IMG/VR virus record: IMGVR_UViG_3300024346_003797
Location: 13,091 to 77,090 of that record
DNA length: 64,000 nucleotides
Reading direction: 5' to 3' (one strand)
Origin: a virus
Shown here in pieces: positions 1 through 64,000 of this stretch (its first letter is position 1; each line of letters begins with the position of its first letter). A program made the translations under genes and the position numbers. The notes beneath the pieces were generated by a model. That model did not search any database. It was not told where the DNA came from and saw nothing but the letters and a program-made list of their open reading frames with translations.

Positions 1-663
1 TCCCCATTCAAGTACCATCATGCCACGTGCATCATCACCTGCGTCAGCATAGTTATGCGGGAAAGCGTTACCTATATACCACACATTCTTTTTACTTTGA
101 CGTTTATGGAAATGACCACTGAATACTAAATCTGTATTTGGAAAAGAGTCCATATTAATATCACCATGGTCAGGCATTAATATTTGTGCATTCATGTAAA
201 AATTGGGAAGCTCAAAATGTCCAAATATATATTTAGATTTTAATTTTTTAATTTGTTTTGCTTCATCACCTACTAGCCATGGGCAAATAGTCACATCACC
301 TTCAGTAAAAATATCATTAATAACATGAACATTAGGAAGATACCCGGCCCATAATACACTATGAACGTCACGTTTTTCTCTATAGTATAGATCATGGTTC
401 CCTGTTAAAAAGAACACTTGAGTAAAATTAGAATTTAATAATTCTAAACATTGCATAGAATAATGAAGGCTGTGTATATTGATACTCGCTCGGTGATTAT
501 GCCAATCTCCACATATAATTGCAGTATCACACCCCTCATCTTTTGCTTTGGATATAAACCACGTAACAAAATTCAAACAGTCCTCATTGTGAACTATACT
601 ATTTGATTTTAGACCAATGTGAAGGTCAGTCATTACTGCCGCTTTTTTAAATAGATTACTCAT
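1..663 (-). CDS. gp47: T4 gp47-like recombination nuclease (Mre11/SbcD metallophosphoesterase), truncated by window start
   Basis: Not in the ORF track. Manual translation from ATG 663: MSNLFKKAAVMTDLHIGLK...GDWHNHR...GNHD, giving the DxH, GD and GNHD phosphoesterase motifs. Next to gp55 as in T4-like phages. Confidence 0.9.
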   Translation of the reverse strand, partial: MSNLFKKAAVMTDLHIGLKSNSIVHNEDCLNFVTWFISKAKDEGCDTAIICGDWHNHRASINIHSLHYSMQCLELLNSNFTQVFFLTGNHDLYYREKRDVHSVLWAGYLPNVHVINDIFTEGDVTICPWLVGDEAKQIKKLKSKYIFGHFELPNFYMNAQILMPDHGDINMDSFPNTDLVFSGHFHKRQSKKNVWYIGNAFPHNYADAGDDARGMMVLEWG

Positions 664-669
664 ATGTTT

Positions 670-698
670 ATTATATAGGATATGGCACTGCAAAGCAA
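670..698 (-). promoter_or_regulatory. sigma70-type promoter TTGCTT-N17-TATAAT for gp47
   Basis: Reverse strand reads ttgctt (698-693), 17 nt, tataat (675-670); ATG lies 7 nt downstream. Confidence 0.65.
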
Positions 699-712
699 TG
701 CCATTGGACAAA

Positions 713-1624
713 TTATTCTTCGTAAACTGTACTGCTTGACCCAGAACCCTGACGACTCCAACTTGGATTAAGACCGTTGATTTCTAAAATATCATCACGT
801 ATGTTTTGGTTGCGCTTTTCTGTGTTCAATACACGACAGAAGCTGTTAGTTATAGCTGCCGTATAATACGCAAACGGGTTTGCTGATTTGGCTTCATTGA
901 AACGCAAGCCAACATATGTTAGTTGTAGAATGGCACTGTTACGCATTTCGTCATTATATGTATACCCACGCCAATTATATTTCATTGCATATTTTTCACA
1001 CATCATAATATACATACGGGCAAGTTTGTTTGTGATTTTACCATGTTCTTTATTAAAGAAACCAGTTGCTAGATCACCTTCCCAATGACTTTTACCTACA
1101 CAATAGAATGTATTGTTGTCATCAATTTTATAATGTTGGAATGGGGGGAAGTTAACTTTAACATGAACCATATCATCTACTTCAGCTTTGGTTGTATTAT
1201 CTTCTAGGTCAGCAAATATCTCATCTGGATTTGGTTCCTCAAACTCAAAGATATCTTTTGCTGTTTTCTTTTTAACTGTTTTGCGAGGCTGTTTTGGTGC
1301 AACTGGCACGTGATCCCAATTCATTACACGGAATACTAAATCTGTTAATGGAATAGAATCAGGGGAAACTGCATCTTTACTACCTTGTTCTAAGCTTAAA
1401 CGCAATGCACGGGTTTCTTTTGCCTGTTGGATTGTTTCGGGTTTGAAAGCGTATGCTAGACTTTCATCTAGTGGTGCTTGGGGCATATCTACTATGAAGT
1501 CATACCTATGATATTCTGGTTTAGTAAAGCAACAATATGCATTTTTACTCTCATGTATTTCTTTTAAAATATCTTTGTTATTGAGATAGTTTACGGGTTT
1601 GCGTGGTGCGGGGAGTAGAGACAT
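713..1624 (-). CDS. gp55: T4 gp55-like late-transcription sigma factor with internal insertion
   Basis: Motifs NYLNNKDILKEI and YTYNDEM...FNEAKSANPFAYYT...EKR. Start reassigned from 1708 to ATG 1624 behind the AAGGA SD. Confidence 0.88.
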   Translation of the reverse strand: MSLLPAPRKPVNYLNNKDILKEIHESKNAYCCFTKPEYHRYDFIVDMPQAPLDESLAYAFKPETIQQAKETRALRLSLEQGSKDAVSPDSIPLTDLVFRVMNWDHVPVAPKQPRKTVKKKTAKDIFEFEEPNPDEIFADLEDNTTKAEVDDMVHVKVNFPPFQHYKIDDNNTFYCVGKSHWEGDLATGFFNKEHGKITNKLARMYIMMCEKYAMKYNWRGYTYNDEMRNSAILQLTYVGLRFNEAKSANPFAYYTAAITNSFCRVLNTEKRNQNIRDDILEINGLNPSWSRQGSGSSSTVYEE

Positions 1625-1647
1625 AGTTTCCTTATTATGTTTGATGT

Positions 1648-1676
1648 ATTGTAACACATTAGTTGCAGAAAAGCAA
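1648..1676 (-). promoter_or_regulatory. sigma70-type promoter TTGCTT-N17-TACAAT (extended -10) for gp55
   Basis: Reverse strand reads ttgctt ttctgcaactaatgtgt tacaat. Confidence 0.65.
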
Positions 1677-1711
1677 CAATTTATTAGAGAAAAGGGTAAA
1701 ATCAGCACTTT

Positions 1712-1727
1712 TATTTAGCGATAAATA
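1712..1727. promoter_or_regulatory. back-to-back late promoter boxes (CTAAATA on minus, GATAAATA on plus)
   Basis: tatttag-c-gataaata between divergent genes; resembles the T4 late consensus TATAAATA. Confidence 0.65.
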
Positions 1728-1749
1728 TGTGTAAGGATAACAACATATT

Positions 1750-3024
1750 ATGGCATCACAAGCTCAACTAGACGCTGATATTGCATCAACCCAAGCTGAA
1801 ATAGCATCATTAGAACTTCAGCTGGATGCGGCTGCAGGATCACCTAATCCAGACCCTGCGGTAATCGCTAATTTAGAAAGAAGTTTATCTTTTGCACAGA
1901 CTTCTCTGACTAGCTTACAATCACAACTATCTAATTTAACAGTAGCCGCTAATGATCCAAATACTAACGTTGGTAACGACACCGAACAACTATCACGTGG
2001 ACAATTAACTGTTGATCCAAATACAGATCCAAATACTAATCTAGGTAGTGAAACAATACAGAATCCTGCACCGGCAACTATTAATGTAGACGATGCAATT
2101 GAAAAAGCTAGACTGGAAGCTGAGGCAATAAATGGTGAAATAATTCCTCGTACTGAACAAGATATTATTGGTGCATATGGTGGAATGAAGGGTTTACAAG
2201 GATCCGTTGATAATGCCAGAGCACGACAGATTACACAAGATGCAGAAAATGCAAAAACACAAGGTGATTGGCGTGTACGATTAAGTTTAGCACCAAGTGC
2301 AAGCTACTTATATAAAGCCGCTAATCCAGGTATATTAAAATACTTACAAAAAACAGATGGTGTTATATTCCCATATGTCCCGCAAATACAAGTTACTTAT
2401 GCGGCTCATTATGATGCGTCCGAGTTAACACATAGTAACTATAAAATATTTCAGTATAAAAATAGTAGTATAGACCAAATTAGTATTACTTGTGATTTCA
2501 CTGCACAAGACAATGAAGAGGCTAACTATCTTTTAGCAGTAATACATTTCTTTAGGTCAGTTACTAAAATGTTTTATGGACAAGATGATATACCTAAAGC
2601 AGGTACACCTCCACCATTATGTTATCTAAGTGGTTTAGGTGGTTTTCAATTTGATAGACACCCGTTAGTAATATCATCATTTAATTATAGCTTACCCAAT
2701 GATGTAGACTATATACGTGCGGGTAGCCCAACATTACAACCAGGGGTTGACTCAAGTGCATATAATGGTAGTACTGGTGCAGATGCTACAGTTGGTAGTG
2801 TTCGTTTAGGAAGATTGAATCCAGGTGCAACTGAAAATGCACCACAGTTCACAAAAGCAACAAACACGCAACCTACGTATGTACCAACTAAGATATCAAT
2901 ATCACTTGTTGCATATCCTATCGTTACAAGAAGTGATATTAGTAATAAGTTTAGTTTAGCAGATTATGCTACTGGTGCATTATTACAAGGTAGTAAAAAC
3001 CCTAGCGGTGGAGGAATTTGGTAA
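1750..3024 (+). CDS. baseplate tail-tube cap/initiator (gp48/gp54-like) with N-terminal coiled coil
   Basis: C-terminal FPYVPQI...ISITCDFTAQ...TPPPLCYL...ISSFNYSLP tube-like pattern; directly precedes gp53-like gene. Confidence 0.65.
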   Translation: MASQAQLDADIASTQAEIASLELQLDAAAGSPNPDPAVIANLERSLSFAQTSLTSLQSQLSNLTVAANDPNTNVGNDTEQLSRGQLTVDPNTDPNTNLGSETIQNPAPATINVDDAIEKARLEAEAINGEIIPRTEQDIIGAYGGMKGLQGSVDNARARQITQDAENAKTQGDWRVRLSLAPSASYLYKAANPGILKYLQKTDGVIFPYVPQIQVTYAAHYDASELTHSNYKIFQYKNSSIDQISITCDFTAQDNEEANYLLAVIHFFRSVTKMFYGQDDIPKAGTPPPLCYLSGLGGFQFDRHPLVISSFNYSLPNDVDYIRAGSPTLQPGVDSSAYNGSTGADATVGSVRLGRLNPGATENAPQFTKATNTQPTYVPTKISISLVAYPIVTRSDISNKFSLADYATGALLQGSKNPSGGGIW

Positions 3025-3335
3025 TGGCAGATAATACAATGTACCCGGCAACAAGTCCATACTATAGTACAGATATAGTTAATGGCAAGTTTTTAGATGT
3101 GATGATAGATAGACCTATCATTAAACAACCGTCGGATATCTATTGGGAAATTACTATGGTGTATGAATATCGTCCTGATTTGCTAGCATATGACTTATAT
3201 GCAGACAGTAGATTGTGGTGGGTGTTTGCTAGTAGAAATCCAAATAGATTAAAAGATCCGTATTTTGATTTTGTAACGGGTGTGGGTATATACTTACCTA
3301 AGGCGCCTTTATTAAAACAGTTATTGGGACTATAA
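3024..3335 (+). CDS. gp53: baseplate wedge gp53/LysM-like protein
   Basis: YRPDLLAYDLYADSRLWWVFASRNP motif; start at TAATG overlap 3024. Confidence 0.8.
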   Translation: MADNTMYPATSPYYSTDIVNGKFLDVMIDRPIIKQPSDIYWEITMVYEYRPDLLAYDLYADSRLWWVFASRNPNRLKDPYFDFVTGVGIYLPKAPLLKQLLGL

Positions 3336-5891
3336 ATGGCAAATTCGAATAATCTCACTGGTGATGCGGATAGTGATAACGGGTACAACAAAGAAGAAAT
3401 AGCTAAACTCGCCTCAATAAAAAATGATATCTCACCTAACAATGAAATGGAAACGCTTAACGAAGGTTATGCGGGCACTACTACGGCGGGACAAGCAGGC
3501 AAAGGATCAGCAAATAAGGTACAGTCAAATGAGATTGCTGCCGGCCCTAAACCAGGACAAAGACCACAAAACCCATTAGCATCTTTTTCAAGTTACACAT
3601 ATCAAATTACATTGTACATGATAACACCAGATGCATACGATGCCTTTATTCAATCCGGTAGAGCTAATATTAATGCTATTAATAATGCCGCTAACCCACA
3701 AGTAGCTACTGCACTCGCAGAAGGAAATTCAGGTGCATACATCATAGCGCAAAGCGGTGGCATAAACAATAAGACAAGTAAAAGAGCATTTGACCTCGAT
3801 TTTTATATAGATGATTTAAAAATTACCACAGCTATTAATGGCAAGTCAACCACCACTGCATCTAATGATACTAAGATGACATTTAATATTTACGAACCAT
3901 ATGGCTTTTCGTTTATATCAAAAATTACAAGGGCGGCACAGTTATTAAAATCAACTAGTAAGATTAAAGATTTTAGAGATTTGTCTAATGCTACAAAACA
4001 GTTTTTTGTATTAGGAATTAGATTTCAAGGCTACGATCAAGCTGGTAAAGAAATATCAGCATCTACCTCTACTAATTTAAACAAGTTTGACATGACTGGT
4101 GATTCTGGAGGTGTCTTTGAACGTTTCTTTGATATAATGATTACTAGTATGAAGTTTAAGATTGATGGGAAGACGACAGTATATAATATTACTGCCGCAC
4201 CTATTGCCCCTAAAGTAGGATTTGGTGTTAAGTATGGTAGGGTAGATAATGGTGCACGACTAGAAGGCAGCACTGTACATGATGCATTAACTGGAACTAG
4301 GGGTTTGTTGACAACACTAAATGAACAGCAGGTTGCAATATCAAAAAAATTAGGTACAGGTAGTATTCCAAATGTATATAAACTTGAATTTTTAGGAAAT
4401 GCAGAGACAACTATCGGTAAAGCTTCAATTGTAAGTATAGCTGATTTAGATAAATCAAAATATCCAATGAGTGCCGCAGCCAATATTGGTCAGGTGAATG
4501 AATCCGTATCAGTTAAAACAGTACCAAATAGTAACAGAAGAACTATTACATTTACCAATGATGTATCTATTATGCAGGCAGTAAGTTCTATTGTATCACA
4601 GAGTAGTTATTTGGAAGACGCATTGAATGTTATTATTAAATCAGAGACACAACCTGATCCTTCTCCTAACTCGCAGGGTGAAATAAAAGATCCAACTCCT
4701 GAAAGTATTAAATGGTATAATTTAGGGTCAAGAGTTAAAGTATTAGGGTTCGACACAGTAGTAAAAGATTTTGCATATGAAATAACTTACATCATACAGC
4801 CTTATGAAACTCCAGCAGTTACTAGTCCATATGCAGGTAAAACAACTAAGTATTATGGCGCACATAAAAGATATGAATATTGGTTTACAGGTAAAAACTC
4901 TGAGATAATTCAATACGAACAAAAATTAGACAATGCATATTTTACTGTAGCATTAAATCCTACTGGTACTGACGCTAGTACCGGCGGTGGAACAAATACT
5001 CCAACCTTTCCGAACAAACGACAAAATGAAGATAGAACTGGTAAGTTAGATGTGGGTAAAGAAGCACAAAACTCTTACCTAACAAGTTTATACGATCCAG
5101 GAGCATATGCATCTGCAAAGGTAACTATATTAGGAGATCCAGATTACTTGATGCAAGAAAGTCCGGGATCTGTTAACAGTGTATATCGTCAATTTTATGG
5201 TAGAGGATTTACTATAAACCCTAATGGTGGACAAGTGTTTATTGAGATAGATTTTAAAGAAGCTATAGATTATAACAATGATGATGGTTTATTATCTATC
5301 AACGAGTCCATACTGTTTTGGAAATATCCTAAAGAAATATCTTCTGCTGTTAAAGGCGTTAGTTATATGGTAACAACCGTTGATAGTATTTTTTCTAAAG
5401 GTAAGTTTACGCAAGAGTTACAATGTATTATAAACACCTTTCCTGATATATCAACTAAAAACACCGCAGCCGCAGCAGGCAGACCAATCGCAACCTCTAC
5501 TAGATTTGAAAACACTTCAACTCAAGCCGCCGCCGAAACTAATAGATTAGTTAATGCGGGTAATAGATATGCTTATGCACCGAATCAATCTAATGCTGAA
5601 ACTGCTAGATTGGCAAGATTAAATGTTCGAACAGGTGGGTCACAAACAGGCTCAAGTGGAGCGGCAAATACAGGAGAGAACTCATCTGGTAACACTGGAT
5701 ATCTTAAAGATAATCCTCCTAATACGGAAAACCCATCGATGGGTAATGAGGCTGCTAAGTACAATACAAATCAATCATCTAATGCAGCCTCAGAACCTGA
5801 TGATGAGAATGTTGTAAATCCTAAACAACAACCTGCAAATCAAGGTGGTAGAGATGAACCAGTACAAGGAAGACCAAGGGGCGGAGCATAA
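3336..5891 (+). CDS. baseplate hub-like tail protein
   Basis: 851 aa between gp53 and gp5; late-D/gp27-like VTILGDPDYL and YMVTTVDSIFSKGKFTQEL. Confidence 0.55.
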   Translation: MANSNNLTGDADSDNGYNKEEIAKLASIKNDISPNNEMETLNEGYAGTTTAGQAGKGSANKVQSNEIAAGPKPGQRPQNPLASFSSYTYQITLYMITPDAYDAFIQSGRANINAINNAANPQVATALAEGNSGAYIIAQSGGINNKTSKRAFDLDFYIDDLKITTAINGKSTTTASNDTKMTFNIYEPYGFSFISKITRAAQLLKSTSKIKDFRDLSNATKQFFVLGIRFQGYDQAGKEISASTSTNLNKFDMTGDSGGVFERFFDIMITSMKFKIDGKTTVYNITAAPIAPKVGFGVKYGRVDNGARLEGSTVHDALTGTRGLLTTLNEQQVAISKKLGTGSIPNVYKLEFLGNAETTIGKASIVSIADLDKSKYPMSAAANIGQVNESVSVKTVPNSNRRTITFTNDVSIMQAVSSIVSQSSYLEDALNVIIKSETQPDPSPNSQGEIKDPTPESIKWYNLGSRVKVLGFDTVVKDFAYEITYIIQPYETPAVTSPYAGKTTKYYGAHKRYEYWFTGKNSEIIQYEQKLDNAYFTVALNPTGTDASTGGGTNTPTFPNKRQNEDRTGKLDVGKEAQNSYLTSLYDPGAYASAKVTILGDPDYLMQESPGSVNSVYRQFYGRGFTINPNGGQVFIEIDFKEAIDYNNDDGLLSINESILFWKYPKEISSAVKGVSYMVTTVDSIFSKGKFTQELQCIINTFPDISTKNTAAAAGRPIATSTRFENTSTQAAAETNRLVNAGNRYAYAPNQSNAETARLARLNVRTGGSQTGSSGAANTGENSSGNTGYLKDNPPNTENPSMGNEAAKYNTNQSSNAASEPDDENVVNPKQQPANQGGRDEPVQGRPRGGA

Positions 5892-5894
5892 CAT

Positions 5895-8800
5895 ATGGCA
5901 TATGATGAAATAAAACCCAGGGGTAGTACTAAAGCAAGTAGACCTGATGCAGGTGGCGCAGTATTACGTAGTGTACCTCTTTTTGGTATTGTTAAAGACA
6001 ATATCGATCCAATACGTTCAGGTCGATTACAGGTATATATCAGTGATTTAGGTGGATTAGACCCTGACGATAGCAATAATTGGGTAACAGTTAGTTATAT
6101 GACTCCATTCTATGGGGTAACTACACCATCAAGTGCAAATACAGGTTGGGGAGAATATATAAAGAATCCCAACAGTTATGGTATGTGGAATAGTCAACCT
6201 GATTTGGGTACTACAGTTATATGCATATTCATTAACGGTGATCCTAATTATGGATTTTGGATAGGATGTGTTCCTCAACCTGAAGCATTACACATGGTAC
6301 CTGCAATTGGTGGCACTGACAATATTGTTGCAAACGCAGGTGAAGCAAGAGGACTAGGTGGTGCAGTACGTTTACCAGTAGTTAATATTAATACTAACAA
6401 TGAGGGAATTGCAAATAGTAATAAATTTTTATCTGATGCCAAACCTGTACATAGTTATGTTGCTAGTATACTAGCACAACAGGGTTTAATTAGAGATCCT
6501 ATTAGGGGAGTTATTGGATCAAGCGCACAACGTGAAGCACCAAGTCGTGTTGGTTGGGGAGTAAGCACACCAGGCAGACCTATATATGAAGGTGGTTTTA
6601 CTGATGAAACTATTGCTGATGCCGCTAGCGGGACTGGCAAAACTGCTGGATTAAAAGTTATTGCACGTAGAGCCGGTCACACACTAGTAATGGATGACGG
6701 AGACATATTAGGTCGAGACCAATTAGTAAGAATACGTAGTAGTTTAGGACATCAAATATTAATGAGTGATGATGGACAAACACTATTCATCATTCACGCT
6801 AATGGGCAAAGTTATATTGAGTTAGGAAAAGAAGGTACAATTGACATGTACTCTACTAACTCATTCAATGTAAGAACGCAAGGTGATTTAAACTTACATG
6901 CAGATAATAACATTAATATCAATGCAGGCAAACAATTAAACATCAGTGCAGAAACAATTGCAATTAGTAGTGAAAAAGAAACTATACAAAAAGTTGGAAC
7001 AGATTTTAGTTTGTATGCTTCTGGTAAATATACAACCAAAGTAGATGGTAAGATGAGTTTTGCTAGTAGTTCAGATGCATCTTTTTATAGTGATTCCATT
7101 ACATACTTCAATGGTAGTAAGATTAATTTAAATACAGGATCATCTAGTCTTGTACCACAAGAAGTTAAACCATTGCCTGTAGTAGCACATACTGATACAT
7201 TGAATGATGCTACTAAAGGTTGGGCGGCTGCACCTGGTAAGTTATTAAGTATTGTAAGTAGAGCACCTGCTCACGCACCGTGGGCTAGCGCAAATCAAGG
7301 TGTAGATGTTAAAGTTAATAACAATGCTAGTTCTGCATTACCTTCAGCACCTTCACCGGCAGTAGCTGCCGCAAATGCAAGTGCAGGAGAAGGTCCAACC
7401 ACAGCACCTGTATCTGTTGCAGTTGCCTCTACTGTACCACCAACAGCGGCAATAAGCACGGCACTTGATAAAAATACAACCAGTACAATGGTTGGTCAAA
7501 TATCAACCTTGGCAGCAACTGGTCCCGCAGCCTCCGCAGTTAAACTAGGAGCAGGAGTAGTAGACACTGCAACAGGCAAAGTAGCCTGCATTGGAGCAAT
7601 GGCACAAAGCCCAGAACAAATGGAACAAGCAGGAATACTTAAGCCGGGCTCGGCAGCATTGATTGCTAAGTTAGTTGCTGATGGTAAAACAGTAGAAGAA
7701 GCAATGACCTCAAACTTGTTTACAGGTATGCCCGGAGCAGAAAATCTCAAAACATATATTAGTAACATAAGTGCTCAATGTGCGGCGCAAGTTAATACAT
7801 TCCAAAAAGCACAAACTGCATTAACACAAAATGGACTGATTACTGGTAATGAAGCAGGTACTCAAATTGCCGGTCTAGTTATGTCAGCGTCAACTGCTGG
7901 TATATCAGATACAGTTAACTTTGTTAAAAATGCCGCTAATTCTGCAATAGGAGCAGTAACAGGAGCAGTGTCAAATATCGCAGGAGCCGCTACAGGAGCA
8001 TTAAACAATGTGTTAGGATCGGCTAGTAGTTTAGTGTCAGCAGGTAATTTTGCTGGTAACTTATCTAGTACAGTTACAGGTGGACTAAGTAGTATCGCAG
8101 GCTCGTTAGGTGGCATGGCTAAAGGAGCTGTAGCTGGTATAGCAGGATTATTAGATAGTGCTAAAGGTGTAGCAGGCAGTGCATTCAGTGCAATTACAGG
8201 AGCATTCCCAACATTACAGGCTGGTGTACCACAAAATATCAAAGACATAACAGAAAAAGCACAAGCGACAGCACAAGCACCGTCATCCAATCCATTGTCA
8301 GGTGCATTAAATGCAGTAACAGGCGCAATAGCAGGAGTTACAGGTGCAGCTACAGGATTATTAAAAAATACATTAGGCGTAACTGCAAATCTATCTACTG
8401 GATTAGGCGCGTTACCGGGAGGAGCTGGAGTAGTTGCTTCTGTGGTTAATAATGCTGTGGGAGCTGTTAATACTATACCCGGAGTTAGTGCAGTAACAGG
8501 ATTAATTGGACAAGCAACATCAATAACAAATGGTATATCTAGTTTAGCAGTTAATCCATTAGCGTCATCTAATATATTAAACGCAGCCTCAGGAGCAGCC
8601 GGAGCATTGACAAAAGGTCTAGACGACTTAAAGAGTGGTAAATTATCACTATCATCATTAGCTAGTGCAGGATTACCAGCTGGTGCAGCCGCACAATTAA
8701 ATGCCGCTATTAGCTCAATGAGTTCAGGTGGCGCAGTACAAATCAAATTACCAACAGTAGCTATTAATACTACCGATAGAAGTGAATTAACATCACAAGT

Positions 8801-9134
8801 TACTAATATATTGGGCAACTCAAAAATACCAGCACCAAACTTTGCAGGTGTTAGTGAAGATGCATATAAGGCTGGATTATCTAAAATAGATGCAAAAAAA
8901 GAAAAGTATAAAGAAATTGATGCAAAATTAGAGGCTTTAAACGAGGAAGCTAAAACAGTTAGAGCACAATATAATGCATCTGCTGAAACATACGAAAATG
9001 CAAATAACAACTTACCTGCAGGTGACCCGTCAGTCAGGGCAATATACGAAACAACACAACAATATAGAACACAGTTACTAGCACTTCAGAAAAAAGGATA
9101 TGACCTGCTGAATGAGCGAGACAACATAGTATAA
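5895..9134 (+). CDS. gp5: gp5/VgrG-like central spike with long Ala/Gly-rich extension
   Basis: OB-fold GIVKDNIDPIRSGRLQV...PDLGTTVICIFINGDP; beta-helix GHTLVMDD/GHQILMSDD; followed by gp25. Confidence 0.8.
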   Translation: MAYDEIKPRGSTKASRPDAGGAVLRSVPLFGIVKDNIDPIRSGRLQVYISDLGGLDPDDSNNWVTVSYMTPFYGVTTPSSANTGWGEYIKNPNSYGMWNSQPDLGTTVICIFINGDPNYGFWIGCVPQPEALHMVPAIGGTDNIVANAGEARGLGGAVRLPVVNINTNNEGIANSNKFLSDAKPVHSYVASILAQQGLIRDPIRGVIGSSAQREAPSRVGWGVSTPGRPIYEGGFTDETIADAASGTGKTAGLKVIARRAGHTLVMDDGDILGRDQLVRIRSSLGHQILMSDDGQTLFIIHANGQSYIELGKEGTIDMYSTNSFNVRTQGDLNLHADNNININAGKQLNISAETIAISSEKETIQKVGTDFSLYASGKYTTKVDGKMSFASSSDASFYSDSITYFNGSKINLNTGSSSLVPQEVKPLPVVAHTDTLNDATKGWAAAPGKLLSIVSRAPAHAPWASANQGVDVKVNNNASSALPSAPSPAVAAANASAGEGPTTAPVSVAVASTVPPTAAISTALDKNTTSTMVGQISTLAATGPAASAVKLGAGVVDTATGKVACIGAMAQSPEQMEQAGILKPGSAALIAKLVADGKTVEEAMTSNLFTGMPGAENLKTYISNISAQCAAQVNTFQKAQTALTQNGLITGNEAGTQIAGLVMSASTAGISDTVNFVKNAANSAIGAVTGAVSNIAGAATGALNNVLGSASSLVSAGNFAGNLSSTVTGGLSSIAGSLGGMAKGAVAGIAGLLDSAKGVAGSAFSAITGAFPTLQAGVPQNIKDITEKAQATAQAPSSNPLSGALNAVTGAIAGVTGAATGLLKNTLGVTANLSTGLGALPGGAGVVASVVNNAVGAVNTIPGVSAVTGLIGQATSITNGISSLAVNPLASSNILNAASGAAGALTKGLDDLKSGKLSLSSLASAGLPAGAAAQLNAAISSMSSGGAVQIKLPTVAINTTDRSELTSQVTNILGNSKIPAPNFAGVSEDAYKAGLSKIDAKKEKYKEIDAKLEALNEEAKTVRAQYNASAETYENANNNLPAGDPSVRAIYETTQQYRTQLLALQKKGYDLLNERDNIV

Positions 9135-9137
9135 ATA
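9130..9137 (+). promoter_or_regulatory. late promoter TATAAATA
   Basis: Exact T4 late consensus upstream of gp25. Confidence 0.75.
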
Positions 9138-9154
9138 CGATATAGGATAACAAC

Positions 9155-9604
9155 ATGCCAGCATACATCGGATTCAGTACAATTAACGCTAACAAGCCGC
9201 GTTCTACTAATTTACCTGCAGGTATTGCGGGTGGTGTTGGATCAATACCACAACCAGTTACTCCTGGTAAAAAGTTTAAGTTAGTAGACCAACAATTAGT
9301 GATACAAGATTTTATTAATGCGTTGAATATTCAGCAAGGACAGAAAGTTGGAAATCCCGGATACGGAACCACATTGTGGAGCTTTGTATTTGAACCCAAT
9401 ACATTTGATGTACAAAATAAACTAGAAACTGAACTTAGACGAGTTGCCAATCAAGACCCAAGACTTATCGTTAATACGGTTAGTGCATATCCCCAAGAAA
9501 ATGGTATATTGATTGAAATGGAACTAGCTATAGCACCCTTTAATAATGCACAATTATTAAGCGTTTTCTTTAATAACACAACCGGCACAGCAGTTATTCA
9601 GTAA
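9155..9604 (+). CDS. gp25: baseplate wedge gp25
   Basis: NIQQGQKVGNPGYGTTLWSFVFEP...DPRL pattern. Confidence 0.85.
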   Translation: MPAYIGFSTINANKPRSTNLPAGIAGGVGSIPQPVTPGKKFKLVDQQLVIQDFINALNIQQGQKVGNPGYGTTLWSFVFEPNTFDVQNKLETELRRVANQDPRLIVNTVSAYPQENGILIEMELAIAPFNNAQLLSVFFNNTTGTAVIQ

Positions 9605-9633
9605 TATCTTACAAAAACGATGGTTCTAAGTAT

Positions 9634-9641
9634 GATAAATA
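9634..9641 (+). promoter_or_regulatory. late promoter GATAAATA
   Basis: Intergenic, upstream of gp6. Confidence 0.7.
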
Positions 9642-9660
9642 CTTAAAAGAGAATACCACT

Positions 9661-12600
9661 ATGGCTACAAGTTCACGACAATCAGCACTATTCGGCGTTA
9701 ACGACTGGAAGGCAATATACCAAACCTTCCGTGAAGCCGATTTCCGTTCATATGATTATGAAACATTACGTAAAAGTTTTATTGACTATTTGCGAGTTTA
9801 CTACCCAGAAACGTTTAATGATTATATCGAATCAAGTGAATTTATTGCGTTACTAGATGTTATGGCTTTTATGGGCCAAGGCCTAGCTTTCCGTAGTGAT
9901 TTAAATGCACGTGAAAACTTTATTGACACGGCTGAACGTAGAGATAGCGTTGTTAAATTAGCTAATTTGGTTAGTTATACTCCTAAACGTAATATAGCTG
10001 GTCAGGGTTATATCAAGGTAACAAGTATACAAACAAGTGAAAACATTACTGATTTAAATGGGTTCAATTTAAGCAATCAAACTGTATTATGGAATGATCC
10101 TGCAAATGTTAACTGGTTAGAACAGTTTAATACTATTATCAATGCAACATTAATTAACACACAACGTATCGGTCGTCCAGGAAATACTGCTCAACTGTTA
10201 GGAATAAAAACTGATGAATACGCTATTAATATTCCTCCTGCTAATCTTCCAATAATACCGTTTACTGCAGTAGTAGACAATCAAACAATGAACTTTGAGT
10301 TGGTCAGTGCTACTAGTTTAAATGAAGATTATGTTTATGAAATTCCACCTGCACCTAGTGGCAGAATGAATATGTTATATCGCAATGATAAATTGGGATA
10401 TGGCAGTCCAAACACAGGGTTCTTCTTTTATTTTAAACAAGGTAATTTGCAAAACTTTGATTTTAATTTAGCACAACAAATTGCTAATCAAGTTGTTGAC
10501 ATAGATATTCAAGGTATCAACAACACAGATACTTGGTTGTATCAGTTGAGTACTGATAACAGTTCTGCTGTTAATAGAACGTTATGGAATCAAGTAGAGA
10601 ATGTTTATGCTGACGCATATTTACAAACTGAAAATAGTGTTCGCAGAATATTCTCAGTTGGTTCTAGATTTAACGACCAAGTTAGTTACGTTTTTGGTGA
10701 TGGAGTATTTTCCGAGATTCCAGTTGGTTCATTTAGAGCATACGTTCGTGCAGGTAATGCATTAACATATACAATTGATCCAACTGAAATGCAAAATCTA
10801 TCAGTTACAATAAGTTATATTAGTAGAGTAGGACGAACAGAAACACTTACATTAGGATTAGAATTACAGACACCAGTGTCAACCGCACAGGCAAGAGAAA
10901 CATTAGCAAACATTAAACAACGTGCCCCTACTCGCTACTACACACAGAATAGAATGGTTAATGGTGAAGATTACAACAATTTCCCATATACATTATACAG
11001 TTCTATTATTAAAAGCAAAGCTATTAACCGTAGTTCTGTTGGCGTATCAAAAAACTTAGACTTGTTAGATCCAACCGGAAAATACTCCAGCACTAATAGT
11101 TTTGCAAATGATGGTGGTATGTACCAAGATAGTACCAATGGTAATGTGTTATTAACTATTACTACCACAGGTGATATTATTACATTCTTAACAAATACAT
11201 TAGCTGTATTATTAGGATCTGAACCCGGAAGTCTAGTGGGTGATAACAGAGCAAGACAATATTACATTCAAAATTATACACGCTATCCAGTAAACACTGC
11301 ATCAGGGGACGGCACTGTTTATTGGGAAGACCAAACAGTTGATGCCAATAGCATCACTGGTTATTTCTTTAATATTAATGGTAGTGCAAACACTCCCATA
11401 CCAGTAGGAACATATTCTACATACAATATGAAATATGCAACCAAAGGTGCTATGATTAAATTTATTGCACCGAGTGGTTATTATTTTAATGAATCCAGCA
11501 GATTGGTTTCTGGTATTGCAGGACCATCTGACAGAAGTTATATATGGACTACTGTATTAAATGTTATAGGCGATGGGTACAACAATGGTGAAGGTGCATT
11601 TAGTAATGGTACCGGACCTATAACGTTAAATGGTTATGTACCACAAGGTGCAATAGTTTCTACTATATTGCCTGCATTCGACAACTCACTACCTAATATA
11701 GTGTTACAGGAATGCAGAGTTAGAATGGAACTTAATCAGAGTTTTAGTTTAATATTTGACAATAGTTTAACCATCGCACAAGATCGATGGAGTATTGGTG
11801 CATACAATGCAAGTAACTATTTTGTTAACTTTGAAAGTGTAGGAAATAACCGTTATAGTGTAGCATATCGCTCGTTAGCATATTACTTTGGCAGTGTTGC
11901 TGATACTAGATTTACATATGAAACTGGTAAGTTAGTATACGATCCGTTTAGTGGTAAAATATTACAAGATTATGTTAAAGTATTAGCTACCAATACTCAA
12001 CCTGGAAGTAACTATCCATTGGCAATGCCAGTTCCAGTAAGTATCATTGGTCAAACAGTTGAGAGTGATGGATATGTTAATGATTTTGAAGTAGAGGTAT
12101 CAAGTATCGATGTAAATGATAGAACCATTATTACTAATCCGGATTTCTTTACAGAGGTAACAGGATATGTTAATGGTAATACAAACATCGGGGTATATAC
12201 ATTCTTTGAACTAGTACAAGATGCAATTAATCTATCACGTTATCAACTTATTGAATCAAGTTCGGTAGTTTATCAGTATGCAACTAAAACACAGGTTGAG
12301 GTAGTTAAGTATGAATATCCAGAAGGACAGTTATTCTATGCGTATACAGATAATTTATTTTATACAACAATACAAGACCAAACAATAAACACACCATATT
12401 ATATTGTAACTGAACAACCTCAATATAGTATGAAGCCTGGGCGTCAAGGATTGCAGTTCCAATATCGCCATAATAGTAATAACACTACACGTATTGATCC
12501 TGCTACAACAAATATTATCGATTTATATGTAGTAACACAAGCTTATTATACTGCGTATCAAAATTGGTTACAAGATATTACTGATACAGTACCAATGCCA

Positions 12601-13065
12601 GATAAGCCCACAATCAATGAATTATCACAAGCATATGGATCATTAAATGATTATAAGATGTTGAGTGATAGTGTGATTTTAAACAGTGTAGTTTTCTTAC
12701 CATTATTTGGACCTAAAGCTCCAACACAGTTACGAGCAACTATTAAAGTTATTAAAGCAAGCAATACTAATGCCAGTGATAGTGAAATTCGTAGTGCAGT
12801 TCTCTCTGCTATGAATACCTATTTTAGTATTAATAATTGGACATTTGGTGATACATTTTACTTCAGTGAACTAAGCGCATATCTACATTCACAAGTAGGT
12901 GAGTTAATAAGTTCTGCTGTGTTAGTTCCAAATGACCCAACAATGAACTTTGGTGATTTGTATGAAATTAAGGCTGCCCCATATGAGATTTTTGCAAATG
13001 GTGCAACAGCAAATGATGTTGTTGTTATTGCCGCATTGACTCCCGCCGAATTACAAATAAGATAA
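9661..13065 (+). CDS. gp6: baseplate wedge gp6 (baseplate J-like)
   Basis: DFRSYDYETLR, ENFIDTAERRDSV, FGDGVFSEIP, QNRMVNGEDY motifs. Confidence 0.88.
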   Translation: MATSSRQSALFGVNDWKAIYQTFREADFRSYDYETLRKSFIDYLRVYYPETFNDYIESSEFIALLDVMAFMGQGLAFRSDLNARENFIDTAERRDSVVKLANLVSYTPKRNIAGQGYIKVTSIQTSENITDLNGFNLSNQTVLWNDPANVNWLEQFNTIINATLINTQRIGRPGNTAQLLGIKTDEYAINIPPANLPIIPFTAVVDNQTMNFELVSATSLNEDYVYEIPPAPSGRMNMLYRNDKLGYGSPNTGFFFYFKQGNLQNFDFNLAQQIANQVVDIDIQGINNTDTWLYQLSTDNSSAVNRTLWNQVENVYADAYLQTENSVRRIFSVGSRFNDQVSYVFGDGVFSEIPVGSFRAYVRAGNALTYTIDPTEMQNLSVTISYISRVGRTETLTLGLELQTPVSTAQARETLANIKQRAPTRYYTQNRMVNGEDYNNFPYTLYSSIIKSKAINRSSVGVSKNLDLLDPTGKYSSTNSFANDGGMYQDSTNGNVLLTITTTGDIITFLTNTLAVLLGSEPGSLVGDNRARQYYIQNYTRYPVNTASGDGTVYWEDQTVDANSITGYFFNINGSANTPIPVGTYSTYNMKYATKGAMIKFIAPSGYYFNESSRLVSGIAGPSDRSYIWTTVLNVIGDGYNNGEGAFSNGTGPITLNGYVPQGAIVSTILPAFDNSLPNIVLQECRVRMELNQSFSLIFDNSLTIAQDRWSIGAYNASNYFVNFESVGNNRYSVAYRSLAYYFGSVADTRFTYETGKLVYDPFSGKILQDYVKVLATNTQPGSNYPLAMPVPVSIIGQTVESDGYVNDFEVEVSSIDVNDRTIITNPDFFTEVTGYVNGNTNIGVYTFFELVQDAINLSRYQLIESSSVVYQYATKTQVEVVKYEYPEGQLFYAYTDNLFYTTIQDQTINTPYYIVTEQPQYSMKPGRQGLQFQYRHNSNNTTRIDPATTNIIDLYVVTQAYYTAYQNWLQDITDTVPMPDKPTINELSQAYGSLNDYKMLSDSVILNSVVFLPLFGPKAPTQLRATIKVIKASNTNASDSEIRSAVLSAMNTYFSINNWTFGDTFYFSELSAYLHSQVGELISSAVLVPNDPTMNFGDLYEIKAAPYEIFANGATANDVVVIAALTPAELQIR

Positions 13066-13068
13066 GTA
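13061..13068 (+). promoter_or_regulatory. late promoter variant GATAAGTA
   Basis: Upstream of the giant ORF, same position as other late boxes. Confidence 0.55.
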
Positions 13069-13091
13069 CTATATAACCTTAGAGAGAAATA

Positions 13092-16000
13092 ATGGCAACA
13101 AGAATTAGAACACTGAATTTTCTACCTGAAATATTTAAAACAACTACAAATAGTCAATTTTTAAATGCGACATTAGATCAGATTGTAGATCAACCTAATG
13201 TTAAAAGAATTGAAGGTTACATAGGTAGCAGGTTTGGTTATGGTGTCAATGCAAAGAACTATTATGTCACTGAACCTACTAAAACTAGAACAGATTATCA
13301 ACTAGATCCCGGAGTAGTATTTCTTAAGAAAGATACAAATACCGCACAAGATTTTATTAGTTATCCGGGCATCATCGATGGATTAGAGTTGGAAGGTGCG
13401 GTAGTTAATAATAATAATAGGCTATTTACTAGTCAGTTCTATTCTTGGGATAGCTTTACTGACTTAGATAAGATTATTAACTTTAATCAATATTATTGGA
13501 TTCCAGAAGGACCAGATGCAGTAACAGTTAGTACAGAAACAGTTTATAACGCTACTGATTACATTGTAACAAGTACATCAAATGGATATTTAATTACAGC
13601 AGACGGCGCATCTCAAGGTTCTATCAACCCGTCTATCACATTATTACGTGGTGGCACTTACCGCTTTAGCGTAAATCAAAATAGTCAGTTTTGGATTCAA
13701 GGTATGCCTGGAGTTACTGGGTATGATCCAGCACAACCGAACGTACAAACACGTGATGTACTAGGTGTAGATAATAATGGAACAGAAGTTGGTGTAGTAA
13801 CATTCACCGTACCATTCAAAAACGCACAAGATGAATATAACTTTCCTGGCAATAACCGTGTTGATGTAGTATCAACACTTGCGTTTGATGACGTTAATGG
13901 GGTACTAGTTAGTAGTTTAACTAATGGTATTGATGGCATTACCTCGTTAGAAGGCTTAACATTAATGTTCTATAATACAGGTAGCCCATCTGTTATAGAA
14001 GCCGGATCATTTATAGTTGGTAATACTTATAAAATAAATACCATTGGCACTACTGATTTTACCTTAATTGGAGCAACATCAAATACAGTAGGGGTCTCAT
14101 TCATTGCAACTGGTATAGGTACTGGCAATGGAAGTGCAAACTCACTAACTGGTTATGTATCAAAGTTTTATGATACTACACCGTTTGATGAAGACGGCGG
14201 ATCTAGTTATACCCCTCCTGGTGACAGTTTGAATTTTGCAAACTTTGAAGGTGGATACTATACAGATATTGCATCAACATTTTATACTGTTACATATGAA
14301 GGTGACCCATCCGATCCTGTTATTAGACTAGTTGAAGCTGGTACTATACCAGTAGAAGAAAGAATTACTGCAAACTATGGTCAAGAGTTTATTGGAAGAA
14401 GTTTTTATCTAAACACAAGTGACACTATAATATTAATACCTTACCTAAGTGCTATTTTAGATACGTTGTATTATCAAGACGGTACATCTGGTAATAAAGT
14501 AGGTCAAATTAGATTGATTGCTAGTAATACTACTAACCGTATTGACGTAGACACTGATATTATAGGTAAGAAAAACTATACTTCACCCAACGGCGTAGTA
14601 TTTACTAATGGATTAAAAGTTATTTTTTCCGGTGAAATCTATCCCACTAGTTATGAAAACATTAGATATTATGTTGAGGGAGTGGGTACTGCAATTCAAC
14701 TAGTTCCGGTTACAGATTTGGTAGCTCCGGAACCGTTCACCTCAGGCACATACATTCCGTTTGACACTACACCATATGATATTGGAAACTTTGATAGCAA
14801 TTTATATGTTCCTGTAACTCCTGATTATATTACTATTGCTAGAAATAGTATTGATAAAAATCCATGGTCAAGAAGCAATCGATGGTTTCATATTGACGTA
14901 ATTACAGCTACTGCAACGTACAATAGTAATCCAGGATTAGTTACGTTATATGCTACTGCAAATAATAAAGCTAAACGTCCGGTCATTGAATTTTATCCTA
15001 ATCTAAGATTATTTGATGCAGGAGTTGTTGGCAAGGCACCTATTGACTTTATAGACTTTAGAACCACTGATGCATTAAATCAAGTAGCCGCACAAGAAAA
15101 CTATTATCCTGATGTGGAAGTTTATACTACATATACTGGAACTATCAATGGAGTTACAGGTACAAGTACAACCGTAACTATACTTGCAAATAACGTCACT
15201 GGCGCATTTCAAGTTGGTCAGTATATTAATGACAGTACAAATATTCTTCCTAGAAATAGTCAAATAACTAATATTTCTGGAACTACAACTCTTACATTAA
15301 CGGTAGAGTGGCTAGGTAGTCAAACAATAGGATCAACATCAGTCGCATCATTAATTGCCAATGATAATCAAAATGATGAGTATGCATTGTTTGATGGGGC
15401 ACGTGTAGTTTTTGCTGCCGATAATAATCAAGATGTTAAAAATAAAATATATGTTTCTAGATTTTCTACATTAACAGAAGGTGGTACTCCAGTAATCACC
15501 TTGACTGAAGCTGAAGATGGTTTAGTATTACCTGATGAACAAACAGTTGCATTTAGAGGTTTCAATTATCAAGGTATGGATTTTTACTTTGACGGTATTG
15601 ATTGGATAGAAGGTCAACAAAAAACTACCGTAAATCAACCACCATTGTTTGACATATTTGATGAGAACAATATAAGTTTTGGTAACAGTGATGTATATGT
15701 AGGTACATCATTCACTGGTAATAAATTATTTGCGTATGGACTAGGCATAGGTTCTGATGATCCTGTATTAGGTTTCCCATTGCAATACAGTTCTATTGAC
15801 AATGTGGGAGATATTAGTTTTGATGTTTCATTAAACTCTGCAACATTTAACTATGTTAGTGGTACAACTCCTATTACACAAAAAGTTAACACGGGATACG
15901 TATATAATTATACAGATTTAATCACATCAATACGTCAATTAGGCTGGCAAACTGCAATTGCACCTAGTGTGCAATATCAAATATTTGAGTTTGATTATTT

Positions 16001-19000
16001 TGCAAGTAACCCAACTAGCACATTCACATGTGATATTGCTAAACTAGCAGATAGTGACAGTGCATGGCCTACAATACAAGTTTTTGTAAATAACCAAATA
16101 CAAGATACTAGCAATTATACAGTAACTACAACTTCTTCACAAACTATTGTGACGTTGGCTGTACCTAATCCATTAATAGATACAGTAGTTGAAATCTCAG
16201 TATTAAGTGACCAAGTAAGCGAAACTGCATATTACGGTATACCTATTAATTTAAATAACAACCCATTAAATGCCGACGTTACAAATGTTAACGTTGGTGA
16301 TATACGTGGACAATATCAAAGTAGTTTCTACAATAATCCTAACACAACCGGCGAAGTATTTGGACCAAACAACTATCGTGATTTAGGAAACATGGTTCCA
16401 TATGGTAATAGAATTATCCAAAACAGCGCAAGCTTAGTATTACCGGGCGCATTCTTACGCAAACAGAACCATAACTTATTCAATGCATTACTATATAATA
16501 GCAGAGAGTATATTACATTTAAGACGTTATTAGTAGACACAGTTAATAACACAGAATACAATGTTTATACTTCACCATCTACAATGTTAGATGATGCACT
16601 AGACCAGATAACTAAATCAAAATCCGATAGTAATAGTTTCTTTTGGAGTGATATGTTGCCAAGTAAGGCAGCATACATTACCAATACATATAGTTTTGCA
16701 AATGCATTAGATGTAAGTATATATCCATTAAGTAAGGTGTATAATTTTGATACTGCTAATTATAACGGCGTGTTAGTATATTTGACTACATCCGCTGGTA
16801 TAACTTCTCAGTTAATTCGTAATGTTGATTATACAGTAAGCAGTACTAGTCCATCATTGACAGTAACACTAGATTTGGCTCCTGGTGATCAAATTACCAT
16901 TAAGGAATATAATCAAACTTATGGTTCATATGTTCCAAACACTCCTACTAAGTTGGGATTATATCCAGCAACAATACCAGCAGTAGTATTAGATATTAAT
17001 TATAATCAACCTACATATTTTATTGTAGGGCATGATGGTTCATATAATAAATTATATGGGGATTACATTGATGGTAGATTAATTGATTTTAGAGACCAAG
17101 TGTTATTAGAATATGAAACACGTGTATATAATAACTTAAAACTAAGCAACGTTATACCTATTCAGGCATATGAAGTTATGCCCGGCTTCTTTAGAGATAC
17201 CGATTATAGTTATGATGAGATACTAGAAATATATTCTAGTAGCTTTTTAAACTGGGTAGGACAAAATAGAATCAACTACAAAAAACAGTTTTATAATACC
17301 AATAATGAATATACCTATAACTATAACGTAAGTGGTAATAAAATAAACAGAGAAGTTATACCTCAAGGATATTGGAGAGGTATATATGAATATTTCTATG
17401 ACACTAGCAATCCGGATACTTATCCATGGGAAATGCTTGGCTTCACCGATCAGCCTACATGGTGGCAAACACGTTACGGACCTGCACCATATACAAGTGA
17501 TAACTTAGTATTATGGAATGATTTAGCACAGGGTATCGATTGGAATAACGGCAACCCTGTTGTTATACCAAAAGCAGTTCGCCCACAATTATTACAAGTA
17601 TTGCCAGTAGATAGCGCAGGTAATTTAGTATCACCATTCGTATCTATTGTAGGTAATTACAGCAACACATCATTTAACCGTGATTGGAAAGTTGGTGATG
17701 TGGGTCCAGCAGAATTCTCATATCGCAGAAGTAGTAGCTGGCCTTTTGACTTAATGCGTATATTAGCATTGACTAAGCCTGCTGAGTTTTTTAATTTAGG
17801 GGTTGATGTTGACAATTACAAATACAATGAAGAATTTAATCAATACTTGGTTAATAATCGCAGTCACCTAGTCATCAGTGATGTAGAAATATACGGCAAT
17901 GGAATTGCTAAAACAAGTTATATCAACTGGGTAGTTGACTTTGAGAAACAAGTTGGTATAGATGCAACAACAAATATTACAGAATTATTAGATAATATTG
18001 ACGTTAGGTTAGTATATCGTGTAGCAGGATTTAGTGATAAAAACTTATTAAAATTCTATGTTGAAAAATCTACAGCAAATAGCAATAACAGTAGTTTATT
18101 AATTCCCGATGAAAGCTATCAGGTACTGCTATATGATAACCAACCCTTTGACCGTATTACGTACAGCGGGGTAGTAATTCAATTAACAGATCAGGGCTAC
18201 TATAAGGTATATGGCAATAGTCAAACTAATGCATACTTTAATGTATTGCTACCTAAAATTAATGGTAGATATGAAAGAGTATCTGTTCAAGGCTTAAGCG
18301 TTCAACTAGCCACAGACTATTACTCTAATCCTACATTGGTTGCGTATGGCACAGAATTTTATAACGTACAAGAAGTAGCACAATTCCTAGAGAGTTATGG
18401 TAGATACTTAGCAAGTCAGGGTGTGTTGTTTGACCAAATAGAATCTGGATTAGAAGTAAGCTGGAGACAAATGGTTGCTGAATATTTATATTGGGCACAA
18501 ACTGGTTGGGAATCAGGCAGTATTGTTAATATAAATCCTGCGGCATCATTCCTCTCTATCAATAAAGATAGTTATATTGTACAACCATTGACGTTACAAC
18601 AACAAAACTTTGTGTTAAATCAAAACTTATATCCAATACAAAGCACTGATTTAAGTATTGTACGTGATGGTACATTATTCTCTGCACAACCACTAAATCA
18701 AGGTGATACTATTGCGTATGGTCAATTTAATATTAGTAACTTTGAACATGGCATTGTCTTTGACAACGTTACATTATTTGACGATGTGATTTACAACCTA
18801 ACAACTGGCTTACGACAAAATCGTATTAACGTTCGTGGCACAAAAACTGCTGACTGGAATGGTACAGTTGATGCTCAAGGTTTTATTCTTAATCAAGACA
18901 ACATACTTGATTGGAGCAAAGAAGTTAAGTATACTACAGGATCAATCGTCAAATACAAGAACAAATACTGGATTGCTATTACCATCATTCAAGCAAAAGC

Positions 19001-22000
19001 TGTATTTGATGAACGTGAATGGAAAGAAACAGATTATAACGAAATACAAAAAGGCTTATTACCTAACACCAGTACACGTTCATATGAATCTACATTGTAC
19101 TATGATGTAAATCGTGCTAACTTAGAAAATGATGCTGACTTGTTAAGCTTTAGTTTGATTGGCTATCGCCCACGTAATTATTTGGCTCTTGCTGATTTAA
19201 CAGATATTACACAGATTAATGTCTATAAAAACTTTATTAAGAATAAAGGAACAATGAATGCAGTTAGTGCATTTAAGGGAGCTAATTTACCACAAGGTGG
19301 TATTGATTATGATGTGTATGAAAACTGGGCTATTAAATCAGGTGAGTTTGGTGGTGTATTAAATAGCAACTTCATTGACTTCAAGCTTAATGAAACATTA
19401 TTAACAGGTAATCCAAGTATTGTTGGATTAACAAATGGTGTATCAACTGATGGTGTACAACAAGAAGTACCTTTATATAGTATATATAACTATGGTAGAC
19501 CAATAAATTCTACTACTGTTCTACCCACATTACCAACTGATACCCCTTCAACACTGTTCCCTTATGCAGGTTATGCTAATTTTAATGATATGCGTATTGC
19601 CGCATATTATTATTTTAACTTAGCAAATAGTACATCTCCTAGTGGAGAGGTAGTACCTTTAGCAAGACTATACGTGGGTCAATATGTTTGGATAGCCGAT
19701 TACCAAGGTACATGGCAAGTAATGACACCTATAAGTTTAGGTGCAATCATATTTGCTAAAAACAATTTGAACGGTACTGCAACAATTACATTCAGTACAC
19801 CTCATGGACTGACAAAATATCAGCCTTTTGCAATAGTTAATTTTAATGATAGTTTAAATGGTTATTACGTTGCTACAACTATAGTTGATCCAAACAATAT
19901 TATTGTTAATGTCACATTAGATCCTGCCATCACTACTATAACTGGTCAAGGCGTAGGATTTAGATTCCAATCGCAACGTGTAGATAACCCTAGTGATATT
20001 ATTAATTTACCATTACTGAATAATGAATTTGTTAAAAATAAGGTATGGGTAGATACTAATACTGACGGAAGTTGGGCAGTATATCGTAAATCTATTAATT
20101 ATGCATATGATTCCGAACTAGTTAAAGACGGATCAGAAACATTTGGTAGTGCAGTCGCATATACTGATAGTTTGGGTTATTTAGTTGGGGATGCAGATGC
20201 AGGTGTTGTGTATCGTTATAGCTTTAATGACTTATTCAACCAATATTTGTTAACTCAAACATTAACACAAACATCTTCATTTGGAACAACAATTGCATAT
20301 GCAGATGATATATTTGTAATATCTCAACCTACAGGTGCAAGCACAGTTTACATTTACCAACTAGTTGTTAACACTACAGTAGATGCTTTACAATCATTTC
20401 AAACAGCAATAACAGCACCAGGTGGTGTTACTGAATGGGGAAGAGCAATTGCAATTTCAGGTGATAAGAACTGGTTATATATTTCTGCAGTAACATCGTC
20501 AGCTAGTTTAGTTTATGTATATCAACTATCTGCCGTAACAGATGAATATGAGTTATCTACTACAATCGATTTTGGATTACCTAATACTGATAATTTTGGC
20601 TATTCGTTAGCTACTGATTATTATGGCGATACTATAATAATTGGTGCACCTACAAAACAATATGATAGCAGTACCAGTAACTGGGGCTATACATATGTTT
20701 ATGATAGAACAGTACAAAATGATGAAGCACAATATACTAGTTTACCTGACGTTCCTCAAACATTCGCAATGGCTTGGACACCGTCGACTACAACTATTAC
20801 AGCAACTGCAAGTGATGCAGGTACAGATCGTTTTACATGTGCAGATAGCTCATCGTTGGTAGTAGGTAGTCCAATCGTATTTACCGGTACTGTATATGGT
20901 GGTGTTTCTTTAAATACTGTATATTACATATTAGCTAAACCAACAGGCACTACATTTACTATATCGACCGAGCGTAGTGGAACTATATTACCATTAAGTA
21001 CTGATACCGGGTCTATGTCTGTTGTACAACAAAATGATAGTTTATTAGTAAATGTTAACGGAACACTAATAACAGACAATAATTATAGTATAATAGGTTC
21101 TACCTTTAATGTGTACAGTTCATTAAATGCAGGTGATATTGTTACTATAAGTGGTAACAACTTTGTATTAGCTCAAACGTTAACTACCGAGACTACTCCT
21201 AGAATTGGAGTACAGTTTGGTACTAGCATTGACACAACTACATATGCAACTGAAATACTAGTTGGTGCACCCTTTGAGATTAACAGTCAAAACCAAGAAG
21301 GTGCAGTATATCGTTATACCAATGGTGGTAGCAAATATGGTATGGTAATCGGTACCAGTAATTGTGCAATCACTACAAGTAGAACTATATTAATTAATGG
21401 CTATATGGTTGTGTTACCTGCTGGTAATGCAACTACATCTGCTACTGCTATTAATCAATCAAATATAACTAATGTTTATGCTACTGCATTAGATGGTAAA
21501 TTGATTATCAGTTTAATAGATAATGCATTGGCATTAGTTAATGATAAACTTAATATTACCTCATTAGCAACTGCTACATGGGCAGAGTTAGGATTTAACC
21601 AATATACTCAAACTCAAGTTATTAACGATCCGCATGTTCAAGGTACTACTCAGTTTGGTAATGTAGTTAAGTTTAATGAGTTTGACTCATTTATTGTTAG
21701 TGCACCTACTGCTACACGTTATGAAGCAACTACGTTTGATGCATCGGATGATGACAACTATGACAATGACACATTATTTGACAATAATGCCACTCAGTGG
21801 GTAGACACATATAGAAATGCCGGAGCAGTTTATATGTTTGATTATTTAGGTGTATATAATGAAACATTAGCTAACTGTGGTAACTTTGTATATGCTCAGA
21901 GTGTAAACGACATTAATGAAACATTTGGTAGTCAACCCATGTATGGTCATGCATTAGAGTTTAATGCATCGCAAGTGGTTATAGGTACACCAGACTTTAA

Positions 22001-25000
22001 ACCGGACACTGTTGCAGGACAAATTGTAACTTATACTAATGCTACCGGTGCTACTGATTGGAGTGTATATAGAAGCTCAAGTCCAGTTGTTGACATTGAC
22101 AGAATACAAAATATTCAGTTATACAGTGCGTTGACTAATAACACATTAGATAATTTAGATTATATCGATCCATTACAAGGAAAAATATTAGGGTCAGTAA
22201 GACAAAACATTGATGTTGTATCTAATGCAGACCCTGCAGGTTATAACTCACCTAACAAACCATTAGGAACAATAGTTTGGGGTGCCGCACAAGTTGGTCA
22301 ATTGTGGTTCAATACAAGTACAACTCGTTTTGTAAATTATCATCAAAATGACGTAGTATATGATAGTAAATGGTGGGGGCAAGTATTCCCAGGCAGTGAT
22401 GTTACAGTGTATAGTTGGATAACAAGTAATGTTCCTCCTGCTCTGTATACAGGGCCTGGTACAGCATATGATATTGATTCATATGCTATAGAATATATGT
22501 TAAATTCTACTGGTGTATTGACGCCGGTATATTTCTATTGGGTACGTAATACCAATATTGTGTTCACTAAAACTGGAAAAACACTATCAGACAGTATTAT
22601 ACAGATGTACATCACTTCGCCTATAAACTCTGGTATAAGTTATTTCGCTCCTTTAGAACAAGGCATTTATGCTTTGTATAACTGTGGAGAAAACATCAAC
22701 GGAACTGATACAGTATTACATATTGGATATAGTACAGGCACAAATGATGATACATCACACAGTGTATATAACTTAATACGCACTAACTATGCTGATGATT
22801 TCTTACCTGGATTACCAGAAGTATCACATACTCATACTATAAATCATGGCACTAATAACACTACTACAGGAATTCCAGAATCATTGTATGATAGAATGTT
22901 AGATAGCTTGTGCGGAGTAGATGAATCCGGTGGTGTTGTCCCCGATCCATATTTACCTAAACCAGTACAGTCTGGTATATATGCTAGACCAAGACAAAGC
23001 TTCTTTGTTAATAGATTCCTTGCATTGAAAAACTATTTGACTTATGCTAACGAAGTGTTAGCACAATATCCTATAACTGAAACAAGAAACGCTAGCTTTT
23101 TAAATGCAAAAAATCCAACTATAATAGAAACTATTGTTGCTGGCAATTGTCAAGCTAATACAATATATACTATTGTAACTGTAGGTGATGTTGATTGGAC
23201 TAGTATAGGTGCATCAAGTAATACAGTGGGAGTTACATTTACTGCTACTGGACCTGCTACCGGTTCTAGTAGAAATACAGGTACTGCATCGTTCTTAGCA
23301 TTTACAGAAGGCGCCAAGTATAATACACCTGACTATTGGAGTTATATAAATTGGTGGGCAACCGGATATGACAATAATACAAAATCAGCGTTACAAGTTC
23401 CTATCTATGCAGACTTGGCTACAGTTGATGCAAGTCCCGGTTTAATAGTTACAGTTACTGCAAACGGTGACGGTAAATCAGAAACCTATGTTTATACTAA
23501 TTTAGGTATATGGGAACGTATTGGCTTACAAGATGGTACAATTGCATTTGACTCAAGCTTATGGGATTATAAAACAGCACGTTTAGGATTTGGTGATAAC
23601 TTCTTTGACACAACTCCTTATGATTTGTACCCTTCGCAAGAAACACGCAACATTACACGTGCATTAAATGAAGAAATCTATACTAACGAATTATTGATTT
23701 TTAGAAACAAGAGCTTGATTTTATTATTTGAGTATATTCAAAGTGAAACAATCGAGTCACAAAATTATTTGCCATGGTTAAATAAAACGTCATTTATTGA
23801 TGTAGCACACACCATTCGTGACTTACGACCAATTGAAGTATATCAATCAGATAACCAAGATTTCTTGTCAGGATATATTAACGAAGTAAAACCATACCAT
23901 GTAGTTATCAAAGAGTTCTTGTTTAAATATACAGGCACAGATGTATATGCAGGTATTATTACTGATTTTGATTTACCAGCACAATATAATACGTCAGTAG
24001 AGCAGTTTATTACTCCTGAGTTAGTTTATGCTAACCCAAGTTCAGCTAATCAATATTTACCTACAGATCCTATATGGCAAACAGCTCCGTATAGTGAATG
24101 GTTTAATAACTATGGATTAAGTATTACTGGTGTAAACAACTATCAAATCACAGTATTAGCATCATATATTTCACTAAACGCTGGTTCGTTTGCAGTAGAT
24201 AATGCATACGGTTTCCCAATTAACGGCACTATACTTATTGGTGATGAGTTGATAGGATACTCAAGCGTAGATAGGTCAAATAATACATTAACTGGGTTAA
24301 CAAGAGGGGTAGACGGAACACCAATCACAGCACATATACCCGGTGAAATTATTTCAATGGATTTACCTGCAGTATTGTTATTAGACGGTGGGCGTGGCTA
24401 CACTGAACCACCTAGAATAACCGCATATATTGACACTACGATATATCCTGAACCAAGACGCCCTGCAGTACTACAAGCAGTAATGAGTTTGGACTCAATA
24501 TTAAGTGTGAATGTAATTGATCCGGGCGATGGTTATGCAGTATTACCGCAAATCATTATAGATCCTTCTATCTTAATTCCTTTTACTGCAAATAATGTTG
24601 ACACCTTAACAAGTACAATAGCGTTACCCGCACCATTATTACAAACAGGCGATTTAGTAAAATATACAGTAGGTGCTAGTACTACCGCAGTTGGTGGATT
24701 AGATACTGACCAGTATTACTATGTTGGAGTATTGGAATCAACTCCTACGTTTAACATTGCATTATATACAACTTATAGAGATGCTGTTAACGATAGTGAC
24801 CGTGTTATATTGTTTGATGCCGGTACTGGAAACAATAACCTATTAAGTGTTAGTGCAAGAGCAAGCTGTATATCTACATCAATACCAATTCGTGAAAATA
24901 TAATTACATTGCGATTTGATAGAACAACATATAATTCTCAAGTAACCGATTGGCAAGGTGGACAATTCTATGGTAGTTTCTATGCTGGATTGTTTAATAA

Positions 25001-28000
25001 TAGTGAAAGAATATCTAGTTCTAGTATTGGGTTACAATCAACACAACCACCAATTGATACAATTTTAGCAAGTGCTCAAGGTGCAGTGTTTGAAGTAGAA
25101 GGTGTTACGAATGACCAAACACTAGTGTGGAGTTCACGTACACGTAATGTCACACAAACTGTTGCATCTACTGATATCATTACTATTGAACCATCAACAG
25201 GTGGTGCACCAGACGAAGGTTTTGTAGGACCAACAACTGGCTTCTATGTTGATATGCCAGTTAAATTCCAAGGCGCAGTTGGCGCAAGTAATATAGTTAA
25301 CGGTACAACATATTATATAAAATCTATAATTAATGAAACTGATTTTACTATATCTGCAACTGTAGGTGGTGGATTATTTGCATTAGGTAATGCGACTATC
25401 AGCACAGCCGGATTATTGATGTATATAGGTGAAGTTACAAATACTGCGGTAGTTACACTATTCTACCCTGGTATATTAACTGCAACAGCTACTACCGCTA
25501 CTACTAATACAATATCAGTGCCGACAGTTGGTACTAATAATTTAGGTGGCACTAGTGGATTCTATCCTAATTTACCAGTATTCTTTACAGGAAATGTGTT
25601 TGGCGGTGTGATTGAAAATGAAACTTATTATGTAACAACTGTTATAAATGATGAGACATTTACAATGTCTACTAAAACTGACGCATTAACCATTAGTGTT
25701 AACTCAACTTCTGCAACAGGTAATGTTATCAACTGCACAAGTAGTGTTGGACTTTCTATTAATGACCCTATCATCTTTACTGATATATCAGTGGTATCGG
25801 GTACAACAAATATTGTTGCAGGAACAACTTATTATGTAAGTGCGATAACTTCTAACTCACAGTTTGTAATATCTAGTGTAGTTAACGGTGGACCATTTAA
25901 TCCCGGTACTAGTACTAGTACGATGACAGGTGTGGATCAAAAGGATATTGTACAATTAACAACTACAACCGGATCAATGACATGTAACGTTGGTTTACCA
26001 GTAAGTCCAGGACAAGTTACCGGACAACAGTTTACGTTCTATCCAACATCAACTACAACTGAAACAGTTACTGGAACTAACGGTAATCTAGTTGTAAGAA
26101 CAATAGATAATGCGCTTGCAAATGGAGATTATTTAAGTGTTACTTCACTAAGCGGTGGATTAACTAATATGTATATTAATATGCCAATCACTGTTGCTAG
26201 CAACTACGGTGGTTTAATAGGTGGTACTACATATTACATAAACGAGTTAGGCATTGTACAAAATGATGTAATTGCTACTACTGCTGGTAACTTACTAACA
26301 TGTACTAGCACAGCAGGTTTCTATGATGAAATGCCAATTATATTCAGCGGTACTGCATTAGGCGGATTAGTATTAGATACACTATACTATGTTATTGGAT
26401 CTTCTATTACTAGTACGCAGTTTAAAATATCAGAAACTGCAGGAGGCAGTGAAGTTGATTTGACTAGCGATAGTGGTGCTACTATGACTGCAACTGGTCA
26501 ACCATATATTAAGGTATCAGCTACTAAAGGTGGAGGTGTATTCGCATTAACCAATGCAACAACTACGGTAGTAATGACACAAGCACCCACAGCAGTACCT
26601 GAATTTGATGTAAGTTGGGTATTAGGTGGATATACAATAAGCATAAACGATCCAGGTGAAGGATACACACTAGATAATACTATTACTATTTTAGGTACTG
26701 ATTTAGGTGGAACAACTCCAGCTAATGATTTGGTTATGACAGTTAATACTATTGACACTATAACTGCAAATCCAAATAATGAGTTCTTACCATTAGAATC
26801 TAATGGCTCTATTGAGTCAGTTATTGGTTCAGGAACACCTAACGCTACTGTAACACAATATTACTTAAAGGTTATATCTGCGTCAGAGTGTGAAGTATAT
26901 AGTGATCCTTTATTACAGATACCCGTAAGTGGAATAAACTTCCCTTATACTACCGGTGATTATACATTACTTCCAGAACCGTTCTACTTCAATCAAAGCA
27001 TTGTAAAATACAATAACAATGTATATCAATGTATTGTAAGTAACAATGATGATGAGTTTATATTTGGTAAATGGGAGTTGTTATTAAGTGATAGTAGAAA
27101 ACTAAATGCGTTAGATAGAATTGTTGGTTATTATCAACCAACAGTAAATATGCCGGGATTAGATTTAACACAGTTAGTAGATGGAATTACATATCCAAAT
27201 AGTACATATATGGGTAATGCATTTGCCCCTAATGATGAATATACATTGGACACTATATTACAAGACCAACAGTTTAATCCAACAGCAGTTAATACTACTG
27301 CAGTAGTTTGGAATGGTACAAGATATATTGCTGCCGCAAACACACCTGACTATTCCGATATTATTACAAGTGATACAGGTAGTACATGGGATTTTAATCA
27401 AATATCATCACAACCGATAGGATTGTCTGACATAACTTATTCTGGTACAAAATATGTAATCAGTTCTACTAATATAGCAACTCCTATATTAATAAGTGAT
27501 GACGGAGATACATGGACTACTACTGGATTGGCAGCTAATACTGTATCAGTTACTAGTACTAGTTTAAATAGCGTTACATATCTAAATGGTTTATATATGG
27601 CAGCCGGTGATATTATTGTATCAAGTTCGGATGCATATACATGGACAGAAAGATATAGATTTACTAACTCTGTATTATATGGAATACAAGGAATTGATAT
27701 CAATAACTTTACTGGATTTATTGCGGTAGGTTATGGTCCTGACTATAGTGTTATCCCGACAATAACTCAATCGGTTGTATTACGAAGCGTTAATGGTACT
27801 GTATGGAATAATGTAACTCCATCGGGTTCAGCAGAAACAATGTATGGAGTAACTAGTGGCAATAACATTATTGTTATAGTTGGCGACAATGGTACTATCT
27901 TTACTAGTGTGAATGGTAGTAATTGGGTTGATACAAGTACTGGTAGTGACAATTTAAGAGATGTGGTATATTCTGACAGCCTCGGACTATTTGTTGCAGT

Positions 28001-30806
28001 TGGACAATCAGGATCTGTTTTAACATCATCAGATGATGGTGCTACTTGGACATCACAAACTTCAACTACAACTGAGAATTTAAATGGTATCATTTGGAAT
28101 AGTGATGCCGAAGAGTTTATTATAACTGGTGAAAACAACGTTGTACTACAGAGTTCAGATGGAATAACTTGGACAAGTACAAATATATTTGTTACATTAC
28201 CTACAGTGTATGATGTTCAAGGTGATGCATTTACTGCAGGTTATGGTCCAGAAGAACTTGTACCAGGTGTAGTTACTGATAATCTAACTATGGTTGTAAC
28301 AACACGTCCGGGAACAAACTGGGATGTAGAAACATATCAACATGTTGGATATAACGTAGTATCTTCTGAGATAACTCCAATTGGATTAACACAAGTATTG
28401 TTTAGCTTTGATGGATTAGTACAAACTCCTGCACAAATATCTGTATTCCAAATTGATAGTGCGACTGGTTTAGCGACAAGATTGTATGAACCTGATGCAT
28501 TCACTATTGATTGGATAACAAAAACAGTTGAATTAACTACTGCATTACCTGCAGGTGATAAGTTAATGATTGATGTTTATGAAGTGGGCAACGGCGATCA
28601 ACTAGAAAAATCTAACTCACAGACTGATCCTATTAGACTAAACTCTACTACTGGATTTAATGAGATTTATTTAAACTGCAATTATAGTGCTACAATCAGT
28701 GCTGGGTCTGGAGTAGTAAGACCAGGCACACAACCAATACATGTTATAGCAACGGAAACTGATAGTACAGATGATACTATATTATGTGAAAATGTTGTTA
28801 ACTTCACATTAAACGACCAAATAATATTTGGAGGTGATGTTTTTGGTGGTATTGTAGCAGACACACATTATTATGTTAAAACTATAAGTGAAGTAACCAA
28901 TAAAATTACTATTTCAGATACAATAGTAACAGGTGTTGCAGGCCCGGCATTTGCACTAACATCTGATGTAGGTTCTATGGATGTAATAATAGAAACCGGC
29001 AGTGGTACATATTGGACTGATCCTATTGTATATTATAATGGTAATAAACTTGTATCAGGTAACACAGCCCGTGTAATACAAACTATTAGTAGCACCAACA
29101 GTATTGTATGTAATTCAACTGATGGTATATCAGTAAATGAGACTATCGTGTTTAGTGATACTATGTTTGGTAATGATATCACTCCTCAAACGGTATATTA
29201 TATTAAATCAATAATTGATGGTAATGAATTTACGATTTCTGAGACAAGCGTTGCAGGTGTACCTGGACCAGTACTTACACTAAGTGATGCAGTCGGTGGC
29301 GCACTAGGAGTCACCAATGATTATGCATTGGGCATAGCAGATAATGGCATTTCAGCAAAAATGATTTTTGCGGCACAATATGATGATACAGTGGATTATT
29401 TAAATTACACAGTATTTGGAGAAACTTTCCCAAGTCAGTATGGATATACTATACCTGAAACACAATTGTTTGAAGGAGACGGGACAACTGATACATTTGT
29501 ACTAGATAATTATGTAGGCGGTGATAATCCGTTGAACGCAATAGTAGAAATTAATGGATTACGAGTGGATCAAGGTGTATCTACCTATACTATATCATTT
29601 GGGCCTGACACAATTGTATTTGACACAGCACCAAGTAATGGTGATATTATTTCTGTAACTAGTTATAATTTAACTGATCGACAGTATTTTAATACACAAT
29701 ATGGCTTGACCGGCGAAACGGTTTCTGCCATAACTTACATTAATAATGCCACTACACCAGTACAGGTCACTACTACAACTGCACATGGTTTAACTACAGG
29801 TAATATTGTAAGAATAGACGGTGTACAAGGTTCAGTACAATTAAACAACAATACATACTATGTTGATGTTATAAGCACTACTGTATTGGATTTGTATTAT
29901 GATGACACCTTACTTGATCCTGTTATTTCAGTATCATCATATACAGGTGGTGGATATGTTTGGTTAGATGAAACATTTACCGTAGATAGTGATTGGGAAC
30001 AAGATAATGTTGACAGATTATGGGTAACAATTAATGGTTATCGTGTACCATCAAGCTCATTATATTTGAATGCCAATAACAATCTAAGTATTTTAGCTCC
30101 AGTAGATAGTGCAGATAGCATTACTATTACTAGTATGATGCCAAGTGCAACCCCTAATCAACTGGTATATTTACAGAATGTTAATAAGACTAACACGCCG
30201 TCGGTATATAGAGCGAACACTAATACTAGAACATGGTTAGTTGCCCCATTGTATAATACTGACAATACAATCTATGTAGCAGATGTTAGTCGAATTACTG
30301 ATACAATAATACAAGCTGTAACTGTACCGGCCGCAGTAGATGGTATTACTACTATTGGACTGACAGCAGATAAAAACATTATTTCTCAAGTTATTGTGTA
30401 TAATACCACAACTAGCACTTATGTAAGTTCTACTAATTATAGTATAGTAATTCAAAACTTAGCGCCAGTATTGCAAATAACTGCCGGAGTAACGGTGGGA
30501 GATAGCATAGTGATTACTACGATTGAGGGGAATTTAATATATCTTAATGGAGAACAGATTAGATTTACTACAGTAGACTTAAATGCTAATACATTAAGTG
30601 GGTTGCAACGAGGCACAAATGGTACAGGAATATTGACTTATATACCGGTATATAGCGAGGTATATGGAATATTATCCAATAACATGTTACCTAGTGTAAA
30701 TTACAATTTGACTTGGAATAGCAATATTTACAATGTATCTCAGGGTGATCCGTTGCAGATTAGTGAGACTAATGCCGCAATATTCTTAAATACGGACATA
30801 TCTTAA
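13092..30806 (+). CDS. giant (5904 aa) modular baseplate/virion protein in the gp7 position
   Basis: Uninterrupted ORF after gp6; FG-GAP-like repeats, repeated beta modules and an Asp-box propeller. Confidence 0.7.
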   Translation: MATRIRTLNFLPEIFKTTTNSQFLNATLDQIVDQPNVKRIEGYIGSRFGYGVNAKNYYVTEPTKTRTDYQLDPGVVFLKKDTNTAQDFISYPGIIDGLELEGAVVNNNNRLFTSQFYSWDSFTDLDKIINFNQYYWIPEGPDAVTVSTETVYNATDYIVTSTSNGYLITADGASQGSINPSITLLRGGTYRFSVNQNSQFWIQGMPGVTGYDPAQPNVQTRDVLGVDNNGTEVGVVTFTVPFKNAQDEYNFPGNNRVDVVSTLAFDDVNGVLVSSLTNGIDGITSLEGLTLMFYNTGSPSVIEAGSFIVGNTYKINTIGTTDFTLIGATSNTVGVSFIATGIGTGNGSANSLTGYVSKFYDTTPFDEDGGSSYTPPGDSLNFANFEGGYYTDIASTFYTVTYEGDPSDPVIRLVEAGTIPVEERITANYGQEFIGRSFYLNTSDTIILIPYLSAILDTLYYQDGTSGNKVGQIRLIASNTTNRIDVDTDIIGKKNYTSPNGVVFTNGLKVIFSGEIYPTSYENIRYYVEGVGTAIQLVPVTDLVAPEPFTSGTYIPFDTTPYDIGNFDSNLYVPVTPDYITIARNSIDKNPWSRSNRWFHIDVITATATYNSNPGLVTLYATANNKAKRPVIEFYPNLRLFDAGVVGKAPIDFIDFRTTDALNQVAAQENYYPDVEVYTTYTGTINGVTGTSTTVTILANNVTGAFQVGQYINDSTNILPRNSQITNISGTTTLTLTVEWLGSQTIGSTSVASLIANDNQNDEYALFDGARVVFAADNNQDVKNKIYVSRFSTLTEGGTPVITLTEAEDGLVLPDEQTVAFRGFNYQGMDFYFDGIDWIEGQQKTTVNQPPLFDIFDENNISFGNSDVYVGTSFTGNKLFAYGLGIGSDDPVLGFPLQYSSIDNVGDISFDVSLNSATFNYVSGTTPITQKVNTGYVYNYTDLITSIRQLGWQTAIAPSVQYQIFEFDYFASNPTSTFTCDIAKLADSDSAWPTIQVFVNNQIQDTSNYTVTTTSSQTIVTLAVPNPLIDTVVEISVLSDQVSETAYYGIPINLNNNPLNADVTNVNVGDIRGQYQSSFYNNPNTTGEVFGPNNYRDLGNMVPYGNRIIQNSASLVLPGAFLRKQNHNLFNALLYNSREYITFKTLLVDTVNNTEYNVYTSPSTMLDDALDQITKSKSDSNSFFWSDMLPSKAAYITNTYSFANALDVSIYPLSKVYNFDTANYNGVLVYLTTSAGITSQLIRNVDYTVSSTSPSLTVTLDLAPGDQITIKEYNQTYGSYVPNTPTKLGLYPATIPAVVLDINYNQPTYFIVGHDGSYNKLYGDYIDGRLIDFRDQVLLEYETRVYNNLKLSNVIPIQAYEVMPGFFRDTDYSYDEILEIYSSSFLNWVGQNRINYKKQFYNTNNEYTYNYNVSGNKINREVIPQGYWRGIYEYFYDTSNPDTYPWEMLGFTDQPTWWQTRYGPAPYTSDNLVLWNDLAQGIDWNNGNPVVIPKAVRPQLLQVLPVDSAGNLVSPFVSIVGNYSNTSFNRDWKVGDVGPAEFSYRRSSSWPFDLMRILALTKPAEFFNLGVDVDNYKYNEEFNQYLVNNRSHLVISDVEIYGNGIAKTSYINWVVDFEKQVGIDATTNITELLDNIDVRLVYRVAGFSDKNLLKFYVEKSTANSNNSSLLIPDESYQVLLYDNQPFDRITYSGVVIQLTDQGYYKVYGNSQTNAYFNVLLPKINGRYERVSVQGLSVQLATDYYSNPTLVAYGTEFYNVQEVAQFLESYGRYLASQGVLFDQIESGLEVSWRQMVAEYLYWAQTGWESGSIVNINPAASFLSINKDSYIVQPLTLQQQNFVLNQNLYPIQSTDLSIVRDGTLFSAQPLNQGDTIAYGQFNISNFEHGIVFDNVTLFDDVIYNLTTGLRQNRINVRGTKTADWNGTVDAQGFILNQDNILDWSKEVKYTTGSIVKYKNKYWIAITIIQAKAVFDEREWKETDYNEIQKGLLPNTSTRSYESTLYYDVNRANLENDADLLSFSLIGYRPRNYLALADLTDITQINVYKNFIKNKGTMNAVSAFKGANLPQGGIDYDVYENWAIKSGEFGGVLNSNFIDFKLNETLLTGNPSIVGLTNGVSTDGVQQEVPLYSIYNYGRPINSTTVLPTLPTDTPSTLFPYAGYANFNDMRIAAYYYFNLANSTSPSGEVVPLARLYVGQYVWIADYQGTWQVMTPISLGAIIFAKNNLNGTATITFSTPHGLTKYQPFAIVNFNDSLNGYYVATTIVDPNNIIVNVTLDPAITTITGQGVGFRFQSQRVDNPSDIINLPLLNNEFVKNKVWVDTNTDGSWAVYRKSINYAYDSELVKDGSETFGSAVAYTDSLGYLVGDADAGVVYRYSFNDLFNQYLLTQTLTQTSSFGTTIAYADDIFVISQPTGASTVYIYQLVVNTTVDALQSFQTAITAPGGVTEWGRAIAISGDKNWLYISAVTSSASLVYVYQLSAVTDEYELSTTIDFGLPNTDNFGYSLATDYYGDTIIIGAPTKQYDSSTSNWGYTYVYDRTVQNDEAQYTSLPDVPQTFAMAWTPSTTTITATASDAGTDRFTCADSSSLVVGSPIVFTGTVYGGVSLNTVYYILAKPTGTTFTISTERSGTILPLSTDTGSMSVVQQNDSLLVNVNGTLITDNNYSIIGSTFNVYSSLNAGDIVTISGNNFVLAQTLTTETTPRIGVQFGTSIDTTTYATEILVGAPFEINSQNQEGAVYRYTNGGSKYGMVIGTSNCAITTSRTILINGYMVVLPAGNATTSATAINQSNITNVYATALDGKLIISLIDNALALVNDKLNITSLATATWAELGFNQYTQTQVINDPHVQGTTQFGNVVKFNEFDSFIVSAPTATRYEATTFDASDDDNYDNDTLFDNNATQWVDTYRNAGAVYMFDYLGVYNETLANCGNFVYAQSVNDINETFGSQPMYGHALEFNASQVVIGTPDFKPDTVAGQIVTYTNATGATDWSVYRSSSPVVDIDRIQNIQLYSALTNNTLDNLDYIDPLQGKILGSVRQNIDVVSNADPAGYNSPNKPLGTIVWGAAQVGQLWFNTSTTRFVNYHQNDVVYDSKWWGQVFPGSDVTVYSWITSNVPPALYTGPGTAYDIDSYAIEYMLNSTGVLTPVYFYWVRNTNIVFTKTGKTLSDSIIQMYITSPINSGISYFAPLEQGIYALYNCGENINGTDTVLHIGYSTGTNDDTSHSVYNLIRTNYADDFLPGLPEVSHTHTINHGTNNTTTGIPESLYDRMLDSLCGVDESGGVVPDPYLPKPVQSGIYARPRQSFFVNRFLALKNYLTYANEVLAQYPITETRNASFLNAKNPTIIETIVAGNCQANTIYTIVTVGDVDWTSIGASSNTVGVTFTATGPATGSSRNTGTASFLAFTEGAKYNTPDYWSYINWWATGYDNNTKSALQVPIYADLATVDASPGLIVTVTANGDGKSETYVYTNLGIWERIGLQDGTIAFDSSLWDYKTARLGFGDNFFDTTPYDLYPSQETRNITRALNEEIYTNELLIFRNKSLILLFEYIQSETIESQNYLPWLNKTSFIDVAHTIRDLRPIEVYQSDNQDFLSGYINEVKPYHVVIKEFLFKYTGTDVYAGIITDFDLPAQYNTSVEQFITPELVYANPSSANQYLPTDPIWQTAPYSEWFNNYGLSITGVNNYQITVLASYISLNAGSFAVDNAYGFPINGTILIGDELIGYSSVDRSNNTLTGLTRGVDGTPITAHIPGEIISMDLPAVLLLDGGRGYTEPPRITAYIDTTIYPEPRRPAVLQAVMSLDSILSVNVIDPGDGYAVLPQIIIDPSILIPFTANNVDTLTSTIALPAPLLQTGDLVKYTVGASTTAVGGLDTDQYYYVGVLESTPTFNIALYTTYRDAVNDSDRVILFDAGTGNNNLLSVSARASCISTSIPIRENIITLRFDRTTYNSQVTDWQGGQFYGSFYAGLFNNSERISSSSIGLQSTQPPIDTILASAQGAVFEVEGVTNDQTLVWSSRTRNVTQTVASTDIITIEPSTGGAPDEGFVGPTTGFYVDMPVKFQGAVGASNIVNGTTYYIKSIINETDFTISATVGGGLFALGNATISTAGLLMYIGEVTNTAVVTLFYPGILTATATTATTNTISVPTVGTNNLGGTSGFYPNLPVFFTGNVFGGVIENETYYVTTVINDETFTMSTKTDALTISVNSTSATGNVINCTSSVGLSINDPIIFTDISVVSGTTNIVAGTTYYVSAITSNSQFVISSVVNGGPFNPGTSTSTMTGVDQKDIVQLTTTTGSMTCNVGLPVSPGQVTGQQFTFYPTSTTTETVTGTNGNLVVRTIDNALANGDYLSVTSLSGGLTNMYINMPITVASNYGGLIGGTTYYINELGIVQNDVIATTAGNLLTCTSTAGFYDEMPIIFSGTALGGLVLDTLYYVIGSSITSTQFKISETAGGSEVDLTSDSGATMTATGQPYIKVSATKGGGVFALTNATTTVVMTQAPTAVPEFDVSWVLGGYTISINDPGEGYTLDNTITILGTDLGGTTPANDLVMTVNTIDTITANPNNEFLPLESNGSIESVIGSGTPNATVTQYYLKVISASECEVYSDPLLQIPVSGINFPYTTGDYTLLPEPFYFNQSIVKYNNNVYQCIVSNNDDEFIFGKWELLLSDSRKLNALDRIVGYYQPTVNMPGLDLTQLVDGITYPNSTYMGNAFAPNDEYTLDTILQDQQFNPTAVNTTAVVWNGTRYIAAANTPDYSDIITSDTGSTWDFNQISSQPIGLSDITYSGTKYVISSTNIATPILISDDGDTWTTTGLAANTVSVTSTSLNSVTYLNGLYMAAGDIIVSSSDAYTWTERYRFTNSVLYGIQGIDINNFTGFIAVGYGPDYSVIPTITQSVVLRSVNGTVWNNVTPSGSAETMYGVTSGNNIIVIVGDNGTIFTSVNGSNWVDTSTGSDNLRDVVYSDSLGLFVAVGQSGSVLTSSDDGATWTSQTSTTTENLNGIIWNSDAEEFIITGENNVVLQSSDGITWTSTNIFVTLPTVYDVQGDAFTAGYGPEELVPGVVTDNLTMVVTTRPGTNWDVETYQHVGYNVVSSEITPIGLTQVLFSFDGLVQTPAQISVFQIDSATGLATRLYEPDAFTIDWITKTVELTTALPAGDKLMIDVYEVGNGDQLEKSNSQTDPIRLNSTTGFNEIYLNCNYSATISAGSGVVRPGTQPIHVIATETDSTDDTILCENVVNFTLNDQIIFGGDVFGGIVADTHYYVKTISEVTNKITISDTIVTGVAGPAFALTSDVGSMDVIIETGSGTYWTDPIVYYNGNKLVSGNTARVIQTISSTNSIVCNSTDGISVNETIVFSDTMFGNDITPQTVYYIKSIIDGNEFTISETSVAGVPGPVLTLSDAVGGALGVTNDYALGIADNGISAKMIFAAQYDDTVDYLNYTVFGETFPSQYGYTIPETQLFEGDGTTDTFVLDNYVGGDNPLNAIVEINGLRVDQGVSTYTISFGPDTIVFDTAPSNGDIISVTSYNLTDRQYFNTQYGLTGETVSAITYINNATTPVQVTTTTAHGLTTGNIVRIDGVQGSVQLNNNTYYVDVISTTVLDLYYDDTLLDPVISVSSYTGGGYVWLDETFTVDSDWEQDNVDRLWVTINGYRVPSSSLYLNANNNLSILAPVDSADSITITSMMPSATPNQLVYLQNVNKTNTPSVYRANTNTRTWLVAPLYNTDNTIYVADVSRITDTIIQAVTVPAAVDGITTIGLTADKNIISQVIVYNTTTSTYVSSTNYSIVIQNLAPVLQITAGVTVGDSIVITTIEGNLIYLNGEQIRFTTVDLNANTLSGLQRGTNGTGILTYIPVYSEVYGILSNNMLPSVNYNLTWNSNIYNVSQGDPLQISETNAAIFLNTDIS
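27300..28200 (+). repeat. Asp-box/BNR repeats (SxDGxTW), predicted beta-propeller
   Basis: TSDTGSTW, SDDGDTW, SSDAYTW, SVNGTVW, SVNGSNW, SDDGATW, SSDGITW. Confidence 0.75.
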
Positions 30807-30808
30807 AT

Positions 30809-30816
30809 GATAAATA
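30809..30816 (+). promoter_or_regulatory. late promoter GATAAATA
   Basis: 5 nt before ATG 30822. Confidence 0.65.
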
Positions 30817-30821
30817 AATAT

Positions 30822-30974
30822 ATGAGCAATAATATAGAAGAAAATAAGACTACACCTGTACCGGAATATGGTCCTAAACCTGACGAACATGGTGGGTTTT
30901 ACTTCTCATCTCATTTAAAAATAACTGATCCAAATACTAAAGAAGTATTGGTTCAACAAAGAGGCGATAACTAA
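30822..30974 (+). CDS. 50-aa small protein, absent from the ORF track
   Basis: MSNNIEENKTTPVPEYGPKPDEHGGFYFSSHLKITDPNTKEVLVQQRGDN; fills the gap; TAATG-coupled to the next gene. Confidence 0.75.
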   Translation: MSNNIEENKTTPVPEYGPKPDEHGGFYFSSHLKITDPNTKEVLVQQRGDN

Positions 30975-31594
30975 TGTCAGTAATAACACTATCATATAAA
31001 GTAGAAGGGTTTTTAAAGATTTATGACCCTAATAACGGAGAAGTACTAGTAGATAAGCACAACGCCATCAACTATGAAAACATGAGTGAGGCCATTGCTG
31101 ACACATTAAGTAGTCGTGGTTACGGAGAAATTTATCAGATGGCATTTGGGAACGGTGGTGCAAGCGTAGATGAAACAGGTGTTATCACATATCTACCCCC
31201 AAATACAACTGGTCAAAATGCTGCCTTATATAATCAAACATATGCAAAAATTGTAGATGATACTAGCGTTTTTAACTTAGATGCTACCCGTAATAAAATG
31301 ACAGTTACGCACACAACGGGAAAAGTATATACTGATATATTAGTGCAATGTTTATTAGATTACGGTGAGCCTGCAGGTCAAAATGCGTTTGACAATAGCA
31401 CACAAACGGACTCATCATATATTTTTGATGAGCTTGGTCTATTGGCAAATTATGGTACGGATAATGACGGTAACGTGATTACCAGATTACTAACACACGT
31501 AATTTTCCATCCAGTACAAAAGAGTTTGAATAGACAAATACAAATAGATTATACAGTCAGGATTCAAAGCTTGACAAACTTAGTGACAATTTAA
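30974..31594 (+). CDS. putative baseplate/virion structural protein
   Basis: 206 aa within the structural module. Confidence 0.55.
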   Translation: MSVITLSYKVEGFLKIYDPNNGEVLVDKHNAINYENMSEAIADTLSSRGYGEIYQMAFGNGGASVDETGVITYLPPNTTGQNAALYNQTYAKIVDDTSVFNLDATRNKMTVTHTTGKVYTDILVQCLLDYGEPAGQNAFDNSTQTDSSYIFDELGLLANYGTDNDGNVITRLLTHVIFHPVQKSLNRQIQIDYTVRIQSLTNLVTI

Positions 31595-31602
31595 GATAAA
31601 TA
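31595..31602 (+). promoter_or_regulatory. late promoter GATAAATA
   Basis: Intergenic. Confidence 0.7.
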
Positions 31603-31625
31603 ACAGAATATCGGGGTAATTTAAT

Positions 31626-32804
31626 ATGGCATATACGATTGTAAAGAGTGATGGAACAGTACTAACAACCATTGCTGACGGTACTATAAACACAACTAGT
31701 ACATCATTGGGTTTACCGGGCAGGAACTATGCTGGGTATGGCCAATCACTTGATACCAACTTTGTTCATGCAATGGAAAACTTTGCAGACTCTGTTCCTC
31801 CTTCTAATCCATTGCGAGGTCAATTATGGTATAATACTAATGATAGCACCTTGTGTGTTTGTCCAGCAGATGGAACTACAACTGCTAGCTCTTGGATTAC
31901 ACTAGCGCAGTCAGGTGGTTCAGGTACAACAACATTTGGATCGGTAACTGTTACAGGTAATCTTCAAGCAAACAATATCACTGCAGTAAACGCATTAGTC
32001 GGGGACACAATCACTGTTCGTCTAGCAACAGTTACTGCAAATGCGTCAATCGCAAATGCAAATGTTACAAATGGTAATATCACCACATTAACTACAGCAA
32101 ATATTACTTCTGGTTCGTCAACAACTATCGGCAATATTACAGGTACTTGGACAGTAACAGGTGGTTCAGCCGGTAACAGTTTAGTAGTTGCTAATGGTAA
32201 TGTTTATACAACTGGCATTAAAACAGATAACTATTACTATGCAAATGGTACTCCATTCAACCCAACAGGAACATATGGTAATGCTAATGTAGCATTATTT
32301 TTACCAACATATACCGGTAACTTGCAACCATCATTGGTAACAACTTCTGCAATCGCAGGTGGTGGTACGATTTCTGGTATATGGACATTGGCTAGTGGTG
32401 CTAGATTAAATGCAACATACGCTGACTTAGCAGAACGTTTTGAGGCAGATGCAACATATGATGCAGGTACAGTTGTTGAATTGGGCGGAGATGCAGAAAT
32501 AACTGCAGTAGTAAATGAACTAAGCGAAGATGTATTTGGCGTGGTATCTAACACAGCGGCGTATTTAATGAACGCCGGAGCAGGGGATGATTTAACTCAT
32601 CCACCAGTAGCTGTTGGTGGTCGTGTACAAGTTAAAGTTACAGGCAAAGTTCGTAAAGGTCAACGTTTAGTAAGTGCTGGAAATGGTATTGCACGTGCAG
32701 CCAAAATAGGTGAAGCAACATCATTCAATGTAATTGGACGTGCTCTAGCAAACAAAACTACTGATGACGTTGGCACCGTAGAAGCATTCGTTTCAATTAA
32801 ATAA
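31626..32804 (+). CDS. tail fibre/baseplate protein with C-terminal chaperone-like (peptidase G2/IMC-like) domain
   Basis: ENFA...PLRGQLWYN N-terminus; Asn/Thr-rich beta repeats; YADLAERF...GTVV...GRVQVKV. Confidence 0.6.
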   Translation: MAYTIVKSDGTVLTTIADGTINTTSTSLGLPGRNYAGYGQSLDTNFVHAMENFADSVPPSNPLRGQLWYNTNDSTLCVCPADGTTTASSWITLAQSGGSGTTTFGSVTVTGNLQANNITAVNALVGDTITVRLATVTANASIANANVTNGNITTLTTANITSGSSTTIGNITGTWTVTGGSAGNSLVVANGNVYTTGIKTDNYYYANGTPFNPTGTYGNANVALFLPTYTGNLQPSLVTTSAIAGGGTISGIWTLASGARLNATYADLAERFEADATYDAGTVVELGGDAEITAVVNELSEDVFGVVSNTAAYLMNAGAGDDLTHPPVAVGGRVQVKVTGKVRKGQRLVSAGNGIARAAKIGEATSFNVIGRALANKTTDDVGTVEAFVSIK

Positions 32805-32813
32805 GGATAAAAC

Positions 32814-33779
32814 ATGAGTTACGCACAATATGCAACGATTGAAGCTGGTGATTTTAACACATTGGTAACTGGATTTGCCAATGGAGCAGCCAATACTAGT
32901 ACTGCCGCACTGAACACTGTCTGGTCAACCGGAACACAAAATAGAGGTTATGGTCAAACAGCAATCGTAGCAGAAACTGCAGGTAATACTATTACTGCTA
33001 CTAAGTGGGCAGCATTGGTATCAAACACTGCTAATTCAGCCTCACATCAAAGTTCTAGTATTACTAGCGTTACAGCCCCTGCAGTTGGAAATACAATTAC
33101 ATATTTGTCTGCTATTCCTACAAACTTAACAACTATCTATAATAATAGATTGAATGCAGTATCACAAAGTGCAACCAGTTCTAATGCAGCCGTGTATGCA
33201 AGTACATGGGCTAGTGCAATTACATTTACACATACGATAACATTCGCCAATGGTGATGCCGCACGTTATTTCTTTAATTCAGGCGGACAATTAGCTATTA
33301 CTGCAACACACGCTAACTCAACTTCAGGTATTAACTTGTTAGTGAATAACTTAGCAAGTAACGTAGGAACAGTTGTATTAAGTTCACCTACTACAGGTAC
33401 TGCTACAATTGCTAGCACAAGTTATAATGGTGTTACTAAAGTAGGTGGCGGAGGATCAACTCCTACTATATCTACTAATAGTGGATACTATTCTTGGACA
33501 ACAAGTAATGCAAACATATTCTATCAAACTGCTAGCACAGGACCTTCTGGATACCTATCAACTAATATCAACATCTTTGTAAAAACAAATGGAACTGTTG
33601 GTAGTAACGGAGATGTAGGTAATGTTATTACAATCTATACAGTTTGGGACGAAATACCAAATGGATTAACAGTTGGAACTGGATCTACTACTACAGTAAC
33701 TATTCGTCCACCCGAAACAACTTATATTGCTAATACTTGGGGCACACCTACAGTAGGTGGCACTGTAACAGGTAGTTAA
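32814..33779 (+). CDS. Thr/Ser-rich virion structural protein
   Basis: Composition, AAGGA SD and position; ARYFFNSGG motif. Confidence 0.55.
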   Translation: MSYAQYATIEAGDFNTLVTGFANGAANTSTAALNTVWSTGTQNRGYGQTAIVAETAGNTITATKWAALVSNTANSASHQSSSITSVTAPAVGNTITYLSAIPTNLTTIYNNRLNAVSQSATSSNAAVYASTWASAITFTHTITFANGDAARYFFNSGGQLAITATHANSTSGINLLVNNLASNVGTVVLSSPTTGTATIASTSYNGVTKVGGGGSTPTISTNSGYYSWTTSNANIFYQTASTGPSGYLSTNINIFVKTNGTVGSNGDVGNVITIYTVWDEIPNGLTVGTGSTTTVTIRPPETTYIANTWGTPTVGGTVTGS

Positions 33780-33803
33780 TTTTTAACAACAGCACAGTAT
33801 CTA

Positions 33804-33811
33804 TCTAAATA
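33804..33811 (+). promoter_or_regulatory. late promoter variant TCTAAATA heading the enzyme island
   Basis: Intergenic, followed by AGGAG SD and ATG 33827. Confidence 0.6.
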
Positions 33812-33826
33812 CTCGTAGGAGTGTTT

Positions 33827-34132
33827 ATGGATACCAAAACCTTAATTACTGAGGCGAAAGCTCGCTTCAATCACAATAGCGCAAAAGCGCAACTCAAAGA
33901 CAAATACGATGGAAAACTCATTGTTGCAGAACAAGGGGGACTTTGGAAAGCAAGCCCTGAACTTATTTCTACACTAAATGCATTTGATGATAACTTCATC
34001 GTACTTATTGATAACTTTGACAATCCTGTACAGGTTAACAGAGAACAACTATTAACTGTACTAAAAACTACTTACCAAAAAGTCATGCTTGACTGGTATA
34101 AAGAATGGAAAGAACTAGAGACTAAACGATGA
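33827..34132 (+). CDS. hypothetical protein
   Basis: ATG after AGGAG; ATGA overlap with the next gene. Confidence 0.7.
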   Translation: MDTKTLITEAKARFNHNSAKAQLKDKYDGKLIVAEQGGLWKASPELISTLNAFDDNFIVLIDNFDNPVQVNREQLLTVLKTTYQKVMLDWYKEWKELETKR

Positions 34133-34932
34133 ACAGAGGAGCAATACTATTTGCATTTAACTCAACAAAGTTTGACTACTATTCAATGGCAGTTGCAACA
34201 GCGAAAAGAGTTAATCATTTTTTAAATATGCCTGTTACAATCGTGACGGACACTAACTCCATATCTGATTCACCGTACAAGTTTGATAAAACAATACTAG
34301 TAGAACCCGACAAAAGTAATACCAGAGACTGGGGGATGTGGATTAATAAGGGTCGTTATCAGGCATATAACTTATCACCATATTATGAAACTCTATTATT
34401 AGACACAGATTATATGGTTAACTCAACTAAGACATTGGATATATTTAACTACTATGATGATTTTTGTTGTCATAATAAAACTAGTTATCTAATGCAACCA
34501 GGATTACCACAAGAAGTACTGAGTGTTTATAGTTTCGAAACACTGTGGGCAACAGTTGTTGCTTTTAAAAAGTCAAATAGAGCTAAACAAATATTTGATT
34601 GTTTAGAAATGGTTCAAAAGAACTTTAATCACTATGCAGATTTACACGGATTTATTGCTGAAACATATAGAAATGATTACGCACTAACACTTGCTCTTAG
34701 AATAGCTAATGGACATTCTACACTAAAACAAGATTTTATACCATGGAACTTAGTACATTTAGGACAAAAGAATGTACATATCTATCGCAATAATGATACT
34801 GAGTTTAATACAGAATATACTATCATGCATGATAACTGGCAACGTGGTAAACTACGTAAAGAATATACCACTATCAAGGATATGGATTTTCATGTAATGA
34901 ATAAACTTAACTTTATGGAGCTAATAGCATGA
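34129..34932 (+). CDS. GT-A fold glycosyltransferase-like protein
   Basis: SPYYETLLLDTDY (DxD), RNDYAL. Confidence 0.65.
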   Translation: MNRGAILFAFNSTKFDYYSMAVATAKRVNHFLNMPVTIVTDTNSISDSPYKFDKTILVEPDKSNTRDWGMWINKGRYQAYNLSPYYETLLLDTDYMVNSTKTLDIFNYYDDFCCHNKTSYLMQPGLPQEVLSVYSFETLWATVVAFKKSNRAKQIFDCLEMVQKNFNHYADLHGFIAETYRNDYALTLALRIANGHSTLKQDFIPWNLVHLGQKNVHIYRNNDTEFNTEYTIMHDNWQRGKLRKEYTTIKDMDFHVMNKLNFMELIA

Positions 34933-35690
34933 GTAAAGGGTTTGTTATTATGGCACAAGATACTGATAAGGTTAGCTACACTAACTGTGCCAAAGCATTA
35001 GAACTAAGCATCAAACGTGTCATGCCTAATAGTAATGTAACAATAATTACCAGTGATATGCTACCATATGGTGACCTGGGTGGCTATGCAAATGATTGGC
35101 AAGTATATGAATGTAGTCCATATGATGAAACAATCAAACTAGAAGCTGATATGTTTTTTACCCGCAATATTGACCATTGGTGGGATATATTAAGTATTAA
35201 CGATGTGGTTGTGTCAAATACTATACGTAACTTTAAAGGAGATATATCTGACTGTAGAGTATATCGTAGATTTATAGATGATAATCAATTACCCGACTGT
35301 TACAATGCAATTACATACTTTAAAAAATCTGAAACAGCTAAACAGTTTTATACTGTAGTTAAAGATGTATTTGAGAACTGGGAAGAATACAAACTTGTAC
35401 TTAAATGTAATCCAAATGAAGAGGTAAGCACAGATTGGGCATATGCATTAGCATGTCATATTATTGGTGTAGAAAAAACAATGCTACCTGACTTTACTGA
35501 AATGAGTATGGTACACATGAAACGTTATGTTAATGGTTTGCCCAGTGAAGACTGGACTAATACATTGGTATATGAGTTATTACCCGATACTATCAGAATA
35601 AATTCCTACCCACAATTATACCCGTTACACTATCATGTGAAATCATTTAGTGATATAATATTAGAAAGCTACAAATGGAACACATATTAA
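34929..35690 (+). CDS. GT-A fold glycosyltransferase-like paralogue
   Basis: SPYDETIKLEADM, STDWAYA, PLHYH; similar to the preceding gene. Confidence 0.6.
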   Translation: MSKGFVIMAQDTDKVSYTNCAKALELSIKRVMPNSNVTIITSDMLPYGDLGGYANDWQVYECSPYDETIKLEADMFFTRNIDHWWDILSINDVVVSNTIRNFKGDISDCRVYRRFIDDNQLPDCYNAITYFKKSETAKQFYTVVKDVFENWEEYKLVLKCNPNEEVSTDWAYALACHIIGVEKTMLPDFTEMSMVHMKRYVNGLPSEDWTNTLVYELLPDTIRINSYPQLYPLHYHVKSFSDIILESYKWNTY

Positions 35691-36007
35691 TTTGGGAAGC
35701 ACCACCTATCATCAAACCTGAGTTTAGGTTATATTATGATGATAAAGGTAAGGTGTTGTTTTATACATGTGACAAACCTGAAGGTAAATACATAGTTATT
35801 GATGCTAATACATTTGCACAAGGACGTCCGGATATTAGAGTAGTTGATGGTAAAATCGCATCAGTTGATTCCGGAGCAGTTGTATCCAAACTAATATTAA
35901 ATATTGAAGGTATATCTTGCGCTAGCGAAGATATTAGTATTGTAGTAGATGAAACGTATGATGGTGAAACTAATAAATGGAAATTAATAACATATGAACT
36001 TGGATGA
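35675..36007 (+). CDS. hypothetical protein
   Basis: 110-aa ORF overlapping both neighbours. Confidence 0.65.
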   Translation: MEHILIWEAPPIIKPEFRLYYDDKGKVLFYTCDKPEGKYIVIDANTFAQGRPDIRVVDGKIASVDSGAVVSKLILNIEGISCASEDISIVVDETYDGETNKWKLITYELG

Positions 36008-36947
36008 TATTATTGATGTAGCAGATTTAGATTGTATCTATCTTAGCTATGATGAACCACAAAAAGAAGAATTTTGGCTAAAGATTAAAAACATGGTGCC
36101 TTGGGCTAAACGTGTTGATAGTGTTAAGGGATCTGATGCGGCACACAAAGCCGCAGGTGAAGCGAGTGATACAGAACGCTTTATATTGATTGACGGCGAC
36201 AATATGCCAGAAGAAAGCTTCTTCAACATTCAGTTAGATTTTACTGATAAGGATGAAACCTTTCGTAAAGCACAGTTTCGTTGGAAGGCGGTTAATAGTA
36301 TCAATGGACTACGCTATGGCAATGGCGGTATGAGTTCATGGACAAAAACTTATGTGCGTGAAATGAAAACACATGAGCATCAAAATGAAGGTGATGTTTC
36401 ACGAATAGCTGACTTTTGTTTAGACAGCAAAGACAACTTATATTGGGCAATGCATGATTGTTACTCTACTACTTATCCTAATTATACTCCGTTTCAAGCG
36501 TGGCGTGCTGGTTTCCGAGAAGGAGTCAAAATGGTGCTCGACCGAGGAGCGAAACCATCAGTCGACCAATTCAAAGAAACTGTAGCAACACGTAATCTCA
36601 ACAATCTAACGATCTGGCATAACATAGGTCGTGATGTAGAGTACGGCGACTGGGCTATTTATGGCGCACGACTAGGTACATACATGACCATGCTCACCGA
36701 GTGGGATCCTACTAATGTGCAATGGTTTGATAACTATACAGTACTATGGGAAGAGCATTCACATAGAGATCCTGACCGTGAATCGGCATTACTCGGAGCT
36801 TCATTGCAAGACAAATTGGGACTACCTATGCATCACTTTGATGGAGGACAAAGCAAGTTCTTCAAACGTCATTATAAAGCAGACTTTAGAAATATAGGTC
36901 CGTTAGTAACTGAAATGGAAGTTATTCGTAAGATTGAAGGCTGGTAA
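35994..36947 (+). CDS. GT-A-like protein, homologous to the C-terminal domain of the 2212-aa repeat protein
   Basis: YLSYDEP, RFILIDGDN (DxD), NGLRYGNGG, WRAGFREGVK versus FLSNGE, NGLVYGHQA, WRTSFREAIK. Confidence 0.6.
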   Translation: MNLDDIIDVADLDCIYLSYDEPQKEEFWLKIKNMVPWAKRVDSVKGSDAAHKAAGEASDTERFILIDGDNMPEESFFNIQLDFTDKDETFRKAQFRWKAVNSINGLRYGNGGMSSWTKTYVREMKTHEHQNEGDVSRIADFCLDSKDNLYWAMHDCYSTTYPNYTPFQAWRAGFREGVKMVLDRGAKPSVDQFKETVATRNLNNLTIWHNIGRDVEYGDWAIYGARLGTYMTMLTEWDPTNVQWFDNYTVLWEEHSHRDPDRESALLGASLQDKLGLPMHHFDGGQSKFFKRHYKADFRNIGPLVTEMEVIRKIEGW

Positions 36948-36948
36948 T

Positions 36949-38376
36949 ATGAGTGAAAATATAAAAGGCGATGAAGTTAGCAAAGTTGATGGCAAGTTTC
37001 AAAGCTTATATCAAAACTCATCTGAACAAGTACTAAAAGAACTTAACAAAGTAAGCCCAAGCTTTTGTTTAGCTAAGTGGTATAATGTAAGTATTCATAT
37101 TCCTACAGGTAGAACACATAGTTGCTATCATCCTCCTACTCATCCTATTCCATTGGAAGAAGTAAAGATTGATGTAAGCGCATTACATAATACCAAATAT
37201 AAAAAAGAACAACGCAAACTAATGTTAGAGGGCAACCGCCCTGATGAATGTAACTTCTGTTGGGAAATAGAAGATAGCGGTAATCAATTAAGCGATAGAG
37301 CATACAGAAGTAAAGATGTATTTGCCCCGGGTATGATTGAGGAAGCAGTTAAGATTGGTCATGACGGTAATCCTAAGCCCAGGTATGTAGAAGTTAACTT
37401 CAATCAAGCATGTAACTTTAAATGTACTTATTGTAGTCCACATCTATCTACTGCTTGGATGCAAGATATTGAAAAGAATGGAGCATTCATATTAGCAGAT
37501 AGATGGCATAATGACATGACTTGGATGAAGCAAGCCAATATGATTCCAAACAATAGGTCAGACAATCAATATGTTGAAGCATTCTGGGAATGGCTACCCG
37601 ATATATATCCCACACTACAAACATTTCGTATGACCGGCGGTGAGCCGTTGATGGATAAAAACACTTTTAAGATGTTTGAGTACGTTAAGGATCACCCAAA
37701 GAAAGACTTACAATTAAGTTTAACTAGTAACTGTTGCCCTCCTGCAGGTCAGTGGGATAGGTTTATGCAGGGTCTAAAGGATATCACTGATGCAGATGCT
37801 GTAGATCATTTTATGTTATTTTGTAGTTTAGACAGTTGGGGTAAGCAGGCTGAATATATCCGTACTGGTATGGATTTTGAATTACTAGAGAAAAATATTA
37901 TTGACTTTTTAATCAATAGTCAAAAGCATAGTTTAACATTTATCGTAACATTCAATGCACTAAGTTATACAGGCTGGGTAGAATATGTTAAACAAATACA
38001 TAATATGCGTAAAACATATTGTACTGATAGACAACTGATTTGGTTTGATGTTCCTATGTTATCTAGTCCTGAATGGCTTAACCCTAGATTATTCCCAGAA
38101 CTTATTACAGAGCTTGAGAAGTCAGTTAAATATATGAGTGAAAACAAAGAGGCAGATCATAACAGATTTAAAGGCTTCAAAGATTTTGAAATTAATAAAG
38201 TTGAAAGACTTATCGATTGGGTAAAAACCGAAAGCGATTTTAATAGAAGTTTAGCAATGAAAAACTTTTATCTGTACTTCACTGAACATGATAAACGTAG
38301 AGGAACAAACTTCTTAGAAACCTTCCCCGAATTAACTGAACAATGGAATAAATGTAAGGACGAACATGGACGATAG
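36949..38376 (+). CDS. radical SAM enzyme with N-terminal twitch/SPASM-like Cys cluster
   Basis: CNFKCTYC, TGGEP; start moved to ATG 36949. Confidence 0.88.
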   Translation: MSENIKGDEVSKVDGKFQSLYQNSSEQVLKELNKVSPSFCLAKWYNVSIHIPTGRTHSCYHPPTHPIPLEEVKIDVSALHNTKYKKEQRKLMLEGNRPDECNFCWEIEDSGNQLSDRAYRSKDVFAPGMIEEAVKIGHDGNPKPRYVEVNFNQACNFKCTYCSPHLSTAWMQDIEKNGAFILADRWHNDMTWMKQANMIPNNRSDNQYVEAFWEWLPDIYPTLQTFRMTGGEPLMDKNTFKMFEYVKDHPKKDLQLSLTSNCCPPAGQWDRFMQGLKDITDADAVDHFMLFCSLDSWGKQAEYIRTGMDFELLEKNIIDFLINSQKHSLTFIVTFNALSYTGWVEYVKQIHNMRKTYCTDRQLIWFDVPMLSSPEWLNPRLFPELITELEKSVKYMSENKEADHNRFKGFKDFEINKVERLIDWVKTESDFNRSLAMKNFYLYFTEHDKRRGTNFLETFPELTEQWNKCKDEHGR

Positions 38377-39724
38377 AGTTGTATTTGTAAAAAACGTAAG
38401 AGATAGATTAAATGCAGTAAGCCCAAGCTTCTGTGCAATGAAATGGCTACATCAAACATTGTATCTACATACAGGTGATAATCATAGTTGTTATCATCCT
38501 AGACCACATCATATCCCATTAGATGAAATTGCGGTTGATCCAAGCGCATTACATAACACTAAATGGAAAAAAGAGCAACGTAAAAAGATGCTTGAAGGCG
38601 AGCGTCCTGGTGAATGTTACTATTGCTGGAACATCGAAGACCTAGAAGGAGATCATATCAGTGATAGAATGATACATAGTTCAAGTGATTTTAGCGAACC
38701 TCTCATTGAAAAACTAGGACAAATGCCATGGGATGCACCTGTTAACCCACGCTATTTAGAAGTTAGCTTTGGCAATGCATGTAACTATCGTTGCGGATAC
38801 TGTAGCCCACAAGCTAGTACAATGTGGATGGAAGAAATCAAAAAGCATGGCAACTATGACTTAACATATAACCAGTATGGTATTGACTTTTTAACATCAG
38901 GTACGTATTATGGTCCTAAAGAAGAAAACCCATATATTGAAGCATTCTGGAAGTGGTGGCCTAGTTTAAGAAATGATTTGCACACACTACGCATTACAGG
39001 TGGTGAGCCACTAATGAATCCGGGTGCTATGCAGTTCTTTGATTTACTAGAAGATGAGCCTGCACCAAACTTAGAAATCACATTGAATAGTAACTTGGGA
39101 GTCACGTTTGACAGAGTTGACAGATTAATTGAACGTGTAGGATCATTAACATCACAAAATAAAATACGTAAGTTTAGCTTCTTTACTAGTATTGAAGGCT
39201 GGGGAGAACAAGCTGAATATATGCGTACAGGTATGAAGTGTGACCACTGGGAAAGAAACATGAAAGCAATCATGAAGACCGGTGCAACTATCAATTTGAT
39301 GTGTACATTTAATGTATTATGTGTAGCAACATTTGAGAATTTGTTACACAAAGTCATTGAATGGCGCAAAGAGTTTGGTAAGCATAGTGTTGGCCTTGAT
39401 ACTCCTTATTTGAAAGAACCTCCCCACTGGATGATTAACATATTGACTCCTGATTTTATCCCGCACATGGACAAAACATTGAAGTTTATTCAGGATAATC
39501 CAGAACACTTCCATGCAGTAGAATATGAAAAGTTCAAGCGGGTCACTAACTATATGAAAGAACATGTGATTAGTGAAGACAAGATCCGTGCAGGACGCAG
39601 AGATTTCTATAGCTTCTTCTCAGAAAATGATAAACGATTGGGTACTGATTTGATTAAAACATTCCCGCAATATGAAGAATTTTACAAACTATGTAAGGAT
39701 GTTTATGACAACTATGATAAATGA
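38366..39724 (+). CDS. radical SAM enzyme, close paralogue of the previous gene
   Basis: CNYRCGYC, TGGEP. Confidence 0.88.
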   Translation: MDDRVVFVKNVRDRLNAVSPSFCAMKWLHQTLYLHTGDNHSCYHPRPHHIPLDEIAVDPSALHNTKWKKEQRKKMLEGERPGECYYCWNIEDLEGDHISDRMIHSSSDFSEPLIEKLGQMPWDAPVNPRYLEVSFGNACNYRCGYCSPQASTMWMEEIKKHGNYDLTYNQYGIDFLTSGTYYGPKEENPYIEAFWKWWPSLRNDLHTLRITGGEPLMNPGAMQFFDLLEDEPAPNLEITLNSNLGVTFDRVDRLIERVGSLTSQNKIRKFSFFTSIEGWGEQAEYMRTGMKCDHWERNMKAIMKTGATINLMCTFNVLCVATFENLLHKVIEWRKEFGKHSVGLDTPYLKEPPHWMINILTPDFIPHMDKTLKFIQDNPEHFHAVEYEKFKRVTNYMKEHVISEDKIRAGRRDFYSFFSENDKRLGTDLIKTFPQYEEFYKLCKDVYDNYDK

Positions 39725-40937
39725 AACTAACAAACATTCTTGGTGTGTGAATGCATATCACGCAATGAGTGCAAACAATGATGGTAGCACCAAAACATGT
39801 TGTATGATTGGAGAAGAATACAATAGATTATCTAAAACTTCTAATGAATATTATATTGGTGTAAAAAGCATTAAAGAAAACTTTGATTGTGATGCCGCAC
39901 AAACTATTAGAGATAATCTCTCAAATGGTATAAGAGATAATGCATGTCGTCTATGTTGGCAGGAAGAAGATGGTGGCAGAAAAAGTAAACGTTTACGTGA
40001 TAATGATAAGTATATCCACGCCATCACGTATGATAATCAAAAACCATTCACAGGTCTTGCTAAAGTAGAATTAAACTTAGGTAACAATTGCAACATTAAG
40101 TGCAGAACATGTCACCCCACTATCAGTTCTACTTGGATGAAAGAAGCATTTGACTTGGATCATGCACCACAAAACACTACCTATAAAGAATTTAGTATCG
40201 GCATGAAAAAATACCATCAACATTACGATGATGAAAGTAGCTTTTGGCCTGACTTAACAGAGAACTTGGAAACAATCAAGCAGTTTGATTTTTACGGTGG
40301 TGAACCATTCTTAAGCAAAAAGATGTGGGAAATACTACGTATATGCGTTGAGCGTGGTTATGCTAAAGATATTGAATTGCATTATAATACGAACGGTACA
40401 GTATGGCCCAAAGATGTTGAACTATGGAAGCACTTTCGTTCAGTAAACATTAGCTTTAGTATAGATGGCGTTGGGGAACGGTTTGAATATATGCGATATC
40501 CTGCAAACTGGGAAGAAGTAAAATTAAATATGCAAAAAGCGATTGATTTTAATAATACTCATAACAACTTATATTTAAGTTGGTGTATGACATTGAGTAG
40601 TTTAAACATATATTACTTGCCTGAACTACTAGATGAATATTATAATAACTGGACTGGTATGGGATTCTACTTAAATCTTGTACATAATCCAAATCATTTC
40701 AATATAAGTAAAATGTCCCCTGAAGCAAAAGAAGCTGTAATTGCACAGTTAAATAATATTCCCAAAGAATATGAAAACGCATGGCATCAGCTTCCTGGTA
40801 TTATTGGGTTCATGACCGGCGGTGAATATGAGCCTGCTGTTTGGGAACACATGCTGAAAACTATTGATAAGCATGATAACTATAGAGAACAAGATTTCTC
40901 TAAAACATTTAGCGAATTTGCAAAGGCGATAAGATGA
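39714..40937 (+). CDS. radical SAM enzyme
   Basis: CNIKCRTC, YGGEP, SFSIDG; start uncertain (39672, 39705 or 39714). Confidence 0.85.
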   Translation: MINETNKHSWCVNAYHAMSANNDGSTKTCCMIGEEYNRLSKTSNEYYIGVKSIKENFDCDAAQTIRDNLSNGIRDNACRLCWQEEDGGRKSKRLRDNDKYIHAITYDNQKPFTGLAKVELNLGNNCNIKCRTCHPTISSTWMKEAFDLDHAPQNTTYKEFSIGMKKYHQHYDDESSFWPDLTENLETIKQFDFYGGEPFLSKKMWEILRICVERGYAKDIELHYNTNGTVWPKDVELWKHFRSVNISFSIDGVGERFEYMRYPANWEEVKLNMQKAIDFNNTHNNLYLSWCMTLSSLNIYYLPELLDEYYNNWTGMGFYLNLVHNPNHFNISKMSPEAKEAVIAQLNNIPKEYENAWHQLPGIIGFMTGGEYEPAVWEHMLKTIDKHDNYREQDFSKTFSEFAKAIR

Positions 40938-42229
40938 GCGAACAATTCTGGAAATCTAATAACTTAATGCAGATGCACATTGAGTTAACTAACTTATGTA
41001 ATGCAGCCTGTCCTATGTGTGTTAGATTTTATAATAATAGTACGCTTACTCGTCCGGATCTAGAGTTTGGTCAAATTACTATTGATAAATTTAAAAAATA
41101 CTTCCCACCTGAAATCATACGTAAATGTAATCTTATCTTATTCTGCGGAGTACACGGAGATCCGTGTATTGCTAAAGATATGTATGAGATATGTGAATAT
41201 ATTGCTGAGTGTTCAACAGGCACCGCAGTACGTGTTAATACCAATGGCGGGATGCGTAAGAGTGAATGGTGGAGTAAATTAGGTAAACTATTTGCAAAGC
41301 ATAAACACGGATTAGTAGATGAATACTGGGAAATAACATTCAGTATTGATGGATTAGAAGATACAAATCATTTGTATCGTAGAAATGTAGAATGGTCTGC
41401 ATTGATGGAAAACGTAAAGGCTTATATTAATGCCGGTGGCGGAGCAGCTTGGGATTATTTAATATTTAAACATAATGAACATCAAATATTAGAAGCAAAA
41501 CAATTAAGTGAAACTATTGGATTTAGAGAGTTTATACCTAAAAAAGCCTTAGGTGTTGATTCGTACAGTGCAAATCAACTAACCATCATGCCTGCATTGA
41601 ATAAAGAAGGTGAGTTAGATTATATCATTGAGGCACCAGTCAACCCAAAAAATAGAAATATGTTTAATCCCAATGGTACTATGCCATTGACATATTGGTC
41701 CTTTAAAGTAGATGAATATCGTAAACTTAAAGATGATAAAGAAAACACAACAAGAAAATATAACGAAACTGCATCAAGGATTTACGTAGATGTTATTAAT
41801 AATGAGAGCTTTGATGACCAAGACTCTTGTAGTATCTCATGTAAGTCTAAAACACCTAAAGGTGGCACAGAGATATTTGTAGATAACTTTGGACGAGTAA
41901 TGCCTTGTTGTTATATAGGTACACATTTGAATGGTAAATATAACGATGTTGCATCTATGCAGTTGTTTAATCATATGAATCAATATGGATGGGATAACTT
42001 TAACTTAGATTTACATACACTAGAAGAAATTCTTAATGGAGGTCATTTAGATAGAGTGTTTGCAGATTCATGGAATAAAGACTCTGTAAAGAACGGTAAG
42101 TTAGCATACTGTGCTAATACATGTGGAAAAAAATCATCAATAGATAAAATCTTTTCCCATGAGTTAAATGACAAAGCAACAGCTATGGAGCAGTATAGAA
42201 TAAACAATAGTGAATGCAAGTTCGATTAA
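40934..42229 (+). CDS. radical SAM enzyme with C-terminal SPASM/twitch domain
   Basis: CNAACPMC, GDP, FSIDG, PCCY...CANTC. Confidence 0.85.
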   Translation: MSEQFWKSNNLMQMHIELTNLCNAACPMCVRFYNNSTLTRPDLEFGQITIDKFKKYFPPEIIRKCNLILFCGVHGDPCIAKDMYEICEYIAECSTGTAVRVNTNGGMRKSEWWSKLGKLFAKHKHGLVDEYWEITFSIDGLEDTNHLYRRNVEWSALMENVKAYINAGGGAAWDYLIFKHNEHQILEAKQLSETIGFREFIPKKALGVDSYSANQLTIMPALNKEGELDYIIEAPVNPKNRNMFNPNGTMPLTYWSFKVDEYRKLKDDKENTTRKYNETASRIYVDVINNESFDDQDSCSISCKSKTPKGGTEIFVDNFGRVMPCCYIGTHLNGKYNDVASMQLFNHMNQYGWDNFNLDLHTLEEILNGGHLDRVFADSWNKDSVKNGKLAYCANTCGKKSSIDKIFSHELNDKATAMEQYRINNSECKFD

Positions 42230-42243
42230 TATAGGATATTATA

Positions 42244-43464
42244 ATGAATGAAAAAACTTTTTGCAGTTTACCCTTTACTGGGGTATTTTTAGGTAGTGAT
42301 GGTGGTGTAAGACCTTGTTGTTCATTACGGGGAGAACTAGGTAATATTAATGAAAATTCGCTTGACGAAATTATTAACGGGGAAATAGCAACATCTATTC
42401 GGACATCCATTGTTAACAACGAATGGCATACTATGTGTAGTCAATGTCAAGAGTTAGAAAGTAGAGGAGCTAGGACAGAACGAGTAGGTACATTACATTT
42501 ATATGATGAGTTGAATACTCTTACAGAAAAAGACTTTAAGCTAACAAAGCTAGATTTACGTTGGAGCAATACTTGTAACTTAACTTGTAATTATTGTTAC
42601 GAGTATTTTAGTTCAAAATGGGCTGAAATTAAAGGAATCAAAGTTAATGCAAATAAAGATATAGCAGAGGAAAAGGTCTTTTCTTTCATTGAAGAAAACA
42701 TGAAAAAAAATCCGGATGTTAAGTACAATGTTAACTTGTTGGGAGGAGAGCCATTATTACAGAAGCCTAACTCTAAACTCCTAGATACAATAAGTAGTAG
42801 ATCCGATATATACATATTGACCAATTTAACCGTCCCTTTAGAAACAAATAAAATAGCATCTAAACTATTAGAGGGTGATAATGTCGCATGGGGTATAAGT
42901 TTTGAAACAATAGGTAAGCGTTTTGAACATGTTAGATATGGTGGAGATTGGGCTCAACTTGTAAAAAACCTACGATATTTGCGTGATAGTAAAGTTAGAT
43001 CCATTGATTCCCATCCTTTGTATTGTGTATATAGTGCATTTAATTTAGTAGAATACATGGAGTTCATAGCAGAAGAAGGATATTTTAACAAACAATATTG
43101 GCAGGTATTGCAGAACACTGCTGGATTAGATGTGTATCAACTATCATACCCAATGAAAGTAAAGGCAATGAAAGAGTTAGAGATATGCTTTGATAGATTT
43201 GATAAACATTTTGACCTATCATTATTGAAATCGGTTCATACAGGACTAGAAGCTTCAATGGATATACAATATTATAATAGTGAAGCGGCATTTACTTGGC
43301 TATCAGATTTAGATAAATCTATACCCGGACAAAAACAAGCATTCATCGATTTATGGCCTGAAGTATATAGTGATATGCAACGCACCCGTACTTGGGAACT
43401 GAACAGTTCCGGTAAATATTTAGCGGACTCTAACAACCGCCCCACTTATAAACCAGACAACTGA
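42244..43464 (+). CDS. radical SAM enzyme with N-terminal SPASM/twitch domain
   Basis: FCSLPF...PCC...CSQC, CNLTCNYC, GGEP. Confidence 0.88.
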   Translation: MNEKTFCSLPFTGVFLGSDGGVRPCCSLRGELGNINENSLDEIINGEIATSIRTSIVNNEWHTMCSQCQELESRGARTERVGTLHLYDELNTLTEKDFKLTKLDLRWSNTCNLTCNYCYEYFSSKWAEIKGIKVNANKDIAEEKVFSFIEENMKKNPDVKYNVNLLGGEPLLQKPNSKLLDTISSRSDIYILTNLTVPLETNKIASKLLEGDNVAWGISFETIGKRFEHVRYGGDWAQLVKNLRYLRDSKVRSIDSHPLYCVYSAFNLVEYMEFIAEEGYFNKQYWQVLQNTAGLDVYQLSYPMKVKAMKELEICFDRFDKHFDLSLLKSVHTGLEASMDIQYYNSEAAFTWLSDLDKSIPGQKQAFIDLWPEVYSDMQRTRTWELNSSGKYLADSNNRPTYKPDN

Positions 43465-43465
43465 C

Positions 43466-44707
43466 ATGGCAATATTAAACAGAAATAGATTTCCAATGAC
43501 ATTTACATGGGGAGGATGTACCTCCTTAGATAAAACTTATATTAATTGGATTGAGAATGGAAAAGATCATAGAATCTTTGGATATAAAGATTATAACGAT
43601 ACTGATTACTGGTATATTGAGATTATGCACGGGGACGTATTTTATTCATTCCCATTAGAAACACTTATCCCCGACGATGTATTGTATAATATACGACAAG
43701 GTAAAGTTGTTCTAATACTAAGCAACTTTTCTGAATCGTATCATAGCATCGTAGAAGATATATACATCCATACTGTTATTAACGGTAAGATTCCTCCGGA
43801 ACAAATACTATTATATACTAACAGTCCGGATATCATACAAGAAATAAACTTTATAAGCAAACAGTTTAGTCAGAATCCCATTAAGGCACATTTGTTATTT
43901 GAGTTTGAAATGGGTGCGTCCAATACTATAGCATATTCTGATGACAAGTCAGAAGAAAGTAGATGTTACACTAGTAAAACATTAGAACTTGCTGACTATC
44001 CTAAAAAATATTTAAGTTACAATGGTATGCGAAGACCACAGCGTGTAAGTATAGTTGCTTTGTTAGCATCCATGGATCTATTAAAGCACGGCTATGTAAG
44101 TTATAATTCATATGTACGATCGGATGCAGACAACATTGATGCAAAAAGAAACTATGATGAAATGTTATTATGGCATATAGAAAATCCTAGATTTATTGAT
44201 ATCTTGCAAAATAATAAGGATATATTGTTAAGCTTAAACAGTTTATACTTAGATACTGAACCGGGTATCACTAGTGGGAAGGCAGGATATCACCAAATCA
44301 CTAAACAGTTTTATGAAGAAACTTATTTTAGTGTTGTTACTGAAACGCTTTGTATGAAGAAGTTTAGTAATGACGGTAAAACAGGAATGGGTAGAATATT
44401 AAGTGAAAAGACCTTTAAGGCTATATTAAATCATCATCCTTTCTTGTTAGTGGCAGTTCCCAGAAGCTTACAGTTTTTAAAGAGCATGGGATATAAAACC
44501 TTTCACCCATATATAAACGAAGAATATGATAATGAAACTGACGATTCTACCCGTTTACTAATGATAGCTGATGAAACTAAACGTTTATGTGAGCTTTCTT
44601 CGGAACAACTGCAGGAGTTTTTATTGGCTACTAAAGAAATAGTCAACTACAATTTTCAAGTTTTAAAATCTAAAAAAGGACCGTGGTTGATACCATTGAT
44701 TAACTAA
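43466..44707 (+). CDS. putative GT-B (GT10-like) glycosyltransferase
   Basis: SVVTET...SEKTFKAI...PF...GYKTFHPYINEEYD. Confidence 0.5.
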   Translation: MAILNRNRFPMTFTWGGCTSLDKTYINWIENGKDHRIFGYKDYNDTDYWYIEIMHGDVFYSFPLETLIPDDVLYNIRQGKVVLILSNFSESYHSIVEDIYIHTVINGKIPPEQILLYTNSPDIIQEINFISKQFSQNPIKAHLLFEFEMGASNTIAYSDDKSEESRCYTSKTLELADYPKKYLSYNGMRRPQRVSIVALLASMDLLKHGYVSYNSYVRSDADNIDAKRNYDEMLLWHIENPRFIDILQNNKDILLSLNSLYLDTEPGITSGKAGYHQITKQFYEETYFSVVTETLCMKKFSNDGKTGMGRILSEKTFKAILNHHPFLLVAVPRSLQFLKSMGYKTFHPYINEEYDNETDDSTRLLMIADETKRLCELSSEQLQEFLLATKEIVNYNFQVLKSKKGPWLIPLIN

Positions 44708-44708
44708 G

Positions 44709-45830
44709 ATGAGTGACACAAAATACACTGTATATTGGAAAAAAGATACTCGAAATTATTTATATATTAATAAGCCAAAATTATATGAAGAGGCTAATAG
44801 AGAACCATACAGTGCTTATATTATGTACTATATGGGCACCCCGTTTGAAGAATATGATACACAAGTATTAGACCATTTGCGTAAAGATCCAACTAGTATT
44901 ATGATTATGATACATGACTGGTCTCCTTGCGGATCTCCTCCTACTAGCAATTTGTATTTGGAAAAGATTGAAGCTATTGTTAAGTTTACTAATTTATTAC
45001 CTGAACAATATTATCTGATAACAATGGACACTATAGAAGCGGAAAGCATTAAACATGCATTAGTAGAAAGAGGTATACACATTAACTTTATAGGTAGAAA
45101 CTCGTTACTAATAGATGAGACTATTGTATATGATAAACCCTTAAAGGCACCGGAAAAACTATTTAGTATATTCTGCCGAGCATCTAGAGAATGGAGATTT
45201 CACTTCTTTTGTGATATGATTAAGTATGGGTTGTTAGACAAAAGTATTTATAGTTATATGAAAGCGTCCCCTTACCCGGAAGACCCACACCCTACAGAAA
45301 TATCAGAAATAAAAAAGATGATACCTTTAAAATATCGGCTCTTACCTAAAATTAGAAATGAAATAAATACATGGGTTGATAATATGCCATATACTTTAGT
45401 AGAAAACATTTATGATTATTATTCTCCAATTCTCTTTGATGCAATAAGCAATTCACATATACATATTGTTTTAGAGACAATGGTGATAGGACAAATACAT
45501 CATGTTACTGAAAAGACCTGGAAAGCTATATCGGTAAAGAAACCATTTATAATATATGGTGTTTTGGGTAGTTTACAGTGGTTGCACACACGAGGCTACA
45601 AAACTTTTCACCCATATATAAATGAGGACTATGATTTAGAACAAGATCCAATCAGACGCAAAGACATGATTATACGTGAAATGACAAGGATTTCTAACTT
45701 GGCAGATGATGAGTTAGCACAATTAATAGAAAACTGTACTCCCACAATAGAGCATAATCATAAACTATTTCTTGAATCAAGAAACTTTAAGTGGCCAGAA
45801 GAATTTGCCAAGCTTGGTATCTTTAAATAA
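44709..45830 (+). CDS. putative GT-B (GT10-like) glycosyltransferase paralogue
   Basis: IVLET...TEKTWKAI...PF...GYKTFHPYINEDYD. Confidence 0.5.
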   Translation: MSDTKYTVYWKKDTRNYLYINKPKLYEEANREPYSAYIMYYMGTPFEEYDTQVLDHLRKDPTSIMIMIHDWSPCGSPPTSNLYLEKIEAIVKFTNLLPEQYYLITMDTIEAESIKHALVERGIHINFIGRNSLLIDETIVYDKPLKAPEKLFSIFCRASREWRFHFFCDMIKYGLLDKSIYSYMKASPYPEDPHPTEISEIKKMIPLKYRLLPKIRNEINTWVDNMPYTLVENIYDYYSPILFDAISNSHIHIVLETMVIGQIHHVTEKTWKAISVKKPFIIYGVLGSLQWLHTRGYKTFHPYINEDYDLEQDPIRRKDMIIREMTRISNLADDELAQLIENCTPTIEHNHKLFLESRNFKWPEEFAKLGIFK

Positions 45831-46181
45831 TCAACCGTATTTCTTAACTTCTCTTACCGGGTCGTTAAGAACTTCAGCCATTCTGTTCTTTAAAATATAT
45901 CTCTCATTCAATATATTACGAACATGGATAGCTCTACGCCCAACTTCCTCTAAACTATACTTGTGCTCTACAGTGTACTTTTTAAAATCATCTTCTAATT
46001 CCCAGACTCTGGCATGAACATCATATAGTTTATCTAAGTCTTCCCTAATCAGATTAAGATCCAAATCTTTTAGCTGATTGGAGTAAAAATCTAATTCTTC
46101 TTTGTTATCATTTAATTTTGCAAACTTAAGCTTGGCGATACAATATCTATCTACTAATTCAATAACTGGGAATTTATACAT
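45831..46181 (-). CDS. small helical hypothetical protein (DUF6165-like)
   Basis: ELVDRYCIAKLK...VWELED...RYILKNRM. Confidence 0.5.
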   Translation of the reverse strand: MYKFPVIELVDRYCIAKLKFAKLNDNKEELDFYSNQLKDLDLNLIREDLDKLYDVHARVWELEDDFKKYTVEHKYSLEEVGRRAIHVRNILNERYILKNRMAEVLNDPVREVKKYG

Positions 46182-47382
46182 TTTTTATTTCTACCTTTGG
46201 AAAATACTTTAAAAACAAGTCTTGCGGCTCGTTTCTTACTACCTTAATACGATTACTAATCTCAGTAAAGAAGTTCCAAGCTAATGGCATAAACAATATT
46301 TTATCTTCTTTACTATATTCTTTTAACACATCTATAGATTTTATAGGTGAATTGTGTCCCGGACTGTATAGATTATGTTTGAGTGGACTATCATCTATAA
46401 TCAAATCTAATGGTTCTTTGATATAGTTTAACAATGTGTTACCTTTAGCGGCTGCACCGTAACCCACTACCTTATAACCCTGATCCTTATATGTATTGAT
46501 TACAGATTTTAATTCAAACATATTAGATTGAACTGTTTGCTCCCAATCTTTATATGTTTTTAAATCTAACAATTTGGATTCATTCTTAATAATGTTCTCT
46601 ACGTTAAATGTACGTTTTTGTATTTTACTTAATACGAATATATAGCTATTCCCGTGTATCGGAGTTTTAATTACATCTATTAGATTTAAATTTGCTCTTT
46701 TAGCTAACTCATTCATACTATTAGCATTAAAGAAATTGATATGTTCGTGGTATATAGTATCAAACTCATTGTTTAAAACCATATCTGCTTGACTAGTTTG
46801 AATGAATAACATAGTATGGTCACTCATTAATTCTTTAACAGTTTGCAAAAATTCTATTGGATTTGGATTATGAGCAAACACATTCTGTGCAGTAATGGCA
46901 TCAAAATTATAATGAATTTTCTCTATAATGTTTGGACCAAAGTAGTCACAAATAACATCATGTTTTGCTGAACTAGTTGGATGAATATTTTCTGCTGGAT
47001 CAATGCCAAATGTATTTAAACTATAGGGTTTAAAACAATCTAGTTGCGTACCATCATTACATCCAATATCTAATACGTTACCAGTCTGCCGGTCCATGTT
47101 TTCTACTACATAACCTGCAAACCATTTACTATATTCTTTTAATGTTTTGCTGGTACCAGCAACGTACAAGTAATTGGAATAGATTATTTTAGGATCAACT
47201 GTATGAGTTAATTGCAAATGACAGCAATCTTTACACAGATTAACTCCTAATGGATATGTATCTTGTTTGTATGGTTTGTCTTTTAAATTATTAGCTAAAG
47301 GTTGATTACCTAAATCTAATGAAGGTATTAAATGTGTGCCACCACAGGCTAAGCACGTTGTATTTTCTATTAGGTTATTCAT
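46174..47382 (-). CDS. NDP-hexose C-methyltransferase (SAM-dependent, Zn-binding N-terminus)
   Basis: CLACG, LGNQPLAN, DIGCNDG, FDTIYHEH, GYGAAAKGNT. Confidence 0.88.
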   Translation of the reverse strand: MNNLIENTTCLACGGTHLIPSLDLGNQPLANNLKDKPYKQDTYPLGVNLCKDCCHLQLTHTVDPKIIYSNYLYVAGTSKTLKEYSKWFAGYVVENMDRQTGNVLDIGCNDGTQLDCFKPYSLNTFGIDPAENIHPTSSAKHDVICDYFGPNIIEKIHYNFDAITAQNVFAHNPNPIEFLQTVKELMSDHTMLFIQTSQADMVLNNEFDTIYHEHINFFNANSMNELAKRANLNLIDVIKTPIHGNSYIFVLSKIQKRTFNVENIIKNESKLLDLKTYKDWEQTVQSNMFELKSVINTYKDQGYKVVGYGAAAKGNTLLNYIKEPLDLIIDDSPLKHNLYSPGHNSPIKSIDVLKEYSKEDKILFMPLAWNFFTEISNRIKVVRNEPQDLFLKYFPKVEIKNV

Positions 47383-48280
47383 ATGTTTTATATTGATTTC
47401 TGTTGCTAAAGGTCACTGTATCAATTTTGTTTACTAATTCAGTTACAATAGAGGTAGTAGTGTCATTGAACATAAAGTTATAATCTGTTTTAAACTTGTT
47501 TACGTCCATTAAAAAGTTGTAAGCATTTGGAACATCAGTAGTACGTTGTACATTAGAATGTAATACCTGACTGACATTAGATGATATGTTTTCAACGGTA
47601 TCACAAAAACTAGCTAAATTGTAAATACCAAATTTGGGTGTCTCAATAATAGTTTTTATCGCCCTAGTTAAGTCTGTAATTCCCAATATTGGTCGTTGAA
47701 TATCTACATTGTTTATAGTTAAACTGTTAGTTTCAACCGATCTTTTAGTCATTGAATTAATCATTAACTCCTCTCTGACATTTGGACTCCACCCGTTAAC
47801 GGTACCAAAACGTAAACCTACAATATTATATCCTTCAGCTATAAACTTCTGTGCGTTTAAATCTAACGAGTACTTGGTTAAGTCGTAGTTATTAATCGGT
47901 TTGAATGTAATGTGAACATCTTCTGCTAGTGGAACATCAGTTATTCCATATACGCTTCCACTACTAGCATAAATCAATAATTGTGATTTATCTAGTTTGT
48001 TTACTAAGGTGTTGAAGTTATTTACATTGTTGTTCCAACTAGAGTTAACATCACCAATACACATTTTAACCGAGCTATGGCCGGCTAATAATACAATGGT
48101 ATCAAACTTACTGAGATATTCTTTAGTAAGATTATTGTAATCGATAGTATAGCTATATTTAAAATCTTTACCATACCAGCAAAGATCCACACTTTCAATT
48201 GAGTAAGCTGAGTTTAATTCGTATATAAGTCTGGAACCAATATAACCATTCCCACCTATAATTAGAACAGATTTAGTCAT
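47375..48280 (-). CDS. NAD-dependent NDP-sugar epimerase/dehydratase (extended SDR)
   Basis: GGNGYIG, YASSGSVYG, YDLTK, LRFGTVNG. Confidence 0.88.
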   Translation of the reverse strand: MTKSVLIIGGNGYIGSRLIYELNSAYSIESVDLCWYGKDFKYSYTIDYNNLTKEYLSKFDTIVLLAGHSSVKMCIGDVNSSWNNNVNNFNTLVNKLDKSQLLIYASSGSVYGITDVPLAEDVHITFKPINNYDLTKYSLDLNAQKFIAEGYNIVGLRFGTVNGWSPNVREELMINSMTKRSVETNSLTINNVDIQRPILGITDLTRAIKTIIETPKFGIYNLASFCDTVENISSNVSQVLHSNVQRTTDVPNAYNFLMDVNKFKTDYNFMFNDTTTSIVTELVNKIDTVTFSNRNQYKTYE

Positions 48281-48284
48281 CGAT

Positions 48285-48327
48285 TATTTAGTAAAAACTT
48301 TGGGTATGTGAAACATTTTCATAAGTA
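48285..48327. promoter_or_regulatory. divergent late boxes CTAAATA (minus, 48291-48285) and CATAAGTA (plus, 48320-48327)
   Basis: Each lies 4-5 nt before its ATG. Confidence 0.55.
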
Positions 48328-48332
48328 TAATA

Positions 48333-51300
48333 ATGATTAGAGATGTATTTTATTACGGTAATAAACCCAACGCACACCCAAGAGAAAAACACGCAATTGA
48401 TTTAGCCGATGCTAGAAGTCAATGCACTACTGAACATTTTTGGATAATCAACGAATATTGCGACTACACAAACTTTGATTGGGATTGGGATTTTGACTTT
48501 CTACCCGATGAAGATGTGTGGGCTGAAGAACACAACAACGTATGGCCCAGTAGCTATCAAAAAGATAGTGGTACTTGGTTATGTTCAGAACAAGACAGTC
48601 AAGTAATTATCTATCGTGCAGATGTGGATCCTGTATCATTAAAAGATATTATATCAGGTAATTGGAAAATCATTGAAGCAATAGACATGCCATCGTTTGA
48701 TTTTAAATGGCACCCTGATCCAACTGAGGATCCCTACATATACGTATTTGGTAATCAATGGTATTCTGGTATGATAATGCCTACAGTAGAATATCATGTT
48801 CCCGGGGCAACAAATAGAAAATACCTAACAGATAAGATAGCGCAACTGTTGCCTATACCTGAACTGTTTGATACGATACATGAAACATTAGACTTTGATT
48901 ATAGCTGGAGACCAGACCCAACTAGCCCACCATATACCTATGTGTTTGGTAATACTCAGTACCCAAGTAGTGTAATGCCAACTATAGAGTACACTGTTGA
49001 GGGCGCAACTGAACGCAAGTTCATCGAACAGATTACACCTAAGCTAAAACCTCAACAACATAAGTTTAATATATTAGAAATTATAGATAGAAACAAGTTT
49101 GACTTTAGTTGGGTACCAGATCCAACTAGCCCTCCTTATATCTATGTGTTTGGTAATACTCAATACCCGGGTACTATAATGCCAACAATAGAATATACTG
49201 TTGAAGGTGCAACAGAACGTAAGTATGTAGATAATATAGTTGCACATTTATTACCAATGCAATCAGTATTCAATACGATATATGAAACATTAGACTTTGA
49301 TTATAGCTGGAGACCAGATCCAACTAGCCCACCATATATCTATGTGTTTGGTAATACTCAGTATCCCGGTAATATTATGCCGACCATTGAATATGTAGTA
49401 GAAGGTGCAACAGAACGCAAGTATATAGATGATATTGTTCCTAACTTAGCACATCAGCCACACAAGTTTAAACTACTAGAAGATATTGATACTACTAAGT
49501 TTGACTTTAGTTGGGTACCAGATCCAACTAGTCCTCCGTATATCTATGTATGGGGTAATCAATGGAATAAACCTGAGGATAAGATTAGTGTGCAGTATGT
49601 TGTTGAGGGTGCGACTGAATACAAGTATATGGAACAACGTGCTACCCGTAAAGCATGTACTGACAACTGGCAGACACCTGGTTATGTAATACAGAACAGC
49701 TTTGATTATAGTTGGGAACCTAATCCAAATGATAATCCATATATCTATCAATTTGGTACACAATGGCAAAAAACAGGCGGCCCTAAGTATATAGTAGAAG
49801 GCGCTACCGAAATCAAGTATGTAGATGTTATTAAAGCAAGTATTGTACCGTGGCAGTTTAAGAACTGGTTAATACCTAGAAATATAGAACAAACTAGTTT
49901 TGATTTTAGTTGGCATCCCGATGATACAGAACCAAACTATATCTATCAATTTGCTAGTCAATGGAGTAAATCGGGCGGCCCACGGTTCTCTATGCCAAAC
50001 GCAACAGATGTTAAGTATATTGATTTTCCTATAGCAGTAGCTAAAACTGATATGACACACTGGTCTATACCTGCAGGATTAGATACTAGTGAGTTTGATT
50101 ACAGTTGGCATCCTGATATTGAAGACGAACCCTACATCTATCAGTTTGGAACACAATGGCAAAAGACAGGCGGCCCTGTATTTACTGCACCATTATGCAA
50201 TGAAACAACTCCTGTCAAGTATGTTGATATAACAAAAGCAAAAATGTTACCTAATGATAGTAACTGGGTAACACATGAAAACATAGTTGATTTTGATTAT
50301 AGTTGGCACCCAGACTCTACTGAACAACCCTATATCTATCAATTTGGAACACAATGGCAAAAGACAGGTGGTCCGTCATATGTAGTTGGGGGTGCTACTG
50401 AAATCAAGTACGTAGATGTTATAACAGCAAATGTATCAGTTACAACTAAAAATTGGGTAACACATGAGGAAGTTATTGACTTTGATTACAGCTGGCATCC
50501 AGATAGTACTGAACAACCCTATATATATCAATGGGGCAATAAACATTATGGCAGTGATTTACAGCCCACAATAGAATATATTGTACCCGGTGCAACACAA
50601 ATCAAACATATGTCGCAAGATGTTAACCTATCAGTAAGTGACAAATGGATTGAACATTATGATATTGACAAAACTAAATTTGACATGTCATGGAGACCTG
50701 ATCCAACTAGTCCTCCGTATATCTATATATGGGGAAATAAACACATTGCTCCTGAACTTAAATCTACCGTTGAGTACCATGTTGAAGGGGCTACTGAGAT
50801 TAAATACATGCCGGAGCGATTGGCAGTGTTGCCAGAGTTTGATAGATGGCATGAAATACAGCTAGTTGATAGAACTAAGTTTGATTTGACATGGAGACCT
50901 GACCCACGTGAGCCTGATTACATTTATGTATGGGGTAACAAGTGGATAGCAGGAGAATTAGAATCAAGTATAGAATATCATTGCCCCGGCGCAACTGAAA
51001 AGAAGTATATGGAAACTCTTGTTGATGTTTTACCTCAGCAAGAACGATGGAATATAGTACAAAAACCATCTGATTTTGATTATAGTTGGAGACCTGACCC
51101 ACGTGAACCTGCATATATCTATGTGTGGGGGAATAAACATATTGCAGGTGAACTTAAACCAACTGTTGAGTATTATTGCCCTAACGCAACAGAGCGTAAG
51201 TATATGGGTGACATAGATGTTGCACCTGAAATGGATCGATGGAACATAGTACAAGACGTTACCGAATCATTTGATTTGACATGGAGACCTGACCCACGTG

Positions 51301-54300
51301 AACCTGCATATATCTATGTATGGGGTAACAAATATATATCAGGAGAATTGAAAGCAACAATTGAATATCATTGCCCTGATGCCACTGAACGTAAGTATAT
51401 GGGTAATGCAGAAGTAATACCTGAATACACCAAGTGGAAGATAACACAAGACATTGATAAAACTAAGTTTGATTTGACATGGAGACCTGACCCACGTGAA
51501 CCTGCATATATTTATGTGTGGGGGAATAAACATATTGACGCAGAGTTAAAACCTACAATAGAATATTATTGTGAAGGTGCTACTGAACGCAAGTATATGG
51601 GTAACGTTGATGCATTGCCTGAATTTGACAAATGGGTAGAAGTACAACCTGTTGATAAAACTAAGTTTGATTTGACATGGAGACCTGACCCACGTGAACC
51701 TGCATATATTTATGTGTGGGGGAATAAGTGGATCCCCGGTGAGTTAAGGTCAACTATTGAATATCATTGTTTAGGCGCCATTGAGAAGAAGTATATGGGT
51801 GAAGCAGAAGTAATGCCCATTAGTGAGAATTGGAAGATTAATCAATCAGTAGATAACTTTGACTTTACGTGGCGGCCGGACCCTAGAGAACCTGATTACA
51901 TATACGTATGGGGTAACAAATGGATCTCAGGTGAACTTATGCCCACAGTAGAATACTACTGTTCTGGTGCTACTGAAAAGAAGTACATGGGTGAGGTAGA
52001 TGTTGCTCCTGAATGGGATAAGTATCAAATTCTTATTCCAATAGACAAAACAAGTTTTGATTTTAGTTGGAGACCTGATCCACATGAACCTGCTTTCATT
52101 TATGTGTGGGGTAATCAATCTAATAGTGCAGAGAAAGAACCAACAATAGAATATCATTGTGAGGGTGCTATCGAGCGTAAGTATATTACTGACACATTTG
52201 TAAAAACATTGCCTGTAGTTGAAAATTGGAAAATATTAATACCCGTTGACAACTTTGATTTTAGTTGGAGACCTGATCCTCATAGCCCGCCATTCATATA
52301 TGTATTTGGTAATCAATGGCACGATGCTACTACTGAACCTACTTTAGAATATCATGTAGATGGTGCTAAAGATAAAAAATTCGTTACTGATATAATTGCT
52401 AACGCAATACGCACACAAGAACATTGGAAAACATTAATACCAGTAGAGTCCTTTGACTACAGTTGGAGACCTAACCCACATTCAAACCCCTACATATATG
52501 TTTTTGGAAATCAATGGCATAATAGCATCAAAGAGCCTACAATAGAATATCACGTGCTCGGGGCAACAGATAAGAAGTACATAGACGATATACACGCAAT
52601 CGTTAAATCAACTGCAACAGATCCAAATTGGAAACGTTTAATACCTATTGAAACCTTCGATTACAGTTGGAGACCTGACCCAGGTAGTCCGCCATTCATA
52701 TACGTATTCGGTAACAAGTGGAATGACGCTACAACTGAACCATCAATTGAATATCATGTGCATGGTGCAACAGAGTACAAATATATTAATGATCCTGTTG
52801 CTACTCCTCAGGCTAACTTAGCTTTTTGGTCTATCAATAACAATGATGACTTAGAGACATTTGACTTCACATGGAGACCTAATCCACATAGCCCACCTCA
52901 AATATATCAATGGGCTGACAATGGTCCTCGATACACAATGCCTGATGCAACTGAAGTTGTGTTTATGGAACGTACAGTTGAAACACGCAAAACTGTAGTC
53001 AATCGTTATAAGATTAAAACCACACTTGAAGATTTGATATTAGAACATACAGAAGAAGTATTCTGGGCTATTAATCCTGATTTGAGTTATGACAAGTTTG
53101 ACTTTAGTTGGAGACCAAACGAAGAAAACTTCAGACACATAAACGTATTTGGTAACGAATACAGTATGAACACACAAACATACTATGTTAATGGACCATT
53201 GTATATGATGGGGCATAAAGAGTTTAACTACGTAGAAGGACAAACTGTAGAGATTGACAGTAATTTGTCAATGTTTTATATTGATAGGGGTAATAGTGAG
53301 AGTAATGATAGATTTACATTACTCAAAACAAGATATCCACAAATTCAAAAGACACGATACTTAAATACTTGGGTAGATACAATCAATCGTTGTATCAACA
53401 AATCACAAACTAAATTATGTTGGATATTAAATAGCGAGTTAGATTATAGTGAGTTTGACTTTGACTTCTACCCTAGCCCATGGCAAGAGAAAATGGTTCA
53501 TGTGTTTGGCACTCAGTGGAGTCATTGGGGAACTACATTTATGATTAACAAAGAAACATTTTCTGAAGATACAAAATATGTAAAAATTATTGAGCATTTA
53601 AATGTATTAAACTTTGTTAAGAGTAAGAGAACAGTTGCTAAAAACTGTTTATATGATATTATTCTTATTGACCACGGCAACAATCGTGCAACTGAGATTA
53701 ATGGCATACCTGTAACTATAATCAAGTACGAGCGTAGCTATTTGAATACGTTTAAAAAACTACTTTCTATACTTCCACAAAAGAATGAGCATTACGTTTG
53801 GATAACAAGTAGTGTGTGTGATTATAGTAACTTTGATTTTAGTTATATATGTGACCCGTATGCTAAGGATCAACTACATGTATTCCCCAGTGACAGACAG
53901 AAGTTTGGTGACACATTTTTAGTTGATGTGAATAAGTTAAGAACATTGATTGATAGTATGGTTGTATTAGAAGATTATAATAAGATAAACTTCAATCAGC
54001 ATTTGCGTACTAAACGGTTGGATCCTCCGTCAATCATAACCAATGATGATACTCATTGCACAAGTGTCGATACTGAGTTTAACTTCCCATATGCAATATT
54101 CACCACATATGATAATCAAAGTATTAAGGCAGTAGATACAGAGCCAATGAACTTATGGTCACCCAATACAAAAAATATCATTGTAACAAGTACAGGTGGA
54201 ACACGTATCATTGTACCCAAAGAAGCAAAAGAGTATGTTAAGAAAGAGTTATATGATTATCCCTATATCTCTAAGATTAATAAACAGTTTGCATCCAAGC

Positions 54301-54971
54301 CACTGGATATAGTCTTTTTAAGTAACGGAGAAACTGGTGCTGATAAGAACTATGAATATTTACTGAGTGTGACTAAAGGATTGCCTAATCGTGTTGTACG
54401 TGTAGATGGGATCAATGGTCGTGTTGCTAGCTATCATGCAGCCGCAAATATAAGTGAAACACCCTGGATGTTTACTGTGTTTGCTAAGTTACGTGTTAAT
54501 GATAAGTTTGATTGGTCATGGCAACCCGATAGATTGCAAGTAGCTAAACATTATATCTTCAATGCAACTAACCCTGTCAATGGATTGGTATACGGCCACC
54601 AAGCTATGATTGCATATAACAAAAAGATTACCTTAAATAATATTGGTAGAGGTTTAGACTTCACACTAGATGACGAGCATGAGGTCGTTGATATGAATAG
54701 TGGTGTAGCACTGTACAATACAGATGCATTTAGCACTTGGCGTACTAGTTTCCGTGAAGCTATTAAGTTACGTGCTGATAACAGTCAGGCAAGCAAAGAT
54801 AGACTAGATGCATGGTTAAATATCGGTGAAGGTGATTATGCCCAATATAGTTGTGAAGGTGCTCAACATGCTGTAGAATACTACGAATCAGTCAATGGTG
54901 ATTTAGATAAATTACGACTAAGTTATGATTGGCCTTGGTTGCAAGAGTATTTTAATGCTAAATACAATTGA
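48333..54971 (+). CDS. 2212-aa tandem-repeat protein with GT-A-like terminal domains
   Basis: 22 consecutive FD(F/Y/L)(S/T)WxP(D/N)...YIYx(F/W)G units plus degenerate copies. Confidence 0.85.
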   Translation: MIRDVFYYGNKPNAHPREKHAIDLADARSQCTTEHFWIINEYCDYTNFDWDWDFDFLPDEDVWAEEHNNVWPSSYQKDSGTWLCSEQDSQVIIYRADVDPVSLKDIISGNWKIIEAIDMPSFDFKWHPDPTEDPYIYVFGNQWYSGMIMPTVEYHVPGATNRKYLTDKIAQLLPIPELFDTIHETLDFDYSWRPDPTSPPYTYVFGNTQYPSSVMPTIEYTVEGATERKFIEQITPKLKPQQHKFNILEIIDRNKFDFSWVPDPTSPPYIYVFGNTQYPGTIMPTIEYTVEGATERKYVDNIVAHLLPMQSVFNTIYETLDFDYSWRPDPTSPPYIYVFGNTQYPGNIMPTIEYVVEGATERKYIDDIVPNLAHQPHKFKLLEDIDTTKFDFSWVPDPTSPPYIYVWGNQWNKPEDKISVQYVVEGATEYKYMEQRATRKACTDNWQTPGYVIQNSFDYSWEPNPNDNPYIYQFGTQWQKTGGPKYIVEGATEIKYVDVIKASIVPWQFKNWLIPRNIEQTSFDFSWHPDDTEPNYIYQFASQWSKSGGPRFSMPNATDVKYIDFPIAVAKTDMTHWSIPAGLDTSEFDYSWHPDIEDEPYIYQFGTQWQKTGGPVFTAPLCNETTPVKYVDITKAKMLPNDSNWVTHENIVDFDYSWHPDSTEQPYIYQFGTQWQKTGGPSYVVGGATEIKYVDVITANVSVTTKNWVTHEEVIDFDYSWHPDSTEQPYIYQWGNKHYGSDLQPTIEYIVPGATQIKHMSQDVNLSVSDKWIEHYDIDKTKFDMSWRPDPTSPPYIYIWGNKHIAPELKSTVEYHVEGATEIKYMPERLAVLPEFDRWHEIQLVDRTKFDLTWRPDPREPDYIYVWGNKWIAGELESSIEYHCPGATEKKYMETLVDVLPQQERWNIVQKPSDFDYSWRPDPREPAYIYVWGNKHIAGELKPTVEYYCPNATERKYMGDIDVAPEMDRWNIVQDVTESFDLTWRPDPREPAYIYVWGNKYISGELKATIEYHCPDATERKYMGNAEVIPEYTKWKITQDIDKTKFDLTWRPDPREPAYIYVWGNKHIDAELKPTIEYYCEGATERKYMGNVDALPEFDKWVEVQPVDKTKFDLTWRPDPREPAYIYVWGNKWIPGELRSTIEYHCLGAIEKKYMGEAEVMPISENWKINQSVDNFDFTWRPDPREPDYIYVWGNKWISGELMPTVEYYCSGATEKKYMGEVDVAPEWDKYQILIPIDKTSFDFSWRPDPHEPAFIYVWGNQSNSAEKEPTIEYHCEGAIERKYITDTFVKTLPVVENWKILIPVDNFDFSWRPDPHSPPFIYVFGNQWHDATTEPTLEYHVDGAKDKKFVTDIIANAIRTQEHWKTLIPVESFDYSWRPNPHSNPYIYVFGNQWHNSIKEPTIEYHVLGATDKKYIDDIHAIVKSTATDPNWKRLIPIETFDYSWRPDPGSPPFIYVFGNKWNDATTEPSIEYHVHGATEYKYINDPVATPQANLAFWSINNNDDLETFDFTWRPNPHSPPQIYQWADNGPRYTMPDATEVVFMERTVETRKTVVNRYKIKTTLEDLILEHTEEVFWAINPDLSYDKFDFSWRPNEENFRHINVFGNEYSMNTQTYYVNGPLYMMGHKEFNYVEGQTVEIDSNLSMFYIDRGNSESNDRFTLLKTRYPQIQKTRYLNTWVDTINRCINKSQTKLCWILNSELDYSEFDFDFYPSPWQEKMVHVFGTQWSHWGTTFMINKETFSEDTKYVKIIEHLNVLNFVKSKRTVAKNCLYDIILIDHGNNRATEINGIPVTIIKYERSYLNTFKKLLSILPQKNEHYVWITSSVCDYSNFDFSYICDPYAKDQLHVFPSDRQKFGDTFLVDVNKLRTLIDSMVVLEDYNKINFNQHLRTKRLDPPSIITNDDTHCTSVDTEFNFPYAIFTTYDNQSIKAVDTEPMNLWSPNTKNIIVTSTGGTRIIVPKEAKEYVKKELYDYPYISKINKQFASKPLDIVFLSNGETGADKNYEYLLSVTKGLPNRVVRVDGINGRVASYHAAANISETPWMFTVFAKLRVNDKFDWSWQPDRLQVAKHYIFNATNPVNGLVYGHQAMIAYNKKITLNNIGRGLDFTLDDEHEVVDMNSGVALYNTDAFSTWRTSFREAIKLRADNSQASKDRLDAWLNIGEGDYAQYSCEGAQHAVEYYESVNGDLDKLRLSYDWPWLQEYFNAKYN
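48690..52980 (+). repeat. in-frame tandem repeat, ~190-200 nt period, 22 units
   Basis: For example, identical 76-nt cores at 51454-51529 and 51652-51727. Confidence 0.9.
54939..54968 (+). promoter_or_regulatory. overlapping sigma70-like (TTGCAA-N18-TACAAT) and late (GCTAAATA, 54957-54964) promoters for tmRNA
   Basis: Embedded in the last codons of the repeat gene, just upstream of the acceptor piece. Confidence 0.5.
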
Positions 54972-55320
54972 AGTTATTGCTGTATGAAGCAAAGAGAAAA
55001 GGGTTCTGGACGCGGGTGCGAATCCCGCCAGGTCCACCATAAAGGAATATAATGGAAAATTTCAGCAAGTGGATAGTAATATTTGTTATTATGCTTTTCA
55101 TTTTACATGAAATGACAAGTTAGTTTCTTTATGATGGGCCTGATATAGATTCGACAGGGCAACAAGTAAATTAGTGGACAGCTCGGCAAAGCAGAAGCCG
55201 TTAGGATTGGGGTTACCCGATCGTAGAAGCAAAAAAAGTAACCGCAAACGACTCACAGTTTAGCATTGCAGCCTGATTAAGGCAGCTAGGGTAAGACATA
55301 CCTCGTAACAGAAACTCAAA
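54972..55320 (+). ncRNA. ssrA: circularly permuted two-piece tmRNA: acceptor piece to CCA 55039, intervening segment 55040-55135, coding piece from 55136
   Basis: T-arm GCGGG-TGCGAAT-CCCGC then CAGGTCC-A-CCA comes before GGGCCTG...GATTCGAC. 7-bp acceptor stem with G3-U70. Tag ANDSQFSIAA* at 55244-55276. Outer ends approximate. Confidence 0.92.
55052..55123 (+). CDS. 23-aa hydrophobic peptide in the tmRNA intervening segment
   Basis: AAAGGA SD, then MENFSKWIVIFVIMLFILHEMTS*. Confidence 0.55.
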   Translation: MENFSKWIVIFVIMLFILHEMTS

Positions 55321-55323
55321 ATT

Positions 55324-55343
55324 GGCTCTTCGGAGCCTTTTTT
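55324..55343 (+). terminator. intrinsic terminator
   Basis: GGCTC-TTCG-GAGCC followed by T6. Confidence 0.9.
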
Positions 55344-55354
55344 ACGGCTAAACA

Positions 55355-55370
55355 TGTGATCCTAATCACA
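55355..55370. promoter_or_regulatory. perfect CRP-type box TGTGA-N6-TCACA
   Basis: tgtga tcctaa tcaca, upstream of a sigma70 promoter. Confidence 0.55.
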
Positions 55371-55389
55371 CCTACGTAAAATATTAGTA

Positions 55390-55419
55390 TTGACAGAGGT
55401 AGTAGAAACGCTATATACT
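55390..55419 (+). promoter_or_regulatory. sigma70 promoter TTGACA-N18-TATACT
   Basis: Near-consensus hexamers upstream of the 55452 gene. Confidence 0.75.
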
Positions 55420-55451
55420 TATTGAGTTATTTTTATATAAAAAGGAAAATT

Positions 55452-56351
55452 ATGACAACTACAATTACAATCAAAGACAAACCGGTAAACGCTACTTACC
55501 AAAACATTACAGGCCTAACAGGTGGTGGTGGTGTAGATGCCGCATTTGATGTTACAAAAACTAACGGAGTTTATTCCGTTGTATTAGACAGTCTTGCCGC
55601 TAGCGCAGGTCGCGGTTACTTAGCCGGTGACACTATCACTCTTGCTGGTACAGCATTGGGTGGCACAATTGCTAACAACTTAATCGTTACAGTAGCTACA
55701 GTTGGTACATTAGGTAAGATTGCTACGTTTGGCGTAGTAGGTACAGGTCGCATTGGCGACGGTACAGTTGACGTTCAAGTTGATATTACTGGTACAACAG
55801 GTATTGACACTTATGTTGCAGGCGGTGCAAGCACAGAGTTTACTACAACTAAAACAGTTGACAATGTAAAGTTAGCTAGCACATTAGTATCTAATATGGA
55901 ATTCAATCTTGCTAACCACGAACGTATTGTCTTTACAGACAAAGCTATTGCATATGATGCCGCAGGTCGTGCAGGTGATGTTTATGCATTACTAGCAGCC
56001 GCATTAGGTACAGCAGATGTAACTAAAGCTTACACAGGTATTGGTATACATCTTGCTGACGCAGGTTGGACTAACAAAGAATTAGCAACAGCATTATTAG
56101 CTACTGACACCTACAAAGCTGATGCCGGTGGTGTTAGTGATGAGACATTCATCAAGCACGTTTACAAAAATGTATACGGTACAAATGCTAGTTTAGCAGA
56201 TGTAACAGCATTGACAACTTGGATGACTACTAACAAATACAGTCAAGCTGATGTATTAGTAGCCGCAAGTGAGTTAGCCGCATTTGAAACGACTATTGGT
56301 TTAGTTGGACTAGCAACAACTGGTATTGAATACACTCCATTCGTAGCTTAA
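55452..56351 (+). CDS. DUF4214/S-layer-like protein with a virion-like N-terminal beta domain
   Basis: ERIVFTDKAIAYD and SDETFIKHVYKNVYG; start moved to the ATG after AAAGGA. Confidence 0.65.
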   Translation: MTTTITIKDKPVNATYQNITGLTGGGGVDAAFDVTKTNGVYSVVLDSLAASAGRGYLAGDTITLAGTALGGTIANNLIVTVATVGTLGKIATFGVVGTGRIGDGTVDVQVDITGTTGIDTYVAGGASTEFTTTKTVDNVKLASTLVSNMEFNLANHERIVFTDKAIAYDAAGRAGDVYALLAAALGTADVTKAYTGIGIHLADAGWTNKELATALLATDTYKADAGGVSDETFIKHVYKNVYGTNASLADVTALTTWMTTNKYSQADVLVAASELAAFETTIGLVGLATTGIEYTPFVA

Positions 56352-56361
56352 TCACTATTTG

Positions 56362-56375
56362 TTGATTTAAATCAA
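56362..56375. promoter_or_regulatory. perfect FNR-type box TTGAT-N4-ATCAA
   Basis: ttgat ttaa atcaa, intergenic. Confidence 0.4.
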
Positions 56376-56395
56376 AGGGCTCTACGGAGCCTTTT
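56374..56395 (+). terminator. intrinsic terminator
   Basis: AAAGGGCTC-TACG-GAGCCTTTT. Confidence 0.8.
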
Positions 56396-56416
56396 ATAAT
56401 GGGTTTAAAAATAGCT

Positions 56417-56424
56417 GATAAATA
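56417..56424 (+). promoter_or_regulatory. late promoter GATAAATA
   Basis: 5 nt before ATG 56430. Confidence 0.65.
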
Positions 56425-56429
56425 TTTTT

Positions 56430-56876
56430 ATGATAAAGTCTTTGTCCTGGCATACTATAGAGTTTATTTGGCAAACTCATCTATGGCCTGATCGTGTCTC
56501 TAAAATTGAACCAAACAGTGCAATGTCATATAAATCAGGTTATGATATGTACAATATGAATACTATACCATCATTTTTTGGATACTACATTAATGATGAC
56601 TTAGTTGGAGTAAATAGCGGACATAGTTGTTCAGATAACATGTACCGTTCTCGTGGCTTGTGGGTTGACCCTAACCATCGAGGTAAAGGTATAGGTAAAC
56701 AGCTTTTAGTTGAGACAATAAATCAAGCTAACCGTGAAGATGCTAGAATGATATGGAGTTTTCCTAAACGTACTAGTTGGAAAACATATAACTCAGTTGG
56801 ATTTGAGTTAACAAGTGATTGGCAAAGCTCAGAAACTAGTAATGAAAATGCTTATTGCATATTGGAATTAAAATGA
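56430..56876 (+). CDS. GNAT-family acetyltransferase
   Basis: Motif A LWVDPNHRGKGIGKQLL; YNSVGF. Confidence 0.88.
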   Translation: MIKSLSWHTIEFIWQTHLWPDRVSKIEPNSAMSYKSGYDMYNMNTIPSFFGYYINDDLVGVNSGHSCSDNMYRSRGLWVDPNHRGKGIGKQLLVETINQANREDARMIWSFPKRTSWKTYNSVGFELTSDWQSSETSNENAYCILELK

Positions 56877-57460
56877 TTACGTTACAAAAAGACCGTACAA
56901 TATTAGATTTTGTACAAGTTTATAAACAGGCAATGTCCACTAAACAATGTCAATCCGTGCTTAACAAAGTAGATAGTATGGAATGGCATACCCACGCATG
57001 GTCTAGTTATAATAAAGTAGCTACTAGTGGAAGTCCAGAAACAGAGTTTACTAGGGCCGAAGTCTCAAATGGCACAACTAGGTTATTATTATCAGGATGT
57101 GTAAACCAGTGTGTAACACAATATACACGTTATATTGAGAATATCTTTTCTATCAGAATCGGGTTCAACGGAATGACTATCCCATCGATGAACCGATATT
57201 GTACGGGTCAGAAAATGTTACCTCATGTAGACCACATTACAAGCATTTTTGATGGACAGTTAAAGGGTATCCCCACATTGTCTGTAGTAGGATTGTTAAA
57301 TAACGATTTTACAGATGGCCAGTTTATGTTTTGGGAAGACCATAATATGAAACTAGAAGTAGGAGATATTATGATATTTCCTAGTAATTTTATGTATAAA
57401 CATCATGTTGAGCCGGTTACACAGGGCACACGCTATTCTTTTGTATCATGGACTTATTAA
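56873..57460 (+). CDS. 2OG-Fe(II) oxygenase (prolyl-4-hydroxylase-like)
   Basis: HVD...H...RYS; ATGA overlap start. Confidence 0.88.
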   Translation: MITLQKDRTILDFVQVYKQAMSTKQCQSVLNKVDSMEWHTHAWSSYNKVATSGSPETEFTRAEVSNGTTRLLLSGCVNQCVTQYTRYIENIFSIRIGFNGMTIPSMNRYCTGQKMLPHVDHITSIFDGQLKGIPTLSVVGLLNNDFTDGQFMFWEDHNMKLEVGDIMIFPSNFMYKHHVEPVTQGTRYSFVSWTY

Positions 57461-57464
57461 AGAT

Positions 57465-57479
57465 GATAAATACTAAATA
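57465..57479 (+). promoter_or_regulatory. tandem late boxes GATAAATA-CTAAATA
   Basis: Upstream of the S8 protease. Confidence 0.65.
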
Positions 57480-57499
57480 TCATTAACTGGAACGACCCT

Positions 57500-59086
57500 A
57501 TGAAATACCTATTAGATTTTAAAAATAACACCTCTGACGCAGATATTCAGCAATATTGCACAGACCATAATATAACTGTTATTAAACAGTTTAACAAATT
57601 GGGTTTGGTATATGAAGTATCAGCAGATGTTGAGCCACCGATAACAGCTATCATTGAATATGTTATTAATGATGAACATGCTCCTATCTCTTTGTTAAGC
57701 CGTGACACCGTTAGCTTTGATTCCGCAACAGATACTAACTGGTGGAAAATGGCTACGTTAGATTTGCATGACTACGATACACCAGTAGTTACACATAGAG
57801 TAAACACAAAAAACATGAATGTTTATATAGTTGATAGTGGAATTACTGCATCACATCCTGAGTTTGTGGGTGTGCCGGTAGAAAACATTTATAGTTATGA
57901 TGGTACATTTGATGATATTAATGGTCACGGAACTGCTATTGCCAGTATTATTTCAGGGAACACTTGTTCAGTAAGTAATGCTGATTTAAAAATCGTAAAG
58001 ATATTTGGTGCTACACCTACATTACAGAGTCATCTATTGGCAGCGTTTGATGCTATCATTACACATGCCGCAACAACTCCGTTCCCATCAATTGTTAATT
58101 TAAGTTGGATTATTGATAAGAATCAATTTATTGAATCTAAGATTCAAAAACTTATTGACAACAATATTGCAGTAGTTTGTTCTGCTGGTAATTCAGGTAC
58201 ACCTATTCCAGATGTAACACCAGCATCTATGTTTGATGTTATTACAGTTGGTGCATATGGACAAGATTTTGAGCCATGTGATTTCTCTAACTATACAGGT
58301 AGTGGTATTACTAATACTAGTAGTGCGGTTAATCATGGTGCTATAGACATGTGGTCTCCTGGCATTGATATTTTAGCAGCCAACATTGATGGTTCATATC
58401 ATATTGTATCTGGTACTAGTATTGCAACAGCGATACATAGTGCAACATTAGCATTTGTATTTGGTATAGAGTTTAGTGGTGATAACCCTGAGTTTGTATT
58501 AGCTACTAATAGAATTCAAAACTTAATATCTATACCCATAAACCAAAAAGGTGCAGGATCATATAGAAAAAATGTATTGACATTAGAAGGTGTCTATGCT
58601 GAATCTGTAAATAGAATGTCAACTATTCTATCTAAGCCGGAAGTTACTAACCGTTATGCATTTGACTTAACAACAAGTAAGATTGTAAATGAACCTATCT
58701 GTGAGTTCTTATTCTTACAGCTATATGTAACAAACTGTACAGTAGACAAAGCATTACCTACTGGATTGCAAATTATTGATGGACATTTGACTGGTACAGT
58801 TGATCCTGCATATTTAGAAGGTGCATCGTACAAATCCTTTAAGGCACAATGTGAGTTACAAACTGTAACAGGTGATACTACTTCATTAGAAATAAATCTA
58901 TTATTAAAGATTAGTGAAGAAATCGATTTGGATCCAGTGGATGATCCTGAAATAATTGTATTCTTGCAATCAGGTCCAGGATGTCCAAATACTTTTGTTT
59001 GTCCTGAAAATCCATGTACAGGTCCAGTTTATAAACTGACACAATGTAATGACCCTTCAATTAGCGGGCAATGTAACTGTTTTTAA
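57500..59086 (+). CDS. subtilisin-like S8 protease: prodomain, catalytic domain, Ig-like domain, Cys-rich tail
   Basis: IVDSG, HGTAIAS, SAGN, SGTS catalytic motifs; no signal peptide. Confidence 0.9.
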   Translation: MKYLLDFKNNTSDADIQQYCTDHNITVIKQFNKLGLVYEVSADVEPPITAIIEYVINDEHAPISLLSRDTVSFDSATDTNWWKMATLDLHDYDTPVVTHRVNTKNMNVYIVDSGITASHPEFVGVPVENIYSYDGTFDDINGHGTAIASIISGNTCSVSNADLKIVKIFGATPTLQSHLLAAFDAIITHAATTPFPSIVNLSWIIDKNQFIESKIQKLIDNNIAVVCSAGNSGTPIPDVTPASMFDVITVGAYGQDFEPCDFSNYTGSGITNTSSAVNHGAIDMWSPGIDILAANIDGSYHIVSGTSIATAIHSATLAFVFGIEFSGDNPEFVLATNRIQNLISIPINQKGAGSYRKNVLTLEGVYAESVNRMSTILSKPEVTNRYAFDLTTSKIVNEPICEFLFLQLYVTNCTVDKALPTGLQIIDGHLTGTVDPAYLEGASYKSFKAQCELQTVTGDTTSLEINLLLKISEEIDLDPVDDPEIIVFLQSGPGCPNTFVCPENPCTGPVYKLTQCNDPSISGQCNCF

Positions 59087-59096
59087 ACATTTAAAA

Positions 59097-59303
59097 ATGA
59101 GCTTTGTTGATAAACTTAAAGAAAAACTCTCTGACGCAATTCATACATTGGATATAGCAGATGATAATGTTATCAAACATCGACTAGCTACTTGCACCTC
59201 GTGCGAGTATTTTACACAGTTACGAAGATGCAAACAATGTGGTTGTTTTATGGACGCTAAGACTAAATTAGTAATAGCAAAATGTCCAGTTAACAAATGG
59301 TAA
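59097..59303 (+). CDS. small Cys-rich putative metal-binding protein (DUF6171-like)
   Basis: RLATCTSC...CKQCGCFM...KCPVNKW; start moved to ATG 59097. Confidence 0.7.
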   Translation: MSFVDKLKEKLSDAIHTLDIADDNVIKHRLATCTSCEYFTQLRRCKQCGCFMDAKTKLVIAKCPVNKW

Positions 59304-60224
59304 ATGGATTGGATAAAAAAACTACCTTCAGAAGGTAAACAACGTTTCGTATCATACGAAAACTTGTTATTTACCGATCGTAAACCTATACATGTAGCAA
59401 TTGATGCAGTAAAACATATAGCCAAACATTATCCAGCACCTTATACCTTATTTGCTTCAGGTGGTGTAGATAGCCAAGCATGTATCTATTCTTGGCTACA
59501 ATCAGGTATTGATTTTGAAGTTGTATTTGTTAAGTACGAAAATGACTTCAATATGCATGATTTTGTTGAGTTAGAATTAATGCAACAACAGTATGGCTTT
59601 AAAATAAAAATATTAGAGTTCAATGTCATAGATTTTTTAACTACTAAACTAAAAGATTACGTTACAAAATATAGAACGATATCACCTATGTTATGTACAC
59701 ATTTTGCTATAAGTGAAATGATAACAGAAGGTACAGTAGTTTTTAGCGGTAATTATTGTCCTTCATATCCTACATATGTAGACTATCCTACCGAATCTTG
59801 GATGAATTATTTAGAGGTTACTAAACGTAAAATGATTCCTTGTTTCTTTTTATCAGACCCTGAGTTAGCAACAGCCTTTTATAAAATACATAACAATGAA
59901 TACTCAAACATTGAAGAACGTTTTACAGATCAATCTCGCAATATAAATGGACAGGCTAACTGGGAATACACCGTAAAATGTGCGATATATAAACAAGCAG
60001 GATTTCCTATTATTGCTCAGTCATATAAAGCTACAGGATTTGAAAAAATAAAAGATTATTGTGATGTACATTTTCCTATAAATCCAAAAGAACGATTACT
60101 ATATGGTACTATACCCGGTAGTAAAAGATCGTTCGAAATAAAGTTTAGATACCCTTGGATTAAAACAGTACCGGAAGCGTTAGTCCCTATTAAAATAATT
60201 AATCATAGACTTACACCTAGATAA
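59304..60224 (+). CDS. PP-loop adenylating enzyme (asparagine-synthetase C-domain-like)
   Basis: LFASGGVDS and a late KATGFE motif. Confidence 0.65.
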   Translation: MDWIKKLPSEGKQRFVSYENLLFTDRKPIHVAIDAVKHIAKHYPAPYTLFASGGVDSQACIYSWLQSGIDFEVVFVKYENDFNMHDFVELELMQQQYGFKIKILEFNVIDFLTTKLKDYVTKYRTISPMLCTHFAISEMITEGTVVFSGNYCPSYPTYVDYPTESWMNYLEVTKRKMIPCFFLSDPELATAFYKIHNNEYSNIEERFTDQSRNINGQANWEYTVKCAIYKQAGFPIIAQSYKATGFEKIKDYCDVHFPINPKERLLYGTIPGSKRSFEIKFRYPWIKTVPEALVPIKIINHRLTPR

Positions 60225-60231
60225 ATATTTT

Positions 60232-60855
60232 ATGAATAAAATTCCCGCATTCACCATCCCGTTCTATGAGTTTATGTGTGATGAACATTTGATAACTGAA
60301 ATATTAGATATAGCAAAATCATCAGAATACACACCAAATGCATCTAATAAAACTAGCCAATATCGATTAAGATATAAACCATTGATACAATGGATTAATC
60401 AATGCTTAGATGAAGTAAAAAATGATTTACACGATGAGTCATCAAAATTTGAACTTAAAGTAACCGACTGCTGGCTTAATAAATCTAGTTACACTGAAAA
60501 GCATCATACCCATTCACACGCTAACTCTTTATACAGCGGTGTGCTTTATTTGACTACGCATGATAAAAAATCTACTACCAAATTCCTTTTTCCTAATCCA
60601 TTTCATAATTTAGAGTTTACTAACTTATTTACAATGGGAGCACCCATAATTACTAGTAAAAAAACATTAGTATCGGAGATAACCCCAGTTGCAGGCAAGA
60701 TGATAATTTTCCCCTCTCATATTCAGCATGAAACAACTACGCATATTACCAGAGACAGTAGATATACAGTAGCATTTAATTCGTTCGTTTCGGGAGTAAT
60801 AGGGGTAGATGACAATCTTACTAGATTGCATATTACTACACATTATGATGAATAA
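60232..60855 (+). CDS. 2OG-Fe(II) oxygenase (TIGR02466-like)
   Basis: HSHANSLYSGVLYL, IFPSHIQH, RYTVAFN; GATAAATA box at 60220-60227. Confidence 0.85.
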   Translation: MNKIPAFTIPFYEFMCDEHLITEILDIAKSSEYTPNASNKTSQYRLRYKPLIQWINQCLDEVKNDLHDESSKFELKVTDCWLNKSSYTEKHHTHSHANSLYSGVLYLTTHDKKSTTKFLFPNPFHNLEFTNLFTMGAPIITSKKTLVSEITPVAGKMIIFPSHIQHETTTHITRDSRYTVAFNSFVSGVIGVDDNLTRLHITTHYDE

Positions 60856-60914
60856 TGTCCATAAAGCGTATGTTATTACGCAAACAACTATTTTATATGG
60901 GTAATAAAAATCAC

Positions 60915-60922
60915 TATAAATA
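60915..60922 (+). promoter_or_regulatory. late promoter TATAAATA
   Basis: Upstream of the porin. Confidence 0.7.
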
Positions 60923-60967
60923 TTAGTCTAGCCTGAGGAATCAGGTTTATTTTTAAAGGAAAATCTT

Positions 60968-61849
60968 ATGAAGAAAATCGCAATAGCGACATTATTGGCA
61001 GCAACAACATTAGTTGCAACAGCACAAGTTAATCTAAATGGTAAAATCAGCGAGTTCGTTGACAATACTAAAACTGGTGCTATTAGCAAAACAACTCTAG
61101 CTACTGATCCAACAAGTAACATCACTATTTCAGTAAATGAAAACATTGGTGGTATGAAGGCTCGTATAGTATTAGATACAAGTTTAAAAGCCAATGATCC
61201 TATCACTGGTGCAGATACTAAACTTGGTGATCGTCAATCTACAATTGGTTTATCAAACAAGATGGGTAGCATCGATTTAGGTCGCAATCTACACAGTCAC
61301 TTTTTAGCAATTACTAACAATGACGCTTTTGGTACATTGTATGGTAGTGTAGCTGGTGACGTTCATAACTTGCGTGGTCTACGTATCAGCAATGGTACAT
61401 TCTTTGCATTGACACCAATCAAAGGTGTAACTGCAACTTATGACCGCACACAAAATGGTGTAGGTACAGAAGCAAGTAGCTATAGTGCAAGTGCAAAATT
61501 GTTTGGCATTAACGCAACAGTTGCACAATATACTCAAGGTATTGAGCAAAGCACAGTATATGCTGGTACTGCAAAGTTAGGCAATACACAAGTATTTTAC
61601 TCACATAGTGATGACAAAGGTGCCGTAGCACGTACTGGTGATTTATTTGGCGCAAGTCAACAATTTGGCCGAGTAACTGCAAAAGCAAGCTATGGTAAAA
61701 CAAATACTGATGTAAAAGCTTATGCAATGGGTGCCGATTATCACTTCAGTAAGCGTACTGCATTAGGTGTCAACTATCGTAATGTTGATGCTACTGGTAC
61801 AGCAAATGACGTAAAACAAGTTGGGGTTGGTGTAACACATCGCTTCTAA
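60968..61849 (+). CDS. Gram-negative (betaproteobacterial-type) porin
   Basis: Sec signal MKKIAIATLLAATTLVATA; ENIGGMKA, GSIDLGR, GADYHFSKRT, C-terminal GVTHRF. Confidence 0.88.
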   Translation: MKKIAIATLLAATTLVATAQVNLNGKISEFVDNTKTGAISKTTLATDPTSNITISVNENIGGMKARIVLDTSLKANDPITGADTKLGDRQSTIGLSNKMGSIDLGRNLHSHFLAITNNDAFGTLYGSVAGDVHNLRGLRISNGTFFALTPIKGVTATYDRTQNGVGTEASSYSASAKLFGINATVAQYTQGIEQSTVYAGTAKLGNTQVFYSHSDDKGAVARTGDLFGASQQFGRVTAKASYGKTNTDVKAYAMGADYHFSKRTALGVNYRNVDATGTANDVKQVGVGVTHRF

Positions 61850-61867
61850 TCTCCATTGAGATTGTAT

Positions 61868-61893
61868 AAAAAGGCTCTTTTTGAGCCTTTTTT
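61868..61893 (+). terminator. intrinsic terminator, potentially bidirectional
   Basis: AAAAAGGCTC-TTTTT-GAGCCTTTTTT. Confidence 0.85.
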
Positions 61894-61900
61894 GTTTTCT

Positions 61901-61908
61901 GCTAAATA
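61901..61908 (+). promoter_or_regulatory. late promoter variant GCTAAATA
   Basis: Between the terminator and the FN3 gene. Confidence 0.6.
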
Positions 61909-61926
61909 CAATAAAGGTAAATTATT

Positions 61927-63159
61927 ATGGCAGATATGACATTTTCGGGCGTAACATTTGATGGCGGATTCGCAATAACACTACCTCCTACTGTGCCGGG
62001 AGCTCCGACTATTGGTACTGCAACAACTACAGGTACTACAACAGCAACAGTAACATTTACTGCTCCAGTTAATAATGGCGGTGCTACTATTACAAGTTAT
62101 ACAGCAACGAGTAGCCCAGGTGGAGTTACTGGTACATTAAGTCAGGCAGGTAGTGGTACTATTAATGTTACTGGATTGACAGCAAGTACAAGTTACACAT
62201 TTACTGTAACTGCTACTAATAGCGTAGGTACTAGTTCACCTAGCGCATCAAGTAATAGTATTACTACTGATTCGGGCATACCAATTAATAAAGCTATCTT
62301 TGGATACGGAGACACTGGTAGTGTTACAGCAATAACCAACCTAGTATCAACTACAGGTGTGGTTGCTACTGATACTACTGGTGTCGGTACTGCTAGATAT
62401 GGATTAGCAGCCGCAGGTTATGGTACAGATAAAGCTATATTTGGATATGGATACACCACAAGCCATGTATCAATGACCAACCTAGTAAGTAATACCGGTG
62501 TTGTCGGTAATGATGTTACCGGTGTTGGTACTGGAAGGCGAGGAATAGCTGCCGCAGGTTATGGAACTGATAAGGCTATATTTGGATATGGTCAAAATAG
62601 TTCTTTTGTGCTGGTATCAATGACCAACCTGGTAACAAACACAGGTGTAGTTGGTAATGATGTTACCGGTGTCGGCACTGCTAGAATTTATCCTAGCGCC
62701 GCACGTTATGGTACAGATAAAGCTCTTTTTGGATATGGTGCCGATGCATCGGCCGGCGTGAGCTATTCAATGACTAACCTAGTATCAAATACAGGTGTTG
62801 TTGGTAATGATGTTACAGGTGTGGGTACTGCTAGATATGCCCCCGCAGCCGCTGGATATGGCACAGATAAGGCTATATTTGGATATGGATTTATTCTTAG
62901 TACATCTACCGCGGTATCACTAACCAACCTGGTAACAAACACAGGTGTAGTTGGTAATGATGTTACCGGTGTTGGCACAGCTAGATATCTACTAGCAGCC
63001 GCAACTTATGGAAATGATAAAGCTATATTTGGATATGGCCTTGACGCATCAATATACTCATTAACCAACTTAGTATCAAACACAGGCGTTGTTAGTAACA
63101 ATGTTACAGGTGTTGGCACAGCTAGATATGCACTAGCAGCCGCTAGTTACGGGTCTTAA
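61927..63159 (+). CDS. fibronectin type III domain plus six-repeat kelch-like beta-propeller
   Basis: PGAPT...TGLTASTSYTFTVTATNSVGTS; six KAIFGYG...TNLV...GVGTAR...AAAGYG units. Confidence 0.8.
   Translation: MADMTFSGVTFDGGFAITLPPTVPGAPTIGTATTTGTTTATVTFTAPVNNGGATITSYTATSSPGGVTGTLSQAGSGTINVTGLTASTSYTFTVTATNSVGTSSPSASSNSITTDSGIPINKAIFGYGDTGSVTAITNLVSTTGVVATDTTGVGTARYGLAAAGYGTDKAIFGYGYTTSHVSMTNLVSNTGVVGNDVTGVGTGRRGIAAAGYGTDKAIFGYGQNSSFVLVSMTNLVTNTGVVGNDVTGVGTARIYPSAARYGTDKALFGYGADASAGVSYSMTNLVSNTGVVGNDVTGVGTARYAPAAAGYGTDKAIFGYGFILSTSTAVSLTNLVTNTGVVGNDVTGVGTARYLLAAATYGNDKAIFGYGLDASIYSLTNLVSNTGVVSNNVTGVGTARYALAAASYGS
62288..63156 (+). repeat. six in-frame ~140-150 nt repeats
   Basis: For example, identical 50 nt at 62623-62672 and 62923-62972. 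Confidence 0.85.
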
Positions 63160-63186
63160 TCTTATAAACACAAATCAAAAAATAAT

Positions 63187-64000
63187 ATGGCATTGACTTT
63201 TTCAGATGTATCATTTAGCGGAGGCTTTCAGGTAGATGCACCTTATCCTCCCGGTGCACCTACAATAGGTATTGCAACTGCTACAGGTGAAACGACAGCA
63301 ACAGTTACATTTACTGCTCCTAGTTATGGAGGCACAAGTACAATAACAACATATACAGCAACAAGTATTCCAGATGGTATTACTGGTACATTAAATCAAT
63401 CAGGATCTGGTACTATTAATGTTTCTGGATTAAATCTAGGCATTACCTATACATTTATTGTTACTGCTACTAATAGCAATGGCACAAGTAGTCCAAGTGC
63501 CGCAAGTAATGCAATTACACCCGCACCTCCACCAACAGGTCAAATAGAATATACTGATCCCGGTACATATTCATGGACACCACCACTAGGTGTTACTAGC
63601 GTATGTGTAGTTTGTGTAGGTGGTGGTGGCGGTGCAAGAAATAGTAATTTCGTGTATTCAAATGATACAGGTGGTGCTGGCGGTGGTGGCCTAGGCTGGA
63701 AAAACAATATTGCAGTAACGCAAGGATCTACCTACACTGTAGTAGTTGGCGCTGGCGGCATTTCCGGTGGCGATATCGGAGGTCAAAGTTATTTTAGTTC
63801 TAGCAGCCTGGTTGCAGGTAATGGCGGTGGCACTGGTTTAATTAATGGTCAAGGTAATGCAACTGGCGGTACCTACGTAGGTGACGGTGGTGGTAACGGT
63901 GGTACCGGCGGAAATGGAGGCTCTTATCCCGGTGGTGCCGGTGGTGCTGGTGGTTATTCTGGCACAGGTGGTGCCGGAGCAGATGGATACGATATTAATG
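63187..64000 (+). CDS. FN3 plus glycine-rich domain protein, truncated by window end
   Basis: Manual translation MALTFSDVSFSGGFQVDAPYPPGAPTIG...YTDPGTYSWTPPLGVTSVCVVCVGGGGG...; not in the ORF track. Confidence 0.8.
   Translation, partial: MALTFSDVSFSGGFQVDAPYPPGAPTIGIATATGETTATVTFTAPSYGGTSTITTYTATSIPDGITGTLNQSGSGTINVSGLNLGITYTFIVTATNSNGTSSPSAASNAITPAPPPTGQIEYTDPGTYSWTPPLGVTSVCVVCVGGGGGARNSNFVYSNDTGGAGGGGLGWKNNIAVTQGSTYTVVVGAGGISGGDIGGQSYFSSSSLVAGNGGGTGLINGQGNATGGTYVGDGGGNGGTGGNGGSYPGGAGGAGGYSGTGGAGADGYDIN

Follow-up and report, generated by a model that had tools for sequence, protein, structure and literature searches.

Does the segment that separates the two pieces of a permuted tmRNA gene serve only as RNA to be cut away, or can it also be a message? 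Genes of this kind occur in aquatic phages, including OM43 phage Melnitz and pelagimyophages (PMC9004378), and in Alpha- and Betaproteobacteria and cyanobacteria (Rfam RF04321, RF01849; PMC11915505). In the parts of these two papers that bear on it, the intervening sequence is treated as discarded RNA, and the portion of the 2025 tmRNA database paper that deals with oddities of intervening sequences mentions a tRNA-Ala gene and a repetitive element and no spacer ORFs (PMC11915505). The question is raised here by a freshwater phage tmRNA in a window of 64,000 nucleotides (positions 13,091 to 77,090 of IMG/VR record IMGVR_UViG_3300024346_003797). A first-pass annotation of this window proposed that the intervening segment encodes a membrane peptide whose Shine-Dalgarno sequence (SD) is locked in the processing stem, giving one RNA with two outputs.

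The tmRNA gene and its intervening segment

The source contig is a 77-kb IMG/VR phage that is only 22% complete by CheckV and therefore comes from a large phage; the window has about 36% G+C and contains giant ORFs. Its tmRNA is a two-piece, circularly permuted gene. ARAGORN reports a single permuted tmRNA at 54947-55367 with the tag ANDSQFSIAA, and Rfam RF04321 matches over the full model (1-213) from 54978 to 55276 with 107.2 bits (gathering score 47, E 6e-20), the same match being returned when the whole IMG/VR record is searched. The acceptor piece lies upstream and the coding piece downstream, the order that defines a permuted tmRNA. The acceptor stem is formed by CAGGUCC (55029-55035) and GGGCCUG (55136-55142) and includes the alanine-identity pair G3.U70 (G55138.U55033). 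Since the encoded CCA is 55037-55039 and G1 is 55136, the intervening segment is 55040-55135. The locus thus resembles known two-piece tmRNAs in the order of acceptor piece, intervening sequence and coding piece, in its phage setting, and in having a tRNA-like domain with the G.U pair, an encoded CCA and a tag reading frame. Its features are as follows.

54939..54968, + strand: predicted sigma-70-like promoter (TTGCAA, 18 nt, TACAAT; 9/12 matches in a consensus scan), just upstream of the tmRNA
54978..55039, + strand: tmRNA acceptor piece (Rfam RF04321 alignment, ARAGORN, sequence)
55012-55028, + strand: T-arm of the acceptor piece (sequence, Rfam, ARAGORN)
55029-55035, + strand: 3' acceptor strand (sequence, Rfam, ARAGORN)
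55036 and 55037-55039, + strand: discriminator A55036 and encoded CCA (sequence, Rfam, ARAGORN)
55038..55048, + strand: 5' arm of the precursor stem, holding the SD AAGGA at 55042-55046
55040..55135, + strand: intervening segment of 96 nt, from CCA to G1 (acceptor-stem pairing; bridged by RNA-library contigs)
55052..55123, + strand: ORF for a 23-residue hydrophobic peptide, ATG to TAG (translation; 13 variants; dN/dS 0.23)
55123..55133, + strand: 3' arm of the precursor stem, beginning at the final base of the stop codon
55136..55323, + strand: tmRNA coding piece (ARAGORN, Rfam; 3' limit set only by the following terminator)
55136-55142, + strand: 5' acceptor strand of the coding piece (sequence)
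55244-55276, + strand: tag reading frame ANDSQFSIAA with its stop (ARAGORN, Rfam)
55324..55343, + strand: intrinsic terminator, GGCTC-TTCG-GAGCC then T6, closing the transcription unit

The predicted promoter and the terminator enclose both tmRNA pieces and the spacer ORF, and relatives carry TATAAT at the position matching the -10-like element of the window promoter. One promoter-like match inside the spacer (55107-55135, 9/12) is no better than those found in shuffles. The insert sits between CCA and G1, not in the T-loop, and an Rfam search of the tmRNA region returned no intron family or ribozyme.

The 10-bp stem with one G.U pair that had been proposed to close the spacer (55038-55047 with 55124-55133) is present, with the pairs C55038-G55133, A55039-U55132, U55040-A55131, A55041-U55130, A55042-U55129, A55043-U55128, G55044-C55127, G55045.U55126, A55046-U55125 and A55047-U55124; RNAfold adds U55048.G55123, making an 11-bp stem. 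As proposed, it extends the acceptor stem, on which it is stacked via the A55036-U55135 pair and one C.A mismatch, and the AAGGA does lie within its 5' arm. The 120-nt region folds with -39.3 kcal/mol (z = -5.4), and none of 200 shuffles was as good. The ORF described as filling the loop translates to the 23-residue peptide given for it, followed by TAG. The AAGGA ends 5 nt ahead of the ATG at 55052, and the stop codon (55121-55123) touches the 3' arm. Among composition-matched shuffles of the 96 nt, only 0.3-0.8% contain an SD with an ATG ORF that spans 23 codons or more and reaches its stop before the end.

The closing stem in related phages

Relatives of the locus were collected in three steps, the first with a T-arm pattern that is silent on spacer content, the second and third with patterns for both arms and a pattern for the start of the window spacer, in metagenome and viral contigs. 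The first step gives an unbiased sample of 39 unique spacers. In this sample the helix beside the acceptor stem keeps one register, in which the second C of CCA pairs with the third base from the spacer end, and its uninterrupted length is 11 bp at the median. Stem covariation in homologous phage tmRNAs, named at the outset as a check on the dual-output proposal, is found with this register kept: across 21 distinct arm pairs, 93% of the stem cells are paired versus 70% (maximum 81%) in 1000 shuffles of partner arms, and 68 stem cells show double-sided changes. Variants of the closing arm (TTTCTT to TTCCTT, TTCTTT or TTTTTT) still pair with AAGGAA.

The stem is also kept in spacers that have no ORF, including those of the cultured Stenotrophomonas phage Marzo and Xanthomonas phage BUDD. 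Judged from these comparisons, the stem is a precursor-RNA feature in its own right that genes have taken over. Its primary role is probably in precursor folding or processing, since it is ancestral to the ORF-less spacers, and occlusion of the SD is probably a consequence or a secondary use of the stem and may be incidental.

The same observations invite a reading in which the processing hairpin alone evolves and the ORF and its SD-like AAGGA are accidents of an A/U-rich stem-loop. Besides the stem of the ORF-less relatives, this reading can draw on the start of the 5' arm, where a (T)AAAG motif is general, so that AAGGA is only one or two changes away, and on two loci (L083, L098) in which an SD-like arm is not followed by a credible ORF. 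Folding of the inner spacer is likewise possible; however, all changes in the predicted inner hairpin are one-sided (wobble), and the ORF variation pattern is therefore not explained by RNA structure. With zero double-sided compensatory changes, we do not claim a conserved inner hairpin.

The spacer ORF and the gene slot

The spacer type of the window (WIN-type) was found at 20 loci in viral and metagenome contigs, in 13 distinct versions. The frame is intact in all 13, the sole indel falling in the stretch between SD and ATG, and the stop codon changes only from TAG to TAA. Variable sites at codon positions 1, 2 and 3 number 7, 1 and 15 (chi-square about 12.9, p about 0.002). By the Nei-Gojobori method, pN/pS is 0.28 and dN/dS about 0.23, against a pN/pS ratio of 3.4 in a +1 frame control. 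The replacements are conservative, consisting of exchanges among I, V, L, M and F plus E/D, N/K, H/N and S/T. The WIN-type family was partly retrieved by a pattern that includes the SD, so SD conservation within it is partly by design; the SD is also kept in loci found by the closing-arm pattern alone and in RNA contigs. Thus, the retention of SD and ORF in homologous segments, on which the first-pass annotation had staked its proposal, is borne out, and with purifying selection. On this comparative evidence, the spacer ORF is a real gene under purifying selection.

The 23-residue product has a GRAVY of 1.19 and is laid out as a polar N-terminus, a very hydrophobic core of 11-15 residues (mean hydropathy 3.8 over 11 residues) and a short polar tail. 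It resembles small membrane proteins and, by this analogy, probably inserts into a membrane; a classical transmembrane helix would be longer than this core, and a product so small and hydrophobic is difficult to detect. A Pfam search of the peptide gave no match. In spacers of 214-215 nt (L079, L124, L134), a gene for a 36-residue membrane protein comes first, and a 25-residue ORF begins one base past its stop and ends 13 nt before G1. This second ORF starts with MENLAKF and continues into a hydrophobic core. Its alignment with the window peptide beats composition-preserving shuffles (p = 0.0004), and BLASTP of the window peptide against the copy in L079 returned no alignment; the second ORF is probably a distant homolog. 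Similarity of the window peptide to the peptides of L117 and L038 was not significant in the shuffle test.

We also considered reinitiation from an ORF that starts at ATG 54984 and runs through the acceptor piece, its TAA overlapping the ATG of the peptide in the window. Such stop/start overlap occurs in 18 of 36 cargo spacers with an upstream ATG and in 10 of 21 without one. Because it is equally frequent in the two groups, translational coupling from 54984 is not supported.

Across all three collection steps, 140 parsed loci gave 97 unique spacers, a sample enriched by design for SD-bearing spacers. An SD arm (TAAGGAA or TAAAGGAA, directly after CCA) begins 66 of the 97, and in 61 of these 66 a start codon follows 2-8 nt past the arm and begins an ORF with 15 codons or more; L083 and L098, where the ORF was judged not credible, are two of the 61. 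The 59 credible unique ORFs fall into at least 32 families, with more than 50 spacer types between near-constant arms. Most slot ORFs end either 1 nt before G1, or 12-13 nt before it as in the window type. In the 1-nt type the TGA lies within ...TTATGAT-GGG, where the closing arm encodes Val/Ile-Ser-Leu-stop, and a minority of slot ORFs end further upstream or continue past G1. Above Pfam cut-offs, the cargo includes a thioredoxin (PF00085, E 4e-21) and a GNAT acetyltransferase. Small membrane-type peptides make up six or seven of the 32 families, and most cargos are soluble, ordinary-looking proteins.

The unbiased sample shows how this slot is filled when spacer content plays no part in retrieval. 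A full SD and ATG ORF is present in 4 of its 39 spacers (the window, L014, L045 and L028), and a weaker arm, AAGAA, precedes the ATG ORF of L038. In 10 spacers the product is an Oxidored-like four-cysteine domain (PF09791, E 1e-11), a conserved ...TEREW... peptide occupies 8 from a different lineage, and 16 have no ORF. As to cultured phages, megablast of 19 kb against them gave no match; distant searches returned only the T-arm/acceptor region of other phage tmRNAs and found no isolate with an SD-ORF spacer. A pattern so short that it gives chance matches yielded no tmRNA among the matches listed in genome contigs.

Against a spacer shaped by RNA folding alone there stand, then, the 7/1/15 codon-position bias, the dN/dS of 0.23 versus a ratio above 3 in the shifted frame, an inner hairpin free of double-sided compensation, the 0.3-0.8% chance of an SD and ORF of this size, and a correctly placed ORF in 61 of 66 SD-bearing spacers, Pfam-confirmed enzymes among them. 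We regard such an accident as very improbable.

The variety of cargo could instead mean that the spacer is simply a tolerated insertion site, with the tmRNA flanks providing homology for exchange and with placement in the stem having no regulatory meaning. Consistent with this, more than 50 spacer types and 32 ORF families share near-constant arms, and two-gene and tandem cassettes exist with shuffled partners, the RBS arm travelling with the second ORF. Moreover, one genomic position holds differing cargos: the tmRNA gene lies just downstream of homologs of a 2212-residue protein in loci with many different cargos. Phages whose downstream neighbour proteins are 80-94% identical carry the window peptide, and in L144 and L145 (neighbour 86% identical) the slot is taken by a different hydrophobic peptide, of 19 residues. 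Mapping the WIN-type cargo onto the backbone tree requires 9 changes, and well-supported branches force at least 5 of these. However, an AU test does not reject a single origin of WIN-type carriers (p = 0.34); while the free tree scatters the cargo, we do not claim cassette exchange for it. The peptide is under purifying selection and is therefore useful to the phage, and SD and stop are strictly placed in the arms (61/66). The arms are complementary only as + strand RNA, via G.U pairs (three in the common type), an indication that selection acts on the transcript and goes beyond keeping a site for DNA insertion. A mere passenger is thus quite unlikely, and as an account of origin it is compatible with the protein-coding cassette that we favor.

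Proposed translation and maturation from one transcript

The explanation that we consider probable is that the intervening segment is a small protein-coding cassette and that one transcript yields both peptide and tmRNA. The earlier claim of a dual-output RNA is well supported at the comparative level, because SD and ORF are selected, the stem covaries, and the slot of relatives holds bona fide genes. Judged from the sequences, the "throw-away" spacer very probably also works as a messenger. The further part of that claim, that peptide synthesis is coupled to tmRNA maturation, is plausible from predicted folding energies.

RNA data come from metatranscriptomes as assembled contigs, in which no RNA ends are readable and DNA carry-over is possible. 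In one freshwater run, an 85-nt contig matches 54972-55056 with 0 mismatches, from the acceptor piece into the ORF, and two 131-nt contigs (55027-55157) bridge the spacer with nine differences each, matching known variants. A 193-nt contig from a second freshwater study covers 54967-55157 and bridges the spacer as well. Since these runs are assembled contigs, neither uncovered parts, such as the upstream CDS 54700-54937 in the first run, nor depth differences count as evidence, including the summed contig depth of 10-35 over the spacer versus 257-303 and 146 over the flanks, which also collect relatives. Together these contigs hint weakly at the presence of a precursor RNA that still contains the spacer.

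In the scheme that follows, we infer translation itself, its timing, the processing enzymes and a membrane role of the peptide in infection. One transcript, from the promoter at 54939-54968 to the terminator at 55324-55343, would carry the acceptor piece, the 23-codon gene and the coding piece, with the SD in the 5' arm and the stop abutting the 3' arm of the 11-bp helix that extends the acceptor stem. Ribosomes would load mainly co-transcriptionally, while the closing arm is still about 85 nt from being made, or once that arm has been lost. Once formed, the helix would sequester the RBS, leaving the precursor translationally silent and committing the RNA to maturation, with host RNase P cutting at G55136 and 3'-end enzymes cutting after CCA55039. 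By terminating at TAG 55121-55123, a ribosome would open up the closing arm and delay maturation of that molecule, so that translation and tmRNA folding would be mutually exclusive in each molecule. Predicted for isolated RNA at equilibrium, the cost of opening the RBS (-10 to +6) is 12.0 kcal/mol in the full precursor and 8.0 if only an RNase P-type cut has been made; it is 7.4 for the spacer once excised and 1.2 for a spacer trimmed to the stop codon. That the helix acts as a switch, making the pre-tmRNA first a messenger and then a stable-RNA precursor, with host tRNA processing setting the dose or timing of the membrane peptide, or in relatives of any one of dozens of interchangeable small genes, and maturation depending on ribosome traffic, is an idea that we put forward tentatively.

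If termination melts the stem, the act of translating might be all that matters, tuning pre-tmRNA maturation to ribosome availability and leaving the peptide without a function. The stop codon abuts the closing arm here and lies inside it in most relatives, so that, given the ribosome footprint, a terminating ribosome would have to melt the helix that RNase P needs. Such a device would link a ribosome-rescue RNA to the supply of free ribosomes. However, it is the amino-acid sequence and its hydrophobic character that are under selection, the slot also carries thioredoxin and GNAT proteins, folded enzymes that would make no sense as pure leader peptides, and ORF-less spacers mature without any such device. 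A purely regulatory mini-ORF therefore seems a poor candidate.

The occluded SD also recalls type I toxins of the hok kind, in which a membrane-damaging peptide is encoded by an mRNA kept inert by end pairing and freed by processing or 3' trimming. The peptide is small and hydrophobic, its SD is sequestered end-to-end, trimming of the 3' arm would lower the predicted opening cost from 7.4 to 1.2 kcal/mol, and small peptides of membrane type account for six or seven of the 32 cargo families. By contrast, a consensus scan, which is a weak test, detected no minus-strand promoter-like site in or beside 55040-55135, so that no antitoxin RNA is apparent. Moreover, most cargos in the same stem-closed slot are soluble and ordinary-looking, which means that the lock is not toxin-specific, and the hydrophobic stretch is short. 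By analogy a toxin role for the peptide is possible, but as an explanation of the arrangement a locked toxin is unlikely, and the purposes that it might serve, timing lysis or shutting down the host, are unlikely with it.

Relation to known RNAs and meaning

A full-text literature search found no description of ORFs in tmRNA spacers. Unlike in the two-piece tmRNAs described so far, the spacer in the window holds a selected gene, and an RBS and a stop are built into the precursor stem. Some tmRNA genes are interrupted by group I introns, some of them with homing-endonuclease genes (PMC11915505). The window shares with these a protein ORF located inside a tmRNA gene, in a stretch that the mature RNA would lack. 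In the intron-bearing genes, however, the ORFs lie in a self-splicing T-loop intron and encode selfish nucleases, whereas the window has neither an intron nor a ribozyme match, tRNA-end processing would remove the segment, and the cargos are small proteins of many kinds.

In the hok/sok system, hok mRNA is subject to fold-back inhibition. The term is in use in the literature (PMC3562002). The window resembles such mRNAs in its small hydrophobic peptide, in an SD occluded by pairing of the 5' and 3' ends, and in the activation predicted on removal of the 3' end. It differs in that the lock is an acceptor-stem extension of a stable-RNA precursor that also closes genes for soluble proteins, and in that no antisense RNA is evident in the minus-strand consensus scan, itself a weak test.

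Dual-function RNAs such as SgrS/SgrT, RNAIII/delta-haemolysin and SR1/SR1P do both jobs with the same mature molecule. As in these, one transcript would here provide a functional RNA and a small protein, but the coding part would be a piece excised from between the halves of the stable RNA. Messengers delimited by tRNA-type processing sites are also familiar from tRNA-mRNA co-transcripts separated by RNase P and other enzymes, as in the E. coli tRNA-tufB operon, the T4 tRNA cluster and mitochondrial tRNA punctuation. Unlike those, the tRNA-like ends that flank the messenger in the window belong to one RNA. These ends pair with each other on either side of the messenger, which thereby comes to lie in the loop of the maturation stem.

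The slot also brings to mind the PeSL cassettes, promoter/stem-loop units by which T4-type phages shuffle small ORFs (PMC2839356, PMC4122927). Both have short conserved flanking motifs around highly variable small phage ORFs, suggesting modular exchange. PeSLs are composite promoter-terminator motifs in intergenic hyperplastic regions, whereas the flanks in the window are an RBS arm and a stop-codon arm within a tmRNA and carry no promoter.

Annotation pipelines ignore tmRNA intervening sequences, which are treated as waste, and ORFs of this size are too short for gene callers and are located within an RNA gene. Should the spacer be a messenger, tmRNA genes of phages would be compact two-product units and would hide a reserve of small phage proteins, with many membrane peptides among them. 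An RBS and a stop placed in a tRNA-type processing stem offer a testable model of translation versus RNA maturation on a single transcript, and the arrangement points to a simple natural way of building an expression cassette that is gated by processing.

The tmRNA gene and its surroundings in the window

The permuted tmRNA gene of the window lies directly downstream of a giant ORF and upstream of two recognizable enzyme genes:

13092-30806, + strand, giant ORF of 5904 codons
48333-54971, + strand, giant ORF of 2212 codons
54984-55052, + strand, 22-codon ORF that crosses the acceptor piece, T-arm and CCA included
56430-56876, + strand, GNAT acetyltransferase (PF00583, E 9e-10), downstream of the tmRNA gene
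57500-59086, + strand, subtilase-family protease (PF00082, E 2e-15), downstream of the tmRNA gene

Pfam gives no match for the 2212-residue protein, of which the C-terminal 500 residues are conserved at 48-89% identity beside the tmRNA genes of many related phages. The TAA of the 22-codon ORF overlaps the ATG of the 23-residue peptide ORF in the spacer (TAATG), and roughly half of the cargo-bearing spacers have a TAATG or TGATG overlap, which shows no link with the presence of the upstream ATG. In metatranscriptome run X1, two contigs (depth 35) join window position 55042 to 55128, skipping 85 nt, though other letters may lie between the two positions. Most likely these contigs come from relatives with another spacer; a spacer-less form is a less likely alternative.

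Spacers with conserved protein-coding frames

Ten 115-nt spacers code for an Oxidored-like CCxxGCxxCVW domain (PF09791, E 1e-11), and the two subgroups into which they fall differ mostly by synonymous changes. No start codon is present inside these spacers; the frame is open from an acceptor-piece ATG at -56, directly 3' of a TATAAT box, and it crosses the T-arm and CCA before entering the coding piece. In a second lineage of phage tmRNAs, with the acceptor strand CATCTCC, the spacers measure 76-232 nt and lack the closing stem. These encode a conserved peptide, ...PRNLF[FY]TEREW..VGWG.VP..., whose frame likewise continues into the coding piece, in its 5' acceptor strand.

Loci of the two groups
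L010, 789-1001, + strand, Oxidored-like spacer (PF09791)
L005, 7814-8020, + strand, Oxidored-like spacer (PF09791)
L004, 2046-2270, + strand, CATCTCC lineage
L053, 4141-4380, - strand, CATCTCC lineage
L025, 4003-4380, - strand, CATCTCC lineage

Atypical spacers and database annotation

Locus L135 has 243 nt after CCA, at a contig end, with a cargo ORF of ~75 codons that closes with ...ESL and TGA at the usual end position. Since ATT follows its SD arm instead of ATG, GTG or TTG, this cargo may use a non-canonical start codon. L083 and L098 (93-98-nt spacers) contain no credible ORF despite an SD-like arm, TAAGGAAT; their interior is higher in G+C and looks like structured RNA.

In the record of Xanthomonas phage BUDD (ON758385.1; L393, locus 551-871), a "hypothetical protein" CDS covers the acceptor piece and spacer of a permuted tmRNA that is itself unannotated, and this CDS call is probably erroneous. 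In the records of Stenotrophomonas phages, a tRNA-Leu and a tmRNA annotation overlap.

Spacers holding more than one gene

More than one gene is found in the spacers of L139 (376 nt), L114, L089/L141 and L079/L124/L134. L139 holds tandem cassettes, at whose junction a closing arm (...GTTTCTTTA) is followed immediately by an RBS arm (ATAAGGAAGTTTTATG...). One gene, for a 36-residue membrane protein, has two different distal peptide-gene partners in different phages; this change of partners is modular shuffling within the spacer slot.
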